Part shown: positions 1 through 32,000 of the stretch, one piece after another | How the letters are laid out: the number at the start of each line of letters is the position of its first letter | Position numbering within the stretch: the first letter of the stretch is position 1 | Translations under genes and position numbers: made by a program | The notes under the pieces: model-generated | The model's database searches: none | What the model saw: the letters and a program-made list of their open reading frames with translations, nothing else | Told to the model about the DNA's origin: nothing | Assembly (NCBI GenBank): GCA_942493095.1 | Contig: OW818675.1 | Coordinates: 2,130,001-2,162,000, forward strand | Direction of reading: 5' to 3' | Length of the DNA: 32,000 nt | From: Candidatus Electronema halotolerans | Lineage (GTDB): Bacteria; Desulfobacterota; Desulfobulbia; Desulfobulbales; Desulfobulbaceae

Positions 1-457
1 GCAGGAACTGCCGGGCCGACTGCCACGGTCGTTCGGCAAAAGGATCGTAGGCATCCACCTCTTTGACCAAGGCGCGGAAGCGGTCAACAGTCATTGGGAA
101 GCGGGCCGCGACCTCCTCACAGAGCAGATTCAGGTCATTGGAAAAACGAAGGCTGCCCTGCGGAAAGATCACCTCGGATTCAAGCTGCTCATGGGTGGTG
201 AATGCTTTGCGGGAGAGCTGGAGCTGCCGGAAGAGCCGATTCAGCGGCGCGTGCTTGACCTTGGGCAGGGCAAAGTTGGTCATGGCATGAAGACCAGTCT
301 CCAGCAAATGCCCGTGGCGGAAATAATACGAATTCAGGCCGCCGGGCAGGCTGTGCTGCTCGACAATCAGCGGCTTGAGGCCAAAGCGGGCGGCGCGGAT
401 GCCAGCAGCCAAGCCAGCCAGGCCGCTGCCGATGATGATAAGCTGGTGATCAGCCAT
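1..457 (-). CDS. NAD(P)/FAD-dependent oxidoreductase (phytoene-desaturase-like); N-terminus present, C-terminus runs off the window
   Basis: My reverse-strand translation from ATG (cat at 455-457) gives MADHQLIIIGSGLAGLAAGIRAARFGLKPLIVEQHSLPGGLNSYYF..., a classic GxGxxG dinucleotide-binding fold followed by the amine-oxidase-type 'GG' motif. It is absent from the ORF track because it is open at the window edge. Confidence 0.75.
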   Translation of the reverse strand, partial: MADHQLIIIGSGLAGLAAGIRAARFGLKPLIVEQHSLPGGLNSYYFRHGHLLETGLHAMTNFALPKVKHAPLNRLFRQLQLSRKAFTTHEQLESEVIFPQGSLRFSNDLNLLCEEVAARFPMTVDRFRALVKEVDAYDPFAERPWQSARQFL

Positions 458-535
458 GATAAGAACAGAGGATGCTGAAAGGTGCCGGGCTGTCCTGTTG
501 CAACAGGACGAAAGACAGTTCAGCCCGGCCTGCGC

Positions 536-787
536 TCAGGCATCCTTGAGTTTGGGTTCAAGGTAGTTGACGCAGCTTGTCAGGGTGGCAAGCTGGGGAT
601 AATCCTCTTCCGGTATCTGGAGTTTGTGGCGTTTGCGCAGCTCCATGACAATGTCGAGGAAGTCCATTGAATCAAGGTCGAGCTGGTCGCGAAGCGGCTT
701 GTCCGCGTCGAGATCGTCAAACTCGGCCTCGTCGTCTATATCTTTGATAATTTCAAGGATCAAATCCTTAATGGCATCAGGGGTCAT
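536..787 (-). CDS. acyl carrier protein (phosphopantetheine-binding)
   Basis: 83 aa, acidic, with the DLDSMD motif (Ser phosphopantetheine attachment site) at the typical position in ACP helix II. Confidence 0.85.
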   Translation of the reverse strand: MTPDAIKDLILEIIKDIDDEAEFDDLDADKPLRDQLDLDSMDFLDIVMELRKRHKLQIPEEDYPQLATLTSCVNYLEPKLKDA

Positions 788-926
788 TCTTGCTCCTCAG
801 AAAAATGCGTTGTTCATTGTTAATCATTGTAATAAATCACAATATCCTTTTTGGATAACAAAAAAAAGAAGCGATTGGGTGTAAATTCCTGATCGCTGCT
901 CAAATGGAAGCTGCCGCAGTGCGATT

Positions 927-1937
927 TCACATCAGTCCAAGCAGGAAGTTTTTCACACATTCTCCAAGAACATCAGTGTTATAACCACCTTCTTGGCATA
1001 CCAGTGTGGGTATTCCCAGGGCCTGAAACTGTTTGCCGATTGCAAAGTAATCTTCCGTGCCAAGGTTGAATCCCCCTATCGGATCCATTTCATGCGTGTC
1101 AAAACCGGCGGCAATAATAAGGTATGCAGGATTAAAAGTACGAATTTCAGAAAAAATACGATCTAATGCTGCGCTGTATTGTTCCAGTTGCGCACCTTTG
1201 GCTAAAGGCTCATTATAATTTGTTCCGACAGCCTGACCTTTGCCTCTTTCCTCGGCGTAGCCCCAAAAATACGGGTATTCATCATCAGGAGCACCATGAA
1301 CAGAGGCGGTGAATACAGATTTTATCTCATCAAAAAATTCCTGCGTTCCGTTTCCATGATGATAATCTATATCTACTATTGCCACTTTACCTTCAGGCAA
1401 CAGATACTCGGCAGCTGTAGCCACATTGTTGAAGTAGCAATAACCGCCAAACACACGGGGGCCTGCATGATGCCCGGAAGGTCTGCACAGGGCATATACC
1501 GTTTTTTCAAGGCCATCTCGAATCAATTCAGCACCTGTCAAGGCCGTTTCAGCAGAGGCCCGCGCCACTTCATAGGTTTTTCTTTTGATGGGAGTTACCG
1601 CATCAGTGCACCAAATTCCACCCCAGAGCGGTGAATCAGATTTTTTTCTAAGATGGGCGCCCTCGCCGGGAAAAAGATCAGGATAAAACTCCTCTTCATC
1701 GTTTTGCAAAGACAATGCTGTGTTCTTAATATAATCGTGATAGGGATGCAGGCGAGTGATGAATCGTTCTGGAAATGATTTTGCAGTAAGAAATTGAAAC
1801 CGCTCATCTGAACGAAGCACCTTCTTGATGGATTCAACGCGCTTTGGCGTATCTTTCACCTCGTAGGCTTCTGGTCCAAGCTGATACTTCCAATAGGGAT
1901 TATGCAGGCTGTCGTTATACTTTTCAATTACTTTCAT
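927..1937 (-). CDS. histone deacetylase-family amidohydrolase (acetylpolyamine/acetoin-utilisation type)
   Basis: Motifs PSGHHAG, GGYCYFNN, DIDYHHGNGTQ and GFDTHEMDP match the arginase/deacetylase-fold Zn site and catalytic His pair. Confidence 0.85.
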   Translation of the reverse strand: MKVIEKYNDSLHNPYWKYQLGPEAYEVKDTPKRVESIKKVLRSDERFQFLTAKSFPERFITRLHPYHDYIKNTALSLQNDEEEFYPDLFPGEGAHLRKKSDSPLWGGIWCTDAVTPIKRKTYEVARASAETALTGAELIRDGLEKTVYALCRPSGHHAGPRVFGGYCYFNNVATAAEYLLPEGKVAIVDIDYHHGNGTQEFFDEIKSVFTASVHGAPDDEYPYFWGYAEERGKGQAVGTNYNEPLAKGAQLEQYSAALDRIFSEIRTFNPAYLIIAAGFDTHEMDPIGGFNLGTEDYFAIGKQFQALGIPTLVCQEGGYNTDVLGECVKNFLLGLM

Positions 1938-4071
1938 GAATTGCTCTTCCTTTGTTTAACAGTTCGATGATTCGTTCTTGCGGAACAGGCGGGCACCAGC
2001 GCTGTCTGCGCCCATTCATTCCATTAGAGCAAAAAATGGCATTGATGACTGCCTCTTCAGTTGCTTCCACCACAGCCTCATACACCAAATTTATATGATT
2101 GTCGGAAATACATTTTAACGTTAAAAAGCTGCTGTCAGAAACGCTCTTTCGAGGCTTGCGGTTGCCTGTGCTGAAGGCAATAACAATTTCGCCACTGGTT
2201 GAAGCAGCATAAGAGCCGGTTCGGCCAAGTCCGAGAGCCGCTCGTTTGGCTACACGATTAAGCTGACTGTTGATGAGTGGTATATCAGTGGCAACAACAA
2301 CAATGATTGATCCTTCTGATACTTCCCGGCGGATATCAGGATCGAATTCCTTGTCTAATTGCTTGCCAACAACTCCTCCCTCAACAGTAAGATTGCGCAT
2401 CTTGCCAAAGTTTGACAGCACAAGCACACCTATTGTAAAGGCATTTTTTCCAGAAAGGTCCAGTATGCGTGAAGAAGTGCCTATTCCTCCGGCAAAATCA
2501 AAGCTGGTCATGCCTGCACCTGCGCCAATGGAGCCTTGCATCACTGGTCCTGATGATGCCGCCTCTATAGCCTTGATGGCATCTTGGGCCGAGCAGTATC
2601 CAACTCGTATATCGTTGAGAAAAGAATCGTCAGCTTCACCAACTACAGGCAGAACCACATCAGTTTTGGTGCCAAGATGCGGATATTTTTTCAGCATATG
2701 GTTGACAACGCCAGCATGAACCCGACCAACTGAATGCGAATTTGTAAGAAGAATAGGTGTCTCCAGCCAGCCTGTCTCAACAACTTGGGTAAGCCCAGCC
2801 ATTTCTCCAACACCATTGAGGATGAAGCCGCCAGCAGCAATCCGATTGGCATAAGCCTGGCCAGCAGGCATGATGGCGGTAACACCAGTGCGTATGGAGC
2901 TTTTTTCTGTCCCTCCGGGAATTGGAACGTCATCTTCCATCTTGGTGAAATGACCAACCCGAACACCCTTGACATCTGTGATTGCATTATGGATGCCTGG
3001 ACTCATCCGGCCAATTTGAATTCCCAGTTCTCTGGCGGCAGGCCGTGAGGTGCCTGATCTGAATCCACCTTTTTGCGGCTGCTTGATTGCAAGACCATAT
3101 CGGCGGGCGGCAGAGCGTATGATCAACCTCATGACATCTCTGAATTCAAGACCGCGTGATCTGGCAGCCGTCATAAGGGAGGCATTTGGATGCAGACTTG
3201 GCAGGGGATTAAGTTCAATAAAATATGGTTGTCCGTTTGTATTCAAGCGAATATCCACCCGGCCAAGGTCAGGGCATGACATGATGTCAAAAACTGCACG
3301 AGCCATTTTTATAACAGCTTTTTCTTCCTGTTGACTAATAGTTGCTGGACAAACGACATTGATTGCTTCTGCCCCTTTTCCCCCTTGCTTCATGTCGTAG
3401 TCATAGATATTATATTTGCCATCAATCGTATCCATGTCAAAAGTGTGTTCAACGATGTCAAGCAGCTTGCCAGGAAAGCTCTCAAGAAATGGGATGCTTA
3501 ATTCACGACCTTCTATAAATTCTTCAACCACAAGACCTGATGGATAATTTTTCAAAAGACCGTTTATTCTTTCCAGTGCCTGATCATGCGATTCAACAAC
3601 AGAATTTTGTGTAATACCTTTGCTTGATCCTTCTGAATTTGGTTTTATTATGAGCGGATATTGTAAATTATCGGGTAAATTTTTCTCCTTCTCGATAATC
3701 AACACACCTTTGGGAACGCTGATTCCGTATGATGCCAAAACAGTTTTAGCAAGATGCTTATCAAGATTAAGATGCAGCAGCGATGCATTGCCGCCGGTGA
3801 AGGGGATGCCCATCTGCTCGTACAATCCTGGGTAGAATGCCTCACGGGAACTGCCGATAGTCCCTTCTGCAAGATTAAATACAAGATCAGGCTCACTTTC
3901 AATCAGGCGTTCAATCACATCATTTGGTTTGCCTGAGACTTCAACGACTGTTACTGTGTGCTGAAGACTGCTGATGGCAGTGGATATTCTGTTAATGTCC
4001 TCTTCAGTTAAGAGTTCAGCCGTTGCTTCCGTATCATCAGTTCTAAGGTTGTAAGCTATTGTAATTCTCAT
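1924..4071 (-). CDS. fusion protein: N-terminal D-Ala-D-Ala-ligase-like ATP-grasp domain plus C-terminal DmpA/P1 (S58) aminopeptidase-like domain
   Basis: 715 aa. Residues about 1-330 look like a Ddl-type ATP-grasp (LHLNLDKHLAK..., IIKPNSEGSSKGI, RVDIRL..GQPYFIELNPLPSL). Residues about 360-715 look like DmpA/BapA (NAITDVKGVRVGH, TGVTAI, GAGAGMTSFDFAGGIGTSS). It overlaps the HDAC-like gene by 14 nt. Confidence 0.8.
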   Translation of the reverse strand: MRITIAYNLRTDDTEATAELLTEEDINRISTAISSLQHTVTVVEVSGKPNDVIERLIESEPDLVFNLAEGTIGSSREAFYPGLYEQMGIPFTGGNASLLHLNLDKHLAKTVLASYGISVPKGVLIIEKEKNLPDNLQYPLIIKPNSEGSSKGITQNSVVESHDQALERINGLLKNYPSGLVVEEFIEGRELSIPFLESFPGKLLDIVEHTFDMDTIDGKYNIYDYDMKQGGKGAEAINVVCPATISQQEEKAVIKMARAVFDIMSCPDLGRVDIRLNTNGQPYFIELNPLPSLHPNASLMTAARSRGLEFRDVMRLIIRSAARRYGLAIKQPQKGGFRSGTSRPAARELGIQIGRMSPGIHNAITDVKGVRVGHFTKMEDDVPIPGGTEKSSIRTGVTAIMPAGQAYANRIAAGGFILNGVGEMAGLTQVVETGWLETPILLTNSHSVGRVHAGVVNHMLKKYPHLGTKTDVVLPVVGEADDSFLNDIRVGYCSAQDAIKAIEAASSGPVMQGSIGAGAGMTSFDFAGGIGTSSRILDLSGKNAFTIGVLVLSNFGKMRNLTVEGGVVGKQLDKEFDPDIRREVSEGSIIVVVATDIPLINSQLNRVAKRAALGLGRTGSYAASTSGEIVIAFSTGNRKPRKSVSDSSFLTLKCISDNHINLVYEAVVEATEEAVINAIFCSNGMNGRRQRWCPPVPQERIIELLNKGRAIHESN

Positions 4072-4129
4072 TTATGACCCTCTTTGAAATGAACATTTCT
4101 TCAGCCAGTCGGGCTGATTCAAACTCCAG

Positions 4130-5377
4130 CTATTTTGCCACCACTCTCTTAACGATAAGCGTGGAATTTATTCCCAACATGCCAAAGGAGTTGTTGAGAA
4201 TGGTCTCGACGCGGGGCAGTTTCTGCGCTTCGCCGCTGACCAAGCCCGGCAGGGCGCATTCCGGGTCAAGCTGATCAAGATTGATGGTCGGATGGACCAA
4301 GCCGTCGGCAAAGGCGGGCAGATTGGCGGCCAGCTCCAGCACCCCGGCTGCGCCCATCGCATGGCCAATGATCGACTTTGTGTTATTGATCAGCAGATTC
4401 TCGCAGCCTGCAAAAACTTCGGCAATGGCCCGGCATTCCTCGACATCGCCCTGCTTGGTGCCGGTGGCGTGGGTGTTGATCAGGTCAATGTCCGCCGGAG
4501 TCATGGCCGCCCGCTCAAGGGCAAGGCGGATGCACTCGGCCTGCCGGGGGCCGTAGGGCAGGACAAAATCGCGGGCATCCGAGTTCATGGCATAACCGAC
4601 AATCTCGGCATAAATTTTCGCGCCTCTGGCCATCGCCTTGTCTAACCGCTCCAGCACAAAGACGCAGCCGCCCTCGGAAATGACAATGCCGTTCCGCTCC
4701 TGATCAAAAGGACGGCTGGCCTTGATCGGATCAGCATGTTCAGCCAAGGCGCCTTGAGCGCGGAAACTGGCAAAGATGCCAAAGGAGCCGACGCATTCGG
4801 ACAGCCCGCCGCAGAGAGCCAGATCAACCTCATCCAAGCGCAGCATCTGGCAGCCTTGAATCAGGGCGGCATTGCCTGCGGCGCAGGCCGCGCCCACCGA
4901 GTAGTGCGGCCCGGTGATGCCGAAAGTCATGGTGATCTCGCCCGCCGGATTGTTGAGCACGGTGCGCGGGTTGTGGTGGTGGGTCCAGTAATCCACATTG
5001 TGGTCATACTGGCCGATATTATAGACTTCGTTCTCAGTCTCCACCGTGCCGTGCTCAGTCAGGCCCATATAGACCCCGGTGCGCTCTGGCCGATATTGCG
5101 AGAAATCAATCCCGGCATCAGCCAAGGCCTCGCCAGTGCAATAGACACCAAGGCAGCCTGCCCGTGTGCCGCGCTTGTTCTCCCGCTTTTTCCGATACTT
5201 GGTTTCTGGGAATTCGCACAGTCCAGCAGGATGCACACCCATATAGCGCAAATCCAAGGTGGAAATGCCGCTCCGCCCGGCCAGAACCTGCTCCCGGAAC
5301 TCAGCCAAAGTGCTGGCTCCACCCGGCGCAGCCAAACCCACGCCGGTGATGACAATGCGCTGCGAATCCGACATCAT
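4130..5377 (-). CDS. beta-ketoacyl-ACP synthase (KAS I/II family)
   Basis: 415 aa. RIVITGVG N-terminus, active-site context GPHYSVGAACAAG, and His motifs NTHATGT and GHAMGAAG. The start overlaps the alaS stop (ATGA). Confidence 0.85.
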   Translation of the reverse strand: MMSDSQRIVITGVGLAAPGGASTLAEFREQVLAGRSGISTLDLRYMGVHPAGLCEFPETKYRKKRENKRGTRAGCLGVYCTGEALADAGIDFSQYRPERTGVYMGLTEHGTVETENEVYNIGQYDHNVDYWTHHHNPRTVLNNPAGEITMTFGITGPHYSVGAACAAGNAALIQGCQMLRLDEVDLALCGGLSECVGSFGIFASFRAQGALAEHADPIKASRPFDQERNGIVISEGGCVFVLERLDKAMARGAKIYAEIVGYAMNSDARDFVLPYGPRQAECIRLALERAAMTPADIDLINTHATGTKQGDVEECRAIAEVFAGCENLLINNTKSIIGHAMGAAGVLELAANLPAFADGLVHPTINLDQLDPECALPGLVSGEAQKLPRVETILNNSFGMLGINSTLIVKRVVAK

Positions 5378-8031
5378 TGGCCCGCCTCCAGTAGTTCAGC
5401 AACAATTTTTGGCATGGCCTTGACCGCCTCTGGCAGCTTGTCCGCCATTGGCCCGCCAGCTTGGGCCATGTCCGGCCTGCCGCCGCCCTTGCCGCCAACT
5501 ATGGCCGCTGCCGCCTTGACAATGTCGCCAGCCTTAATTTTACCGGTCAAATCTTTGCTGACAATTGCGAGCAGGGCCGCCTTGCCATCCACCACGCCGC
5601 CGAGCAGAGCTGCTCCGCCACCCATTTTGTCGCGCACTTTGTCGCCGACCTCGCGCAGGGTCTTGGCTGAATCGAGCTTGAGCTGACCGCTGATCACCTT
5701 GATGCCGCTGACCTCAACTGCGCCTGCCAGCAAGGAATCCAAATCAGAAGACGCTGCCGCCGCGCTCAGGGCAGCCAGCTCCTTTTCCAGCTCCTTCTGC
5801 CGCTTGAGCAGGTTTGGCACCTTGACGAGCGCATCTTCAAAGGAGCCGGAAAGCATTTTGCCCAGCTCATCGGCCTGCGCAGCCAGCTTTTGCAGCCAGT
5901 CAATCGCTGCCGGGCCAGTGACCGCCTCAATCCGGCGCACCCCAGCGGCAATGCCGGTTTCGGAAATAATCTTGAACAGGCCGATGTCGCCGGTAGCTCC
6001 GGTGTGGGTGCCGCCGCAGAGTTCCTTGGAAAAGCCGGGAATGCTCACCACCCGCACCTCGTCGCCGTATTTCTCGCCAAACAGAGCAGTTGCGCCTTCA
6101 GCAATCGCCTGCTCTTTGGCCAGCACCGCTGTTTGCACCGGCGTGTTGCGGCGGATTTCCTGATTCACAAGCTGCTCAATGGCCCGGATTTCCTCCGGCG
6201 TGACCGGCGAAAAATGGGTGAAGTCAAAGCGGAGGCGGTCAGCGCGAACTAACGAGCCTGCCTGCTTGACATGGCTGCCAAGGACTTGCTTCATGGCTGC
6301 GTGGAGCAGATGAGTGGCCGTATGATTCAAGGCTGTGGCAGTGCGCTGCTCATCCACTTGCAAGATGACTTCTTGACCAGCACTCAGCACGCCTTGCGTG
6401 ATTGTGCCGCTGTGCAGCACCAGTCCCTCGGCAGCCGCCTTGACCGAATGCACAGTCAGCTTGCCACCCGGCCATGTCATCGTGCCGCTGTCGCCGACCT
6501 GTCCGCCGGATTCAGCGTAGAACGGGGTCTGCGGACAGAAAACCTGCACTTGCGCTCCAGCGGTCGCCCGGCTGATCAAGCTGCCTTGGTTGTCGAGAAT
6601 GCCCTCAGCCACACTCTCCGCACTTCGTTGTTTATAGCCAAGAAACTCGCTTTTCTTGCCCTGCTCCAGCAGATTGATCACGCCAGCAGAGAAATGATCC
6701 AAGTCCTTAGCTTTCCACGAGCGGCGCGACTGTTCACGCTGCTCCTGCATGGCCGCTTCAAAGCCTGCGTCATCTAAACCAATGCCATGCTCCAAGGCCA
6801 CATCACGGACAATATCTTTTGGAAATCCGTAGGTGTCATAGAGTTTGAAGATGAAATCGCCGTTGATCACTGGGCGTTCAGGCTGTTCACCCAAAACCCG
6901 TTGAATTTCCTCATCCAGCATGGCCAAGCCCTTGTCCAGCGTCTCGCCAAAGCGACTCTCCTCGTGATCCGTCACCTTGTCCAAGAGCTGGCTGGAGTCA
7001 GGCAGATGCGGATACGCCTCGCGCATGGTGCGCACCACTTCCCGGCAGACCTCGCCAAAGAAGGGGCCATTCAAGCCCAGTGTCCTGCCAAAGCGGATAG
7101 CCCGGCGCATGACCCGGCGGAGCACATAGCCCCGCCCTTCATTCGAGGGCAGGACTCCGTCCGCAACCAGAAAGGCCGCAGCGCGGGCATGATCGGCAAT
7201 GACCCGCATGGCCGTGTCATCAGCACGATTCTCGTGATATTTCTTGCCGGAAAGCCGCTCCACCGTGCTGATCAGCGGGGCAAAGACATCGCTGTCAAAG
7301 TTGTTGTATTTGCCTTGCAAGACTGCCGCCACCCGCTCCACGCCCATGCCGGTGTCAATCGAAGGCTTGGGCAGCGGGGTCAAAGTGCCGTCCAAGGAGC
7401 GGTAGAACTGCATGAAGACCAGATTCCACAGCTCAAGGAAGCGGTCACAGTCGCAGCCAATGGCACATTCCGGCCTGCCGCAGCCGTGCTCCGCGCCCTG
7501 ATCAAGGTGAATCTCAGAGCAGGGGCCGCAGGGGCCGGTGTCGCCCATTGCCCAGAAATTGTCTTTCTCGCCAAGGCGGACAATGCGGCCTTTGGGCAAA
7601 TCCTCAATCTGCTCCCAGAGTTCCTGCGCCTCGTCGTCGTCGCGAAAAATCGTGATCCAAAGCCGCTCTGGGCTGATAGCCAGTTCTTTGGTCAGAAATT
7701 CCCAGGCAAAGGCGATGGCCTCTTTCTTGAAATAATCGCCAAAGGAAAAATTGCCGAGCATCTCAAAGAAGGTATGGTGCCGGGCAGTATGGCCGACGTT
7801 TTCCAAGTCGTTGTGCTTGCCGCCAGCCCGCACACAGCGTTGGCAGGAGACCGCCCGGACGTACTCGCGGTGCTCCTCGCCCATGAAAATCCGCTTGAAC
7901 TGGAACATGCCCGCGTTGGTGAAAAGCAGGGTGGGATCGTCATGCGGGACGAGCGAGGATGATTCGACGATGGTATGCCCTTTGCTGGCAAAGTAGTTGA
8001 GAAATTTTTCTCGCAGCTGATTTCCAGTCAT
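5374..8031 (-). CDS. alaS: alanine--tRNA ligase
   Basis: Full-length AlaS similarity: FTNAGMxQFK, the editing-domain HxxxH motif (HTATHLLH), CGGTH and a C-terminal DHHA1 region. I place the start at internal ATG 8031 (MTGNQLREKFL...). The upstream 37 codons of the tracked ORF run into a palindromic repeat. Confidence 0.95.
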   Translation of the reverse strand: MTGNQLREKFLNYFASKGHTIVESSSLVPHDDPTLLFTNAGMFQFKRIFMGEEHREYVRAVSCQRCVRAGGKHNDLENVGHTARHHTFFEMLGNFSFGDYFKKEAIAFAWEFLTKELAISPERLWITIFRDDDEAQELWEQIEDLPKGRIVRLGEKDNFWAMGDTGPCGPCSEIHLDQGAEHGCGRPECAIGCDCDRFLELWNLVFMQFYRSLDGTLTPLPKPSIDTGMGVERVAAVLQGKYNNFDSDVFAPLISTVERLSGKKYHENRADDTAMRVIADHARAAAFLVADGVLPSNEGRGYVLRRVMRRAIRFGRTLGLNGPFFGEVCREVVRTMREAYPHLPDSSQLLDKVTDHEESRFGETLDKGLAMLDEEIQRVLGEQPERPVINGDFIFKLYDTYGFPKDIVRDVALEHGIGLDDAGFEAAMQEQREQSRRSWKAKDLDHFSAGVINLLEQGKKSEFLGYKQRSAESVAEGILDNQGSLISRATAGAQVQVFCPQTPFYAESGGQVGDSGTMTWPGGKLTVHSVKAAAEGLVLHSGTITQGVLSAGQEVILQVDEQRTATALNHTATHLLHAAMKQVLGSHVKQAGSLVRADRLRFDFTHFSPVTPEEIRAIEQLVNQEIRRNTPVQTAVLAKEQAIAEGATALFGEKYGDEVRVVSIPGFSKELCGGTHTGATGDIGLFKIISETGIAAGVRRIEAVTGPAAIDWLQKLAAQADELGKMLSGSFEDALVKVPNLLKRQKELEKELAALSAAAASSDLDSLLAGAVEVSGIKVISGQLKLDSAKTLREVGDKVRDKMGGGAALLGGVVDGKAALLAIVSKDLTGKIKAGDIVKAAAAIVGGKGGGRPDMAQAGGPMADKLPEAVKAMPKIVAELLEAGQ

Positions 8032-8066
8032 TCTTGTTTGTGACAGCGTATAGGTGATGAAATCCC

Positions 8067-8183
8067 GTAGGGGCAACCCCCTGTGGTTGCCCGGAATCCC
8101 CGGAGCAGTCCCGGATTGGTCGCCCCCAGAATATCCGGCCAACCGGCATAAACCAGAGGGCAGACACAGGGGGCTGCCCCTAC
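8067..8183. repeat. GC-rich palindromic intergenic element (REP/MITE-like)
   Basis: GTAGGGGCAACCCCCTGTG (8067-8085) is the reverse complement (18/19) of CACAGGGGGCTGCCCCTAC (8165-8183). An inner hairpin GGGCAACC/GGTTGCCC is also present. A T-run follows at 8185-8190. Confidence 0.5.
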
Positions 8184-8188
8184 ATTTT

Positions 8189-8746
8189 TTATTTCAAATA
8201 CGGCAACATGGCCTTGAAGGCCGGAGTGCCTGCTTTGTGGAGAAATTCATAGATGAGCATCTCTGCCGGAGCCAGCACCGCGCCGATCTCCCGCAGCCGC
8301 TGCTGGCCGTAAGCGTGATTTTCCGGGGTGCGCGAGGAAATGGCATCCGCAACCACCTGCACCTCGTAGCCCTCTTGCAGTGCCCCGACAGCGGTCTGCC
8401 AGATGCAAATATGGCTTTCCACGCCGCAGAGCAGCAAGGTTTGCACTGAGGCGGGCAGATGATTGAGCAGCCGCTTCATGCCCGGATTCGCAACGGCGTT
8501 GAACTCAGTTTTATCGACACAGGGCTTGTCAGCAAGCAGCCCGGCCAGCTCCGGCACAAAAGGGCCAATGCCTTTTTTGTACTGGGTGCAGGCTAAAACC
8601 GGAATGCCCAGCACCTCGGCCAGGCGCAGCATCAGGCTGATATTTCTGCTCACCCGCCCCGCCTCATGGATATGCGTCATCAGGCGTTCTTGCGGGTCTA
8701 TCACCAGCAGGCAGCATTCCCGCGACAGGAGAGTTCCGGTGTTCAT
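8189..8746 (-). CDS. isochorismatase-family cysteine hydrolase
   Basis: CLLVIDPQE (Asp), a conserved Lys region and LLLCGVESHICIWQTA (catalytic Cys context). The start is set at MNTGTLL (ATG 8746) rather than the longer tracked ORF. Confidence 0.8.
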   Translation of the reverse strand: MNTGTLLSRECCLLVIDPQERLMTHIHEAGRVSRNISLMLRLAEVLGIPVLACTQYKKGIGPFVPELAGLLADKPCVDKTEFNAVANPGMKRLLNHLPASVQTLLLCGVESHICIWQTAVGALQEGYEVQVVADAISSRTPENHAYGQQRLREIGAVLAPAEMLIYEFLHKAGTPAFKAMLPYLK

Positions 8747-8995
8747 GTCATGCTCAGGCTGAAGTTGATGGTCAAACGGCCCTTTTCTTTTAGTGGGCGG
8801 CGGAAGAATTTGCAACAGAAAAACGCCCAGCGGGCAAACGTGCCGCAGCGCAGCATACTCTATTTTGGGGCAAAGTGGAAGAGGTCAGGGCCGCTGCTGA
8901 AAAACTTGTTGAATCAAATGAAAATTTCCATCATCATTAGGAGAAGGTTAGCGAACAGTCAGCGGAAGGTTAAAATTCACCCCACAGGGAGCATT

Positions 8996-10699
8996 ATGGA
9001 TACTTCTATAGATATTTGGAGATTAGCAGCAGGGCTGTCGGTGTTTCTCTACGGCATGTTTCTGCTGGAGGATGCTGTCAAAATCATGTCAGGCCGGGCT
9101 TTCCGCCGGATGATCCGGCTTTATACGGATGGCCGCATCCGTTCCATCGGCAGCGGCACCTTGGTCACGGCCATTCTTCAGTCCAGCTCGGCAGTCTCGC
9201 TCATGGTGCTGGCCTTTGTCGGCGGCGGCGTGATGAGCATGGAAAACGGCATCGGCGTGCTGATGGGGGCCAATATCGGCACCACCTTCACCGCGTGGAT
9301 TGTCGCCGCCTTTGGATTCAAAGTGAAGATTGAAACTCTGGCTTTTCCGGTGATAGCCTGCGCCGGACTGATCTTCGCAGTGGCCAATCCCTCCTCAAAA
9401 ATTTTTCAGGCCAGCAGACTGCTGATCGGCTTCGGCTTTCTCTTTCTTGGTCTCGATTTCATGAAAAGCAGCGTGGAGACTTTTGCCGAACATGTTGATC
9501 TGAGTGCAATTGCCGGTTACGGGGTATGGATATATCTGGTCTTTGGCACAGCCATGACCGCCCTGATGCAGGCGAGTGCCGCCGCCATCGCGGTCATTCT
9601 CACCGGCCTGTACAGCGGCCTGCTCGACTTTGAAACTTCCTTGGCTATGGTGATCGGAGCCAACATCGGCACCACAGTGACTGTGCTGCTCGGAGCCATT
9701 GGCGGCACTCCCCCGAAAAAACGGGTGGCAGCCAGTCATCTTGTCTTCAATCTGATCACCGGTGCTGTCGCCTTTGCCGCTCTCCATCCTTTGGCCGAAT
9801 TTGTCGGTCTGTTTTTCAAGATTCCTGACAACGCGGTGATGGGGCTGGCTCTTTTTCATACAATATTCAATGTAATAGGTGTCTTGATCTTTTTTCCCTT
9901 TGTCGGCCTGCTGGCCCGCTTTCTGATGCGATTTTTTCCAGACCGGAAAGAAATTCTCACCGTCTATCTTAACAATGATCCAACAGAGGTTCCAGAAGAG
10001 GGCGCGGAGGCACTGCGCAAGGAAATACTCCATCTTCTTGAGGAATGCCAGCTCTATGCGCTCAGAACCTTTGGCATTGACGACAAATTGGTTTTTGACC
10101 GCCTGCTGCCTTTTGAAAAAAATTTTGGCAAATGCACCCTGCCGGATTTTTACGACCGGGTCAAGCTCCTGCATGGTGAGATTGTTGAGTTTTATGCCAA
10201 ACTGCTCCAGGTGAATTTGGAAAAAGATGAGACCAAGGATTTGGAACGGATCATCTACGCCTCCCGCAACGTGATGAACTCTGTAAAAAATATCAAAGGA
10301 ATCCGGCATAACATCGGGGAATTTGACAGCTCGGACAACGAGCATCTGAACCAGCAGTACCGGCTTTTCCGCCGTCGGCTGATCAGCTTGTATCACCGGG
10401 TCAACAGCTTTCTGGTCCTGAAGGATCAGGAGAAGCAGCACCAGAGCCTGCTGAAAATGGCCATGCAGATTGAAGAGGAGGACAAGCGGTTTGTCAGCAC
10501 CGTCATGAAGCTGGCAGCGGAAAAAAACATCCATGAGCTGGAAATCTCCTCCCTGCTCATGGCCAACCGTCTCTTCAGCCAGTCCTGCCGTCTCCAAGTC
10601 TTTGCCCTCAAGGACCTGCTGCTCAAGGAAAAAGAAATCAGCGACTTTGACCGGGCTATGGATGCCAAAGAAACGCCGCAGGAGGCACAGGGAAAATGA
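8996..10699 (+). CDS. Na+/phosphate cotransporter family protein (NptA-like with C-terminal PhoU-like helices)
   Basis: Duplicated motif (A)ILQSSSA...GANIGTT appears at both halves, with multiple TM segments. The start is placed at MDTSIDIW (ATG 8996). Confidence 0.85.
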   Translation: MDTSIDIWRLAAGLSVFLYGMFLLEDAVKIMSGRAFRRMIRLYTDGRIRSIGSGTLVTAILQSSSAVSLMVLAFVGGGVMSMENGIGVLMGANIGTTFTAWIVAAFGFKVKIETLAFPVIACAGLIFAVANPSSKIFQASRLLIGFGFLFLGLDFMKSSVETFAEHVDLSAIAGYGVWIYLVFGTAMTALMQASAAAIAVILTGLYSGLLDFETSLAMVIGANIGTTVTVLLGAIGGTPPKKRVAASHLVFNLITGAVAFAALHPLAEFVGLFFKIPDNAVMGLALFHTIFNVIGVLIFFPFVGLLARFLMRFFPDRKEILTVYLNNDPTEVPEEGAEALRKEILHLLEECQLYALRTFGIDDKLVFDRLLPFEKNFGKCTLPDFYDRVKLLHGEIVEFYAKLLQVNLEKDETKDLERIIYASRNVMNSVKNIKGIRHNIGEFDSSDNEHLNQQYRLFRRRLISLYHRVNSFLVLKDQEKQHQSLLKMAMQIEEEDKRFVSTVMKLAAEKNIHELEISSLLMANRLFSQSCRLQVFALKDLLLKEKEISDFDRAMDAKETPQEAQGK

Positions 10700-10811
10700 C
10701 AGTCCGCAAGGCTGATTTTTCTTTTGACAAAAATACGTCTCAAGACAAGAATAACACCCGTTATCGGCAAAACAGGCTGAAGGTGATCAACTCGTCAAGC
10801 AAGGAGAAAAA

Positions 10812-11447
10812 ATGGGCATCAGCATGAAAAAGGCCATATTGTTCAGTGTCATGTCGCTGTGCTTCACTGTGGCGGCGCATTCTGAAGAACCGGCAAAAAC
10901 GGTCAAGGTGACAGACAGTTCATTCAAATGCCTGCATCAGATGAAAAAAGTGCGCAACATGCACGTTGACAATCTGCTGGGCAATCTTGAAGGAACCTTG
11001 GCTGTTGCCAATGCCGCCGCAGGCGGTGTCTATCCTCCGGGCACCGTGGTGCAGACGCTGCCGGGAGAGGCTATGGTGAAGCTGGACAAAGGAGCCAGTC
11101 CGGCCACCAATGACTGGGAATTCTTTGTCCTTGAGATCACGCCTGCGGGCAGCAGGATCAAGGAGCGCGGTTTTGCCGAGGTGACGAGTCTGCTGGGCGG
11201 CAGCTGCCTCACCTGTCACAGCCAGGCGAAAGCGCAATGGGACATGATTTGCGAGCAGGGCCACGGCTGCAATCCGATTGAGCTGCCCGGCATTGACACC
11301 CAGCTGCTGATCAAAGCATTGCAGAAAACAGACCCGCGCTGCCCGCCGCCTGAAGCAATCACAAAGGAGGAGATGACAGAGTTAGGCAAGCTGCAGGAAC
11401 TGCTTGTCCAGCGGGCGACCACTGCGGCTGTGCTACAGCCGGAATAA
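10812..11447 (+). CDS. periplasmic protein with a single CXXCH haem-c motif (possibly cytochrome P460-like)
   Basis: AAGGAG sits 6 nt upstream of the ATG. Signal peptide MGISMKKAILFSVMSLCFTVAAHS. One CLTCH motif near the C-terminal third, preceded by DWEFF. Family assignment is tentative. Confidence 0.55.
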   Translation: MGISMKKAILFSVMSLCFTVAAHSEEPAKTVKVTDSSFKCLHQMKKVRNMHVDNLLGNLEGTLAVANAAAGGVYPPGTVVQTLPGEAMVKLDKGASPATNDWEFFVLEITPAGSRIKERGFAEVTSLLGGSCLTCHSQAKAQWDMICEQGHGCNPIELPGIDTQLLIKALQKTDPRCPPPEAITKEEMTELGKLQELLVQRATTAAVLQPE

Positions 11448-11497
11448 GGCTGTCCGCCGGACTGCTCAAGACAGGCTAAAGAAACGCAGGGCATTTG

Positions 11498-12055
11498 TCA
11501 TGACTTTGCCCTGCGCCGCAGCTTTTTGTCGTACCGATCCTGTTCACTGTAGATGCAGCCGCAGTAAGGCTGGCGGTAGAGATTCATGGCAATGGCTTCA
11601 TCAATGCCCTGCTGCCAGCCTTCGCGGAAATCGTGATAAAAAAAGCGGCAGCCGAACTGGGCGGCCAAGGCATGGCCCTTGCTGTGCAACAGGCTGTGGT
11701 TCTGATATTTGGAATAGAGCAGGGTGCTGGTGAAAGCATCAAAGCCTTGGGCAGCGGCCCGTTCAGCGGTCGGCAGCAGACGCAGGTCATAGCAGAGGCC
11801 GCAGCGGCTGCTGCGCTCCTCATGAAAGACGACCCGGCGGAGGAAATCGCGCAGGCCATAGCTGCGGTCAATCTCCACCTGAAAATCAGTCTGCCGGGCA
11901 AAGTCTTCCAAGGCGGCAATCCGCCGCCGGAATTCGCGGTACGGGTGGATGTTGGGATTATGAAACCAGCCTGTCACCTCGTGCCCTTGCTGGCGGAGAA
12001 AAGCCAGCGGATACACTGTGCAGGGACCGCAGCAGACATGAAGCAGGATTTTCAT
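11498..12055 (-). CDS. queH: epoxyqueuosine reductase QueH (DUF208)
   Basis: MKILLHVCCGPC N-terminus, the CxxC region CGLCYDLRL and C-terminal YRQPYCGCIYS, which are the characteristic QueH Cys ligand pattern. The start overlaps the upstream gene stop (ATGA). Confidence 0.85.
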   Translation of the reverse strand: MKILLHVCCGPCTVYPLAFLRQQGHEVTGWFHNPNIHPYREFRRRIAALEDFARQTDFQVEIDRSYGLRDFLRRVVFHEERSSRCGLCYDLRLLPTAERAAAQGFDAFTSTLLYSKYQNHSLLHSKGHALAAQFGCRFFYHDFREGWQQGIDEAIAMNLYRQPYCGCIYSEQDRYDKKLRRRAKS

Positions 12056-12843
12056 GTATCCATGCAGCATTTTTTGTACTTCTTCCCACTGCCGCAGGGA
12101 CAGGCATCGTTTCTGCCGATCTTGCGCTGGCCTCCCTTCTTTTTTTTCTCAGGGGCAAAATAATCAGCAAGCGAGAAACGAGGCGGGGGCGTGGAGCGTT
12201 TTTCCCGCAGGCCCAAATCCATTTCCACGTCCTCCAGATCACCATGAATGCTCACGTCAACGCAGTTTTCCTGATACGCCTGCTGAATGACCGGCATGGC
12301 CTCGACTGCCTTGAGATCGATCAGGCAGCTGATGAGCAATCCGTTGAATGTCGGGTCATTTTTTGCATACTGGGTCAGCGGTCGTTCTATGCGGTTGATG
12401 CAGTTCTGCCGGAGTTCAGGATGCTGCTGCGCCATAGCGACCAGCCCTTCCGCTATTGAGGTCCTTGAATACATGGGATGCTTTTCATCCGCAAGATAGT
12501 GCGCCATCGGACGGAAGGCAGGCTGACCGATCATGGCTAATGCTTTTGGTATATCCTCTTGCGCCCACTCGTCCTCCTCGTCCAGATCGAACCGCTCCAG
12601 CAGCGGCTGCACCGTCTCCGCCGCCCGAAGATTGCCAAGAATCCGCCAGGCATAAACTGGCGCATAGACGGTATCGTCTTCAGTATTTGCCCAGTTCAGT
12701 TTTTCATCCACAATCATGCGGAGCAGTTCCGGCAGATGCTCTTGGGTGATGCCCAGTTCGTTGTACTTGCTCCATTCATCACGTGGGTTCGGCCTGCCCA
12801 AGGTCAGCAGGGCGGCAACCGGTTCGGTGTATTGCGTGTCCAT
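12052..12843 (-). CDS. SEC-C metal-binding motif protein (DUF1186-like)
   Basis: C-terminal NDACPCGSGKKYKKCC is the SEC-C motif. The N-terminal alpha-helical body is recalled as DUF1186-like. The ATG at 12843 is preferred over the TTG at 12858. Confidence 0.7.
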   Translation of the reverse strand: MDTQYTEPVAALLTLGRPNPRDEWSKYNELGITQEHLPELLRMIVDEKLNWANTEDDTVYAPVYAWRILGNLRAAETVQPLLERFDLDEEDEWAQEDIPKALAMIGQPAFRPMAHYLADEKHPMYSRTSIAEGLVAMAQQHPELRQNCINRIERPLTQYAKNDPTFNGLLISCLIDLKAVEAMPVIQQAYQENCVDVSIHGDLEDVEMDLGLREKRSTPPPRFSLADYFAPEKKKKGGQRKIGRNDACPCGSGKKYKKCCMDT

Positions 12844-12870
12844 AGTTTTTTTTTGCAAAAATTGGCTGAA

Positions 12871-13197
12871 TTAACATCTTGGCTGCATGAGTTTCTCAAC
12901 CAGCCTGTAAACAGTTGTGCCAGCAGTTTTTGGCCAGGCCGGGCATGGAGGCGTGTCGCGCAGTTTGGCCCGCTGAACGGCTTGGCTGATTCTGTCTTGG
13001 GTGAATTTTCGGGTATCAATTCCTTTATCGTAATCCGGGAGATACTGCCTCAAACGCTCTGAACATTGCGCCGAAGATTGAACGCCTTTTGCCTCGTCAA
13101 AGTGCAGGAACAGCCAAAACAACAGAGAAGAGGTCGGGAGCAGAATCAGGCGAGACAAATTTAAGCGTATCCTTGAACGCATAGGCTGTACGGCCAT
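12871..13197 (-). CDS. hypothetical ORF or gene remnant at the island border
   Basis: Only an open frame with no recognisable motifs. The upstream part of the tracked ORF overlaps the next gene. It sits exactly where base composition changes. Confidence 0.2.
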   Translation of the reverse strand: MAVQPMRSRIRLNLSRLILLPTSSLLFWLFLHFDEAKGVQSSAQCSERLRQYLPDYDKGIDTRKFTQDRISQAVQRAKLRDTPPCPAWPKTAGTTVYRLVEKLMQPRC

Positions 13198-13264
13198 GCC
13201 AGACCCAATTTTTATGCGGGATATGAAACTGCGGTGCGCGTGCATGGTCAGCACCAACCCTTTG

Positions 13265-14377
13265 TTATACAGCCTTTCGATATTTAGCGAATTCTTCTTG
13301 AATAATCGCTTCAACCTGCTTTATCCCGCCATGAAAAATATCAATCTGTTGCTCCTTCATTTTGTCCAAAATATTGGCAAGTACATTTTTGTCATGTATC
13401 ATCATGCTATATTCTGAAAATTTTCGATTCTCAAAAATTTCCACATTGGTGGCTTTACGGAAAATATAAAAGACTATTGTTTTTTCGATTACTTCCCTCA
13501 AAGTCTGGTCATCAATAAACGTGTACATTATAAGAACTAAATAGCGAAAAGTGATACCAAATCGTATGTATGGAATGATCCTCAGATATAGACATATCAA
13601 CAAAACATCCATAATCTGAGATACCCATGAATATAAGGCGATAAGAAATATCTGCGGTTCTGACTGCTCCTTCGCCAGCACCAAGAAATTCATTTGGGTG
13701 TTACAATGTCGCTCCAATTTCTCTCTCAGAGACATGTCTTCGCTGTCGTCTTCATTAAAGACTAACTTTTGGGATACATAGGGGAGCATTGCATTCTCGA
13801 TCTGTTCGAACGTCTCGTACTGATGGCAAAAATCATCCTGACTGGTAAACTCTTTATCGAATGAACTTGAAAGGAAATTGAGAAAAAATTTTCCAAGTAG
13901 TTCGTGACGTTCTTCCTCGTCTTTTACTGAGAGTTGCCGAATAGGCAATATAAAGAAAGTATTCTGGTAATGCGTTAAAATCTCTATCGTATCAGAAAAC
14001 ACTCGATTGAAATATTCGATTGTTTCCGTACTGTCAACCCTATCTTCTTGGCTTCTAAAAAATTGTTCTATCTTTAGAAATGGGTCGAAAAGCAAATGAT
14101 AATCGCCGAGTGATTTGAAATAAAAGTGTTCATAGTCGGATATGTTTAAATATATCGCACCGCATAACACAAAACATGAGTTAGTTTCGGTTAATTCTTC
14201 AAGCTCAAAATAAATTACGTCGAGTCGTTCTAACCAGAAGAATTTCACTTCATCTAAAAACAGTGCTATTGTCCTAAAGGTTATCCCATCCGTTCGAAAT
14301 ACGTTTTCAAAATCAGCGATTAGCTCCTGATACTCCGCTTGAAATCTTTGAATGTTCTCAGGATATTGAATAGCCAT
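13265..14377 (-). CDS. hypothetical protein (370 aa), no recognisable family
   Basis: Long uninterrupted ORF in AT-rich DNA, where random stops are frequent. It overlaps the upstream ORF by 20 nt. The C-terminal third has hydrophobic stretches (IFLIALYSWVSQIMDVLLICLYLRIIPYIRF). Confidence 0.6.
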   Translation of the reverse strand: MAIQYPENIQRFQAEYQELIADFENVFRTDGITFRTIALFLDEVKFFWLERLDVIYFELEELTETNSCFVLCGAIYLNISDYEHFYFKSLGDYHLLFDPFLKIEQFFRSQEDRVDSTETIEYFNRVFSDTIEILTHYQNTFFILPIRQLSVKDEEERHELLGKFFLNFLSSSFDKEFTSQDDFCHQYETFEQIENAMLPYVSQKLVFNEDDSEDMSLREKLERHCNTQMNFLVLAKEQSEPQIFLIALYSWVSQIMDVLLICLYLRIIPYIRFGITFRYLVLIMYTFIDDQTLREVIEKTIVFYIFRKATNVEIFENRKFSEYSMMIHDKNVLANILDKMKEQQIDIFHGGIKQVEAIIQEEFAKYRKAV

Positions 14378-15836
14378 TTTTTAGTTCCTTTGGTACGTTA
14401 TAGATGCCAGTCAATAAGGAAAGCAGTTTCTGCATTGTTTTAAAACTGTCGGCTTTTACATCTGGGAGTTCTTGATTTGAATTAATGTCTGGAATTGCAT
14501 GATATTGATGAGCAGCATTATCACAGTGCACCATAGCACTCTCTCTAACCGCCCCCCATAGACCATGAGCAAAACTGGAATCATAATCATAAAAAAGATC
14601 GAACAGTTCTTTTTCATCGGCTTCTATACTTTTTTCTCTTATTCCATGCTTGTCAAAGTACTTCAAGTCAACATCTATAAACTCTTCCCATCGAATCTCA
14701 TTAACTAACGCATCGACTATTAGAGGAATAAAATGCGCAGTGTTGTCTAAATCGGTTTCACGGGCTTTTAGTAAAATCAGTTTATATTTACTAATACCAT
14801 AGAGTTTATATTCCTCCCATATGTCGTGATTTGAGACTTCTCGTTTGAGGAGGTATTTGAGTATAATTAATATTTCAATAATAGTTCTAACTCCGTGACG
14901 ACCAAGAATACTATTACCCAGTGATTTCTCTGTTAGTTCAATAAAGATTTTTAGTGCATAAGTGATCGACCCCACAATGACATCAAACTTGTCTTCAGCA
15001 AGAGATTTTTCCTTGTTTGAGTGAATAATATATTCCAAAGTTTTTTGAAATTGTCTGATAAAATCTTTGTAGGTGTATTTATTTTGGTCAAAAACTATGC
15101 TTACAGGCTTACATGAAGTTATCATGCCAATATCTATCCAGAATTGTTTACAAAAATCGTTGTTGTTATTTTCTAAAGTCCCACTATATCCACCTTCCAT
15201 ACTTCTAATAGCTGGTCGATACTTCCTCATCTTTTCATCACTATGCTCTGTGTATGGATATTCTTTTAATGCTTCGATTGTCATCGTGAGACCTTTCGCA
15301 ACCCGGAGTTTATCACTAAATATTAAAAAACTTAACGATAAAAACCTTAGATCGGTTGTTTCATCTGATCCTGATGAGAAATATATTTCAATAGCTCTCA
15401 ATAGATATTTAATTCTACTCTCAAACCCAAATTGTGGGATATTGAAAAAATCATTAAACACTGGATATGTCAAAGGGCGATACAAGACTGTTAATGGCGA
15501 GAGAACTTTCTTGTCTATAATTGTTGAAACTATTGTAAAGAGAGTATGTTGGTCTTCATCTGAAAGCCCAAAAACCATAGACAGCCGAGGATGGGGTAAA
15601 TTATGCACTTTTTTTGATATATCCAGCAATACTCTACCGGCTTTCTCAAGCCCTTCTTCTCTACCATAATAAAGCAAAATCAGGCCTAACCAGAGATATT
15701 CTGGCATCCTTTCCTTGCCCCAAGAACTTAGAGTTAGCTGATCGCGAAGCCTATCATTGAGAGGAGTTGCTACAATTCCTTGCTTTTTATGCAAACGATG
15801 CTCACTCAAACGACTCACATCTTTTCTTCTCTTCAT
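14358..15836 (-). CDS. hypothetical protein (492 aa); C-terminal helical region faintly reminiscent of DUF5677-type proteins
   Basis: Long ORF in AT-rich DNA with no P-loop, nuclease or other catalytic motif that I can recognise. The DUF5677 resemblance (RTIIEILIILKYLLK ... YDYDSSFAHGLWGAV) is from memory and unverified. Confidence 0.6.
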   Translation of the reverse strand: MKRRKDVSRLSEHRLHKKQGIVATPLNDRLRDQLTLSSWGKERMPEYLWLGLILLYYGREEGLEKAGRVLLDISKKVHNLPHPRLSMVFGLSDEDQHTLFTIVSTIIDKKVLSPLTVLYRPLTYPVFNDFFNIPQFGFESRIKYLLRAIEIYFSSGSDETTDLRFLSLSFLIFSDKLRVAKGLTMTIEALKEYPYTEHSDEKMRKYRPAIRSMEGGYSGTLENNNNDFCKQFWIDIGMITSCKPVSIVFDQNKYTYKDFIRQFQKTLEYIIHSNKEKSLAEDKFDVIVGSITYALKIFIELTEKSLGNSILGRHGVRTIIEILIILKYLLKREVSNHDIWEEYKLYGISKYKLILLKARETDLDNTAHFIPLIVDALVNEIRWEEFIDVDLKYFDKHGIREKSIEADEKELFDLFYDYDSSFAHGLWGAVRESAMVHCDNAAHQYHAIPDINSNQELPDVKADSFKTMQKLLSLLTGIYNVPKELKNGYSIS

Positions 15837-15941
15837 TCTGCAAACAGTCCTTAAATGTTAAAAGATTATGTTGATTGCTGTATAACCAAAGATACACCGG
15901 TCTAAATGCGGCACTTATCAATTAAATCAAGTAGCTGATGA

Positions 15942-16502
15942 TCATTGTTCTGTCTCCGTCCCCTGACAACGCAAATAAGCAGCCTGCAACACCAGAGGGA
16001 AGTTGAAGCGCTCTTCCGGCTTGCCCCATTCCGCATAGCCCATGCTGACCCAGCCGCCCTGATTGATCCAGTCCTCGTAGCCGAATTTCCAGCCCTCCCA
16101 GTCATCCTGACAGCTGTAGGGCTGGTCCGGGCCGTAATAGATAAAACGCATCCCATCCTCATCCTTGGATAGACGGGTTCTGCCGATCAGGAGCATGTCT
16201 GCGCCGTAAAAGGCTGCCTCTTGCTCCGCCGCTTGGGCGATGCTCAGGCCGGTGGCTCCTGTCGGAGTCCAGATCAGCAGATGCGCAAAGACCTTGCAGC
16301 CGGGCTGGGCCTGCTCGGCCTGAAAAATCGTCCGCGCCTGACCGGTCGATGGGTAGGTGAAAGCCGGGCTGATTTGCTGCTTGGGCACCAAGGGCATTTT
16401 CTCCCAGACCTCCTTTGCTTTTTCTTTGACCGAGCAGCCGGAGAGCAGGGAAAGAGCTGCTACCAGCAGCAGCAGGGGCTTGCGCATTCTGCCTGTGATC
16501 AT
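15942..16502 (-). CDS. lipoprotein, function unknown
   Basis: Signal peptide with lipobox LLSGC (MRKPLLLLVAALSLLSGC). GGAG lies upstream of the ATG at 16502. Confidence 0.7.
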   Translation of the reverse strand: MITGRMRKPLLLLVAALSLLSGCSVKEKAKEVWEKMPLVPKQQISPAFTYPSTGQARTIFQAEQAQPGCKVFAHLLIWTPTGATGLSIAQAAEQEAAFYGADMLLIGRTRLSKDEDGMRFIYYGPDQPYSCQDDWEGWKFGYEDWINQGGWVSMGYAEWGKPEERFNFPLVLQAAYLRCQGTETEQ

Positions 16503-16545
16503 GCTTTGCTCCGCAGGAGTTGAATGAGACTGCTGAAAGAGACGC

Positions 16546-17142
16546 TTATTTCCGCACCCGCATCAGGCATTTCCAGAAACGGGGCGGTTCAGGCTTTTTG
16601 GAATCGAGCAGAAAGGATTCCAAGCTGAGTATCTCAAAAAACGGCTCAACGCTGGCGCAGATTTGGGCGGCGGAAAGCCGGGGCGGCCCTTGTCCTTCAG
16701 AGGGCTGATCGCTGTTGCCCATCAAGCTGAACCAGAGGCCGCCGCGCTCCAAGCAGGAGGCGGCCTGCCGAGCAAACTGGCTGCGCTGCTCCTCGTTCAT
16801 GACGTGAAAGCAGCCCCGGTCAAAGAGCAGAGCAAACTGCTCCGGCTCCAGTTCGCTGGTGAGGAAGTTGGCCTCAACAAACGTGCAGGACGCGCTCTGC
16901 TCCTCGGCCCGCTGTTGGGCAGCAGCCACAGCCTTGGCGGAAATATCCATGCCTGTGACCTGATGCCCCTGCTTGGCCATCCAGACGGAATTGGCCCCAG
17001 TGCCGCAGCCCACCTCCAAAATCTTGCCGGTGAACACAGGCCATGAGGAAAAAAGCTGCATCAGGCAGCAGGTTGGACGGCCTGTGTCCCAAGGCAGCTC
17101 GTTCTGCGCATAGCGTTGATCCCACTCATGCTTTTCCAGCAT
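16546..17142 (-). CDS. class I SAM-dependent methyltransferase (TPMT-like)
   Basis: WDQRY...LPWD N-terminus and SAM motif I ILEVGCGTGANS, followed by VTGMDIS. The start is set at MLEKHEW (ATG 17142). Confidence 0.8.
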   Translation of the reverse strand: MLEKHEWDQRYAQNELPWDTGRPTCCLMQLFSSWPVFTGKILEVGCGTGANSVWMAKQGHQVTGMDISAKAVAAAQQRAEEQSASCTFVEANFLTSELEPEQFALLFDRGCFHVMNEEQRSQFARQAASCLERGGLWFSLMGNSDQPSEGQGPPRLSAAQICASVEPFFEILSLESFLLDSKKPEPPRFWKCLMRVRK

Positions 17143-17162
17143 GGCTCTCTCCTTGATGAAAT

Positions 17163-17552
17163 TTATTTTTCCAGGGTGATCTGCAAAGGGATGCAGTGCA
17201 GCCCCCGGCTGACCTGCTGGGTGCGGCCTAATTGCCATTCGCCGCATTTGGTGCCGTTGCCTAATTTCTTCTCCACATCAGCGACCAAGCCGTCAAGATT
17301 GATCACTTTGTGCCGGGAAAAAACCTCTGGCAGGCCGCTGGTGAGATTGCAGGCCAAGCAGCGGCCAGGCCGCTCGTGCAGGTCCAAGCTGAACTGGAGG
17401 GTGTTGGCCTCCGCGCCTTTGAAGCTCAGGGCAATGTCATACGCGCCTTCGCTCGCATCGCCGAACAGGGCTTCAAAAAAATCCGCAGTGCGCTGGGGCG
17501 GGAAAAGCTCTTGGAGCACATCGTCAGTGAAAATTTCGTTCATGGAATTCAT
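17163..17552 (-). CDS. conserved hypothetical protein
   Basis: Compact ORF directly upstream of the methyltransferase with a 20-nt gap. The start is chosen at MNSMNEIF. No family is recognised with confidence. Confidence 0.5.
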   Translation of the reverse strand: MNSMNEIFTDDVLQELFPPQRTADFFEALFGDASEGAYDIALSFKGAEANTLQFSLDLHERPGRCLACNLTSGLPEVFSRHKVINLDGLVADVEKKLGNGTKCGEWQLGRTQQVSRGLHCIPLQITLEK

Positions 17553-17703
17553 GGTCGTTGTTATGCTTTGCTGTTGATCAGATTGCGTTTGCGAAAATGT
17601 ACTCAGCAGGCTGGAACCTGTCAACAGTGATTGCAGGCCGCAGGCGGCTGTGGTAAAAGAATCGCGCAAACGGCAGCGCAGATCACTCTTTCCCGCAGCG
17701 GCA

Positions 17704-18996
17704 ATGAACTACGAGCAGGCATGGCAGTTTCTTGATCAGCTTCAGCTTTTTAAAATCAAGCTGGGGCTGGATTCCATGAACCGGTTTCTGGAGCGGCTGG
17801 GCAATCCCCAGCAGAGCTTGCAGTGCGTCCATATTGCTGGCACCAACGGCAAAGGTTCGGTCGGCGCGGCCCTGCATTCCATCCTCAGCGCGGCAGGCTG
17901 CAAAACCGCCTTCTACACCTCGCCGCATCTCAGCTCGGTGCGGGAGCGCTTCAAGATTGGCAACGCATACATCAGCAAAGAGGATTTCACCCGCCTGATC
18001 AGCCAGATTGCTGCGATCTTGGACGGCAATCAGATCACCTATTTTGAATGCACCACGGCCTTGGCTCTGCTCTGGTTTGCCGAGCAAAAGGCGGACTGCG
18101 CCATTTTGGAAGTCGGCATGGGCGGCAGATTGGATGCCACCAACGTGATCAAGCCCTTGCTTTCCGTGATCACCAATGTGAGCATGGATCATGAGCAGCA
18201 TCTCGGCAGCAGCTTGGCCGCCATTGCTACGGAAAAGGCAGGCATCATCAAAACGGGCGTGCCGGTGCTGTCCGGGGCGGCAGATGACGACTCCGGGCGG
18301 GTCATCCAGCAGACCTGCGCGGCCCAGCAGGCCCCGCTCTTCCTGTTTGGCCGTGATTTCACCGGCAGCGGCGAAGGCAAGCTCTGGCAATATCACGGCA
18401 TGAAGGACATGCTGCTCCATGATCTGCCCATGTCCATGCACGGTCGGCATCAAATCAGCAACTGCTCTTTGGCCTTGGCCGCTGTTCAATTGCTGCAAGA
18501 GCAGGGCTGTACCATCAGCGAGGAGCATGTCCGCACTGGCTTGGCCCAGACGCGCTGGCCGGGACGGATGGAATATTTCCGTGACAGCCAGGGGCGGCAG
18601 TTTCTCTTGGATGGTGCCCATAATCCGGCAGGCGCGGCAGCTCTGCGGCAAGCCTTGGCAAACGATTTCCCCCGCCAGCGGCTGCTGCTGATCTGGGCGG
18701 CAATGGCGGACAAAGATATAAAAACTGCTCTGCGTGAAATCGCGCCGCTGGCCGATGTCATCATTCTGACCAAAGCAGCAGAATCAGAACGCGCTGCCAG
18801 CCCGGAGCAGCTCTTGGCGGCCCTGCCAGAGGAGCTGCAAGCGCGGGCCGTTCTTGCTCCATCGCCTGCCGAGGCCATTGCCCAGGCTGGCAGCTTGGCT
18901 GGTAAAGATGACCTGATCTGCATTTCCGGCTCGCTCTATCTGATCGGCGCAGCCCGCAGCCTGCTCTTGGGAGGTCTGGTTGATGACGAAAAATGA
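17704..18996 (+). CDS. folC: bifunctional folylpolyglutamate synthase / dihydrofolate synthase
   Basis: Mur-ligase P-loop HIAGTNGKGS, SPHL, ILEVGMGGRLDATN and NVSMDHxxxLG motifs. The start is at MNYEQAW (ATG 17704). Confidence 0.9.
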   Translation: MNYEQAWQFLDQLQLFKIKLGLDSMNRFLERLGNPQQSLQCVHIAGTNGKGSVGAALHSILSAAGCKTAFYTSPHLSSVRERFKIGNAYISKEDFTRLISQIAAILDGNQITYFECTTALALLWFAEQKADCAILEVGMGGRLDATNVIKPLLSVITNVSMDHEQHLGSSLAAIATEKAGIIKTGVPVLSGAADDDSGRVIQQTCAAQQAPLFLFGRDFTGSGEGKLWQYHGMKDMLLHDLPMSMHGRHQISNCSLALAAVQLLQEQGCTISEEHVRTGLAQTRWPGRMEYFRDSQGRQFLLDGAHNPAGAAALRQALANDFPRQRLLLIWAAMADKDIKTALREIAPLADVIILTKAAESERAASPEQLLAALPEELQARAVLAPSPAEAIAQAGSLAGKDDLICISGSLYLIGAARSLLLGGLVDDEK

Positions 18997-19285
18997 CTGG
19001 GACGATTTCAGCTTTGGCGTGGATGATGCCTTTGTCCGGGCCGAGCGGCAGAAGGCCAGAGAGCTGCGCAAGACGCGCTGGTGGCAGCAGAAAACCGCGT
19101 CCGGCCTCTGCTGGTACTGCCAGCGCAGGGTGCCGATTAAAGAGCTGACTATGGATCATGCCGTGCCCTTGGCCAAAGGCGGTCGCTCCGTCAAAAGCAA
19201 CCTTGTTCCCTGCTGCAAAGACTGCAATAACGCCAAAAAAGCCTGCCTGCCTGCCGAGCTGGAGGAGCTGCAGTCCAGTTCCTGA
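18983..19285 (+). CDS. small HNH endonuclease
   Basis: CWYC...MDHAVPLAKGG...N..PCCKDCNNAK is the HNH beta-beta-alpha metal finger with two CxxC pairs. It overlaps the folC 3' end by 14 nt. Confidence 0.75.
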   Translation: MTKNDWDDFSFGVDDAFVRAERQKARELRKTRWWQQKTASGLCWYCQRRVPIKELTMDHAVPLAKGGRSVKSNLVPCCKDCNNAKKACLPAELEELQSSS

Positions 19286-19449
19286 CCACGCCTTCCCTCC
19301 TTTGCCGCCGTATTCCAGCACCCTGTTTTTTCAACCAGAATATCTTTTTTTGCCGGAAAAATTCCCGCATCGGGAAAATAATGCTTGTCTTTTGCAAAAA
19401 AGCAAGTATATTTCCAGCTCTAATCGTGACAAAAAATGACACAAGATGA

Positions 19450-19478
19450 TTGACTGGTGACAGTTACTGATGTATAAT
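19450..19478 (+). promoter_or_regulatory. near-consensus sigma70 promoter
   Basis: TTGACT (19450-19455), 17-nt spacer, TATAAT (19473-19478). AAGGAGG lies at 19488-19494 and the ATG at 19504. Confidence 0.55.
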
Positions 19479-19503
19479 GAATATATAAGGAGGAGAGCAA
19501 GTT

Positions 19504-19869
19504 ATGAGCTTTCTTGAAGGACTGCTTTGGCTGACGCTCAATGTTTATCATGAGGCGCGCAGCGAACCACAGATCGGCCAGCTTGCTGTTGCTCATGTCA
19601 CCCTGAACCGGGCCAGCCAGAGCAAGCAAACAGTTGAGGAGGTGGTCACAGCGCCGCGTCAGTTTAGCTGGACCTTTCTCCAGAAATCCTACATGCCCAC
19701 GGAAACAGATGCCTTTTTTGAATGTCTCCAGACCTCGATGAAGGCCTTGACCACTTCCGACTTCACCAGGGGCGCGACCTTCTATCACCGCAAAGACGTG
19801 CATCCCAAATGGGCGGCCCATAAAAAATATGTGGCCAAATACGGCGCCCATCTCTTCTACCGCAACTGA
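19504..19869 (+). CDS. cell wall hydrolase, SleB/Hydrolase_2 family
   Basis: LTLNVYHEARSEP...VAHVTLNR...VVTAPRQFS is the characteristic SleB-type catalytic domain signature. Confidence 0.8.
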   Translation: MSFLEGLLWLTLNVYHEARSEPQIGQLAVAHVTLNRASQSKQTVEEVVTAPRQFSWTFLQKSYMPTETDAFFECLQTSMKALTTSDFTRGATFYHRKDVHPKWAAHKKYVAKYGAHLFYRN

Positions 19870-20050
19870 ATTCTCCAAGCAGCAGAGCTGTTCCAAATCG
19901 CCGGAGCAGCTCTGAAGTCATTTTCCCCGCCTGAAAAAAACAGCCTTTTCTGCAATTTCCGGCTGGAACTAATCCGCAAAACAGGTATAGTAGTGAATAA
20001 AAAAACATTCACTGCACCGCAGTTCCGCCGGTCTGAGAGAGAATGGCAGC

Positions 20051-20464
20051 ATGAAGGCATCCGCAAAACATTTTTTTGCCCGGCAGGTGATTGCTTACGA
20101 AATCGCCGCCTTTGCCGCTGTCACAATCCTGCTCTGGCTTGATGAGCTTGCAGACCTTCCCAGCCATCTGCTCGGAGCCGAAGCAACGCCGGTCAACTGG
20201 CGCGAGTCCTTGTTTGAAAGTCTGATCATTGCCATGCTCTGCGTTGCCGTGATCCGTCTGACGCACAACCTGTTTCAGCGCATGAAATATCTTGAAGGAC
20301 TTCTGCCGGTCTGTGCTGCCTGCCACCGAATCAGGGGCGAGCATGGCGACTGGCAGCCCTTGGAATCCTACATTCTGGAGCAGAGCGATGCCCAGTTCAC
20401 CCACGGCATCTGCCCTGACTGCGCCGAAGAGCTGTATCCTGAATACAATCCCTACAAAAAATGA
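20051..20464 (+). CDS. small membrane protein with a C-terminal Cys/His module
   Basis: Two predicted TM helices, then LLPVCAACHRIRGEHGDWQPLESYI...FTHGICPDCAEELY. I recall this conserved tail from many signalling proteins of sulfate reducers and spirochaetes. Confidence 0.55.
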   Translation: MKASAKHFFARQVIAYEIAAFAAVTILLWLDELADLPSHLLGAEATPVNWRESLFESLIIAMLCVAVIRLTHNLFQRMKYLEGLLPVCAACHRIRGEHGDWQPLESYILEQSDAQFTHGICPDCAEELYPEYNPYKK

Positions 20465-20488
20465 CCGGCTGGCCGCTGCCAGCGGCGG

Positions 20489-21262
20489 ATGGACGCTTTG
20501 CCAAGCATGGACAGAACAGCAGGCAGAAATGACAGCAGAACGGCCTTTGATCTGAAAGGCGCGGCCTTCACCATCCTCGTCCTGTCGCTGCGGAGCGCGG
20601 ACATGGAGGAGGTTGCGGCCCTGCTCAAGGAAAAAGTCAGGCAGGCTCCTGATTTTTTTCATAATGCGCCGGTGGTGATCAGTCTGGGGCAGGTTGAGGA
20701 GGAGACGATTGACTTGGCCACGCTGATCAATCTGCTGCGGAATCAGGGCTTCATTCCGGTCGGCATCACTTGCGTCACTGACGAGCAGAAAGCCCAAGCT
20801 GCCGCAATGGAGCTGGCCGTGCTGACAGCGCGGGGTGCTGCCCGGCCAGTGCCGGAGGAAGCAGCGGTTGCAGAGCCTGAACCGGAGGACTCCTCTGCTG
20901 CGGTCATTCTCCCGTTGGAACAGCCACCTGCTGCGCAAGAGCAGCATGTTTTTGTTGATCCAGTCCGTTCCGGGCAAAGCGTGATCATAGCTCATGGTGA
21001 TTTGACCGTGCTGGCTTCAGTCGGGTCAGGGGCGGAGATTGCCGCGCCTGGCAGCATTCATGTCTATGGCACCCTGCGGGGCCGGGCATTCGCTGGCTGT
21101 GACGGCGATGCAACCGCACGCATTTTTTGCCAGAAGTTGGAAGCGGAACTGGTGGCGATTGCGGGCGTGCATCTGGTCAGTGAAGATTTTCCCAATCATC
21201 TCCGCTCCAAACCTGCGCAGATTCGGCTGCATGGCGGCAGACTGCATGTTACGGGGCTGTAG
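20489..21262 (+). CDS. minC: septum site-determining protein MinC
   Basis: N-terminal FDLKG...LVL domain, an Ala/Pro/Glu-rich linker and a C-terminal beta-helix (VRSGQSV...GDLTVLASVGSGAEIAAPGSIHVYGTLRGRAFAG). The exact start is uncertain (20489 or 20507). Confidence 0.8.
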   Translation: MDALPSMDRTAGRNDSRTAFDLKGAAFTILVLSLRSADMEEVAALLKEKVRQAPDFFHNAPVVISLGQVEEETIDLATLINLLRNQGFIPVGITCVTDEQKAQAAAMELAVLTARGAARPVPEEAAVAEPEPEDSSAAVILPLEQPPAAQEQHVFVDPVRSGQSVIIAHGDLTVLASVGSGAEIAAPGSIHVYGTLRGRAFAGCDGDATARIFCQKLEAELVAIAGVHLVSEDFPNHLRSKPAQIRLHGGRLHVTGL

Positions 21263-21342
21263 AGCAGAATGCTGGGCCTTGCTTTTGACCCTCTTTTCAG
21301 ACTTCTTTCCAACATGCTGTCATTTTAGCACGTTGCGACCAT

Positions 21343-21370
21343 CCCTTTTGAAAAGGGCATTTTTAAAAAA
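21343..21370 (+). terminator. possible intrinsic terminator after minC
   Basis: CCCTTTT-GA-AAAGGG hairpin (21343-21357) followed by CATTTTTAAAAAA. The stem is short and AT-rich, so the call is weak. Confidence 0.35.
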
Positions 21371-21451
21371 GAACAGCAACCACTTGAAACAATGCGCTGT
21401 TCTGTGTTATAAAGCATAGTTCACTGCCGCACAGGCAGCTTACTGAAAAAA

Positions 21452-22858
21452 ATGAAATACATCAGCACACGAGGCGGTATTGCGCCCGTTCCGTTTGACG
21501 AAGCCGTGATGATGGGCCTTGCCCGTGATGGCGGCCTGCTTTTGCCTGAGCACCTGCCCACAGTTGCACCAATATTGCTCAACGCTTGGCAGAATCTTTC
21601 ATATCAGCATCTTGCATTAGAAGTTCTGTCGCTGTTCACCGGTGAGATGCCCCGCGCCGATATGGAAGACATGATCGAGCGGGCTTACAGCACATTTCGT
21701 CATCATCATGTCACGCCGCTGCGAAAAGTCGGCGGGCTGCACATTCTGGAGCTGTTTCACGGCCCGACGCTGGCCTTCAAAGACGTGGCCTTGCAACTGC
21801 TCGGCAATCTTTTTGAATATGAGCTGAACAAAAGCGGCGGCTTCATGAACATCATCGGCGCGACCTCTGGCGACACAGGCAGCGCGGCGATTTACGGTGT
21901 GCGAGGACGGAAGGGGATCAACATCTTCATTCTTCATCCGCATGGCCGGACCAGTCCGATTCAAGCGTTGCAGATGACCACGGTCACGGATGCGAATGTC
22001 TTCAACATTGCTGTGCGCGGCACCTTTGACGATGCCCAGGCCATTGTCAAAACGCTGTTCAATGATCTGGAATTCCGTGACAAACACCAGCTTGGGGCAA
22101 TAAACTCCATCAATTGGGCGAGGGTGCTGGCCCAGGTTGTCTATTACGTTTTCGCCTGTCTCAAGCTGCGCAAGCAAGGCTCTGAGTCTGTGGATTTCTC
22201 GGTGCCGACCGGCAATTTCGGCGACATCTTTGCCGGGTATATTGCAAAGCGGCTTTTGCCCGCAGGCTGCATCAACCGCCTAATTCTTGCCACGAACTCG
22301 AATGACATTCTGACCCGTTTTGTCAATCAGGGCGATTACTCGATTGCCGGGGATGTGGTGCCGACCTTCAGCCCGTCAATGGACATTCAGATTGCCTCGA
22401 ATTTTGAACGCTATCTCTATTATTTGCATCAGGAGGACGGCGGCAGGGTCAAGGCGGCGATGGAGCAGTTTGCCGCCACTGGCCGGATGGATTTGTCGCC
22501 GTTCCAAGAGCAGGTGGGCCGCGACTTTGCCTCCCGTTCCGTCTCGGAAGAGGACACCATCGCCACTATCCGCTCGATCTATCAAGAGCATGACTATCTG
22601 CTCGATCCGCACACAGCCGTGGGCGTGCGGGCCGCGCTGGAGCTGAAGCAGGAGCGGCCTATGGTCTGTCTGGCCACCGCGCATCCGGCCAAATTCGGCG
22701 ACGCAGTGCAAAGCGCCATTGGCCAAGAACCTGACCTGCCGCCTGCGCTGGCCCGGCTGGCAGGCATGGAAAGCCGCTGCGAGGTCATGGATGCGGATGC
22801 GGAACTGATTCGCAGATATCTGCAAGACAATGCTCTGCGTCCGAACGCATGCTCTTAA
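21452..22858 (+). CDS. thrC: threonine synthase
   Basis: MKYISTRGG N-terminus, PLP-lysine context HGPTLAFKD, and GATSGDTGSAA. Confidence 0.95.
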   Translation: MKYISTRGGIAPVPFDEAVMMGLARDGGLLLPEHLPTVAPILLNAWQNLSYQHLALEVLSLFTGEMPRADMEDMIERAYSTFRHHHVTPLRKVGGLHILELFHGPTLAFKDVALQLLGNLFEYELNKSGGFMNIIGATSGDTGSAAIYGVRGRKGINIFILHPHGRTSPIQALQMTTVTDANVFNIAVRGTFDDAQAIVKTLFNDLEFRDKHQLGAINSINWARVLAQVVYYVFACLKLRKQGSESVDFSVPTGNFGDIFAGYIAKRLLPAGCINRLILATNSNDILTRFVNQGDYSIAGDVVPTFSPSMDIQIASNFERYLYYLHQEDGGRVKAAMEQFAATGRMDLSPFQEQVGRDFASRSVSEEDTIATIRSIYQEHDYLLDPHTAVGVRAALELKQERPMVCLATAHPAKFGDAVQSAIGQEPDLPPALARLAGMESRCEVMDADAELIRRYLQDNALRPNACS

Positions 22859-22893
22859 TTGGTTGGTCATAGTTCCTCCCAGAAATGTCCTGC

Positions 22894-22924
22894 CGTAGGG
22901 GTCGTCCCCGGTGGCGACCCCGTG
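22894..22924. repeat. GC-rich hairpin repeat of the CGTAGGG family
   Basis: CGTA-GGGGTCG-tccccggtgg-CGACCCC-GTG, a 7-bp perfect stem (22898-22904 / 22915-22921). It shares the CGTAGGGG lead-in with the elements at 8066 and, in reverse orientation, 28225-28251. Confidence 0.5.
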
Positions 22925-23124
22925 TTTCCCGTCATTTCGGTGAATTGCAACAGGTCAAACATAGGGGCCTGACCTTACAAAATTAAGACTGACTGTTGCC
23001 ACCGGCTCGACGAGACCACTTCAACGACCAGCCGGGGCAGCACAGCGCACTTGATGATAAGGTGTCTGCCTGAGCATGCAACGCCTGGCAGATTTCCGCC
23101 CGTCCCTTGTTCCCTGCGCCCACC

Positions 23125-23173
23125 AAAATGAGCTGCCCGCCTCATTGTCCGGGCAGCCCTTCCTGAGTACAAT
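23125..23173 (+). promoter_or_regulatory. copy A of shared operator/promoter motif
   Basis: AAAATGAG-CTGCCCGC-CTCATTGTCC-N17-TACAAT. The palindrome AATGAG-N8-CTCATT overlaps a -35-like TTGTCC, and the -10-like TACAAT is at 23168-23173. Confidence 0.45.
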
Positions 23174-23214
23174 GCTCCCTCAAAATCCTGTCCGAATCCG
23201 AATCATGATTGCTC

Positions 23215-24057
23215 ATGACCGCCATTGCCTTTGCCCAGAGCCGCCCGCCCAATGCCATGCTGCTGGCAGGCAGCATCCTCTGCGTGCTGCTCCTGCTTGT
23301 CTGCCTGCTGGGCGCACGGCTGGCCCCATACGACCCGCTCGCCCTTGACCTGAGCCAGCAGCTAGCTCCGCCCTCTGCCACCCACCTCTGCGGCACCGAT
23401 CAGCTGGGCCGCTGCGTCCTGTCGCGGCTGCTCTGCGGAGCGCGGAACTCCTTAGCCTCTGCACTGGCCGCCGTGGGACTCAGCCTGAGCATCGGCCTGC
23501 CGCTCGGCTTTCTCGCCGGACTGAGCACCCGGCGCATCGACCGCCTGCTCATGGCCATCTGCGATGTGGTGCTGGCCTTCCCTTTCCTCATCCTCGCCTT
23601 GGCCCTGACCGCAGCTCTTGGCCCGTCCCTGCGCAGCCTGATCCTTGGCGCAGGACTGGCGGGCTGGGCGTGGCAGACCAAGTTCATCCGGGGCATGGCC
23701 CTTGATGCCAAGGACAAGGACTTTGTCCGCCAAGCCAAGGCAATGGGCCTGACCCGCCCTGCCCTGCTGCGCCGCTGCATCCTGCCCCAGCTCCTGCCGC
23801 CGCTCTTGGTCAGCACCTCCCTCAGCGCGGGCCGGATGATCGTGGTCATCTCCAGCCTCAGCTATCTGGGTCTGGGCATTCAGCCGCCCCAGCCGGAATG
23901 GGGCGTGATGCTGCGCGAGTCCATGCTGCATATTGCCGCTGCGCCGTGGCTGGCGATTGCTCCGGGCGCGGCAGCCAGCCTGTCAGTGCTGGCCTTCACC
24001 CTGCTCGGCGAGGGCTTGAAAGACTGGTTCCAGATACGGCCTGTTCATGCTGCTTGA
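23215..24057 (+). CDS. ABC transporter permease, NikC/DppC/OppC type
   Basis: N-terminal ...LAPYDP motif, six TM segments and an EAA-like loop (FVRQAKAMGLTRPALLRRCILPQ). The ATG at 23215 is preferred over the TTG at 23209. Confidence 0.85.
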   Translation: MTAIAFAQSRPPNAMLLAGSILCVLLLLVCLLGARLAPYDPLALDLSQQLAPPSATHLCGTDQLGRCVLSRLLCGARNSLASALAAVGLSLSIGLPLGFLAGLSTRRIDRLLMAICDVVLAFPFLILALALTAALGPSLRSLILGAGLAGWAWQTKFIRGMALDAKDKDFVRQAKAMGLTRPALLRRCILPQLLPPLLVSTSLSAGRMIVVISSLSYLGLGIQPPQPEWGVMLRESMLHIAAAPWLAIAPGAAASLSVLAFTLLGEGLKDWFQIRPVHAA

Positions 24058-24829
24058 AGTGGACAGGCTTTGCATCGGCTTGGGCAACGGGGCAAGGCGG
24101 ATTGTCGATGAGGTCAGCTTCAGGCTGGAGCGCGGCTCCTGCTTCGGCCTGCTGGGCGAGAGCGGCACTGGCAAGACCCTGCTCGCCTATGCCCTCTGCG
24201 GCCTGCTCAGTCCGCCGATGCAGGTGCTGGACGGCACAGTCCGCTTTGCTGGCGAGACGCTCCTGCCCGGCCCGCAGAGGAAGCTGGCCTGTCTGCGGGG
24301 CCGCCACATCTTCATGATGTTCCAGAGCGCGGCGGCGGCCCTCAATCCCTACCTGACCATTGGCAAACAGATTGCCGAAGCCTTGCAGACCACCCGGCGG
24401 CTCTCAGGCAGGGCGGCCTTGCGCGAGGCAGGCGCGCTGCTGGAGCGGGTCGGCCTGCGCAGCGAGCTGGTCAGTGCCCATCCCTTCCAACTGAGCGGCG
24501 GCATGCAGCAGCGGGTTCTGATCGCCATTGCCCTTGGCCTGCATCCGCAAGTCCTGATTGCCGACGAGCCAACCACCGGCCTGGACGCGCTCTCCTCCCT
24601 GCGCATTCTGGAGCTGCTCCAAAGCCTGAAGGAGGAGGGCATGGCCATCCTCTTCATTTCCCATGACCTGAAGGCCATTGCCCTGCTTGCTGACCAAGCT
24701 GGCGTGATGCGGCAAGGGCGGCTGGTCGAAACCGGCCCGCCTGCCCAGCTCCTGACTGCGCCCAAGCATCCCTGCACCCGTGAGCTGATGGAGGCGGTTC
24801 AGCGGCTGGAGGCCTGGCCGCCCGCATAG
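24047..24829 (+). CDS. ABC transporter ATP-binding protein, NikD/DppD type
   Basis: Walker A GESGTGKT, signature LSGGMQQR, Walker B LIADEPTTGLD and H-loop SHD. It overlaps the upstream permease by 11 nt. Confidence 0.9.
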   Translation: MLLEVDRLCIGLGNGARRIVDEVSFRLERGSCFGLLGESGTGKTLLAYALCGLLSPPMQVLDGTVRFAGETLLPGPQRKLACLRGRHIFMMFQSAAAALNPYLTIGKQIAEALQTTRRLSGRAALREAGALLERVGLRSELVSAHPFQLSGGMQQRVLIAIALGLHPQVLIADEPTTGLDALSSLRILELLQSLKEEGMAILFISHDLKAIALLADQAGVMRQGRLVETGPPAQLLTAPKHPCTRELMEAVQRLEAWPPA

Positions 24830-24847
24830 CCGGGCAGTATGCCCAGT

Positions 24848-24896
24848 AAAATGAGGCGGCTGCCTCATTGTCCGGGCGGCAGGAATATGGTTTATT
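24848..24896 (+). promoter_or_regulatory. copy B of shared operator/promoter motif
   Basis: AAAATGAG-GCGGCTGC-CTCATTGTCC-N17-TTTATT, preceded by the small hairpin GGGCA-GTA-TGCCC (24832-24844). Confidence 0.45.
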
Positions 24897-25046
24897 CTGG
24901 CAGTGTTCACTGCTGCTTTTTCCTTCTCTCCTTTGTTCAGCCCAGAACCATCGGGAAAGGCAGCAGCTCCGGGGCTGTTGCAGCCTCGGAGGGTTTCTCT
25001 TTGCAAGGGGGCAATCAAGCAGCCAAGACGCTGAACGCTGACCAAC

Positions 25047-26006
25047 ATGACAACAAGGCATGCCGCCATTCTCTTTCTCAAGCGTCTGGCCCGGATGGGC
25101 GGCATCCTGATCGGGGTGTCGCTGCTGACCTTTGTCCTGCTGGAGCTGGTGCCCGGCGATGCCGCAGACCTCCTCCTGAGCAGCCAGATGCAGACCGCCT
25201 CGCCTGCGCAGGCCGCCGCCCTTCGGCAGGAGCTGGCTCTGGACGCGCCCCTGCCGCTGCGCTATCTGCGCTGGCTGGGCCGGGCAGCGGTGCTGGACTT
25301 CGGCACCTCCATCCGCAGCGGCGAGCCGGTCAGCCGGGAAATACTCCGCTGCCTGCCTGTGACCATGACCCTTGCCCTGCTCACCTTCAGCTTTGCCGTG
25401 ACTGTCTCCGTGCTGGGCGGCATCATTGCGGCCCTGTTCGAGAAGCGTCTGCCGGACAGAGGCCACCGCCTGTTCGCCATTCTTGCCGTCTCCATTCCTG
25501 ACTACTGGCTGGGCCTGATGCTGCTCCTGCTCTTTGCCCTCAAGCTGGGCTGGCTGCCCGTGCTCGGCGGCAGCGGCCCTGAAGCCTTCATCCTGCCAGT
25601 GCTGGCCCTGGGCCTGTCTGCCGCTGCCGCCGAGGGCCGGGTCTTCCGGGCCAGCATCATTGCGACCTTGCAGCAGGACTGGGTGCTCTTTGCCCGCGCC
25701 AAGGGACTGCACCCGGCCAAAGTATGGCTGCGGCACGTGCTCCGCCCTGCCGCCCTGCCCATGCTCTCGGTCTGGGGCATGCAGCTAGGCCATCTGCTCG
25801 GCGGGGCCGTGGTGATTGAATCGGTCTTCTCCTTGCCCGGCTTAGGCAAGCTGGCAGCGGATGCGGTGCTCCAGCGCGACCTGCCCATGATTCAAGGCGC
25901 GGTGCTGGCCATGACCTGCTTCTTTATCCTTGCAAGCGGGGCGATGGAGAGCATCCATGCCCTGCTTGCCCCCAAGAATCGGCTGGCAATGGCTGACATG
26001 CCCTGA
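25047..26006 (+). CDS. ABC transporter permease, NikB/DppB/OppB type
   Basis: FLKRLARMGGILIGVSLLTFVLLELVPGD N-terminus and an EAA loop (FARAKGLHPAKVWLRHVLRPA) typical of DppB/NikB. Confidence 0.85.
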   Translation: MTTRHAAILFLKRLARMGGILIGVSLLTFVLLELVPGDAADLLLSSQMQTASPAQAAALRQELALDAPLPLRYLRWLGRAAVLDFGTSIRSGEPVSREILRCLPVTMTLALLTFSFAVTVSVLGGIIAALFEKRLPDRGHRLFAILAVSIPDYWLGLMLLLLFALKLGWLPVLGGSGPEAFILPVLALGLSAAAAEGRVFRASIIATLQQDWVLFARAKGLHPAKVWLRHVLRPAALPMLSVWGMQLGHLLGGAVVIESVFSLPGLGKLAADAVLQRDLPMIQGAVLAMTCFFILASGAMESIHALLAPKNRLAMADMP

Positions 26007-26030
26007 CCAGCACAACTCATTGCAAAAAGA

Positions 26031-28046
26031 ATGATGAGGAACACAATCAAGCTGTCAGTGACAGCGGCGGCAGTGCTGCTGGCCGGGCCAGGCATGGCTC
26101 AGGATCAGCAGGAAACAGTGCGCACGCTCGATGAGGTGGTGGTCACGGCGACCAAGACTGAGCGGGAGCTGAAAGAGATTCCCACCAATATGGCCGTGGT
26201 CACGGCAGAGGAGGTTGAGCGGATTCAGCCGACCGACGCGATGGACCTGCTCCGCCATGTGCCGGGTCTGGTGCTGGACGGCATGGGCGGCAGCAAAGCC
26301 TCGTTCTATGCGGGCGCGCGCGGCATTCAGCCCTCCTCACGCGGCATGCTGATCATGATGGACGGGATTGAAATGAATGATCCCAGCAACTACATCTCAG
26401 CGGACAGCCTGCCTTTGGACTCCATCGAGCGGATTGAGGTGATCAAGACCCCGGCCTCAGTGCTCTACGGCCCGGCAGCGGTCGGTGGGGTGATCAACAT
26501 TATCACCAAGAAGCCGGTCAACCCGCTGGAAGGCAGTGCCAGCGTCGGCTATGGCTCCTTTGACCGCAAAGAGGCGACAGCGACAGTCAGCGGCCTGCTG
26601 GAGAATGGCTTCACTTACGGCCTCAACTACCGGGGCTTGGACACGGACGGCTATCGGGACAACAACTGGCGGCAGCAGAATGCCTTCACCCCGCGCCTCG
26701 GCTATCTCTCCGACGCAGTCGAGTTTGATGTCTTTGCCAATATTGTTGACGGCGAATACGCCTTCCCCGGCGGCCTGCCCTTGGCCACCTACAAGGATGA
26801 CCCGACCAAGTCGCTCCAGCCGGACCGCGAAGGCAATTCCACCACTGCCAACATCGGCTCGACTCTGAACTGGACCTTGGATGCGAGCAACATCCTCAAG
26901 TTCAAGACCTCCTACCGCAACAACGACTGGGAGACTGAGGACTACGGCTTCTTCTTCAAGGGCGATGACTACAATGTCTGGACAGGCGAGGCCGCCTATC
27001 AGAACCTGTCCGTGATCAACGGGATGAAGAACTCGCTCCTGCTTGGCACCGAATACCGGAGCCTGAACAACTCGCCTTCCATGTACATGGACGACCAGCA
27101 CGGCTCCATGCTCCTGAGTCAGGCCGAGATTGAGGAGCAGATCGCTGGTTTCTTTATTCAGGATGAGCTGTCGCCGGTCAGCAACCTGATGCTCAACCTT
27201 GGCGTGCGCTATGATCAGATTGACACGGACTTCAGCAACAAGCTCAAGCAGGAGGCCAGCTTTGACAACTCGCACGACAAATGGAGTCCGCGTCTCGGCC
27301 TGACCTACACAGTCGCGCCGGAGCTGTCCTTGTTCGCCAACTACTCGCAGGGCATCCGCTCGGTCAATCTGGCCCGGCCCGCCTTCCAGCTCAAGGGCAA
27401 CGTAAACCCGGAGACTGAGGAGAGCATTGAGGGCGGCATCCGGGGTCTGCTCGGCGGGGTGCTGGAATACAACGCGGCCTTGTTCCAAGTCACGACTGAG
27501 GACAAGATCATCCAGAAAGACCGCTATCTCTATGAGAACGCGGGCGAAGCCGAGTCCAAAGGCTTTGAGCTGGCTCTGAGCCGCGACCTGCCCGGCGGCT
27601 GTTATGCCTCGGCAGACTACACGTACATCAATGCTGAGTTCACCGACTACACCACTTCATCCACCACGCCGGAAGAGGCGGTCTCCTACAACGGCAAGCG
27701 CGTGCCCTTGGTGCCGGAGAACATCTTCGGCCTGACCTTGGGCTGGAAGAATCCGGTCTATGGCCACCTGAGCGGTTCGCTTCGTTACGTTGACGAGAAG
27801 TACATTGACAACGCCAACACCCTGAGCTTGGATGACTATGTGGTCGTGGATGCCAAGTATGTTGTCGGTCTGGGCGCGCTCCTGCCCGGCGCGGAGCCGT
27901 GGCAGTTCAGTCTGGCAGTCAACAACCTCTTTGATGAGACCTATGCTGAGTACGGCGAGGCGGACGGCGGCCTGTACGTGCCGGGGCCGGTCGCTTTCCC
28001 GGCAGATGGCGTGTCGGTGTTCGGCAGCATCAGCTATAAGTTCTGA
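26031..28046 (+). CDS. TonB-dependent outer-membrane receptor
   Basis: Signal peptide, TonB-box-like LDEVVVTAT, plug motifs (IPTNMAVVTAEE, DLLRHVPGL, IERIEVIKTPASVLYG) and a beta-barrel ending in terminal ...SISYKF. Confidence 0.9.
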   Translation: MMRNTIKLSVTAAAVLLAGPGMAQDQQETVRTLDEVVVTATKTERELKEIPTNMAVVTAEEVERIQPTDAMDLLRHVPGLVLDGMGGSKASFYAGARGIQPSSRGMLIMMDGIEMNDPSNYISADSLPLDSIERIEVIKTPASVLYGPAAVGGVINIITKKPVNPLEGSASVGYGSFDRKEATATVSGLLENGFTYGLNYRGLDTDGYRDNNWRQQNAFTPRLGYLSDAVEFDVFANIVDGEYAFPGGLPLATYKDDPTKSLQPDREGNSTTANIGSTLNWTLDASNILKFKTSYRNNDWETEDYGFFFKGDDYNVWTGEAAYQNLSVINGMKNSLLLGTEYRSLNNSPSMYMDDQHGSMLLSQAEIEEQIAGFFIQDELSPVSNLMLNLGVRYDQIDTDFSNKLKQEASFDNSHDKWSPRLGLTYTVAPELSLFANYSQGIRSVNLARPAFQLKGNVNPETEESIEGGIRGLLGGVLEYNAALFQVTTEDKIIQKDRYLYENAGEAESKGFELALSRDLPGGCYASADYTYINAEFTDYTTSSTTPEEAVSYNGKRVPLVPENIFGLTLGWKNPVYGHLSGSLRYVDEKYIDNANTLSLDDYVVVDAKYVVGLGALLPGAEPWQFSLAVNNLFDETYAEYGEADGGLYVPGPVAFPADGVSVFGSISYKF

Positions 28047-28096
28047 GGCGGGGGCAGTGACAGGAACCTGTCGCTCTCAGAGATAGGAGGCATGAA

Positions 28097-28251
28097 CGGT
28101 TCGTACATGCAGACATGTACGAACCGCGCAAGGAGAGATGAACGGGCCGCACATGTCTCCTTGTGCTGCCCAGTACATGGAGACATGTGCTGGCAGGCTT
28201 TGTTTGGCACGAACAACCCTCTGCAGGGGCGAAAAATTTTTCGTCCCTACG
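28097..28251. repeat. cluster of long perfect hairpins
   Basis: CGGTTCGTACATG-caga-CATGTACGAACCG (28097-28126, 13-bp stem). GCACATGTCTCC...GGAGACATGTGC (28149-28190, 12-bp stem). AGGGGCGAAAAATTTTTCGTCCCT (28225-28248, 12-bp palindrome with one G-T). Confidence 0.7.
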
Positions 28252-28274
28252 CCTGCCGCGCTGCTTGCACTCCA

Positions 28275-28412
28275 GTGTGACGAACGGTTGCACCAGAGTG
28301 CAACGGAAACTTCCACTCTCGTGCAACGCATCATAGTACTCTCGTGCGACGGTGGATACTTCGAGAGTGCAACGGCAGATACTTCTCTCGTGCAAGTTGC
28401 GGTTCCACTCCA
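28275..28412. repeat. six degenerate 23-nt tandem direct repeats
   Basis: GTGCAAC-like heads occur at 28275 (GTGTGAC), 28298, 28321, 28344 (GTGCGAC), 28367 and 28390 (GTGCAAG), spaced exactly 23 nt. Consensus is about GTGCAACGG-N7-ACTTC/CTCTC. Confidence 0.7.
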
Positions 28413-28471
28413 GTGGAAGCAGCGGGCGCACTATCCACGCCATCCTGTCCTTTCGGTCGCAGGGAGAAATC

Positions 28472-29665
28472 TCAGAGCCGGGACGAAGGAGATTCCTCCC
28501 GTTGGTCGGAATGACGGAGATATTTGTGGGCGTAGGCATAAATAAGCGCGTGACTCCACGGCCAGTATTTGTCCTGTCTCTCCAGTAGACCGTAATTAAC
28601 CAACTCATGCAACGCCTTGCGTGCCCTGTATTCATCGCCATCAAGATGAGCAGTTACCCGCTCATAGGTCAACCACGCACCTCCTCCCCACATAAAAGTA
28701 CCCCAATCGGCTTCACCCCATTTCACCGGCGTTCCCATCAATCCCAGCGCAAGTCGGGCATCATCACTGACCTGCCCTATGCTGCGCCGCAGAAGCAGGA
28801 CGGCATTCTCCTCCTCGTCCTCACCCAGCTCCTTGAACGGCTCCTGCTCCAGCCAGCGCAAGTAGTCTGCCGTATCTTCGCACATATTTCTGATATAGCA
28901 ACCGGCAATCCGCAGACCAACCGGCCAGCCGCCCAGTATCTTGCAGATGCCCTGTACGCTCTCGTCATCCGCCGCCGCACCGCTGTGCAGCCGGAAAACC
29001 TCTGCCGCAAACTGCTCCTCCAGCGGCCTGACCTGGAGCAGCTCGCCCCGCGCATCCGACCGCTTCCGGCTGGTGATCAGCACCCCGCAGCCGCCGCGCA
29101 CTTTGAGCAGAGCAGACAGGTCATCAGCCTCCTCTGCCCCGTCCAAAATCAGCAGCACCTGCTTGCCAGCCAGCAGACGGCGGGCCGCGTCCGGGCTGAC
29201 ATCCTGCTGCTGCTCGTCATAGCTGCGCACGACATGGGCAAGGGCCTCTTCAGCAGTATGCTTGCCATAAAAGGAGTAGAAGATGATGCCGTCCGGGAAG
29301 CGGTCAGGGGCTTCCTTGCCGGATGCCAGCGTCCAGACGGCCTGCGCTGCCAGAGCGGTCTTGCCCATGCCGCCCGGCCCGCAGAGCGTGACTGCCTTGC
29401 CCGGCTGGAGCAACGGCAGCAGCTCCTCCAGCACCGCATCCCTGCCCCGGAAGTGCTCGGCCAAAGGAGGCCGTTGCAGGGGAATGCCTTGGGCGGTGCG
29501 CGGGTAATGGTGGTGATGCTTTTCATAGCGGACATTGCCGGTTTGACTGAAGACGTTGCCGTTGCCCGTTACATGCTGTGTGTTGTTCTCCTGCTTGCCA
29601 ATGGCATTGTCTCCCTGAGCACTGTTCTGCTCGCCGCTGCCGGTGTTGGTGAAGGTGTCGCCCAT
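28472..29665 (-). CDS. NB-ARC / STAND P-loop NTPase
   Basis: Walker A GPGGMGKT, Walker B VLLILDGAEE, sensor-like ITSR and a GLPL-like GGWPVGL motif. The N-terminus is a Gly/Asn/Gln-rich tail with HHHH. The start at 29665 has GGAGGA upstream. The last about 30 codons read into a hairpin repeat. Confidence 0.75.
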   Translation of the reverse strand: MGDTFTNTGSGEQNSAQGDNAIGKQENNTQHVTGNGNVFSQTGNVRYEKHHHHYPRTAQGIPLQRPPLAEHFRGRDAVLEELLPLLQPGKAVTLCGPGGMGKTALAAQAVWTLASGKEAPDRFPDGIIFYSFYGKHTAEEALAHVVRSYDEQQQDVSPDAARRLLAGKQVLLILDGAEEADDLSALLKVRGGCGVLITSRKRSDARGELLQVRPLEEQFAAEVFRLHSGAAADDESVQGICKILGGWPVGLRIAGCYIRNMCEDTADYLRWLEQEPFKELGEDEEENAVLLLRRSIGQVSDDARLALGLMGTPVKWGEADWGTFMWGGGAWLTYERVTAHLDGDEYRARKALHELVNYGLLERQDKYWPWSHALIYAYAHKYLRHSDQREESPSSRL

Positions 29666-29775
29666 GTCTCCTCCATCAGGTTGAATGTGTTCAGCAATGC
29701 TCCCCAGCATACCCGAAGAGCAGCAGCTTGCGCACTGGAAATCTGCCGCCGGGCAAGGCAGGCGATATGCCCGGC

Positions 29776-29824
29776 AAAATGAGACCTCCGCCCTATTGTC
29801 CGGGCAGCATCATTCTGCTATGCT
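29776..29824 (+). promoter_or_regulatory. copy C of shared operator/promoter motif
   Basis: AAAATGAG-ACCTCCGC-CCTATTGTCC-N17-TATGCT, preceded by the hairpin CCGGGCA...TGCCCGG (29749-29774). Confidence 0.45.
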
Positions 29825-29952
29825 TGCTTGAATTGGTAAATCCAGCGGTCCCCCACGGCACTGCCGCCGCTGGCCAATAAAACAGCTTACCCCGGCGGTC
29901 TGCAATTCCGCAGGCCGCTGCCTTTAAAACCTTTCAACACAAGGTGATTGAA

Positions 29953-30150
29953 ATGGCTGTACACGCAGAAGTTCTCAAGCCCGAAGCATCCTACAACGCT
30001 GCTCCTGATGCCTGCTGCCACGGCGGCGCTTATCAGGCTGCCCCCTGCGCCTGCTGTCATGGCGGCGCATACCAAGCTGCTCCTGATGCCTGCTGTCATG
30101 GCGGTGCCTATCAGGCTGCTCCGGCTGCCTGCTGCCACGGCGGCGAGTAA
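29953..30150 (+). CDS. RiPP precursor peptide with four tandem ACCHGG cassettes
   Basis: AAGGTG lies 6 nt upstream of the ATG. Sequence: MAVHAEVLKPEASYNA-(APDACCHGGAYQA)(APCACCHGGAYQA)(APDACCHGGAYQA)(APAACCHGGE). The cassettes differ mostly by synonymous codons. It sits directly upstream of the E1-like and YcaO genes. Confidence 0.75.
   Translation: MAVHAEVLKPEASYNAAPDACCHGGAYQAAPCACCHGGAYQAAPDACCHGGAYQAAPAACCHGGE
30001..30147 (+). repeat. 3.75 x 39-nt in-frame tandem repeat (coding cassettes)
   Basis: gctcctgatgcctgctgccacggcggcgcttatcaggct, gccccctgcgcctgctgtcatggcggcgcataccaagct, gctcctgatgcctgctgtcatggcggtgcctatcaggct, gctccggctgcctgctgccacggcggcgag. Confidence 0.9.
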
Positions 30151-30152
30151 TC

Positions 30153-30207
30153 GTTTCAGGTTGACCTGAAACAAGAAACGGGAGCCTGCCTGGAGCAGGT
30201 TCCCGTT
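30153..30207 (+). promoter_or_regulatory. two stable stem-loops immediately after the precursor stop (possible processing or attenuation site)
   Basis: GTTTCAGG-ttga-CCTGAAAC (30153-30172, 8 bp). AACGGGAGCCTGC-ctgga-GCAGGTTCCCGTT (30177-30207, 13 bp with one G-T). No U-tract follows. Confidence 0.45.
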
Positions 30208-30228
30208 GCCAAAAAGAGGTGCGCAAAG

Positions 30229-30315
30229 ATGCTGGCTGGCAGCAGAAGTTCTCAAGCCCGAGTCTTTGGCTGTACCGCATCCTGCGCCTGCCACCTCTGC
30301 CCCCGCAGAGAATGA
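30229..30315 (+). CDS. possible second short Cys/His-rich precursor (28 aa) or decayed paralogue of the first
   Basis: AGAGGTG lies 7 nt upstream of the ATG. Sequence MLAGSRSSQARVFGCTASCACHLCPRRE. Nucleotide homology to the first precursor covers ATG..GCAGAAGTTCTCAAGCCCGA and GCATCCTGCGCCTGCCAC, but the leader part is shifted by 1 nt. Confidence 0.35.
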   Translation: MLAGSRSSQARVFGCTASCACHLCPRRE

Positions 30316-30376
30316 CAGGAGGCCATCTGACGATGGCCTGCACCTCTCCCCTCAGCATACTCCCCCCGAACTCATT

Positions 30377-31279
30377 ATGCAAAGCACTTTTTTGCAGCTG
30401 CGCCGCTGCCGCCGGATACCGGTGCAGGAAAATAAAGTCCTGCTCAAGTCGGCGGACAAGTCGCTGGCTCTTGCTGCGGACAATATTCATAACCTGCTGG
30501 ACAGCCTGCTGCCTCTGCTGAACGGAACCTCCACGGAAAAAGAAGTGCTGGCCGCTCTGGTGCCGGAACTGAAGGAGGATGCGGCAGAGGTGCTCCGGCT
30601 CTTGGGCAAGGAAGGCTTCTTGGAGACTGGCGCGGAACCGGCCAAGCAGCTGGCTCAGTCCCTGATTATCCTGATCAGCACTGGGCGGCTGGGTGAGACC
30701 ATGTCCCGGCATCTGCGTCAATCCGGTGCGGAGCAGGTCGAGGAGATCGATGCCGAGAGCGCGGCGGGCGGGCACCTGCCTGACTCGCTGCAACAGGCAG
30801 CTATGGTTGTAGTCTGCACCGACCTGCCAAGGCCCGACCTCTGCGAGGCAGTCAACAAGGCGGCCTTGACCCTCAAGCTGCCGTGGCTGCTGGTTCAGGC
30901 TGACGGCAGAGACGGCTGGGTTGGGCCGCTGTTCATTCCCGGCGAGACCGGCTGCTACGACTGCCTGCGCCAACGACTGCTCTCCTGTTCAGTCAGCCCG
31001 GAGATCGACCAAGCCATCCATGCTGCCGCCCTGCGCCAGCCCTTCACGGAGAGTCTGGAACTGCTGCCGCCCTTCCTTGACCTGCTGGCAGCAATGGCTG
31101 CGCTCGAAGCCATCCGCCACCTGAGCGCAGTCAGCCCGCCGCTCACTTACAAGACCCAGATTCTGCTTGACTGCATCAGCGGCATTTCCCGCCGCGATGT
31201 GCTGCATCGGATTCCCCGTTGCCCAAGCTGCTCAACCAGCAGCGAGCAGGTCTCCCCAATCCAGCCTTTCAGCGGGTGA
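30377..31279 (+). CDS. E1-like (ThiF/Ocin-ThiF-like) cyclodehydratase partner with N-terminal RRE-like leader-binding region
   Basis: The N-terminus (VQENKVLLKS...LLDSLLPLLNGTSTEKEVLAAL) resembles a PqqD-like RRE. A central degenerate Rossmann-like segment is present, plus PGETGCYDCL and RCPSC Cys pairs typical of E1-like TOMM 'C' proteins. The frame stays open back to TTG 30206. Confidence 0.7.
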   Translation: MQSTFLQLRRCRRIPVQENKVLLKSADKSLALAADNIHNLLDSLLPLLNGTSTEKEVLAALVPELKEDAAEVLRLLGKEGFLETGAEPAKQLAQSLIILISTGRLGETMSRHLRQSGAEQVEEIDAESAAGGHLPDSLQQAAMVVVCTDLPRPDLCEAVNKAALTLKLPWLLVQADGRDGWVGPLFIPGETGCYDCLRQRLLSCSVSPEIDQAIHAAALRQPFTESLELLPPFLDLLAAMAALEAIRHLSAVSPPLTYKTQILLDCISGISRRDVLHRIPRCPSCSTSSEQVSPIQPFSG

Positions 31280-31284
31280 CTGCC

Positions 31285-32000
31285 ATGATGAGCGATTTGC
31301 AGATTGCCCCGTGGCAGCGCGGGCAGGAAACGATCTTGGATGCGTTTGTCAGCTCCCGCTTGGGGCCGGTGAAGAAGCTGCAGGAGCTGACCCGCGAGCC
31401 GGACGCGCCGGATATCTTCAGCTATGTGTCCGAGGTCTGCGACCGGACTCAGTTCCATTTTCAGCAGGGCGGCAAGGTCAGCACCGGCATTGGCATCACC
31501 CGCTTTCATGCCCGCACTGCCGCCATCGGTGAATGCTTGGAACGCTACGCGGCCAGCATGTATGACCGGGACAAGGATGTCATCCTCGCCACCTGGAAGG
31601 AAATGATTGGGCAGGGGTTGCGGACTGCCCACCCGGAGGACTTCGGCCTTTACTCGGAAGCCCAGTATCAACGGCATACGTATCTCAACCGCTTCACTGA
31701 GAACACCCGCATTGGCTGGGCCAAGGCCGTCTGCCTGACTGACAGCAATGCGGAGGTCTGGCTGCCTGCCGCCTTCGTCTTTCTGCCCTATCAGTACATG
31801 GCAGGCGAGACCCAAATCTCTTCGCAAATCTCCACTGGCCTGTCCGCCGCATTTGACTTGGACACGGCTGTCATGGGCGGCATCTGTGAGATTGTGGAGC
31901 GGGAAGCGGTGATGCTGACCTGGCTCCACCGCCTGCCCTGCCCAGAGCTGCGCTTCAGCCCGGACTGCTGGTTCAGCGAAGTGTTCCAGCAACGCTTTGC
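31285..32000 (+). CDS. YcaO-domain cyclodehydratase (N-terminal 238 aa; continues beyond the window)
   Basis: My translation gives MMSDLQIAPWQRG...GGKVSTGIGITRFHARTAAIGECLERYAAS...SSQISTGLSAAFDLDTAVMGGICEIVEREAVMLTW. This matches the YcaO signature blocks (G-x-G..A...A.GE.lERY and S.GlA......A...g..E..ERDa). It is absent from the ORF track because it is open at the window end. Confidence 0.8.
   Translation, partial: MMSDLQIAPWQRGQETILDAFVSSRLGPVKKLQELTREPDAPDIFSYVSEVCDRTQFHFQQGGKVSTGIGITRFHARTAAIGECLERYAASMYDRDKDVILATWKEMIGQGLRTAHPEDFGLYSEAQYQRHTYLNRFTENTRIGWAKAVCLTDSNAEVWLPAAFVFLPYQYMAGETQISSQISTGLSAAFDLDTAVMGGICEIVEREAVMLTWLHRLPCPELRFSPDCWFSEVFQQRF

Follow-up and report, generated by a model that had tools for sequence, protein, structure and literature searches.

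The question raised by this locus is what an AT-rich pair of long genes is doing among the housekeeping genes of a cable bacterium. The window analyzed, 32,000 nt in length, is chromosomal DNA of Candidatus Electronema halotolerans (Desulfobulbaceae). A preliminary description, made from the sequence alone, had marked positions 13198–15900 as a candidate acquired defence or abortive-infection-like module, with borders that lie within ~70 nt of the cassette borders derived here (13264–15886). The sharp GC drop that it noted is evident: the G–C content of 13264–15886 is 0.356 (35.6%, versus 55–58% in the flanks), while the core genes to the left and right have values of 0.556 and 0.584, respectively. 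In 500-nt bins, GC ranges from 0.32 to 0.41 across 13001–16000, and from 0.53 to 0.60 in both flanks. The two minus-strand ORFs are exactly as described, with the upstream gene, ditA (14358..15836), encoding 492 aa, and the downstream gene, ditB (13265..14377), encoding 370 aa. According to the ORF coordinates, the 3' end of ditA and the 5' end of ditB overlap by 20 nt on the minus strand (14358..14377), and translational coupling of the two genes is probable. Neither gene contains internal stops, and their GC3 values (0.30 for ditA and 0.39 for ditB) are far from those of six neighbouring genes (0.63–0.72). The longest stop-free run in the AT-rich stretch reaches 499 codons; across 500 shuffles, the mean was 89 and the longest 198, and the ORFs are indeed too long for chance. 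An Rfam scan of 12500–16500 (E ≤ 1) gave no match, and promoter and terminator scans found site numbers no higher than those in shuffled sequences.

Comparison with the PADLOC profiles identified the pair as DitA and DitB of the Aditi system, which bears out the earlier suspicion of a defence-like module. The larger protein matches DitA (PDLC03826) with an E-value of 3.4e-176 (584.9 bits; profile positions 3–482 of 486), and the smaller one matches DitB (PDLC03827) with an E-value of 2.5e-98 (327.2 bits; profile positions 7–357 of 361). In the supplementary tables of Millman et al. (2022), Aditi is composed of DitA and DitB, and the system of Saccharibacillus kuerlensis DSM 22868, the verified member, is marked as defence. 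The full-length alignment to the verified DitA and DitB on which the Aditi identity hinges was examined, and the pair aligns collinearly: the DitA proteins share 35% identity (E-value, 1e-78) over 399 residues compared, and the DitB proteins 23% (E-value, 1e-32) over 363 columns. The two systems are alike in gene order, strand and the presence of DUF5677 in DitA, and similar in protein size (483 and 372 aa in S. kuerlensis, 492 and 370 aa in the window). They differ in their hosts, a member of Bacillota versus a cable bacterium of Desulfobulbaceae, in the low level of identity (just 35% and 23%), and in the 20-nt overlap of the window genes. Since the island is a copy of this published DitA/DitB system, it adds a new member to a known family rather than representing a novel type of system.

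By homology, the ditAB pair of the window would be expected to protect against phage. A caveat for this role comes from the Aditi pair of B. simplex RUG2-6 (construct SG144), for which no defence is recorded in the supplementary tables of the same study (Millman et al., 2022). It has the same architecture, and the branch of the window lies nearer to this defence-negative pair than to the verified one (32% identity for DitB; E-value, 2e-69).

The pair is widespread. Homologues of DitA and of DitB number in the hundreds each, those of DitA amounting to ~340 clusters at E ≤ 1e-30, and the 14 other loci compared include those of Vecturithrix, Bdellovibrionales, Bacillota, Veillonella and Pontiellaceae, among others. 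In 13 of these 14 loci, which come from unrelated phyla, ditA and ditB are neighbours arranged as in the window, with DitB directly downstream of DitA; co-occurrence had been proposed earlier as a check on the pair. At the ditA–ditB junction of the other loci, the two reading frames are at most 3 nt apart and overlap by up to 56 nt (own ORF calls, each taken from its first in-frame start codon). The span matched by DitA and DitB is AT-richer than the remainder of the locus in every case; the pair stays AT-rich regardless of host composition. Identity to the window proteins, given for DitB and DitA, respectively, falls from 74% and 80% in Vecturithrix (L001) to 30–33% and 41–44% in Bacillota, and to 24–25% and 32–33% in Veillonella; DitB thus diverges faster than DitA. 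Purifying selection acts on both genes, with dN/dS values against L001 of 0.10 for ditA and 0.08 for ditB. A search of 50,697 phage records with DitA gave no match, and two DitA matches were found in records labelled as plasmids, one of which was inspected and looks chromosomal (rlmH, DnaD).

The Vecturithrix locus also defines the borders of the transferred unit. In a blastn comparison, the window and L001 share 78.8% identity over 2629 bp, from 15886 to 13264 of the window; the homology stops at these two positions, and nothing is shared beyond the cassette. The unit therefore comprises a 50-nt leader located 5' of ditA (15837..15886, minus strand), which is conserved in L001 and travels with the cassette, followed by ditA and ditB, 2.6 kb in all, with sharp borders. 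Each end carries one arm of an inverted repeat. Read along the ditA sense strand, the 5' arm (15877..15889) at the cassette end is TTGGTTATACAGC, and the 3' arm (13261..13273), which overlaps the ditB stop codon, is GCTGTATAACAAA. In L001 the 5' arm lies in the same place and shows a compensatory change, and the core of the repeat, CTGTATAAC, recurs in L001, L031 and L032; a chance origin of the repeat is possible. Inspection revealed no target-site duplications at the cassette ends, and no tRNA that could serve as an integration target was found within the window.

Such mobility also fits a different view, in which the pair would be a selfish addiction or toxin–antitoxin-like module, or a system directed against plasmids or other mobile elements, persisting by transfer and giving its host no protection from phage. 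A compact two-gene operon with overlapping frames that moves between phyla as a minimal 2.6-kb cassette is in keeping with this view, as is the finding that relatives of the pair adjoin transposases, integrases and TA genes. The B. simplex result can be read in the same way, since of the two Aditi pairs that Millman et al. (2022) assayed, one showed no defence; however, that negative came from a single heterologous host challenged with a limited set of phages and is weak evidence, and the S. kuerlensis pair did defend. The proteins themselves, at 492 and 370 aa, are large and too unlike a small toxin with a DNA-binding antitoxin for a type II toxin–antitoxin pair, and neither a DNA-binding antitoxin domain nor a known toxin family was found in DitA or DitB using Pfam, NCBIfam and PADLOC. 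The dN/dS of ~0.1 across phyla indicates selection on both genes, although it is compatible with either idea. Overall, a selfish module is considered improbable.

The site occupied by the Aditi cassette was characterized by comparison with a syntenic relative (L018), whose flanks are 86–89% identical to those of the window. Homology between the two ends at 12853 and resumes at 15963, leaving a variable segment (12854..15962) between conserved core genes, with a SEC-C/DUF1186 gene on the left and a 186-aa gene on the right. FolC, a TPMT-like gene and the 175/186-aa gene make up one conserved flank, SEC-C and QueH the other. In the same slot, L018 carries 3.5 kb of different, partly defence-like cargo and no ditAB, which is the outcome of the comparison with relatives at this site that the preliminary description had suggested. 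This cargo consists of a NACHT gene with a weak match to PDC-S60, a 108-aa gene and TumE; the latter two weakly match PDC-M44A/B and form a candidate two-gene module. The search for an empty site gave none, and in the closest SEC-C relatives (L016 and L017, 89%) the upstream context is rearranged; neither an integrase nor a tRNA was found at the borders of the variable segment.

Variable slots between conserved genes are known as core-genome defence hot spots in Pseudomonas and E. coli. The slot described here resembles them in its conserved flanks and alternative cargo, the window holding Aditi and L018 a NACHT gene together with a PDC-M44-like pair. Because L018, with its flanks conserved, has the NACHT gene and the two-gene candidate module at this position, the interval flanked by the 186-aa and SEC-C genes is a hot spot for defence genes in the lineage, as seen in two occupied states. 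The slot also holds, beside ditB, the 3' fragment of a RloB/AbiLii-like gene (12889..13119, minus strand; Pfam RloB E-value, 1.1e-11, profile positions 111–195 of 195; PADLOC AbiLii E-value, 7e-5). Its GC content of 0.52 lies between the cassette and core values, and it is what is left of a gene that occupied the slot earlier. AbiL/RloB-type systems combine an AAA ATPase with a RloB/Toprim-like protein, whereas the window retains the last ~85 of 195 profile positions, and no ATPase ORF was found within 12854–15962. Such a system at the locus was rejected, as there is neither a full-length RloB-like protein nor an adjacent AAA ATPase. Aside from this fragment, the cassette is surrounded by housekeeping genes (QueH, FolC, a TPMT-like methyltransferase and AlaRS), and the window contains no large defence island.

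The housekeeping character of the nearest neighbours raises the idea that ditA and ditB are themselves ordinary lineage-specific or housekeeping genes with incidentally low GC, or else chance ORFs. Nothing else speaks positively for it, and it is contradicted by the length of the stop-free run relative to the shuffles, the GC3 offset from the neighbouring genes, the hundreds of homologues of both proteins, the lack of the pair at the same site in L018, and the nucleotide identity shared with the Vecturithrix locus, which belongs to a distant lineage; its likelihood is practically negligible. The island is instead read as an intact, horizontally acquired Aditi operon, ditA–ditB, placed at a variable site flanked by two core genes, with an estimated probability of about 0.8.

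The proteins encoded by this operon offer few direct hints of their activity. DitA is an all-alpha protein whose N-terminal domain belongs to no Pfam family; its C-terminal domain is DUF5677 (aa 300–433; Pfam E-value, 1.1e-12), to which the larger product had already been likened. DitB has no Pfam family, a result that was the same among 37 members, and is largely helical with four short strands. The AF2 models of both proteins are confident (pLDDT of 87.6 for DitA; pLDDT of 89.8 and pTM of 0.87 for DitB, a single compact model). No match to either protein was found in NCBIfam or in profile searches of PDB sequences; Foldseek searches gave nothing below an E-value of 0.28, either for both models against PDB or for the DitB model against BFVD. 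The earlier statement that no motif can be assigned thus stands for classical catalytic motifs; it does not stand for function, as the family has been named and one member was verified in 2022.

Several candidate assignments were considered and rejected. A HEPN RNase reading of DitA, based on the RESAMVH motif (R431-x5-H437), was discarded as position 437 varies across 43 DitA sequences, no HEPN family match was obtained at E ≤ 5 in the 43 members, and hhalign against the HEPN_AbiV domain of a divergent DitA-like protein (P0384) gave a probability of 0.2%. LanC-like similarity (PF05147) was sub-threshold in just 7 of 43 DitA sequences (best E-value, 0.024), and no LanC-type structure appeared among the Foldseek PDB matches. 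DitA and DitB are not recognizable paralogues (hhalign probability, 0.1%). For DitB, the resemblance to HUP-class Rossmann enzymes (PanC, TyrRS, GMP synthase) had a Foldseek probability of at most 0.13 and was not trusted. The C-terminal third of DitB had been proposed to be membrane-associated, and a hydrophobic helix is present at aa 243–265 (Kyte–Doolittle 19-residue maximum, 1.96). The maximum is 1.49 in the verified S. kuerlensis DitB and 1.32 in that of B. simplex, both below the usual transmembrane threshold; it is less than 1.6 in 11 of 37 aligned members and lies at 1.18–1.48 in 7 of the 12 divergent DitB proteins encoded by the fetched loci. A transmembrane helix is thus not conserved across the family, and the membrane assignment is not supported at the family level.

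As for the division of labour within Aditi, DitA may be the conserved core, sensing infection or regulating the response to it, and DitB an effector under its control; growth arrest or abortive infection would be the outcome. These roles are weakly supported and are put forward tentatively. Support comes from P0384, a DitA-like protein found on four contigs that carries a C-terminal HEPN_AbiV domain (42.6 bits; cut-off, 27.1) with an intact Rx4H motif (RRFKDH). No DitB-like ORF was found near P0384 in the fetched flanks (≤6 kb on each side, four contigs), while the positive controls of this search scored 268–551 bits. The faster evolution of DitB, with 10 invariant residues to the 40 of DitA, is likewise in keeping with these roles. 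Since HEPN_AbiV-fused DitA-like proteins occur with no DitB nearby, DitA may be the core and DitB a swappable effector; the pattern of these loci suggests a constant core with interchangeable effectors. AbiV of Lactococcus (HEPN_AbiV, PF18728) is a single-protein abortive-infection system, and the DitA and DitB of the window have no HEPN domain; the occurrence of HEPN_AbiV and Rx4H in P0384 nevertheless places the DitA module beside Abi-type RNase effectors. This fusion is the only one above a curated threshold. The extension of another DitA-like protein, P0383, was viewed as PD-(D/E)xK by our own inspection; it found no Pfam or PDB-sequence support and is kept as a lead. An unfused DitA-like protein, P0386, also occurs without any DitB, and such proteins indicate that the DitA module may be self-sufficient. 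In an exhaustive DitA profile search, the best 150 matches listed are all DitA-like. The fused proteins fall within a divergent clade (~210–240 bits to the DitA profile), which makes extrapolation to canonical Aditi uncertain.

The chemical character of the invariant residues runs counter to DitA as a core. In an alignment of 55 sequences, 40 positions of DitA are invariant; a large share of these are charged or His/Cys, including the charged and polar residues E300, R313, R317, E321, K327, E380, E385, K402, H424, R431, E432, C438 and H443. In DitB, only 10 positions are invariant, and aromatic or aliphatic residues, Gly and Pro account for roughly half of these. A dense invariant charged/polar set would be expected of an enzyme, and it sits in DitA, not in DitB. 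It is therefore possible, if doubtful, that the roles are reversed: DitA would be the enzyme or effector, with the polar cluster of DUF5677 as an active or metal site, and DitB a sensor, a specificity subunit or an antitoxin-like inhibitor that restrains DitA until infection. The faster divergence of DitB and the stand-alone DitA-like genes lacking DitB agree with such a reversal, and, in our own reading, the H424/C438/H443/H446 pattern could be a putative metal-binding site. On the other hand, Pfam, Foldseek against PDB and the PDB-sequence profile search link DitA to no enzyme fold, DitA lacks a conserved HEPN motif (Rx4-6H), as H437 varies, and the LanC-like matches are weak and have no structural support. 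The fusion of a DitA-like protein to a canonical RNase effector where DitB is absent is also simpler to understand if the DitA module is not the effector.

Returning to DitA as the core, a broader proposal can tentatively be framed, in which DitA would be the constant core of a wider family of defence proteins whose effectors are exchanged, DitB serving in classical Aditi and a fused HEPN_AbiV RNase, or possibly a fused PD-(D/E)xK-like nuclease, in single-gene variants with no DitB; the fold of the effector DitB would be new to PDB, and the 2.6-kb ditAB cassette with its terminal inverted repeats would move between phyla.

Aditi is among the few published systems that have neither a domain assignment nor a known mechanism. 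The handles for experiments that emerged here, namely confident folds without a PDB neighbour, the polar cluster of DitA and the HEPN_AbiV fusions without DitB, concern the system as a whole and are not specific to the window, a locus that standard use of PADLOC and DefenseFinder would flag. For the cable bacterium, two hypothetical proteins are now placed in a named anti-phage system.

The AT-rich island of this cable bacterium is an Aditi operon, intact and acquired horizontally, which lies in a defence hot spot. This result supports the preliminary description, in which the island was proposed to be an acquired defence module, apart from the supposed membrane association of the smaller product and the implied lack of an assignment for the pair; the latter was wrong, as both genes belong to Aditi and encode DitA and DitB. 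The drop in base composition and the two long reading frames described there are real, as judged from GC bins and ORF coordinates. The GC content of the 500-nt bins between 13001 and 16000 is 0.32–0.41, with 0.53–0.60 on both sides. The two minus-strand ORFs, ditA (14358..15836, 492 aa) and ditB (13265..14377, 370 aa), overlap by 20 nt, and the longest stop-free run comprises 499 codons, compared with 89 on average and 198 at most in shuffled sequences (n = 500). The cassette formed by the leader and the two genes (13264–15886) has a GC content of 0.356, versus 0.556 and 0.584 in the adjoining core genes, and GC3 values are 0.30 and 0.39 in the ORF pair versus 0.63–0.72 in six neighbouring genes.

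Searches of PADLOC-DB revealed that the 492-aa protein matches DitA (PDLC03826; E-value, 3.4e-176; profile positions 3–482 of 486), and the 370-aa protein matches DitB (PDLC03827; E-value, 2.5e-98; profile positions 7–357 of 361). The Pfam search placed DUF5677 at aa 300–433 of DitA (E-value, 1.1e-12) and found no family in DitB, and neither protein has a match in NCBIfam. The database entries identical to the two proteins, both annotated as hypothetical, are GCAAIG_09465 and GCAAIG_09460 of Candidatus Electronema halotolerans (Desulfobulbaceae). Aditi consists of DitA and DitB, for which gene IDs and protein sequences are provided in the supplementary tables of Millman et al.; according to these tables, defence was shown for the construct from Saccharibacillus kuerlensis DSM 22868, and not for that from Bacillus simplex RUG2-6. 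In BLASTP comparisons, DitA of the window is 35% identical to that of S. kuerlensis (E-value, 1e-78) and collinear with it across all 399 printed residues, while DitB shares 23% identity with its S. kuerlensis counterpart (E-value, 1e-32; 363 columns) and 32% with that of B. simplex (E-value, 2e-69). Judged from these identities, the window pair is a clear though divergent member of Aditi, closer to the branch in which no defence was observed (B. simplex). The mechanism or domain assignment of Aditi is still given as unknown in reviews and surveys of 2024–2026.

AF2 models of both proteins, built from family alignments, have high confidence. The DitA model (pLDDT 87.6) is all-alpha, with about 28 helices, and the DitB model (pLDDT 89.8; pTM 0.87) is helical with four short strands. 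The best Foldseek hits had E-values of only 0.59 for DitA (PDB), and of only 0.28 (PDB) and 0.32 (BFVD) for DitB, and profile searches of PDB sequences with DitA and DitB gave no match; this lack of a PDB neighbour for either model concerns Aditi generally, and not this locus specifically. DitA and DitB are unrelated to each other. Across 55 sequences, DitA has 40 invariant positions, including a polar cluster in its DUF5677 half (E300, R313, R317, E321, K327, E380, E385, K402, H424, W427, G428, R431, E432, C438, and H443), and DitB has only 10 across 49 sequences (Q13, F47, W48, L77, G91, D129, Q254, P269, R272, and Y279). DitA as a HEPN protein was ruled out because the Rx5H string of the window protein is not conserved. 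The proposed membrane-associated C-terminal third of DitB was not borne out either: the Kyte–Doolittle score (19-residue window) of its hydrophobic helix (aa 243–265) is 1.96 here, 1.49 in the verified S. kuerlensis protein and 1.32 in B. simplex; values under 1.6 were also obtained for 11 of the 37 aligned members and 7 of the 12 divergent ones. It is more likely that this is a buried core helix.

The cassette shares 78.8% nucleotide identity over 2629 bp with a Vecturithrix locus (L001). The homology extends from 15886, located 50 nt ahead of the ditA start codon, to 13264, the first base after the ditB stop codon, and none was found outside the cassette. The encoded proteins are 80% (DitA) and 74% (DitB) identical. 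Since the differences are greatest at third codon positions and dN/dS amounts to 0.10 (ditA) and 0.08 (ditB), both genes are under purifying selection. An inverted repeat is present at both ends of the shared 2.6-kb cassette. In the window, its arms TTGGTTATACAGC ... GCTGTATAACAAA (15877–15889 and 13261–13273) match at 12 of 13 positions, and those of L001, CGTTATACAGT ... ACTGTATAACG (about 9950–9960 and 12563–12573), at 11 of 11; the repeats occupy equivalent positions, with a single compensatory substitution between the two loci. L031 and L032, two close relatives with DitA identities of 70–79%, also have the 3' arm CTGTATAAC. The 5' arm was not found in L032, and L031 is 5'-truncated, its ditA missing the first ~234 nt together with the leader. 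The repeat could serve in mobility or in RNA pairing, or may be due to chance, since several other Aditi loci that were checked carry no such repeat. Genes adjoining these close relatives include a GmrSD type IV restriction gene in L032 (1417–3240) and an rve-family transposase gene in L031 (9071–9817).

The insertion site was delimited by comparison with a syntenic metagenomic relative (L018; JGI metagenome 3300040792), the flanks of which are 86–89% identical to the window. Homology ends at 12853 and restarts at 15963; FolC, a 128-aa gene, a TPMT-like methyltransferase gene and the orthologue of a 186-aa gene are kept on one side, and the SEC-C/DUF1186 gene on the other. Within the slot, L018 carries different cargo (3282–6801): a 919-aa NACHT/NNH1 protein weakly matching the PADLOC candidate PDC-S60, and a 108-aa gene with a TumE-family gene, a pair weakly matching PDC-M44A/B. 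In the window, a minus-strand RloB/AbiLii-like 3' fragment (12889–13119, in ORF 12871..13314; Pfam RloB 111–195 of 195, E-value, 1.1e-11; PADLOC AbiLii, E-value, 7e-5) lies between the SEC-C gene and ditB. No ATPase partner accompanies this fragment, the GC content of which is intermediate (0.52); it was probably left by a previous defence system that the Aditi cassette displaced. Given the alternative cargo of L018 and this fragment, the slot is a hot spot for defence genes, in which the cargo turns over. The other neighbours in the window are housekeeping genes, and no tRNA gene or recombinase was found there. In L021, a more distant relative (67% identity for SEC-C), QueH is followed after ~3.5 kb by a Lamassu-like pair (Cap4 nuclease and SMC-type ATPase; 12878–15711), which is a further defence system close to the conserved genes around the Aditi slot. 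Elsewhere in the window, a second GC dip at 501–4000 (0.42–0.50 versus about 0.58) contains genes for a histone-deacetylase-family protein (927–1937) and a 715-aa protein in which a D-Ala-D-Ala-ligase-like ATP-grasp domain is fused to a peptidase S58 domain (1924–4071); its genes had no PADLOC match, and it is possibly another acquired segment. At 23001–26000, GC rises to 0.62–0.67, with several long overlapping ORFs on both strands.

An exhaustive profile search with DitA yielded 340 clusters (50% identity) at E ≤ 1e-30 and 1174 at E ≤ 1e-3. Searches of 50,697 phage records gave no copy, and those of plasmid records only two. In species-representative genomes, the scan identified 14 loci, from Vecturithrix, Bdellovibrionales, Chloroflexia, Babeliaceae, Priestia, Bacillus, Fredinandcohnia, Neobacillus, Veillonella, Lachnospiraceae, Pontiellaceae and unclassified MAGs. 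In all 14, the DitA/DitB match span (GC 0.28–0.41) is more AT-rich than the remaining locus, and in 13 DitB lies directly downstream of DitA. In the remaining one, a Babeliaceae MAG (L005, 2353–3589), DitA is frameshifted and no DitB match was found; in a Chloroflexia MAG (L004, 10001–12576), both genes are split into several ORFs. These two copies look decayed, with assembly errors as an alternative. The representative search also returned a chimeric protein, P0370 (538 aa), which matches a Type IIG restriction-methyltransferase over its first ~300 aa (PADLOC; E-value, 6e-39) and the C-terminal half of DitA over its last ~230 aa; recombination or insertion inside a defence island may have produced it.

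Among the best 150 relatives of DitA, four are at least 681 aa long, versus about 490 aa in DitA. P0384 (701 aa; L023, 6001–8106) is DitA-like over residues 9–489 and ends in a C-terminal HEPN_AbiV domain, which scores 42.6 bits against a cut-off of 27.1 and contains an Rx4H motif (RRFKDH). P0384 was found on four contigs (L023–L026; one NCBI and three Logan assemblies). The DitB HMM detected no DitB-like ORF in the P0384 flanks of L023 and L026 (nothing at E ≤ 0.01), while canonical loci score 268–551 bits; the L024 and L025 gene tables list the same genes downstream of P0384. Nearby archaeal-type AdoMet synthase and TrmB genes suggest an archaeal host. P0383 (681 aa; L027, 6001–8046; also L028) carries a ~200-aa C-terminal extension (SDIVIID...TIVEIKL), which by inspection we read as PD-(D/E)xK-like; Pfam and PDB sequence searches gave no support for this. 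No DitB was found at this locus, which includes HigB, Peptidase_M78, an integrase and a serine recombinase next to P0383; a 192-aa gene downstream has a HEPN_RiboL-PSP match below threshold (E-value, 0.003). P0386 (493 aa), an unfused member of the divergent DitA-like clade, stands alone amid toxin-antitoxin genes. In L029, a stand-alone DitA-like gene is preceded by a gene (3513–4976) with 10 in-frame stop codons (table 11), translation of the DitA-like gene does not give the query protein, and a small terminase gene lies nearby; an alternative genetic code is probable for this contig.

In the simplest reading, to which we assign a probability of about 0.3, the DitA module would be the constant core and DitB one among several alternative effectors. 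The opposite assignment of roles, which we consider equally probable, is favoured by the densely packed invariant polar residues of DitA and by the DitA-like genes that stand alone, and the remaining probability belongs to explanations of another kind. The lead provided by the DitA fusions, in which DitA would be the core, concerns Aditi in general and not this locus specifically.

Follow-up and report, generated by a model that had tools for sequence, protein, structure and literature searches.

A shared promoter-like module before metal-import, TonB-receptor and peptide-precursor genes in Candidatus Electronema halotolerans

Described systems closest to the motif

Promoters of the lux-box and tra-box type carry a dyad of 18-20 bp that overlaps the -35 element, is centred at about -42 to -44 and is reused as one box before several operons. 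In the lux box itself, 20 bp of dyad symmetry are centred at -42.5. The motif described here resembles these promoters in its dyad, in the overlap with the -35 and in its reuse; its centre, on an assumed start, would lie in this range, and its candidate reader is likewise of the GerE-type HTH class. In contrast to the acyl-homoserine-lactone receptors of lux and tra systems, however, this candidate is a phosphorylation-controlled response regulator. The sequences are unrelated, and the present dyad is asymmetric; about 21 bp upstream of it lies another conserved dyad, and the spacer contains an invariant GGG.

A second comparison is with the regulons of NarL, DevR (DosR) and VraR. In this class multiple sites per promoter are common. 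VraR, NarL and DevR are the closest solved relatives of the candidate regulator, the partner kinase is of the HisKA_3 type, and the distal element is GGG-N-CCC-like, as is the DevR box. The heptamers of NarL (TACYYMT, 7-2-7), in contrast, are absent from the present motif. We know of no NarL-class system that controls TonB-dependent metal uptake.

Regulons of Fur, Zur and NikR are similar in gene content (TonB-dependent receptors, ExbBD-TonB, ABC importers, metallophore synthesis) and in having an operator that overlaps the promoter. They differ in box sequence and spacing, and no such repressor gene is linked here. The linked candidate is a response regulator with a membrane sensor kinase, a pair that would respond to the periplasm instead of the cytoplasm. 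NrsSR, CusSR, CzcSR and PmrBA do have a kinase with a histidine-rich periplasmic sensor, encoded beside metal transporter genes. These systems use OmpR-family regulators and direct repeats and mostly induce efflux under excess, whereas the present candidate system is of the NarL family, with dyad sites and mostly uptake genes.

The nickel genes of cable bacteria have been catalogued and their phylogeny analysed (Hiralal et al. 2024, PMC11247825). The genes that carry the present motif are those of that study: the Nik/Opp/Dpp-type operon, with an undefined TonB-dependent transporter beside it, and the cable-specific rcnA; promoters, operators, a regulator or a link to the ThiF/YcaO peptide cluster are not reported there. 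Published transcriptomes of En. aureum are cited in PMC13047784.

Three copies in the window

The window, the whole stretch of DNA analysed, comprises 32,000 nucleotides. The pattern AAAATGAG-N8-CYYATTGTCCGGGC has exactly three matches in it, at 23125 (site A), 24848 (site B) and 29776 (site C), all on the + strand and all intergenic. With the 30-nt pattern and up to three mismatches only these sites were matched (0.00 expected from 100 shuffles), and repeat finding independently recovered them as a single family (D2). The coordinates and the base-for-base likeness given in the preliminary description were confirmed. No further copy in the 32-kb window was detected by a soft weight-matrix scan. 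The features are listed below.

23107..23173, + strand: site A module; core 23125-23154, preceded by a degenerate box at 23107-23122; TTGTCC-17-TACAAT called by the promoter scanner (9/12)
23127-23146, + strand: site A dyad AATGAG-N8-CTCATT; -35-like TTGTCC 23145-23150, -10-like TACAAT 23168-23173
near 23180, + strand: predicted start of site A
23215..24829, + strand: putative target operon of A; OppC/NikC-like permease 23215-24057, ABC ATPase 24047-24829 (Pfam BPD_transp_1, OppC_N, ABC_tran)
24830..24896, + strand: site B module; core 24848-24877, preceded by the box CCGGGCAGTATGCCCA at 24830-24845; matrix score 72.3, the second-highest
24850-24869, + strand: site B dyad; TTGTCC 24868-24873, TGG and TTTATT 24888-24896
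near 24903, + strand: predicted start of site B
24897..25004, + strand: leader of the B transcript, with a conserved core of structured RNA at 24914-25004
24898-24915 plus T-run, + strand: first hairpin of the B leader, overlapping the predicted start
24967-24991 plus T-run, + strand: terminator-like hairpin closing the RNA core of the B leader
25047..28046, + strand: putative target operon of B; OppB/NikB-like permease 25047-26006, TonB-dependent receptor 26031-28046 (Pfam; receptor with 100% identity to the protein of Ca. Electronema halotolerans)
29758..29824, + strand: site C module; core 29776-29805 with CCTATT as right arm, preceded by a box at 29758-29773; orthologous copies at L004 1818 and L018 12046
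29778-29797, + strand: site C dyad; TTGTCC 29796-29801, TGC and TATGCT 29816-29824
near 29831, + strand: predicted start of site C
29953..32000, + strand: putative target operon of C; precursor 29953-30150, ThiF-like 30377-31279, YcaO from 31285 past the window end

The promoter-like geometry is as claimed before: TTGTCC starts at 23145, 24868 and 29796, a 17-nt spacer follows, and the hexamers TACAAT, TTTATT and TATGCT end at 23173, 24896 and 29824. A simple sigma-70 scanner called site A and rejected sites B and C. The hexamer of site B, like that of several other copies, is without the usual A at position 2, which weakens the promoter reading.

Pfam bears out the genes assigned downstream, nikC-like/nikD-like, nikB-like/TonB receptor and the precursor. 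The precursor has 65 aa with four repeats of AAPxACCHGGAYQ. Beyond the window, the gene table of the source genome (L016, offset 21750) continues from YcaO with MFS, nitroreductase-like, second receptor and SBP_bac_5 binding protein genes.

The motif in cable bacteria and a candidate regulator

For comparison, 33 non-redundant copies were collected from 291 kb of Electronema, Electrothrix and related Desulfobulbaceae. Pattern-selected copies served to seed the matrix, and related genomes contribute copies that lack phylogenetic independence. Conservation not forced by the search was read from the 17 copies outside both search patterns. AAATGAG, C-Y-Y-ATTG and GGG are kept in the collected copies, and the upstream GGGCA…CCCA box in most. 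Among the 17 pattern-free copies, AAATGAG is found in 16-17, C16 and ATTG in 17 each, GGG in 16-17, the upstream GG in 16 and CC in 16-17; positions 23-24 are free.

These copies refine the anatomy given in the preliminary description. Of its inverted repeat AATGAG-N8-CTCATT the left arm stands, as AAATGAG is nearly invariant over the 33 copies, but the right arm is weaker and reads C-Y-Y-ATT instead of a strict CTCATT. Of TTGTCC as the -35, TTG is invariant, whereas the three bases TCC are free; the GGG that comes next is invariant. The upstream GGGCA..TGCCC 'hairpin' shared by sites B and C belongs to a conserved box, CCGGGCA-N3-5-(T/G)CCCA, present in most copies, with site A, which is without the first half, as the outlier. 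T[AT]nnnT was found 17 (±1) nt after the -35 in 24/33 copies against a background of 6.7%, and TG-n precedes the -10-like hexamer in 19/33. With the invariant TTG, this is the -35/-10 spacing of a sigma-70-type promoter. In the inner arms of the dyad 96.6% of cells are complementary, as in a symmetric dyad of 18-20 bp. Between its invariant left and C-Y-Y right arm the dyad is asymmetric, and a conserved CGC stands on just one side of the N8 spacer, which is unusual for a simple dimer site. The first A of AAAATGAG was the reference point of the numbering; promoter positions were then counted from a start placed, by assumption, 7 nt past the hexamer. On this assumption the dyad centre is at -43.5, in agreement with the earlier value near -43 and 1-2 bp off the classic -41.5/-42.5.

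Strict-pattern matches in genomes occurred only in cable bacteria and Desulfobulbaceae, with 1-2 per representative genome. Every copy is gene-proximal and, wherever the next gene is identifiable, co-oriented with it. Where starts are clear, 28-150 nt separate the hexamer from the start codon; the shortest of these distances, in L015, contains a ribosome-binding site, GAGGAG. In L006 two copies stand back to back, one toward exbB and the other toward permB. In other Electronema genomes orthologous positions are occupied before permB (L006 5879, L018 8839) and before the precursor (L004 1818, L018 12046), with a precursor of 91% identity behind the last of these. En. aureum and UBA5173 have copies at orthologous positions.

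The genes behind the copies encode TonB-dependent receptors, ExbB-ExbD-TonB, Nik/Opp-type and FecCD-type ABC importers, FmdE, RcnA and the YcaO-peptide precursor; no housekeeping genes were found behind copies in the sequence examined. Position and conservation support the proposal that the three units of the window form one regulon. Judged by position, the putative regulon is much larger than these units and also takes in rcnA, exbBD-tonB, FecCD-type importers and FmdE proteins.

The candidate regulator is a neighbouring two-component system. Its kinase and response-regulator genes directly precede a motif copy in each of the five inspected loci (L003, L012, L028, L029, L030), which come from four lineages. 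Such linkage of a regulator gene to its target sites is what is expected of a GerE HTH activator site, and in L029 a second copy lies upstream of the regulator gene itself. The response regulator is of the NarL/LuxR type, with a receiver and a GerE HTH domain. Its partner is a HAMP-HisKA_3 kinase with a histidine-rich periplasmic sensor domain of ~150 residues and seven invariant His. Regulator orthologues are 73-95% identical across Electronema and Electrothrix, and response-regulator orthologues are encoded in En. halotolerans (CAK8714218.1) and En. aureum. The adjacency is known from Electronema-type genomes and relatives; in E. aarhusensis, regulator and rcnA are on different contigs. The candidate scores under every NCBIfam equivalog cut-off and is therefore not an orthologue of any named system.

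We give even odds to this response regulator being the binder of the motif, and its acting as an activator is a possibility to which we lend slightly less than that. It may make contact at the proximal dyad or at the GGGCA…CCCA box, an element similar to the DevR box GGGAC…GTCCC.

A probable regulated shared promoter and its alternatives

As far as sequence can tell, a shared promoter with common regulation is very likely. In the form that we favour, each site would probably be a sigma-70-type promoter fused to a putative binding module for one lineage-specific regulator, and the genes behind the motif would therefore constitute one regulon. The three intergenic sites are genuine copies of a single conserved module, with an extended putative regulon membership and a candidate regulator now named.

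From upstream to downstream, the module consists of a distal dyad, CCGGGCA-N3-5-(T/G)CCCA, centred near -65, and a proximal 20-bp dyad, AATGAG-N8-CYYATT, whose last two bases open the -35 TTG. Three free bases, the invariant GGG, the 17-nt spacer often ending in TG-n and T[A/T]nnnT follow. A 20-bp dyad near -43.5 is compatible with class-II activation. Most likely, the kinase/response-regulator pair would read the motif, and the phosphorylated regulator would bind the proximal dyad as a dimer and activate from the class-II position, in the manner of LuxR/TraR-type proteins. The distal dyad, two helical turns upstream, could take a second dimer. The signal is likely a periplasmic transition metal, with Ni/Co as a tentative best guess.

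The same promoters could instead carry a repressor operator, bound by a metal-loaded Fur/Zur/NikR-like protein or by the response regulator itself acting negatively, which would occlude the -35 and shut off the regulon when metal is plentiful. Receptors, the TonB system and ABC importers are classic targets of metal-dependent repressors, and such a gene set is what is found here. The dyad overlaps the -35 TTG, the invariant GGG lies inside the spacer, and the promoters look fairly competent unaided, given the invariant TTG and the frequent TG-n. However, no Fur/NikR/ArsR/CsoR-type gene was seen beside any copy, against five occurrences of the two-component system, and conserved elements extend to about -72, farther upstream than a simple -35 occluder needs. 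The Fur box is an AT-rich 9-1-9 element, and the NikR box is GTATGA-N16-TCATAC or, in deltaproteobacteria, GTGTTAC-N13/14-GTAACAC. Compared by eye with consensus sequences, the 6-8-6 layout with its GC-rich 8-nt spacer fits none of the Fur, NikR and Zur boxes. We consider a repressor unlikely, though it deserves to be taken seriously.

Less probable still is a class-II site for a CRP/FNR-family activator at the proximal dyad, with the two-component system as a mere neighbour or second input. AAATGAG-N8-CTCATT(T/G) does parallel, in register, the CRP consensus AAATGTGA-N6-TCACATTT and the NtcA consensus TGTA-N8-TACA. The TGAG-N8-CTCA 4-8-4 layout with flanking A/T tracts has the geometry of the family, and the -35 overlap is class-II-like. 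Yet the gene tables show no CRP/FNR-family gene adjoining the examined loci, the dyad centre is 31.5 bp from the -10 versus 29.5 bp at CRP/NtcA class-II sites, and a literature search found no such CRP/FNR site.

The long imperfect palindrome GCCCAG-n-AAAATGAG-N8-CTCATTGTCCGGGC might also act as an RNA or single-stranded DNA hairpin that serves processing, attenuation or stability of read-through transcripts, and not as a protein-binding promoter. Copies B, C and several others do lie directly behind a co-directional gene, pairing is possible for 92% of the cells in the proposed helices, and where the right arm has the common change from C to T, a G-U pair is retained on the + strand. This pairing, however, equals the column-shuffle control (370/500 shuffles reach the same), with compensatory cells at 1/290. 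An alternative helix of N8 with downstream bases was without support, and Rfam gave no match to the motif. In the divergent pair of L006 and the 28-nt gap of L015, the motif would be untranscribed or leave no room for another promoter. No T-run follows the palindrome, and a scanner found no intrinsic terminator at the motif; the hairpins that resemble terminators are those of the B leader, farther downstream. A hairpin function is highly improbable.

Least credible is a promoter cassette or dispersed repeat spread by duplication, with constitutive expression and no common regulator: several copies per locus (three in 7 kb in the window, three in 17 kb in L027) and similarity over about 85 bp would suit it, but specific columns are conserved while adjacent ones vary freely across genera with 43-59% GC, which argues for selection on function and not recent copying, and the copies, of low number (3 copies/32 kb), gene-proximal and before one coherent functional class, show neither terminal repeats or target duplications nor the high copy number and loose relation to gene starts of REP/MITE elements. 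Without RNA covariation, an Rfam match or high copy number, the shared promoter/operator and the one-regulon reading are therefore supported and extended.

For the favoured regulated promoter, a more specific role can be drawn, which we regard as speculative. The motif would mark, in cis, a regulon that cable bacteria dedicate to nickel supply. In it the kinase, sensing the periplasm by way of its histidine-rich domain, and the NarL-type regulator would co-ordinate uptake, import, RcnA and the peptide. Nickel would cross the outer membrane via TonB-dependent receptors and ExbBD-TonB, and the inner membrane via Nik/Opp-type and FecCD-type systems, or NikMQO in relatives. RcnA would return nickel to the periplasm, and the YcaO-modified peptide with its Cys-Cys-His repeat would serve as nickel carrier. 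If true, the conductive fibres would receive their nickel cofactor through this regulon, and its kinase and regulator would be the first two-component system of the NarL class with demonstrated control of TonB-dependent metal acquisition. It counts against the favoured promoter reading that rcnA, an 'efflux' gene, has the same promoter type as importers, which a simple logic of metal starvation would not lead one to expect. The motif precedes rcnA in 7/7 loci (L015, L025, L026, L027, L028-L030). In relatives, nikM/cbiM-Q-O follow the NicO/RcnA gene on the same strand.

Three sites in the window and the spread of the motif

Candidatus Electronema halotolerans is a cable bacterium. The preliminary description of its window held that three intergenic sites, A, B and C, are one promoter-operator reused, tying an ABC importer, a TonB-dependent receptor and a RiPP precursor into one regulon. 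On checking the sequence, all three sites were found where they had been placed, with cores starting at 23125, 24848 and 29776. A search for AAAATGAG-N8-CTCATTGTCCGGGC with up to three mismatches matched the window at these positions only, all on the plus strand; the chance expectation was 0.00 (100 dinucleotide-preserving shuffles). In a repeat search of the window, the same three stretches fell into a 65-nt family. The neighbouring genes that had been named were likewise borne out by Pfam.

Genes following the three sites (Pfam)
Site A: OppC/NikC-like permease, then ABC ATPase
Site B: OppB/NikB-like permease, then TonB-dependent receptor
Site C: 65-aa precursor, then ThiF-like gene

Judged from the sequence, the shared promoter was a real finding and appears correctly interpreted as one regulon, with a broader content than had been stated. 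In kind, the motif is by these features an ordinary bacterial promoter-operator that would define a regulon, one whose content is undescribed. Upstream of the cluster the window holds housekeeping genes (alaS, fabF, queH, a Mur ligase gene, minC and thrC), and a weight-matrix scan found no motif at them. One weak Rfam match, CRISPR-DR4 (36.4 bits, cut-off 35), lies directly 5' of thrC at 21419-21448; it is probably a chance hairpin, since no array is present.

The pattern AAAATGAG-N8-CYYATTGTCCGGGC was then run in one pass across 185,579 species-representative genomes. This strict scan returned seven stretches, each contig holding one or two matches; all belong to Ca. Electrothrix, Ca. Electronema or MAGs of Desulfobulbaceae. 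A genome search for the motif and a nearby regulator had been proposed as a check, and a two-component system was indeed found adjoining copies. Metagenomes, scanned without constraint on the right arm, yielded eight stretches; the flanking features recur in five, and the other three are apparently chance or unrelated. The latter (L013 and L008/L011) match the 30-mer without having the upstream box, the -10 or a similar gene context. L008/L011 are soil contigs of 67% GC that carry the exact 30-nt core including CGCCTCATT, 3' of a cupin gene, perhaps as a palindrome arisen by chance. A heavily pseudocounted weight matrix, applied to all retrieved loci, recovered divergent copies, giving 33 non-redundant copies in 291 kb; 17 of these fit neither search pattern. 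Copy number and position rule out a dispersed repeat. No copy was found near distant receptor orthologues (55-41% identity; L022-L024), which excludes a motif travelling with the receptor gene and argues for a lineage-specific regulatory element that is not gene-bound.

Anatomy of the module

Column numbers count from the motif's first A, and conservation was scored in the 17 copies outside both search patterns.

Conservation of motif columns (17 copies)
Upstream: G-15 and G-14, 16/17; T-11 and T-10, 14/17; C-6, 16/17; C-5, 17/17
Left arm: A1-A3, G5, A6 and G7, 17/17; T4, 16/17
Right arm: C16, 17/17; T17, 14/17; position 18, C or T
A19, T20, T21 and G22: 17/17 each
Positions 23-24: variable; C25, 13/17
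G26-G28: 16-17/17
Downstream: T43, 14/17; position 44, A or T in 17/17

The inverted repeat had been given as AATGAG-N8-CTCATT. The left arm and the dyad hold, but the right arm across copies is CYYATT; the proximal dyad is asymmetric, and its N8 spacer is conserved on one side only. Of the proposed -35 element TTGTCC, the TTG is invariant but the next three bases are free. The GGG that follows is conserved to the same degree as the dyad. A GGGCA..TGCCC hairpin had been ascribed to sites B and C; its sequence is conserved, but it is a distal box present in most copies and not confined to these two. The consensus of this box is CCGGGCA-N3-5-(T/G)CCCA, partly lost in site A, and ~21.5 bp, or two turns of the helix, separate its centre from that of the dyad downstream.

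Structure was tested in a 29-copy ungapped alignment with a column-shuffle control. In the long palindrome 92% of cells paired, compared to 92.2% in the shuffles, and both sides had changed in 1 of 290 cells, which rules out an RNA or DNA hairpin there. Pairing of the N8 spacer with the GGGCAGC that lies downstream, flawless in site A, was rejected as an alternative helix (66.8% paired versus 68% in shuffles). Rfam gave no match at the motif at the gathering threshold. The motif is conserved as sequence and not as structure, as predicted for a protein-binding site.

Every copy whose downstream gene could be identified faces that gene. A T[AT]nnnT hexamer at 43 +/- 1 was present in 24 of the 33 copies (background 6.7%), and TG at 40-41 in 19. 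Such an AT-rich hexamer with TG-n fits a sigma-70 promoter; neither GGAAC/CGT-type ECF-sigma nor GG-N10-GC sigma-54 elements were seen in register on comparison with the consensus sequences by eye. A consensus scanner called site A (TTGTCC-17-TACAAT, 9/12), but B and C stayed under threshold because of their hexamers, TTTATT and TATGCT. If transcription starts 7 nt past the hexamers, the predicted starts are ~23180, 24903 and 29831. With that spacing the centre of the 20-bp dyad AATGAG-N8-CYYATT falls at -43.5, in agreement with the position near -43 first suggested. Where starts are clear, 28-150 nt separate the hexamer end from the start codon. The 28-nt gap, at L015, contains a GAGGAG ribosome-binding site and is too short to hold a further promoter. 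In UBA5173 (L006) two back-to-back copies lie 130 nt apart, one toward exbB-exbD-tonB and the other toward the permease-receptor operon, which is the layout expected of divergent promoters.

A structured leader RNA is conserved 3' of the motif promoter at six loci of GC-richer, Electronema-type lineages.

Leader RNA copies
Window: 24897-25004
L003: 5042-5133
L005: 6538-6628
L006: 6056-6138
L002: 5290-5383, minus strand
L012: 3691-3782, minus strand

Its core reads …CTTCGAGTCAGC…GAA…, followed by a purine-rich stretch and a GC-rich hairpin that shows compensatory changes; the window's copy of this hairpin (24967-24991) is terminator-like and followed by a T-run. The leader lies between two motif copies in L002 and has no ORF 3' of it in L005 and L012. 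A covariance model run over 307 kb found only the six training loci, and Rfam gave no match even at E<5, ruling out a known riboswitch. Possible roles in the regulon are those of an attenuator, an sRNA or a riboswitch-like leader. Another hairpin with a T-run occupies window 24898-24915, beginning 68 nt past the stop of the ATPase gene and right where transcription from promoter B is predicted to start. Transcripts arriving from promoter A may end there; those initiated at B would be missing the 5' arm of the stem and so escape termination. In L002 (oriented), two full copies at 2559 and 2861, 302 nt apart, precede one FecCD-type operon, and the leader alone seems to be driven by the first.

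Genes preceded by the motif

Genes with a motif copy
TonB-dependent receptors: window B, L001, L007, L018 19232, L020, L027 9058
exbB-exbD-tonB: L006, L014
Nik/Opp-type ABC genes: window A and B, L006, L018 8839, L027 2644
FecCD / Peripla_BP_2 / ATPase importer: L002
MFS gene: L002 6728
FmdE-domain proteins (secreted, cytoplasmic): L001 3480, L003, L010
Peptide precursor: window C, L004, L018 12046
NicO/RcnA: L015, L025 (E. aarhusensis), L026 (En. aureum), L027 (E. antwerpensis), L028, L029, L030

The receptor encoded in the window is 100% identical to an En. halotolerans protein whose gene lies on a 3.2-Mb contig. At the source locus, followed beyond the window (L016), the order is thrC, site A, permease-ATPase, site B, permease-receptor and a STAND NTPase gene on the minus strand, then site C, precursor, ThiF, YcaO, MFS, nitroreductase-like gene, second receptor and SBP_bac_5. 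The peptide cluster (precursor, ThiF-like, YcaO, MFS and nitroreductase-like genes) spans window 29953-32000 and L016 8627-16296. The precursor carries MAVHAEVLKPEASYN and four AAPxACCHGGAYQ repeats. This peptide with its four ACCHGG units matched no family in NCBIfam and no specific one in Pfam. The En. aureum precursor (L018 12224-12418) is 91% identical. A decayed second precursor-like start (…AEVLKPESL…) lies 3' of the first at window ~30240 and at L018 12501-12563. In an Electrothrix-like genome (L020 3057-5683) the ThiF/YcaO set is replaced, ahead of the orthologous receptor, by genes for an MFS protein and a radical-SAM/SPASM enzyme, which suggests that this uptake locus serves another kind of modified peptide.

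The Nik/Opp/Dpp-type system with its adjacent undefined TonB-dependent transporter was catalogued as cable-specific by Hiralal et al. 2024 (PMC11247825), where promoters, regulators and peptide genes are not discussed. Our literature search found no mention of the dyad, of a regulon or of YcaO in cable bacteria. The peptide cluster appears undescribed for this group.

The motif precedes rcnA in every rcnA locus examined. In Electrothrix (L025, L027) rcnA sits within importer-gene clusters; in L028-L030 it is followed by same-strand cbiM/nikM-cbiQ-ATPase, with a porin-like gene between in L030. RcnA is annotated as Ni/Co efflux, yet its promoter is of the importer type. This promoter, and the position of rcnA directly 5' of nikMQO in relatives, argue against a simple detoxifying annotation, and a purely detoxifying role seems unlikely. 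Both RcnA and the Nik/Opp-plus-receptor system are cable-specific acquisitions (PMC11247825), and both are missing from E. yaqonensis YB6 (PMC12093952).

The proposed regulon bears on nickel acquisition, trafficking and regulation in cable bacteria. These organisms conduct via periplasmic fibres with a nickel cofactor and, to our knowledge, neither pure culture nor genetic manipulation has been achieved. An easily scanned promoter-operator offers a purely computational handle on co-switched genes. It ties the cable-specific rcnA and Nik/Opp-plus-receptor operon, previously only catalogued, to TonB machinery, FmdE and a Cys-rich YcaO peptide cluster. Nickel or cobalt is tentatively the metal, at somewhat less than an even chance, given NicO/RcnA, the Nik/Opp-type systems, the NikMQO genes of relatives and the need of cable bacteria for nickel. 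Should the regulon answer another metal or signal, it would still be useful as an ordinary regulon definition.

Candidate regulator and rival readings

In Electronema sp. JC and a relative (L003, L012), a motif copy lies just 3' of the genes for a response regulator (receiver+GerE) and a HAMP-HisKA_3 kinase. In L028, L029 and L030 the order is kinase (absent in L029), regulator, motif, NicO/RcnA and cbiM/nikM…. The regulator thereby adjoins a copy in five loci of four lineages, and a second copy 5' of the regulator gene in L029 suggests autoregulation. Since the target next to the two-component system is rcnA in some loci and an FmdE gene or leader in others, each with a motif copy, the association is with the motif. 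Response-regulator orthologues are 73-95% identical across Electronema and Electrothrix and are encoded by En. halotolerans (CAK8714218.1) and En. aureum. The protein is NarL/VraR/DevR-like, under every NCBIfam equivalog cut-off, and the motif's distal GGGCA…CCCA element is similar to the box of DevR. LuxR, TraR and other activators of the GerE type use 18-20-bp dyads centred near -42.5 and overlapping the -35; the motif dyad would have a similar geometry (20 bp, overlapping the -35, predicted centre -43.5). We regard this response regulator as a candidate reader of the motif with about an even chance of being the right one. The kinase has a sensor domain of ~150 residues between two membrane segments, with H91, H95, H108, H112, H113, H158 and H162 invariant among 53-92%-identical sequences in HxxxH-type spacings; a periplasmic metal site is plausible by inference. 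A specific kinase and response regulator are thus nominated that can be tested in vitro without cultivation.

A repressor acting at the motif in place of an activator is the less likely reading. The TTG and TG-n hexamers suggest promoters able to work unaided, but no classical metal-repressor gene is linked to the copies and the box is unlike all known metal-repressor boxes; by eye, Fur, Zur, NikR and CsoR/RcnR boxes do not fit in spacing and composition. A CRP/FNR-type class-II site is improbable; the TGAG-N8-CTCA geometry would allow it, but no such gene is genetically linked at the loci examined. LysR genes near rcnA (L026, L030) are weak candidates and, at only 33% identity, not orthologues. 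The STAND NTPase beside site C was dismissed as the regulator: it is an En. halotolerans-specific insertion and has no DNA-binding domain.

Insertion between the receptor gene and site C
28046-29710: truncated STAND NTPase (minus strand, NACHT/NB-ARC, ~400 aa, with no DNA-binding or TPR part) together with ~430 nt of non-coding DNA
28316-28395: weak 23-nt tandem repeat, in the non-coding part

UBA5173 and En. aureum have no such insertion at their orthologous loci. At two distant receptor orthologues (L023, L024), the receptors adjoin full-length 1,060-aa BTAD-MalT-like STAND regulators.

Follow-up and report, generated by a model that had tools for sequence, protein, structure and literature searches.

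Most characterized linear azol(in)e peptides of the LAP/TOMM type are antibiotics, and in microcin B17 adjacent residues are converted to tandem heterocycles. Among the cyanobactins, patellamide-type products bind Cu(II).

The methanobactin operon encodes the precursor MbnA, the TonB-dependent receptor (TBDT) MbnT, the OppA-like protein MbnE and the exporter MbnM (PMC7558416). In cable bacteria, whose conductive fibres raise the question of how large amounts of nickel are obtained and handled, comparative genomics identified a TBDT together with a Nik/Opp/Dpp (Opp1A/CntA-like) system that is exclusive to these organisms within Desulfobulbales, and proposed it as a putative nickel import route (PMC11247825). 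The binding protein was placed beside S. aureus Opp1A (PMC11247825), and Candidatus Electronema halotolerans was listed as a carrier (BMC Genomics 2024, PMC11247825). Given that some cable bacteria do not have the Nik/Opp/TBDT system, it is accessory (PMC11247825; PMC12093952).

Here, we describe genes at the end of a 32,000-nt stretch of the Ca. Electronema halotolerans genome (contig OW818675.1, positions 2,130,001 to 2,162,000; hereafter, the window). We are highly confident that in this cable bacterium they form the 5´ half of a RiPP cluster for a linear azol(in)e peptide (TOMM/LAP type). The cluster probably sits inside a metal-chelate uptake island with which it is co-regulated, and on balance the genes are best read as encoding a linear azol(in)e RiPP predicted to serve as a metallophore. 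The enzymology is canonical; what is new is the precursor family and the proposed metallophore logic.

The precursor peptide and its modifying enzymes

The precursor gene (29953-30150, + strand) encodes 65 aa from an ATG start, preceded by a Shine-Dalgarno sequence, AAGGTGA, at 29941-29947. A 13-aa leader, MAVHAEVLKPEAS, is followed by four 13-aa cassettes of the form [AS]-Y-[QN]-A-A-P-x-A-C-C-H-G-G. Each of the four carries ACCHGG, with CCH codons beginning at 30013, 30052, 30091 and 30130, and Tandem Repeats Finder places 3.8 copies of a 39-nt period at 29998-30145. The first-pass annotation, made from the letters of the window, had proposed just such an ORF with a good Shine-Dalgarno sequence, a short leader and four CCHGG cassettes. 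Its further suggestion that the precursor belongs to an uncharacterized class agrees with our searches: the family has no NCBIfam or Pfam model, we found no paper describing these RiPP genes, only 4 clusters among 5.8e9 match the precursor, and an exhaustive profile search of 1.84e9 representatives returned no further small peptide of this kind.

The substitution pattern marks the precursor as a real gene under strong purifying selection (pN/pS ~0.05-0.1). Among orthologues (n=11), pN is 0.007-0.09 versus a pS of 0.37-0.92, and the copy in the window is constrained like the others (pN 0.03-0.09 versus pS 0.48-0.74). P, C, C, H and G are invariant across 51 cassettes from 14 precursor genes, many cassettes contain a third Cys, and the number of cassettes varies between lineages from 2 to 4. 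The peptide has no signal peptide. In every locus whose upstream DNA is available, the precursor lies alongside the same clade of C and D enzymes, so the small ORF is indeed kept beside homologous enzymes. In the closed Ca. E. aureum genome the precursor is uncalled and an opposite-strand ORF is annotated instead, exposing a gap in annotation.

A second small Cys/His ORF had also been pointed out downstream of the precursor. This 28-aa frame-B ORF, which reads MLAGSRSSQARVFGCTASCACHLCPRRE, exists at 30229-30315 (+ strand) but is not a separate entity. It contains a leader-like repeat, GCAGAAGTTCTCAAGCCCGAG, at 30242-30262, and where the window has this frameshifted copy, both L019 and L023 carry a tandem pair of intact precursor genes. 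The ORF is thus a diverged remnant of a duplicated precursor gene, and we rejected the idea of an independent family.

The next gene (30377-31279, + strand) encodes a TOMM C protein with an RRE-like N-terminal domain, an E1/ThiF-like domain and two CxxC pairs (GCYDC at 30950-30964 and RCPSC at 31217-31231). It matches ThiF PF00899 with 33.8 bits (cutoff 28.1) and TIGR03882, ´TOMM precursor leader peptide-binding protein´, with 65.6 bits (cutoff 36.9). In the AlphaFold model (AF2), residues 61-135 form a beta3-alpha3 RRE-like domain with pLDDT 70-90, and the best Foldseek matches are LynD and TruD (E ~1e-16), followed by MccB and McbB. A Ca. Electronema halotolerans protein has the same sequence (100% identity), and NCBI names it ´bacteriocin biosynthesis cyclodehydratase domain-containing protein´.

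It is followed by the gene for a YcaO cyclodehydratase, the D protein (31285-32000, + strand), of which the first 238 of 427 aa are in the window before its end cuts the gene. The part in the window matches YcaO PF02624 with 122.5 bits, and the full-length protein, taken from the identical contig L001, matches TIGR03604 SagD with 235.7 bits (cutoff 219.25). ATP/Mg motifs are present at 31528-31548 (GECLERY) and 31888-31908 (EIVEREA), and align with those of the MusD heterocyclase. Thus, both enzymes that had been predicted from the sequence, an E1-like protein with an RRE-like N-terminus and paired CxxC motifs and a YcaO protein with its ATP/Mg-binding residues, hold up against the profile models. 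The alignment of D to TruD and LynD reaches the last residue, and in L001 and L019 the protein ends in ...NLKPHPFG (PxPxG), not in the full C-terminal PxPxP motif of azoline-forming YcaOs. The closest outgroup YcaO (35% identity) is found in a thiopeptide-like cluster and belongs to a different clade.

Transport genes, a shared promoter-operator motif and related loci

Upstream of the precursor, on the same (+) strand, the window encodes an OppC/NikC-like ABC permease with BPD_transp_1 and OppC_N domains (23209-24057), an OppD/NikD-like ABC transporter ATPase with an ABC_tran domain (24047-24829), an OppB/NikB-like ABC permease, assigned by a domain match (25047-26006), and a TonB-dependent receptor with plug and barrel domains, TBDT1 (26031-28046). 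The OppC-like permease is 48-55% identical to OppC of L003 and L024, and the OppB-like permease is 71% identical to its Ca. E. aureum orthologue and 51% identical to that of L003. TBDT1, which matches TIGR01783 with 240 bits (cutoff 223.5), is a conserved neighbour of the precursor gene, being 54-76% identical to the precursor-adjacent receptors in L003, L005, L021, L023 and L024. In this genome, a STAND NTPase fragment and hairpin repeats are inserted between TBDT1 and the precursor.

Three operons, beginning with the OppC-like gene, with the OppB-like gene and TBDT1, and with the precursor, have a motif in common that combines a palindrome with a promoter. The motif, AAATGAG-N8-CTCATTGTCCGGGC, has 3 matches in the window, where shuffles give an expectation of 0, and each copy overlaps a -35 hexamer. 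Copy 1 (23126-23154, + strand) contains the -35 hexamer TTGTCC of a promoter-like site at 23145-23173, whose -10 hexamer, TACAAT, ends at 23173. Copy 2 (24849-24877, + strand) precedes the OppB-like gene and the TonB receptor. Copy 3 (29777-29805) forms part of the promoter region of the precursor operon (29777-29825, + strand); its hexamers, TTGTCC at 29797-29802 (-35) and TATGCT at 29820-29825 (-10), were assigned by analogy with the site at 23145-23173. The motif and a TAT..T box are kept upstream of the precursor in L006, L008 and L009.

The precursor gene is also flanked by RNA structure. In the 5´ UTR, a hairpin, GGCGGTCTGC-aattcc-GCAGGCCGC (29894-29918, + strand), lies directly ahead of the Shine-Dalgarno sequence in a block that is nearly invariant across 4 lineages; it has no Rfam match. 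Two further hairpins follow the stop codon, at 30153-30172 and 30179-30205 (+ strand). Across 4 lineages the second stem is conserved, with 3 compensatory pairs, and in L009 a T-run comes after it. These hairpins are likely a terminator/attenuator that keeps precursor mRNA above enzyme mRNA.

About 12 related loci were found, and all those with a name are from a cable bacterium or a Desulfobulbaceae MAG; the other named carriers are Ca. E. aureum, Desulfobulbaceae UBA5173 and Ca. Electrothrix sp. AUS3. The module common to the loci comprises the TonB receptor, one or two precursors, C, D, an MFS protein, SagB, a methyltransferase, and a Nik/Opp-type binding protein with permeases. TBDT1, MFS, SagB, the methyltransferase, SBP_bac_5, OppB and OppC are orthologous across loci, with identities that track those of YcaO, and the lineages sharing the module are as far apart as 46-54% protein identity. 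Hence the receptor, the binding-protein-dependent importer and the exporter (TBDT1, SBP_bac_5, OppB/C, MFS_3) are co-inherited with the biosynthetic genes. No binding-protein gene was seen within the window. In related loci, the best relatives of the binding protein are NikA, CntA and nickel/metallophore binding proteins. A product of ~50 aa would be large for an Opp-type binding protein, a size that counts against a metallophore.

The identical contig L001 gives a view past the end of the window, where a second TonB receptor is encoded as well as an MFS_3/EntS-like exporter and a SagB-like protein. The annotation had placed any dehydrogenase, protease and exporter there; the MFS protein and the SagB homologue are in place, and no leader protease occurs in any locus, which leaves the cyanobactin-style release of four units that it had also envisaged unsupported. 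The SagB homologue in L001 scores 63.6 bits, below the cutoff of 78.4, is without a 14-aa R..PS.G..YP segment, and carries K-H where a K-Y pair would be expected, while those of L003 and L024 pass at 128 bits and keep both the segment and K-Y. Judged by these residues, the SagB homologue of this lineage looks FMN-deficient, so that the rings here may be either thiazolines or thiazoles. The deletion in SagB is common to the E. aureum, L019 and L023 lineages, and is thus old and tolerated. The methyltransferase and binding-protein genes that follow SagB in L021 are absent from L001. Overall, the module in Ca. E. halotolerans looks eroded.

A proposed metallophore and its alternatives

In our model, the 65-aa precursor, with its strong Shine-Dalgarno sequence and a terminator-like hairpin after the gene, would be made in excess. 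Its leader (..EVLKPE..) would be bound by the RRE domain of the C protein, which could then present the four A-P-x-A-C-C-H-G-G cassettes to the ATP-dependent YcaO protein. Adjacent cysteines would become tandem thiazolines, and a SagB-like protein may oxidize these to thiazoles, a step that is uncertain in this lineage. In most relatives, the methyltransferase would add a methyl group; its gene is absent beside this copy. Family membership suggests that the EntS-like MFS protein exports the product. Each bis-thiazol(in)e-His unit could then chelate a soft or borderline metal ion, and the complex may be re-imported by way of the TonB-dependent receptor encoded nearby and a Nik/Opp-type ABC system. 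The proposal of chelation and re-import draws on conserved synteny and the shared promoter-operator. A metallophore had been guessed earlier from the peptide alone, and the context raises that guess to a probable one: an orthologous TBDT, an EntS-like MFS protein and a Nik/Opp-type importer travel with the cluster, and the transport genes have the promoter-operator motif in common with it.

The B, C and D enzymology is equally that of antibiotic LAPs, an MFS pump is typical of such clusters, and the NCBI name of the C protein refers to bacteriocins. The product could thus be antibacterial, a linear azole peptide like microcin B17, klebsazolicin or phazolicin, with the MFS protein as export/immunity pump and the TonB and Opp neighbours as unrelated importers. 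We consider this unlikely, since orthologous TBDT, binding protein and permeases accompany the cluster even between its most distant lineages, and the transport operons have their promoter-operator motif in common with the precursor operon. In addition, it would make no sense for a producer to retain an importer of its own toxin, and the repeated Cys-Cys-His units resemble ligand sets rather than a target-binding surface. These same units, four per peptide and accompanied by an exporter, might instead belong to a bufferin-like peptide sent to the periplasm or medium, where it would sequester excess Cu, Ni or Zn rather than acquire it. Cable bacteria handle high periplasmic nickel (PMC11247825), and there is no protease to free small diffusible units. 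The peptide is without a signal peptide, however, siderophore export is typical for the MFS_3/EntS family, and the conserved TonB-dependent receptor and ABC importer indicate uptake and not sequestration alone, all of which makes a buffering or detoxifying role quite improbable.

The signs of erosion could also mean that the cluster is decaying and non-functional in Ca. E. halotolerans while the family functions elsewhere: the methyltransferase and binding-protein genes have been lost beside SagB, an insertion separates TBDT1 from the precursor, the second precursor is frameshifted, and the SagB homologue is sub-threshold. Against this, none of the genes for the precursor, C, D and the MFS protein is disrupted, selection constrains the precursor here just as it does the orthologues, the promoter motif is retained three times, and the SagB deletion is old and tolerated, such that we give decay only a slim chance. 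The restriction of the family to cable bacteria and close relatives, the richness of the peptide in Cys-Cys pairs and the unexplained biosynthesis of the Ni/S complex of the fibres (PMC13534509) might suggest that the peptide is a periplasmic nickel chaperone or building block for Ni-bis(dithiolene) fibre assembly and not a scavenger. We regard this as highly improbable: YcaO/E1 chemistry leads to azolines and not dithiolenes, the transporter system is missing in some conductive cable bacteria, among them Ca. E. gigas and YB6 (PMC11247825; PMC12093952), the TBDT and ABC importer imply a round trip outside the cell, and from genome surveys it already appears that species without the cluster have normal fibres and nickel. 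A more radical version of the nickel reading, with the peptide as a direct chaperone or scaffold in fibre cofactor assembly, is likewise very improbable.

For the metallophore that we favour, nickel is the first candidate metal, since the conductive fibres of cable bacteria require much of it and the transporters have already been proposed as nickel importers. We name nickel specifically only tentatively; Cu, Co or Zn may be bound instead. The only pointers to a particular metal are the biology of the organism and the similarity of the binding protein at the level of its family. It is conceivable, if doubtful, that the TonB receptor and Nik/Opp importer specific to cable bacteria have this peptide as their ligand and so supply nickel for the conductive Ni-bis(dithiolene) fibres in sulfidic sediment. 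With similar reserve we advance the corresponding claim, that the cluster makes the nickelophore missing so far from cable bacteria and, with it, the first RiPP metallophore of YcaO (azol(in)e) type. For the orphan TonB receptor and Nik/Opp transporter reported in 2024 without a known ligand, the cluster offers a concrete, genetically encoded candidate, and one within reach of heterologous production, as only four small genes encode the peptide and its enzymes. If our reading is true, the RiPP field would gain a new precursor family with repeated Cys-Cys-His cassettes and the first case in which YcaO azol(in)e chemistry serves not antibiosis but the acquisition of metal, a parallel to methanobactin by an unrelated route.

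Comparison with known systems

Among solved structures, C and D each come closest to cyanobactin heterocyclases, namely MusD, TruD and LynD, and the pathways compared were those with PatD, TruD, LynD and MusD heterocyclases. PatE-type precursors likewise carry 2-4 repeated core cassettes with a conserved spacer between them. In contrast to cyanobactins, C and D are separate proteins here, identity is only ~25%, and the host is a member of the Desulfobulbaceae and not a cyanobacterium. No PatA/PatG-type subtilisin protease, macrocyclase or any peptidase gene was found in L003, L021 or L023 (19-21 kb each), and we rejected membership of the cyanobactins given the missing PatA/PatG proteases and the unfused C and D. 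A YcaO-TfuA thioamide or thiopeptide system was also rejected, as no locus has TfuA, a Lan-type dehydratase or a pyridine synthase.

Like LAP/TOMM clusters (microcin B17 McbABCD, streptolysin S SagBCD, plantazolicin, heterocycloanthracin), the locus has an E1-like/RRE C protein separate from the YcaO D protein, together with a SagB-type B protein, an efflux pump and a small precursor rich in Cys. It differs in its new precursor family, with repeated 13-aa cassettes, an invariant Cys-Cys-His and a very short leader, in being tied to a TonB receptor and a Nik/Opp importer, and, in this lineage, in a B protein without the FMN motif.

The nickel import candidate of 2024 (PMC11247825) fits the transporter genes of these loci, its TBDT being directly upstream of the Nik/Opp/Dpp operon, as in L003. 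The precursor, YcaO, E1-like, SagB, MFS and methyltransferase genes are unmentioned in that study, the ligand of the transporter was left open, and its text contains 0 occurrences of RiPP, thiazole or nickelophore.

Methanobactin operons are identical in logic: a ribosomal precursor, modifying enzymes, an exporter, a TBDT and, to receive the metal-peptide on re-import, a binding protein of the OppA family (PMC7558416), with heterocycle nitrogens plus sulfur as ligands. The chemistry of the two is unrelated. Here, predicted YcaO azol(in)es take the place of oxazolone-thioamide groups, and there are four repeated units versus one site. Membership was rejected because the Pfam annotations of the loci contain no MbnB (MNIO/DUF692) or MbnC domain. 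The binding protein is not close to MbnE, with 5ICQ absent from its matches. The opine metallophores (staphylopine Cnt, pseudopaline CntO/CntI) use a CntA-like Nik/Opp importer, a TBDT in Gram-negatives and an MFS/EamA exporter, as is found here, and those transporters serve a broad-spectrum Ni/Co/Zn chelator. Unlike a CntKLM opine, the putative chelator of cable bacteria would be ribosomal and YcaO-modified.

A cassette precursor and its predicted modifying enzymes

The 65-aa ORF with a good Shine-Dalgarno sequence and four CCHGG cassettes that the first-pass annotation had described is present at 29953-30150 on the forward strand, with an ATG start and AAGGTGA at 29941-29947. Its product reads MAVHAEVLKPEAS, followed by four cassettes of 13 residues, each with an A-C-C-H-G-G end, and Tandem Repeats Finder reports a 39-nt period at the gene. 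Across 11 orthologues, differences fall at 37-92% of synonymous sites versus 0.7-9% of non-synonymous sites, and, as judged from sequence comparison, the small ORF is a genuine gene. The 51 cassettes of 14 genes follow the consensus [AS]-Y-[QN]-A-A-P-[CA]-A-C-C-H-G-G, in which P, C, C, H, and the first G never vary and the aromatic position is always Y or F. Given that the cassette sequence is fixed while the number of cassettes differs among lineages, the cassette is the functional unit. A Pfam 'Galaxin_repeat' match on the precursor (23.4 bits, cutoff 28) was set aside as a composition artefact. In the closed genome of Ca. Electronema aureum (OW818638.1), the precursor gene (L021 8521-8883) is unannotated, and a 120-aa opposite-strand ORF (L021 8714-9076) is annotated in its place.

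Downstream of the precursor lie, in order, two hairpins, a 28-aa ORF, the C ORF, and the YcaO ORF. The C protein (300 aa, 30377-31279, forward strand) passes both ThiF PF00899 and TIGR03882 'TOMM precursor leader peptide-binding protein' (65.6 bits, cutoff 36.9) and carries the CxxC pairs GCYDC and RCPSC, in keeping with the E1-like protein with an RRE-like N-terminus and paired CxxC motifs that had been predicted. Its AlphaFold model has a mean pLDDT of 60.9, with values of 70-90 across the RRE-like beta3-alpha3 region and into the first half of the E1-like core; further on, the C-terminal portion of the E1-like domain falls mostly under 50. The best structural matches to this model are LynD and TruD, then MccB and McbB. 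The YcaO assignment of the ORF that starts at 31285 (forward strand) also held: the D protein, which runs past the window end, matches PF02624 (122.5 bits) and contains the motifs GECLERY and EIVEREA, and its full-length counterpart of 427 aa on the identical locus L001 passes the SagD-family model TIGR03604 (235.7 bits, cutoff 219.25). For both C and D, the nearest solved relatives are the cyanobactin heterocyclases MusD, TruD, and LynD.

Less clear is the oxidation step. The SagB-like protein (220 aa, L001 10398-11060) scores 63.6 bits with TIGR03605, under the cutoff of 78.4; SagB-type proteins of other lineages are found at L021 12478-13158, L019 4583-5278, and L023 10186-10878. A 14-residue R..PS.G..YP segment is present in L003 and L024 and absent in the window, E. 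aureum, L019, and L023 lineages. In both Electronema lineages (window/L001 and E. aureum/L021), His replaces the Tyr of the Lys-Tyr pair, which is kept in L003, L024, L019, and L023. This pattern suggests that, in the lineages that lack the segment, FMN-dependent oxidation may have been lost and the gene kept. With the loss of the segment and the His substitution, thiazolines and thiazoles are both possible in the product.

The second precursor copy ahead of the C gene

Two intact tandem precursor genes occur in the related loci L019 and L023. In the Electronema lineage, the leader-like stretch of the second copy, GCAGAAGTTCTCAAGCCCGAG, is near-invariant, and the core is decayed, with frameshifts that are unlike from lineage to lineage. 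The second small Cys/His ORF of the first-pass annotation does exist, as a 28-aa ORF at 30229-30315 (forward strand) with its SD-ATG at 30229 and the product MLAGSRSSQARVFGCTASCACHLCPRRE, but as the remnant of a duplicated precursor, with a decayed core and the leader read out of frame. We regard this copy as a pseudogene remnant.

In six of the seven cases measured, the leader-like segment and the C start are a multiple of three nucleotides apart (135, 141, 120, 120, 126, and 117 nt), L025 being the sole exception with 145 nt, and the pattern is otherwise kept despite frameshifting indels within the interval (30242-30376 in the window). The frame from the second AEVLKPE-like segment to C is open in the window, L006, L009, L020, P0035, and P0037, and some gene calls give N-extended C proteins that start ..AEVLKPE... 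Leader-fused LynD, an engineered enzyme, is a model for such a cis-acting leader. A natural counterpart, with the segment as an N-terminal extension of C, is not supported: L008 has a stop, L025 is out of frame, the sole SD-ATG in the window lies in another frame, the 13 substitutions between the window and L006 show no codon-position bias, and AlphaFold gives the extension a pLDDT of about 30. We consider a natural leader-enzyme fusion of C improbable. The remnant reading, however, does not account for the conservation of frame between the leader-like segment and the C start.

Transport genes, shared motif, and distribution

In L003, L019, L021/L022, L023, and L024, the loci with sufficient DNA to show it, the module runs TBDT (TonB-dependent receptor), one or two precursors, C, D, MFS_3, SagB, methyltransferase, and SBP_bac_5, followed by OppBCDF genes and/or a second TBDT. 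The TBDT, MFS, SagB, methyltransferase, binding protein, and permeases are orthologous between loci, with identities that parallel those of YcaO, and the transporters are thus co-inherited with the biosynthetic genes, not merely neighbours. The best named relatives of the binding protein, encoded at L021 14110-15558 in Ca. E. aureum, are NikA, nickel/metallophore, and CntA-type proteins. In the window, an OppC-like permease, an ABC ATPase, an OppB-like permease, and a TBDT lie upstream; on L001, YcaO is followed by an MFS_3 transporter (with the EntS and Mef pumps among its named relatives), the SagB-like protein, and the start of a second TBDT (L001 11129-11806). With SagB directly followed by this second TBDT, Ca. 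E. halotolerans lacks the methyltransferase and SBP_bac_5 genes at this position. Of the dehydrogenase, protease, and exporter that had been anticipated beyond the window, L001 supplies the exporter (MFS_3) and a sub-cutoff dehydrogenase homologue (SagB-like), and no locus contains a protease.

Other modules border some of these loci. L003 1-7265 holds a second, divergent set of an AraC-type regulator, a paralogous TBDT (47% identical to the precursor-adjacent TBDT), SBP_bac_5, and OppBCD, indicating that the uptake system is duplicated there. Downstream in Ca. E. aureum (L021 15870-21287) are a second, unrelated TBDT and then FmdE, methyltransferase, Peripla_BP_2, and FecCD permease genes. 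Just upstream of the TBDT in L023 (891-3593), a radical SAM/SPASM enzyme and a second MFS_3 may form another peptide-modification module. Elsewhere in the window, 927-4071 (reverse strand) encodes a 715-aa fusion of a D-Ala-D-Ala-ligase-like ATP-grasp and peptidase S58 (DmpA), beside a histone-deacetylase-family gene.

The precursor directly follows the TBDT gene in Ca. E. aureum and UBA5173. In the window, the two are separated by a lineage-specific insertion of 1.9 kb, absent from sister genomes, which comprises hairpin-rich, roughly 23-nt tandem repeats and palindromes (28050-28470) and a 412-aa STAND (NACHT/NB-ARC) NTPase without the usual C-terminal repeats (28472-29710, reverse strand).

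The window has three copies of the motif AAATGAG-N8-CTCATTGTCCGGGC versus none expected, before the OppC, OppB-TBDT, and precursor operons, and three other lineages keep the motif upstream of the precursor. A predicted -35 hexamer forms its 3´ part, with a TA...T box 17 nt on, and the shared motif argues for one putative regulon of the three operons. We rejected the palindrome as a REP element or terminator, as the third copy lacks the stem but preserves both sequence and -35/-10 spacing. Immediately ahead of the SD, the precursor 5´ UTR contains a hairpin that hardly varies (GGCGGTCTGC-aattcc-GCAGGCCGC, 29894-29918); neither the conserved 5´ UTR nor the intergenic blocks gave an Rfam match to a riboswitch or known RNA. 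A single CRISPR-DR4 match in Rfam, at 21419-21448 (36.4 bits, cutoff 35) just upstream of the threonine synthase gene, has no repeat array around it and is probably a chance hairpin.

Among 5.8 billion protein clusters, only four contain precursor relatives (2, 3, 3, and 4 cassettes), and an exhaustive profile search of 1.84 billion representatives gave no further small peptide. We also ran a degenerate DNA pattern spanning two cassettes on 185,579 species genomes and on metagenomes. Two of the three species-genome matches are true (Ca. E. aureum and Desulfobulbaceae UBA5173), the third being a chance match in a Streptomyces Pro/Gly-rich gene; the 11 metagenome matches comprise three more true loci and eight unrelated Cys/His-rich proteins. 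The YcaO clade consists of 11 clusters of at least 46% identity, and its next relative, at 35%, is located in a thiopeptide-like cluster. The C protein of the window is 100% identical to an NCBI entry for Ca. Electronema halotolerans, and one C-protein relative is from Ca. Electrothrix sp. AUS3. All named members are thus cable bacteria or Desulfobulbaceae MAGs.

A proposed metallophore

From the observed gene content, conservation, synteny, and shared motif, we suggest a route in which the peptide would be heterocyclised, exported, bind metal, and be taken up again. The cluster transporters fit the description of an 'undefined TBDT directly upstream of a Nik/Opp/Dpp operon', reported as exclusive to cable bacteria, Ca. 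En. halotolerans among them, and proposed to import nickel, in a study with no mention of the RiPP genes (PMC11247825). The conductive fibres of cable bacteria contain a Ni-bis(dithiolene) framework, the biosynthesis and nickel supply of which are unresolved (PMC13534509). Given this transporter match and the unresolved nickel supply, we propose that the product is a thiazol(in)e-His metallophore, and nickel is our first candidate for its metal.

An antibiotic LAP (linear azol(in)e peptide) is a weakened alternative, as an importer is co-inherited with the cluster, and the presence of uptake genes likewise weakens the case for a metal-buffering peptide. A direct role for the peptide in fibre assembly is unlikely, since some conductive species lack the transporter system. 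The locus could also be decaying in Ca. E. halotolerans, where the methyltransferase and binding protein are lost, the insertion is present, and SagB is degenerate, but the precursor, C, D, and MFS genes are intact and constrained.

The enzymology is canonical, and the cluster fits the LAP/TOMM definition, with the SagB feature doubtful in the window lineage. As no locus contains a protease, TfuA, Lan-type dehydratase, or MNIO enzyme, it is not a cyanobactin, thioamitide, thiopeptide, or methanobactin cluster. The searchable literature gave no description of the precursor family, of its confinement to cable bacteria, or of a link between YcaO chemistry and a metal-uptake island. The proposed metallophore offers a testable candidate ligand for a question still unanswered in the biology of cable bacteria. 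Its logic lies in the combination of repeated soft-ligand sets in a ribosomal peptide, an EntS-like exporter, a dedicated TBDT, an OppA/NikA-family binding protein, and a shared promoter, and mirrors that of methanobactin operons, with MbnT, the OppA-like MbnE, and MbnM (PMC7558416).

Follow-up and report, generated by a model that had tools for sequence, protein, structure and literature searches.

A candidate azole RiPP metallophore encoded as tandem peptide cassettes in the cable bacterium Candidatus Electronema halotolerans

Metal scavenging by RiPPs is known mainly for the methanobactins, ribosomal copper chelators that are made by unrelated enzymes: cysteines are converted to nitrogen heterocycles by MbnB (DUF692/MNIO) and MbnC acting on MbnA, an oxazolone-thioamide is formed, and a TonB-dependent receptor, a binding protein of the OppA/DppA family and an exporter (MbnT, MbnE, MbnM) move the product out of the cell and back. 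The opine metallophores staphylopine and pseudopaline, whose Cnt systems (CntA/Opp1A, CntE, CntO) serve Ni/Co/Zn uptake, combine an MFS exporter with an ABC importer of the Nik/Opp family and, in Gram-negatives, a TonB-dependent receptor. Among the azole peptides, the cyanobactins (patellamide, trunkamide) come from PatE-type precursors that carry several cores per peptide, and the patellamides bind Cu(II) through azole and amide nitrogens. The LAPs (microcin B17, plantazolicin, klebsazolicin, phazolicin) have a short leader and a Cys-rich core, which is processed by a SagD-type YcaO, a separate E1-like/RRE partner and a SagB/McbC-type dehydrogenase.

Cable bacteria carry a Ni bis-dithiolene cofactor in fibres that conduct over centimetres; its biosynthesis is not known, and the nickel need of the host is large (PMC11247825). 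Among the Desulfobulbales, a receptor together with a Nik/Opp/Dpp importer has been found only in cable bacteria (Hiralal et al. 2024, PMC11247825). The importer is related to Opp1A of S. aureus, with which its binding protein was grouped, the adjacent TonB-dependent transporter is undefined, and the proposed role is the supply of nickel for the cofactor; no ligand is named, and neither a YcaO nor a peptide is mentioned (PMC11247825). In the literature searched, no paper was found that links cable bacteria with a YcaO or cyclodehydratase, that uses the CCHGG motif in the present sense, or that reports an azole RiPP acting as a metallophore alongside a TonB receptor. The precursor locus described here bears on the open question of how cable bacteria acquire nickel in sulfidic sediment. 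It lies in a stretch of 32,000 nt (hereafter the window) and includes the following features:

29941-29947: ribosome-binding site AAGGTGA, ahead of the precursor start
29953..30150, + strand: precursor peptide gene, 65 codons plus stop (ORF list, translation)
29992..30147, + strand: four complete 39-nt cassettes, bounds 29992-30030, 30031-30069, 30070-30108 and 30109-30147 (Tandem Repeats Finder, codon tables, profile of 40 cassettes)

The complete product of the precursor ORF is MAVHAEVLKPEASYNAAPDACCHGGAYQAAPCACCHGGAYQAAPDACCHGGAYQAAPAACCHGGE (29953-30150, +), and its translation, split by unit, reads MAVHAEVLKPEASYNA-APDACCHGGAYQA-APCACCHGGAYQA-APDACCHGGAYQA-APAACCHGGE*. A leader of 13 residues, MAVHAEVLKPEAS, with a conserved hydrophobic/charged strand motif, is followed by four 13-residue cassettes, and no signal peptide was found in the precursor. 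As in TOMM/LAP precursors, a Cys/Ser/Thr-rich core lies behind the N-terminal leader, here with nine Cys in the four cassettes (2+3+2+2). Tandem Repeats Finder returned a 39-nt period at 29998-30145 with 3.8 copies. A previous sequence-only reading of this DNA had described four 39-nt units of the form APxACCHGGAYQA; the repeat is real, but in that register the fourth unit has only 10 codons. Comparison within the family led to the register Y-x-A-A-P-x-A-C-C-H-G-G-x, in which all four units are complete and the cassette pattern is [Y]-x-A-A-P-x-A-C-C-H-G-G-x (29992-30147).

No curated family matched the precursor in Pfam or NCBIfam, Galaxin_repeat alone appearing below threshold, and the called homologues numbered five (P0001-P0004, P0169) in the protein collection searched, with none from NCBI. 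The gene has evidently been overlooked by gene callers, and an antisense ORF may be called in its place, as in the En. aureum record, where the antisense ORF was called and the precursor was not. The corresponding ORF of the window, 29887-30294 (-), was rejected as a real gene, since the + frame accounts for the synonymous-only variation, and the + gene has a conserved start codon and ribosome-binding site.

The formal comparison of the four units gave 29 synonymous versus 8 non-synonymous differences when summed over the six unit pairs (Nei-Gojobori; pS 0.58, pN 0.05). Counted per codon column, the window cassettes contained at least 10 synonymous codon changes versus 2 amino-acid changes, and the synonymous excess was significant against a neutral synonymous share of 0.24 (binomial P = 2.6e-5). 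The codon swaps listed in the sequence-only reading (gct/gcc/gca, cct/ccc/ccg, tgc/tgt, cac/cat, ggc/ggt, tat/tac and cag/caa) were all recovered in the codon tables, and both amino-acid changes fell at position x, the sole variable residue that it had named. Hence, the observation of synonymous-only drift between the cassettes was confirmed and lies well beyond chance.

The same gene was recovered by exact-protein and pattern searches. It was found on the organism's own contig (L001), in a 94%-identical relative (L004/P0001), in Desulfobulbaceae bacterium UBA5173 (L009), in Candidatus Electronema aureum GS (L010/L016/L017), on the metagenomic contig L015 and on the Electrothrix-like contigs L012, L014, L018 and L019. 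When the orthologous loci were compared for frameshifts or stops through the repeat, four in-frame cassettes without stops were present in L004, L009, L010/L016, L015, L012, L014, L018 and L019, and the claim of a selected peptide stood. Among five precursor genes of the Electronema clade, pS was 0.37-0.66 and pN 0.007-0.048. Distant homologues carried three cassettes (P0002 of L003, P0003 of L020, and P0169) or two (P0004 of L021), and the cassettes inside them likewise differed mostly at synonymous sites. These homologues share almost no nucleotide identity, yet they retain A-P-x-[AG]-C-C-H-G, which, together with the orthologue values, shows that purifying selection acts on the peptide and not on a DNA or RNA repeat, as had been proposed. 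Pattern matches to cassette DNA in L005-L008, L011 and L013 were attributed to chance, being off-frame or low-complexity.

Across the 40 cassettes compared, P(-3), C, C, H and G were invariant (40/40), and Y/F(-7), A(-4), A(-1) and G(+4) nearly so. Position x was occupied by C in 22, A in 13, D in 3 and S in 2. The CxCC form pointed out earlier in cassette 2 is indeed present, but it is not special: from these counts, C-x-C-C is usual in close relatives, where x reads C, C, C, A. The Asp at x, found only in the window lineage and L004, is a derived state.

Directly behind the precursor stop, the following elements were located:

30153-30172 and 30177-30207, + strand: two stem-loops (folding, compensatory changes)

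An 86-nt stretch containing both (30140-30225) folded at -40.5 kcal/mol (z = -5.4), and none of the 200 shuffles reached this stability. Compensatory pair changes were observed among the orthologues, and a T-run stands behind the stem in L010 and L015. The stem-loops are probably an attenuator/terminator or a 3' stabiliser between the precursor and the enzyme genes; an attenuator after a RiPP precursor is the usual arrangement and gives more precursor than enzyme transcript. Scanned against Rfam at gathering thresholds, the window and four loci showed no riboswitch or known RNA at the locus, a sensitive RNA-family scan of 29650-30450 returned one spurious sub-threshold match only, and generic sigma-70 and terminator scans called nothing in the same interval.

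The genes downstream encode the modifying enzymes:

30377..31279, + strand: E1-like (ThiF-like) TOMM leader-peptide-binding 'C protein' (Pfam ThiF; TIGR03882)
31285..32000, + strand: SagD-family YcaO cyclodehydratase, first 238 residues (Pfam YcaO, E = 3e-35 on 31285-31998)
10398-11060 of contig L001, beyond the window end: SagB/McbC-type dehydrogenase (TIGR03605 best match, below cut-off)

The C protein scored 65.6 bits on TIGR03882 (cut-off 36.9), and its AF2 model showed an N-terminal winged helix of the RRE type, with three strands and three helices (pLDDT 72-91), so that an E1-like partner with a leader-binding RRE is encoded here as in TOMM/LAP loci. A profile search of the PDB placed it closest to TruD, LynD, MusD and MccB, and ThiF also matched. 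With 100% identity it matched a protein that is filed by NCBI under Candidatus Electronema halotolerans, in agreement with this host. Its family is small: of 5.8 billion clusters searched, 15 proteins reached E <= 1e-10, and of 1.84 billion representatives, no more than two 50%-identity clusters reached E <= 1e-30. The YcaO gene runs past the window end; the full-length protein in L001 has 427 aa and scored 235.7 bits on TIGR03604 (cut-off 219.25), its closest solved structures are MusD, TruD and LynD, and a SagD-family YcaO is thus encoded with the precursor. Beyond YcaO, the L001 operon continues with an EntS/Mef-like MFS transporter, the SagB-family dehydrogenase and a second TonB-dependent receptor. 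The dehydrogenase reached 63.6 bits on TIGR03605 here, 73.4 in En. aureum and 128 in L003 (cut-off 78.4 bits). In relatives, genes for a class-I methyltransferase and an SBP_bac_5 binding protein belong to the block as well, and both are missing here at the corresponding positions. The missing genes and the dehydrogenase score below the NCBIfam cut-off are observations that count against a metallophore.

With its leader, core and separate enzymes the locus resembles the LAPs as outlined above, and fused bis-azoles would be expected. Unlike them, it has a core of two to four identical cassettes in tandem, in which a His is invariant; its regulon includes dedicated import genes (TonB-dependent receptor, NikA-like ABC), an immunity gene is absent, and the precursor falls outside every curated family. 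TruD, LynD and MusD, the closest solved homologues of both enzymes, link it to the cyanobactins, and each cassette may be a core as in their multi-core precursors. In contrast to the cyanobactins, the E1-like protein and YcaO are separate, the linkers have 5 residues only, the locus stands in a transport-gene context, and neither a macrocyclase nor PatA/PatG are present, no subtilisin proteases of the PatA/PatG type being found in the loci examined (L001, L003, L016, L018). Each cassette as a functional core of a RiPP precursor, the interpretation first offered from the letters alone, fits the adjacent leader-binding protein, YcaO and dehydrogenase and is supported. Within a known RiPP class, the precursor represents a family that is new and uncharacterised.

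The Cys-Cys-His-Gly-Gly repeats offer evident thiolate/imidazole ligands, and the peptide could also be read as an unmodified, metallothionein-like metal buffer or chaperone of the cytoplasm or periplasm, or as a source of vicinal Cys that feeds a sulphur-ligated Ni fibre cofactor. The large nickel need of the host for its Ni bis-dithiolene cofactor (PMC11247825) would suit such a role, and so would the near-restriction of the close precursor/C-protein family to cable bacteria and their allies in the genomes and records searched. However, homologous clusters also occur in the diverged loci L003, L020 and L021, the precursor has no signal peptide, and a leader combined with an RRE/YcaO/dehydrogenase operon and an attenuator hairpin marks a RiPP that is modified and exported. 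As for a feed into the fibre cofactor, Ca. Electrothrix gigas conducts without a linked importer (PMC11247825). We consider both an unmodified Cys/His-rich product and such a feed very improbable.

Upstream of the precursor, a set of import genes and three copies of a shared promoter/operator element were found:

23125..23155, + strand: second element copy, upstream of an OppC/NikC-like permease gene (permease-C/ATPase unit)
23209..26006, + strand: partial Nik/Opp/Dpp-type ABC importer (Pfam; tblastn with L003 importer proteins)
23209-24057, + strand: permease C (Pfam)
24047-24829, + strand: ATPase (Pfam)
24848..24878, + strand: third element copy (2 mismatches), ahead of the unit of OppB/NikB-like permease and TonB-dependent receptor
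25047-26006, + strand: permease B (Pfam)
26031..28046, + strand: TonB-dependent outer-membrane receptor, siderophore-receptor subfamily (Pfam Plug plus barrel)
29776..29824, + strand: element copy before the precursor (pattern search)

By gene kind, these flanking transport genes resemble the putative nickel importer of cable bacteria (PMC11247825). The receptor (26031-28046) scored 240 bits on TIGR01783 (cut-off 223.5). Neither a binding-protein gene nor a second ATPase was detected in the window by Pfam or by tblastn with the L003 importer proteins; an SBP_bac_5 gene is present in L003, in L016 of En. aureum at 15013-16461, and in L018, and the best family and PDB matches of this protein in the relatives were NikA-type nickel binders and CntA. 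The receptor adjoins the precursor in L003, L010/L016, L018 and L021, the last being a 1.9-kb contig with the receptor directly upstream of the precursor. In the loci with enough flank (L001, L003, L016/L017 and L018), the precursor stands beside a TonB-dependent receptor, an MFS exporter and SBP_bac_5/ABC genes, and L014 shows the same receptor/exporter/ABC setting, lacking only the upstream side. An AraC-type regulator gene was also observed in L003; regulators of this type are linked to thiazoline-siderophore loci.

The 31-nt element, AAAATGAG-N5-CGCC-N2-ATTGTCCGGGCA, occurred three times in the window, always on the + strand (23125, 24848, 29776), versus 0 expected in the pattern search, and it is conserved upstream of the precursor in L009, L010, L015 and L016. 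Before the precursor, a palindrome-like AAAATGAG-N8-C(T/C)(C/T)ATTG overlaps a putative -35 box, TTGTCC (29796-29801), which is followed, by inspection of the alignment, by a 17-nt spacer and a -10 box, TATGCT (29819-29824). TTGTCC, a 17-nt spacer and TAnnnT under a long palindrome read as the layout of a repressor-controlled promoter. The -35 and -10 boxes of the element were not called by the generic promoter scan. Inspection and an inverted-repeat scan revealed no recognisable Fur/NikR/Zur boxes, and their absence at the locus, like that of a riboswitch, counts against a link to metal.

The import genes also bear on whether the product is a conventional LAP antibiotic of the microcin B17/plantazolicin type, with the MFS protein serving export and self-protection and the receptor and ABC genes belonging to an unrelated uptake system. 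Most characterised LAPs are antibiotics, the classical LAP enzyme trio is encoded here, and the adjacent Cys would yield fused bis-azoles as in microcin B17. Nevertheless, the linkage of receptor and precursor holds across deep divergence (window clade, L003, L021), one promoter/operator is common to the precursor and the import units, McbG-like immunity genes and ABC exporter genes are absent from the locus, and producers do not normally encode dedicated importers for their own antibiotic. An antibiotic is for these reasons improbable.

Metallophore systems offer a further comparison. With the methanobactins, the locus has in common a ribosomal peptide, the predicted conversion of Cys to nitrogen heterocycles and the same export/re-import logic; of the methanobactin-type transport set, the receptor and the MFS exporter are present here, and SBP_bac_5 only in L003, L016 and L018. 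The differences are a multi-cassette core, a probably different metal, no expected oxazolone-thioamide, and YcaO, E1-like protein and dehydrogenase in the place of MbnB and MbnC, neither of which appeared in the Pfam lists of the window, L001, L003, L016 and L018. The opine metallophores share with it the MFS exporter, the Nik/Opp-family ABC importer and the TonB-dependent receptor. Their biosynthesis is entirely different, the ligand here being a ribosomal peptide, and no genes of the CntL/CntM type were found in the Pfam annotations of the window and related loci.

On balance, we favour the view that the repeat is the core region of a TOMM/LAP RiPP precursor and that its product is a new azole RiPP metallophore, a probable function that would be new for the class. 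Heterocycle formation, metal binding and export of the product are what we infer from the gene content. The leader (AEVLKPE) would dock as a strand on the RRE of the C protein, and YcaO with its partner would convert Cys to thiazolines by ATP-dependent cyclodehydration. The FMN-dependent dehydrogenase would then oxidise the thiazolines to thiazoles, with a predicted shift of -20.03 Da per Cys at up to 9 sites. Each C-C-H would become a bithiazole beside an imidazole, a putative nitrogen-donor metal site, and cassettes in which x is Cys would gain one more thiazole. The MFS pump may export the product, which would bind its metal outside the cell. The receptor and the NikA-like ABC system may then carry the complex back in, on the model of methanobactin and staphylopine.

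Host biology and importer type make nickel the leading candidate; the metal is not fixed by these genes, since the same SBP family also serves copper chelators (MbnE) and peptides. Thiazole formation would use up the thiolates that are otherwise the obvious nickel ligands, an observation that speaks against nickel. It is a tentative proposal that the product is the first YcaO/azole-type RiPP metallophore, made in up to four copies per precursor, and the missing 'nickelophore' of the receptor and Nik/Opp/Dpp importer that supply fibre nickel in cable bacteria. In these bacteria the lineage-specific receptor and importer are known and the ligand is not (PMC11247825), and a testable candidate for it is offered by a co-regulated precursor that is encoded together with thiazole-forming enzymes and an exporter, next to transport genes of the same kinds. 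If this is true, the azole peptide class gains a metal-scavenging function and the tandem multi-cassette RiPP core one more example.

A variant of the metallophore reading, and one of the two outcomes that the sequence-only reading had allowed for, is that the four-cassette core as a whole, about 52 residues once the leader is removed, forms a single mature poly-chelator with four metal sites. The strict 13-residue period and the four-cassette count are kept throughout the cable-bacteria clade, as such a product would lead one to expect, and in LAPs such as microcin B17 the long core is released in one piece. No protease gene was found in the loci examined (L001, L003, L016, L018), which leaves cassette excision without an identified agent and, with the precedent of long LAP cores, favours a single four-site product. 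On the other hand, a junction motif Y-x-[AV]-[AT]-P recurs before each cassette, and the more general form [YF]-x-[AVIT]-[AVT]-P is the same as the motif at the leader-core junction. Lineages differ in their number of cassettes (2 to 4), and the tails behind the last one are free-form. The ligands of EntS-type MFS exporters, TonB-dependent receptors and NikA-like binding proteins are usually no larger than about 1.5 kDa, and a size limit of this order would weigh against so long a product. The single poly-chelator is therefore somewhat doubtful. We lean slightly towards excision of the cassettes as several small metallophore copies, on weak and indirect signs, namely the Y-x-A-A-P junction motif before every cassette, a last cassette that needs no tail (free-form after C-C-H-G(G)), an exporter and importers of small-molecule type, and the variable cassette number.

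The cassettes also retain traces of their history. Cassettes 2 and 4 of the window were closest to their positional orthologues, which indicates that the four-fold duplication is older than the species splits. Cassette 3 was nearest to cassette 1 of the same gene (0.86) and not to its positional orthologue (0.75), which suggests a local gene-conversion patch carrying the GAT (Asp) codon.

Additionally, a duplicated leader block was found between the stem-loops and the C-protein gene:

30242..30315, + strand: probable decayed second precursor copy, a duplicate leader block followed by a degenerate Cys-rich stretch

The segment 30242-30261 is an exact 20-nt duplicate of the leader-coding block 29965-29984, and a small ORF (30229-30315) overlaps the decayed copy in a different frame. 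Full tandem second precursor genes are present in L014, L018 and L019, and on this ground a second precursor gene, now reduced to a remnant, best explains the second leader copy. In 4 of 5 orthologues, the AEVLKPES block at 30242 shares its reading frame with the C-protein ORF. A natural leader-enzyme fusion was nonetheless not supported: L009 has a stop, the intervening residues are unconserved, and in the AF2 model of the extended ORF residues 1-60 had a pLDDT of ~30 and did not dock onto the RRE. A conserved RNA structure at the second block was likewise set aside, the RNAalifold structure being uninformative because nearly all pairs are invariant. The leader-coding block GCAGAAGTTCTCAAGCCCGA thus stands twice per locus (window 29965 and 30242), and both copies are nucleotide-invariant in five orthologues; variable codon columns numbered 0/6 in leader codons 5-10 versus 28/41 in the cassettes (Fisher P = 0.0025). 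The sequence CTGCCCCCGCAG, near the second leader block, is frozen in the same way.

A leader-coding block of 20-29 nt was found to be present twice in the window, at 29965-29984 within the precursor gene and at 30242-30261, about 277 nt apart, the second copy lying 3' of the terminator hairpin. Neither copy varied at a single nucleotide across the five Electronema-clade orthologues, whereas the cassettes of the same gene varied freely at synonymous sites. Furthermore, the second copy was in frame with the ORF of the C protein, the E1-like leader-binding protein, in four of these five orthologues. The features located around the precursor were the following:

30242-30261, reaching to about 30270: leader-block duplicate, with CTGCCCCCGCAG near 30303
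30229-30315, plus strand: small ORF, MLAGSRSSQARVFGCTASCACHLCPRRE*, with a good ribosome-binding site
29887-30294, minus strand: long antisense ORF overlapping the precursor (counterpart at 9617-9979, minus strand, in the Ca. Electronema aureum record L016)
23125-23155, 24848-24878 and 29776-29806: three copies of a 31-nt promoter/operator-like element

The small ORF was common to the window and to the 94%-identical relative (L004), and in Ca. Electronema aureum the same nucleotides give AEVLKPESLRNATSCACCLCPRR in a different frame. It looks like a second precursor in decay. In the gene calls of the L016 record the antisense ORF was called and the precursor was not, an annotation artefact that the GC-rich repeat produces.

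The 31-nt element was located upstream of the precursor and of two import units, with one copy at each. Other features of the window were:

23209-26006: Nik/Opp/Dpp-type ABC genes, permease C first, followed by the ATPase and then permease B
28046-28472: 430-nt palindrome-rich stretch with 23-nt tandem repeats
28472-29710, minus strand: STAND (NACHT/NB-ARC) NTPase gene
13265-15836, minus strand: low-GC island (GC 0.36-0.40 versus about 0.57 elsewhere)

In contrast to the loci L003 (diverged), L016 and L018 (Electrothrix-like), the window carried neither a binding-protein gene nor a second ATPase for the ABC set, and the methyltransferase and SBP genes that relatives have 3' of the dehydrogenase were absent from this position on the organism's own contig (L001). 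The interval between the TonB-dependent receptor and the precursor (28046-29710) held the NTPase gene, which had no PADLOC match, together with the repeat stretch; the corresponding gap in L009 (Desulfobulbaceae UBA5173), L010/L016 (both Ca. Electronema aureum) and L018 was too short for the two.

The genes of the low-GC island strongly matched the PADLOC candidate defence pair DitB/DitA, and the island was probably acquired horizontally. Additionally, the Rfam CRISPR-DR4 repeat matched the window once, just 5' of the threonine synthase gene (21419-21448, plus strand; 36.4 bits, gathering score 35); since this one repeat was not part of an array, the match is probably spurious. In L018, the region directly 5' of the receptor-precursor block (891-3593) encoded a protein of the radical-SAM/SPASM type as well as a second MFS transporter, and this pair may represent extra tailoring or a neighbouring RiPP module.

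Follow-up and report, generated by a model that had tools for sequence, protein, structure and literature searches.

Gene clusters for RiPPs, including TOMM/LAP, cyanobactin and lanthipeptide loci, are known to carry precursor genes in several tandem copies, and pseudogenes of truncated precursors are also known from them. A second familiar arrangement in RiPP operons is attenuation, in which a hairpin follows the structural gene and read-through extends into the enzyme genes. In a third, man-made, arrangement the leader is fused to the modifying enzyme: the engineered heterocyclases LynD-F and MicD-F (Koehnke et al. 2015) are active on substrates that lack a leader (PMC9052802). We report here the analysis of a locus in a genome of Ca. 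Electronema halotolerans, a species for which a closed genome has been described (PMC10030654), within a stretch of 32,000 nucleotides that we refer to as the window, in which an intact precursor gene is followed by a mini-ORF of 28 codons. In our view this mini-ORF is quite probably the relic of a tandem second precursor copy and not a second substrate, and it has probably been retained as a cis element.

The locus is a co-directional cluster encoding a 65-residue precursor, an E1-like (ThiF) protein, a YcaO protein, an MFS exporter, a nitroreductase-type dehydrogenase, a TonB-dependent receptor and a peptide/nickel-type ABC importer. It is unannotated and is predicted to be a cable-bacterium thiazole-peptide cluster for a Cys-Cys-His peptide. 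The genome relatives found in a search with the 20-nt repeat described below are Ca. Electronema aureum GS and Desulfobulbaceae UBA5173, which places the cluster in cable bacteria. The E1-like gene is rare, with 14 relatives among 5.8 billion proteins and only two 50%-identity clusters with E < 1e-30 among 1.84 billion representatives. Three of the ten genomes of the genus, this one among them, contain it, and a search of 109 other genomes of the family found no copy; the distribution of the cluster across genomes G000–G130 is patchy. One partial homologue (P0014) is named from Ca. Electrothrix sp. AUS3. We also note that a NACHT/NB-ARC-type STAND ATPase is encoded on the minus strand at 28472–29710, divergent from the precursor gene. 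Four loci were compared as DNA: three congeneric ones (this genome, Ca. E. aureum and UBA5173) and one distant one, the metagenome contig L010, with an E1-like protein that is 54% identical.

The live precursor gene (copy 1) occupies 29953–30150 on the forward strand, as do all of the features described below, and ends in a stop codon at 30148–30150. Its product consists of a short leader with an AEVLKPE motif followed by four Cys-Cys-His-Gly-Gly cassettes. Exactly one intact copy is found in this genome and in each of its two congeners. The leader-coding part contains copy A of a 20-nt exact repeat (family D2; 29965–29984), and selection on the copy-1 leader at the nucleotide level is marginal (6/7 versus 22/51 third positions, P = 0.048). 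The precursor of Ca. E. aureum (L003, 1095–1286) is two residues shorter, its last Gly codon having become TGA, and its fourth cassette ends in CCHG, not CCHGGE. Short precursors with the same Ala-Pro-x-Ala-Cys-Cys-His-Gly-Gly cassettes, two or three in number, occur in other assemblies (P0016, P0017 and P0018), and the cassette family therefore appears to extend beyond the sequences seen at this locus; the leaders of these three are Lys/Glu-rich and unlike the one described here.

The regions flanking copy 1 are also structured. The 5' untranslated region of the precursor (29893–29952) is 73% identical in the three species, compared with only 16% farther upstream, and it includes a perfectly conserved 10-bp hairpin at about 29896–29921. 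The stop codon is followed by two stable hairpins (30153–30172 and 30177–30207; for 30153–30207 the fold energy is -35.3 kcal/mol, z = -5.95). They resemble terminators or attenuators. In this genome no clear U tract accompanies them; Ca. E. aureum has one at its orthologous hairpin. A simple terminator scan found none.

Origin of the mini-ORF

The mini-ORF lies at 30229–30315, starting 78 nt past the precursor stop codon, and its ATG is preceded at a distance of 7 nt by an SD-like site (30215–30221) which aligns with the SDs of copy 1 and of the second L010 copy. It encodes a scrambled leader and a Cys/His tail, with four Cys and one His in the 28 residues. Copy B of the 20-nt repeat (30242–30261) is identical to copy A and lies 277 nt from it, a distance equal to 1 modulo 3. 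The repeat is accordingly shifted by +1 relative to ATG 30229, and the ATG frame encodes other residues there; its AEVLKPE motif instead falls in the frame of the E1-like gene, which is open without a stop from TTG 30206 to ATG 30377. An earlier reading of the DNA, made from the sequence only, was accurate in everything that it stated about the sequence. That reading had left three interpretations side by side: a decaying duplicate, a second substrate with a recoded leader, and an N-terminal extension of the E1-like protein.

No further copy of the repeat was found on either strand of the 3.2-Mb genome with up to three mismatches, and the repeat is therefore not a matter of chance. Matches to the 20-mer in an Anaerolineae contig and an Acidobacteriaceae contig look fortuitous; the surrounding DNA is unrelated and lacks the cluster. 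Sequencing or assembly indels were considered as a source of the frame scrambling and discarded, as independent Illumina contigs match without gaps: an RNA contig (X5 record 10) spans 29953–30318 with no difference after 30161, and a DNA contig (X6 record 13), which comes from a different study, spans 30259–30604 with none.

The origin of the mini-ORF is best seen by comparison with L010. Where the window has one precursor gene and the mini-ORF, L010 has two intact tandem precursor genes (636–833 and 919–1116), each with its own SD and a following hairpin, and the E1-like ATG comes at 1200. The two L010 genes agree at 93% of their DNA and encode identical proteins. Since two intact copies stand at the same place in L010, the mini-ORF can be taken as the remnant of copy 2. 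Alignment of the Ca. E. aureum relic with its copy 1 shows, from 5' to 3', the SD, a 6-nt loss which removes the ATG, the leader, and cassette 1 as far as the Cys-Cys codons; next comes a gap of 95 nt, a length not divisible by three, and beyond it 12 nt from cassette 4 and another gap. Mapped onto copy 1 in the same way, the relic in the window comprises a leader part (30240–30268), a cassette-1 remnant (about 30279–30291), the deletion junction (about 30291–30296) and a cassette-4 remnant (30295–30310) which forms a small hairpin. The junction is identical in all three Electronema species, which indicates that the deletion is older than their split. Just after the mini-ORF stop lies another hairpin (30318–30341; fold energy -22.2 kcal/mol, z = -4.06). 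Together with the pyrimidine-rich stretch behind it, this hairpin corresponds to the terminator hairpin and tail that follow copy 2 in L010, and UBA5173 has a hairpin at the same place after its relic.

The features expected of a pseudogene are thus present as regards descent and damage. There is an intact paralogue, an intact positional copy in L010, and a set of disabling lesions made up of the shared out-of-frame internal deletion of about 95 nt and lineage-specific losses of start, stop and frame. The part of the sequence-only reading that called the mini-ORF a duplicate is borne out by these observations.

These alignments suggest the following course of events. The ancestral cluster would have had two consecutive precursor genes, each with an SD, a leader, four cassettes and a terminator hairpin. 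In the Electronema lineage copy 2 would then have lost about 95 nt out of frame between cassettes 1 and 4, together with most of its 3' end, after which start, stop and frame would have changed separately in each species. In this genome two 1-nt shifts would flank the leader motif, one adding a nucleotide between the ATG and the motif and the other removing one directly behind it. A ribosome starting at the surviving SD and ATG would then read a scrambled leader and return to the old Cys/His frame and the old stop.

A close relative represented by an RNA contig (X5 record 11) provides a reference for these shifts. It has a strong SD and an ATG-ATG in frame with the leader motif, and it differs from this genome by an extra G after 30261 and two 3-nt losses. 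Provisionally, with five substitutions that are not itemized, its start, leader and Cys/His tail appear to share one frame and the same stop. Relative to this contig the shifts around the motif would compensate one another, which would explain why SD, ATG, tail and stop survive here while the leader is scrambled. Judging from this contig, a short intact ORF may be present in some strains.

Nucleotide conservation of the relic

The term decaying, which the sequence-only reading had attached to the duplicate, does not do justice to the conservation of the relic. Its core (30240–30311) is identical in the three species at 60 of 73 alignment columns (82%), and its leader part at 29 of 30, so that the relic is as conserved as the live precursor gene (79–82%). 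The corresponding three-way values are 38% for the hairpin spacer, 23% for the linker before the E1-like ATG, and 36% and 40% for third codon positions and fourfold sites of the E1-like gene, respectively. The binomial probability of the relic identity relative to neutral-like sites is about 1e-13, and outside the leader the relic still shows 72% identity against about 40% at such sites. The relaxed, neutral-like evolution of a pseudogene was therefore not seen (82% versus 36–40%), and conservation of this strength appears unlike that of a plain pseudogene. The relic looks to be under purifying selection at the nucleotide level, and a cis-acting role, as RNA or DNA, is the probable reason for its retention. 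The alignment consists of three near-identical sequences and has no power for covariation.

The alternative which survives best is that the relic is a neutral pseudogene whose conservation reflects recurrent gene conversion in short patches, with copy 1 as the donor, or a low local mutation rate. It is true that the most conserved part contains 20–27 nt shared with copy 1 in every species, that the DNA of the two intact L010 copies is similar enough to indicate that copies homogenize, and that the lesions differ between lineages as they do in pseudogenes. The relics are nevertheless closer to one another than each is to its own copy 1. Gene conversion is insufficient because the nine bases past the 20-mer are identical in the three relics and different among the three copy-1 genes, because the cassette remnant of UBA5173 departs from the cassettes of its own genome, and because the relic in this genome keeps cassette-4 sequence that has been lost from copy 1. 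The conservation of the non-leader part is likewise far above the neutral-like level. We consider this alternative unlikely.

Returning to the relic as a putative cis element, it lies between the precursor hairpins and the enzyme genes, and candidate roles are those of a stability element, a processing site or a binding site common to the relic and the leader-coding part of copy 1. Searches for a more specific function gave negative results. Rfam returned nothing near its thresholds for the relic; neither promoter-like sites on either strand nor a terminator were found at the relic; and the relic RNA did not fold clearly better than shuffled sequences (z = -1.2, -2.7 and -1.1). Nowhere in the genome do the 20-mer, the 29-mer or the core block have a copy in trans or in antisense, and RNA duplex and MFE searches revealed no shared partner. 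Contigs from RNA libraries of two studies connect the precursor to the relic, which fits read-through transcription, these being metatranscriptome libraries that may contain DNA.

Reading frames and the start of the E1-like gene

The sequence-only reading had proposed that orthologous clusters be compared to find which frame is conserved. In the lineages compared the relic is conserved in no frame, and its starts, stops and shifts differ from lineage to lineage. In Ca. E. aureum the leader and the Cys remnant share one frame which continues without a stop into the E1-like gene, and the sole candidate start is a GTG that lacks an SD, there being no ATG. The leader frame of UBA5173 has no start and carries TGA in place of a Cys codon; the ATG of that relic is out of phase, and its frame ends after 17 codons. 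In this genome the leader and the Cys remnant lie in different frames because one nucleotide has been lost after the leader part. Extended proteins in the databases add three more lineages, two with the motif in the frame of the E1-like protein (P0005 and P0007) and one with the relic in another frame (P0009). Across lineages one conserved nucleotide block is read in all three frames, and the block at 30299–30310 yields CPRR, APAE or LPPQR in the E1-like frame, depending on the lineage. The leader-frame differences between the two congeners comprise one synonymous change against six that are non-synonymous or create a stop. No small protein resembling the relic translation was found in the set of 5.8 billion proteins.

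The E1-like gene (30377–31279) can be assigned as the E1-like/RRE (RiPP recognition element) partner of a YcaO cyclodehydratase. The protein matches Pfam ThiF, its ThiF-like fold has an N-terminal RRE, and the adjoining gene matches Pfam YcaO. The true start is most likely ATG 30377, since the 13 homologues are conserved from Met1-Gln2 with similarity vanishing directly upstream, since in L010 an in-frame TGA stands five codons ahead of the ATG, and since an RRE-like domain of three strands and three helices directly follows the conserved Met. The last point comes from an AlphaFold model of the extended form P0005 (148 sequences, mean pLDDT 87.5); a model made with 14 sequences was unusable (pLDDT 48.7). 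We note that the E1-like ATG has no recognizable SD at any of the four loci (window 30360–30379, L003 1485–1503, L004 1485–1503 and L010 1183–1202), whereas the precursor SD is strong. This difference may represent a built-in ratio of low enzyme to high precursor.

Several observations commend the idea that the E1-like/RRE protein really begins with the leader-like segment, as an N-terminal extension which keeps the RRE site occupied in cis. The motif is in the E1-like frame without a stop in this genome and in Ca. E. aureum, and the distances from leader to ATG (135, 120 and 141 nt in the three species) are all multiples of three. Two database proteins, P0005 and P0007, have been called with the motif at their N-termini; P0005 begins Met-Met, and X5 record 11 has its strong SD before such an ATG-ATG. 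The want of an SD at the E1-like ATG in four of four loci points the same way, as do the engineered LynD and MicD fusions, which act on leaderless substrate (PMC9052802): the best structural matches of the E1-like model are TruD and LynD, followed by MccB and McbB.

Against this, an in-frame TGA separates the motif from the E1-like start in UBA5173, the TGA in L010 falls just before it, and P0009 has the relic in another frame. The only upstream start in this genome is the TTG, which lies within the terminator hairpin and has no SD. Protein conservation begins exactly at Met1, and an extension conserved as protein and engaged with the RRE was not found, the seven-residue motif being all that is shared and the rest of the linker lying in three different frames across lineages. 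Residues 1–46 of the P0005 model are without secondary structure, with no strand and pLDDT values of 35–59 in a model of much higher mean. P0005 and P0007, moreover, reflect an ascertainment bias: had their frame not chanced to be open, they would not have been seen. As a general feature of the E1-like protein the extension finds no support, given the stops, the want of a credible upstream start in this genome and the disorder of the extension in the model, and as an account of the conserved segment we regard it as improbable; in some relatives, such as those represented by P0005 and X5 record 11, it is possible.

We consider it very improbable that the 28-mer is a true second substrate, or that the mini-ORF works as a regulatory upstream ORF through its translation in this genome. 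What speaks for it is the intact SD and ATG, the four Cys and one His, and the manner in which the two 1-nt shifts compensate relative to X5 record 11 and keep the old tail frame and stop. Given two indels, however, an opposite pair of 1-nt changes arises by chance about half of the time. A functional precursor should have a start codon with a ribosome-binding site, a leader motif in frame with its core, and an ORF that is conserved in orthologous clusters. The mini-ORF has the first of these but neither of the others: in its ATG frame the motif is not translated, and the peptide lacks what the RRE domain of the E1-like protein would be expected to need. The absence of the motif from the peptide and the lack of conservation of the ORF together argue that there is no working second substrate. 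The sequence-only reading had itself named orthologues which lack the ORF, or carry stops in the ATG frame, as evidence against this interpretation, and that is what Ca. E. aureum, with no ATG, and UBA5173, with its stop after 17 codons, provide. No homologous small protein was found among the 5.8 billion searched, and for an upstream ORF the stop lies 62 nt from the E1-like ATG, too far for coupling. The second-substrate and extension readings may hold for particular relatives, those in which the start, the motif and either the tail or the E1-like gene are in frame.

Three recoding or antisense explanations were also set aside: selenocysteine at the in-frame TGA of UBA5173 (with a hairpin about 27 nt downstream), the signal being unconserved; a programmed +1 shift at the mini-ORF stop in this genome, which is unconserved and without slippery or SD context; and an antisense ORF, for which the minus-strand frame is open in two species and shifted here, as is typical of Ala/Cys/Gly-rich DNA.

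Comparison with known systems

The gene model that follows has one live precursor, one relic and an E1-like gene starting at 30377. For expression of the pathway this means that the 28-mer is not to be counted as a substrate and that a wrong enzyme start can be avoided; for the history of the cluster it means that two precursor copies were formerly present. A more specific proposal is that the relic has been co-opted, either as a leader-RRE fusion which pre-activates the cyclodehydratase in lineages that have SD, ATG, leader motif and E1-like gene in one frame, or as an RNA or DNA control element of coding origin which couples enzyme expression to the leader-coding sequence of the precursor in all of them. 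We put this forward as a rather doubtful suggestion. A true control site or a natural leader-enzyme fusion would bear on the balance of precursor and enzyme in RiPP operons, and the fusion, if real, would be the natural counterpart of the engineered LynD-F and MicD-F (PMC9052802).

Several lineages resemble LynD-F and MicD-F in having an in-frame leader motif at the N-terminus of the E1-like/RRE protein. The engineered enzymes are man-made and active, however, whereas the extension here is putative, docking is not predicted for it, and in at least one species it is interrupted. The likeness to RiPP attenuation lies in the strong hairpins past the precursor stop and in the RNA-library contigs that cross them into the relic; the difference is that a conserved remnant of former coding sequence stands between the hairpins and the first enzyme gene. 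As in tandem-copy RiPP loci, the second copy immediately follows the first and precedes the modifying enzymes, and it is intact in one relative. Unlike the degraded copies of such loci, the one described here is conserved to the same degree as the live gene in three species, while no reading frame has been kept.
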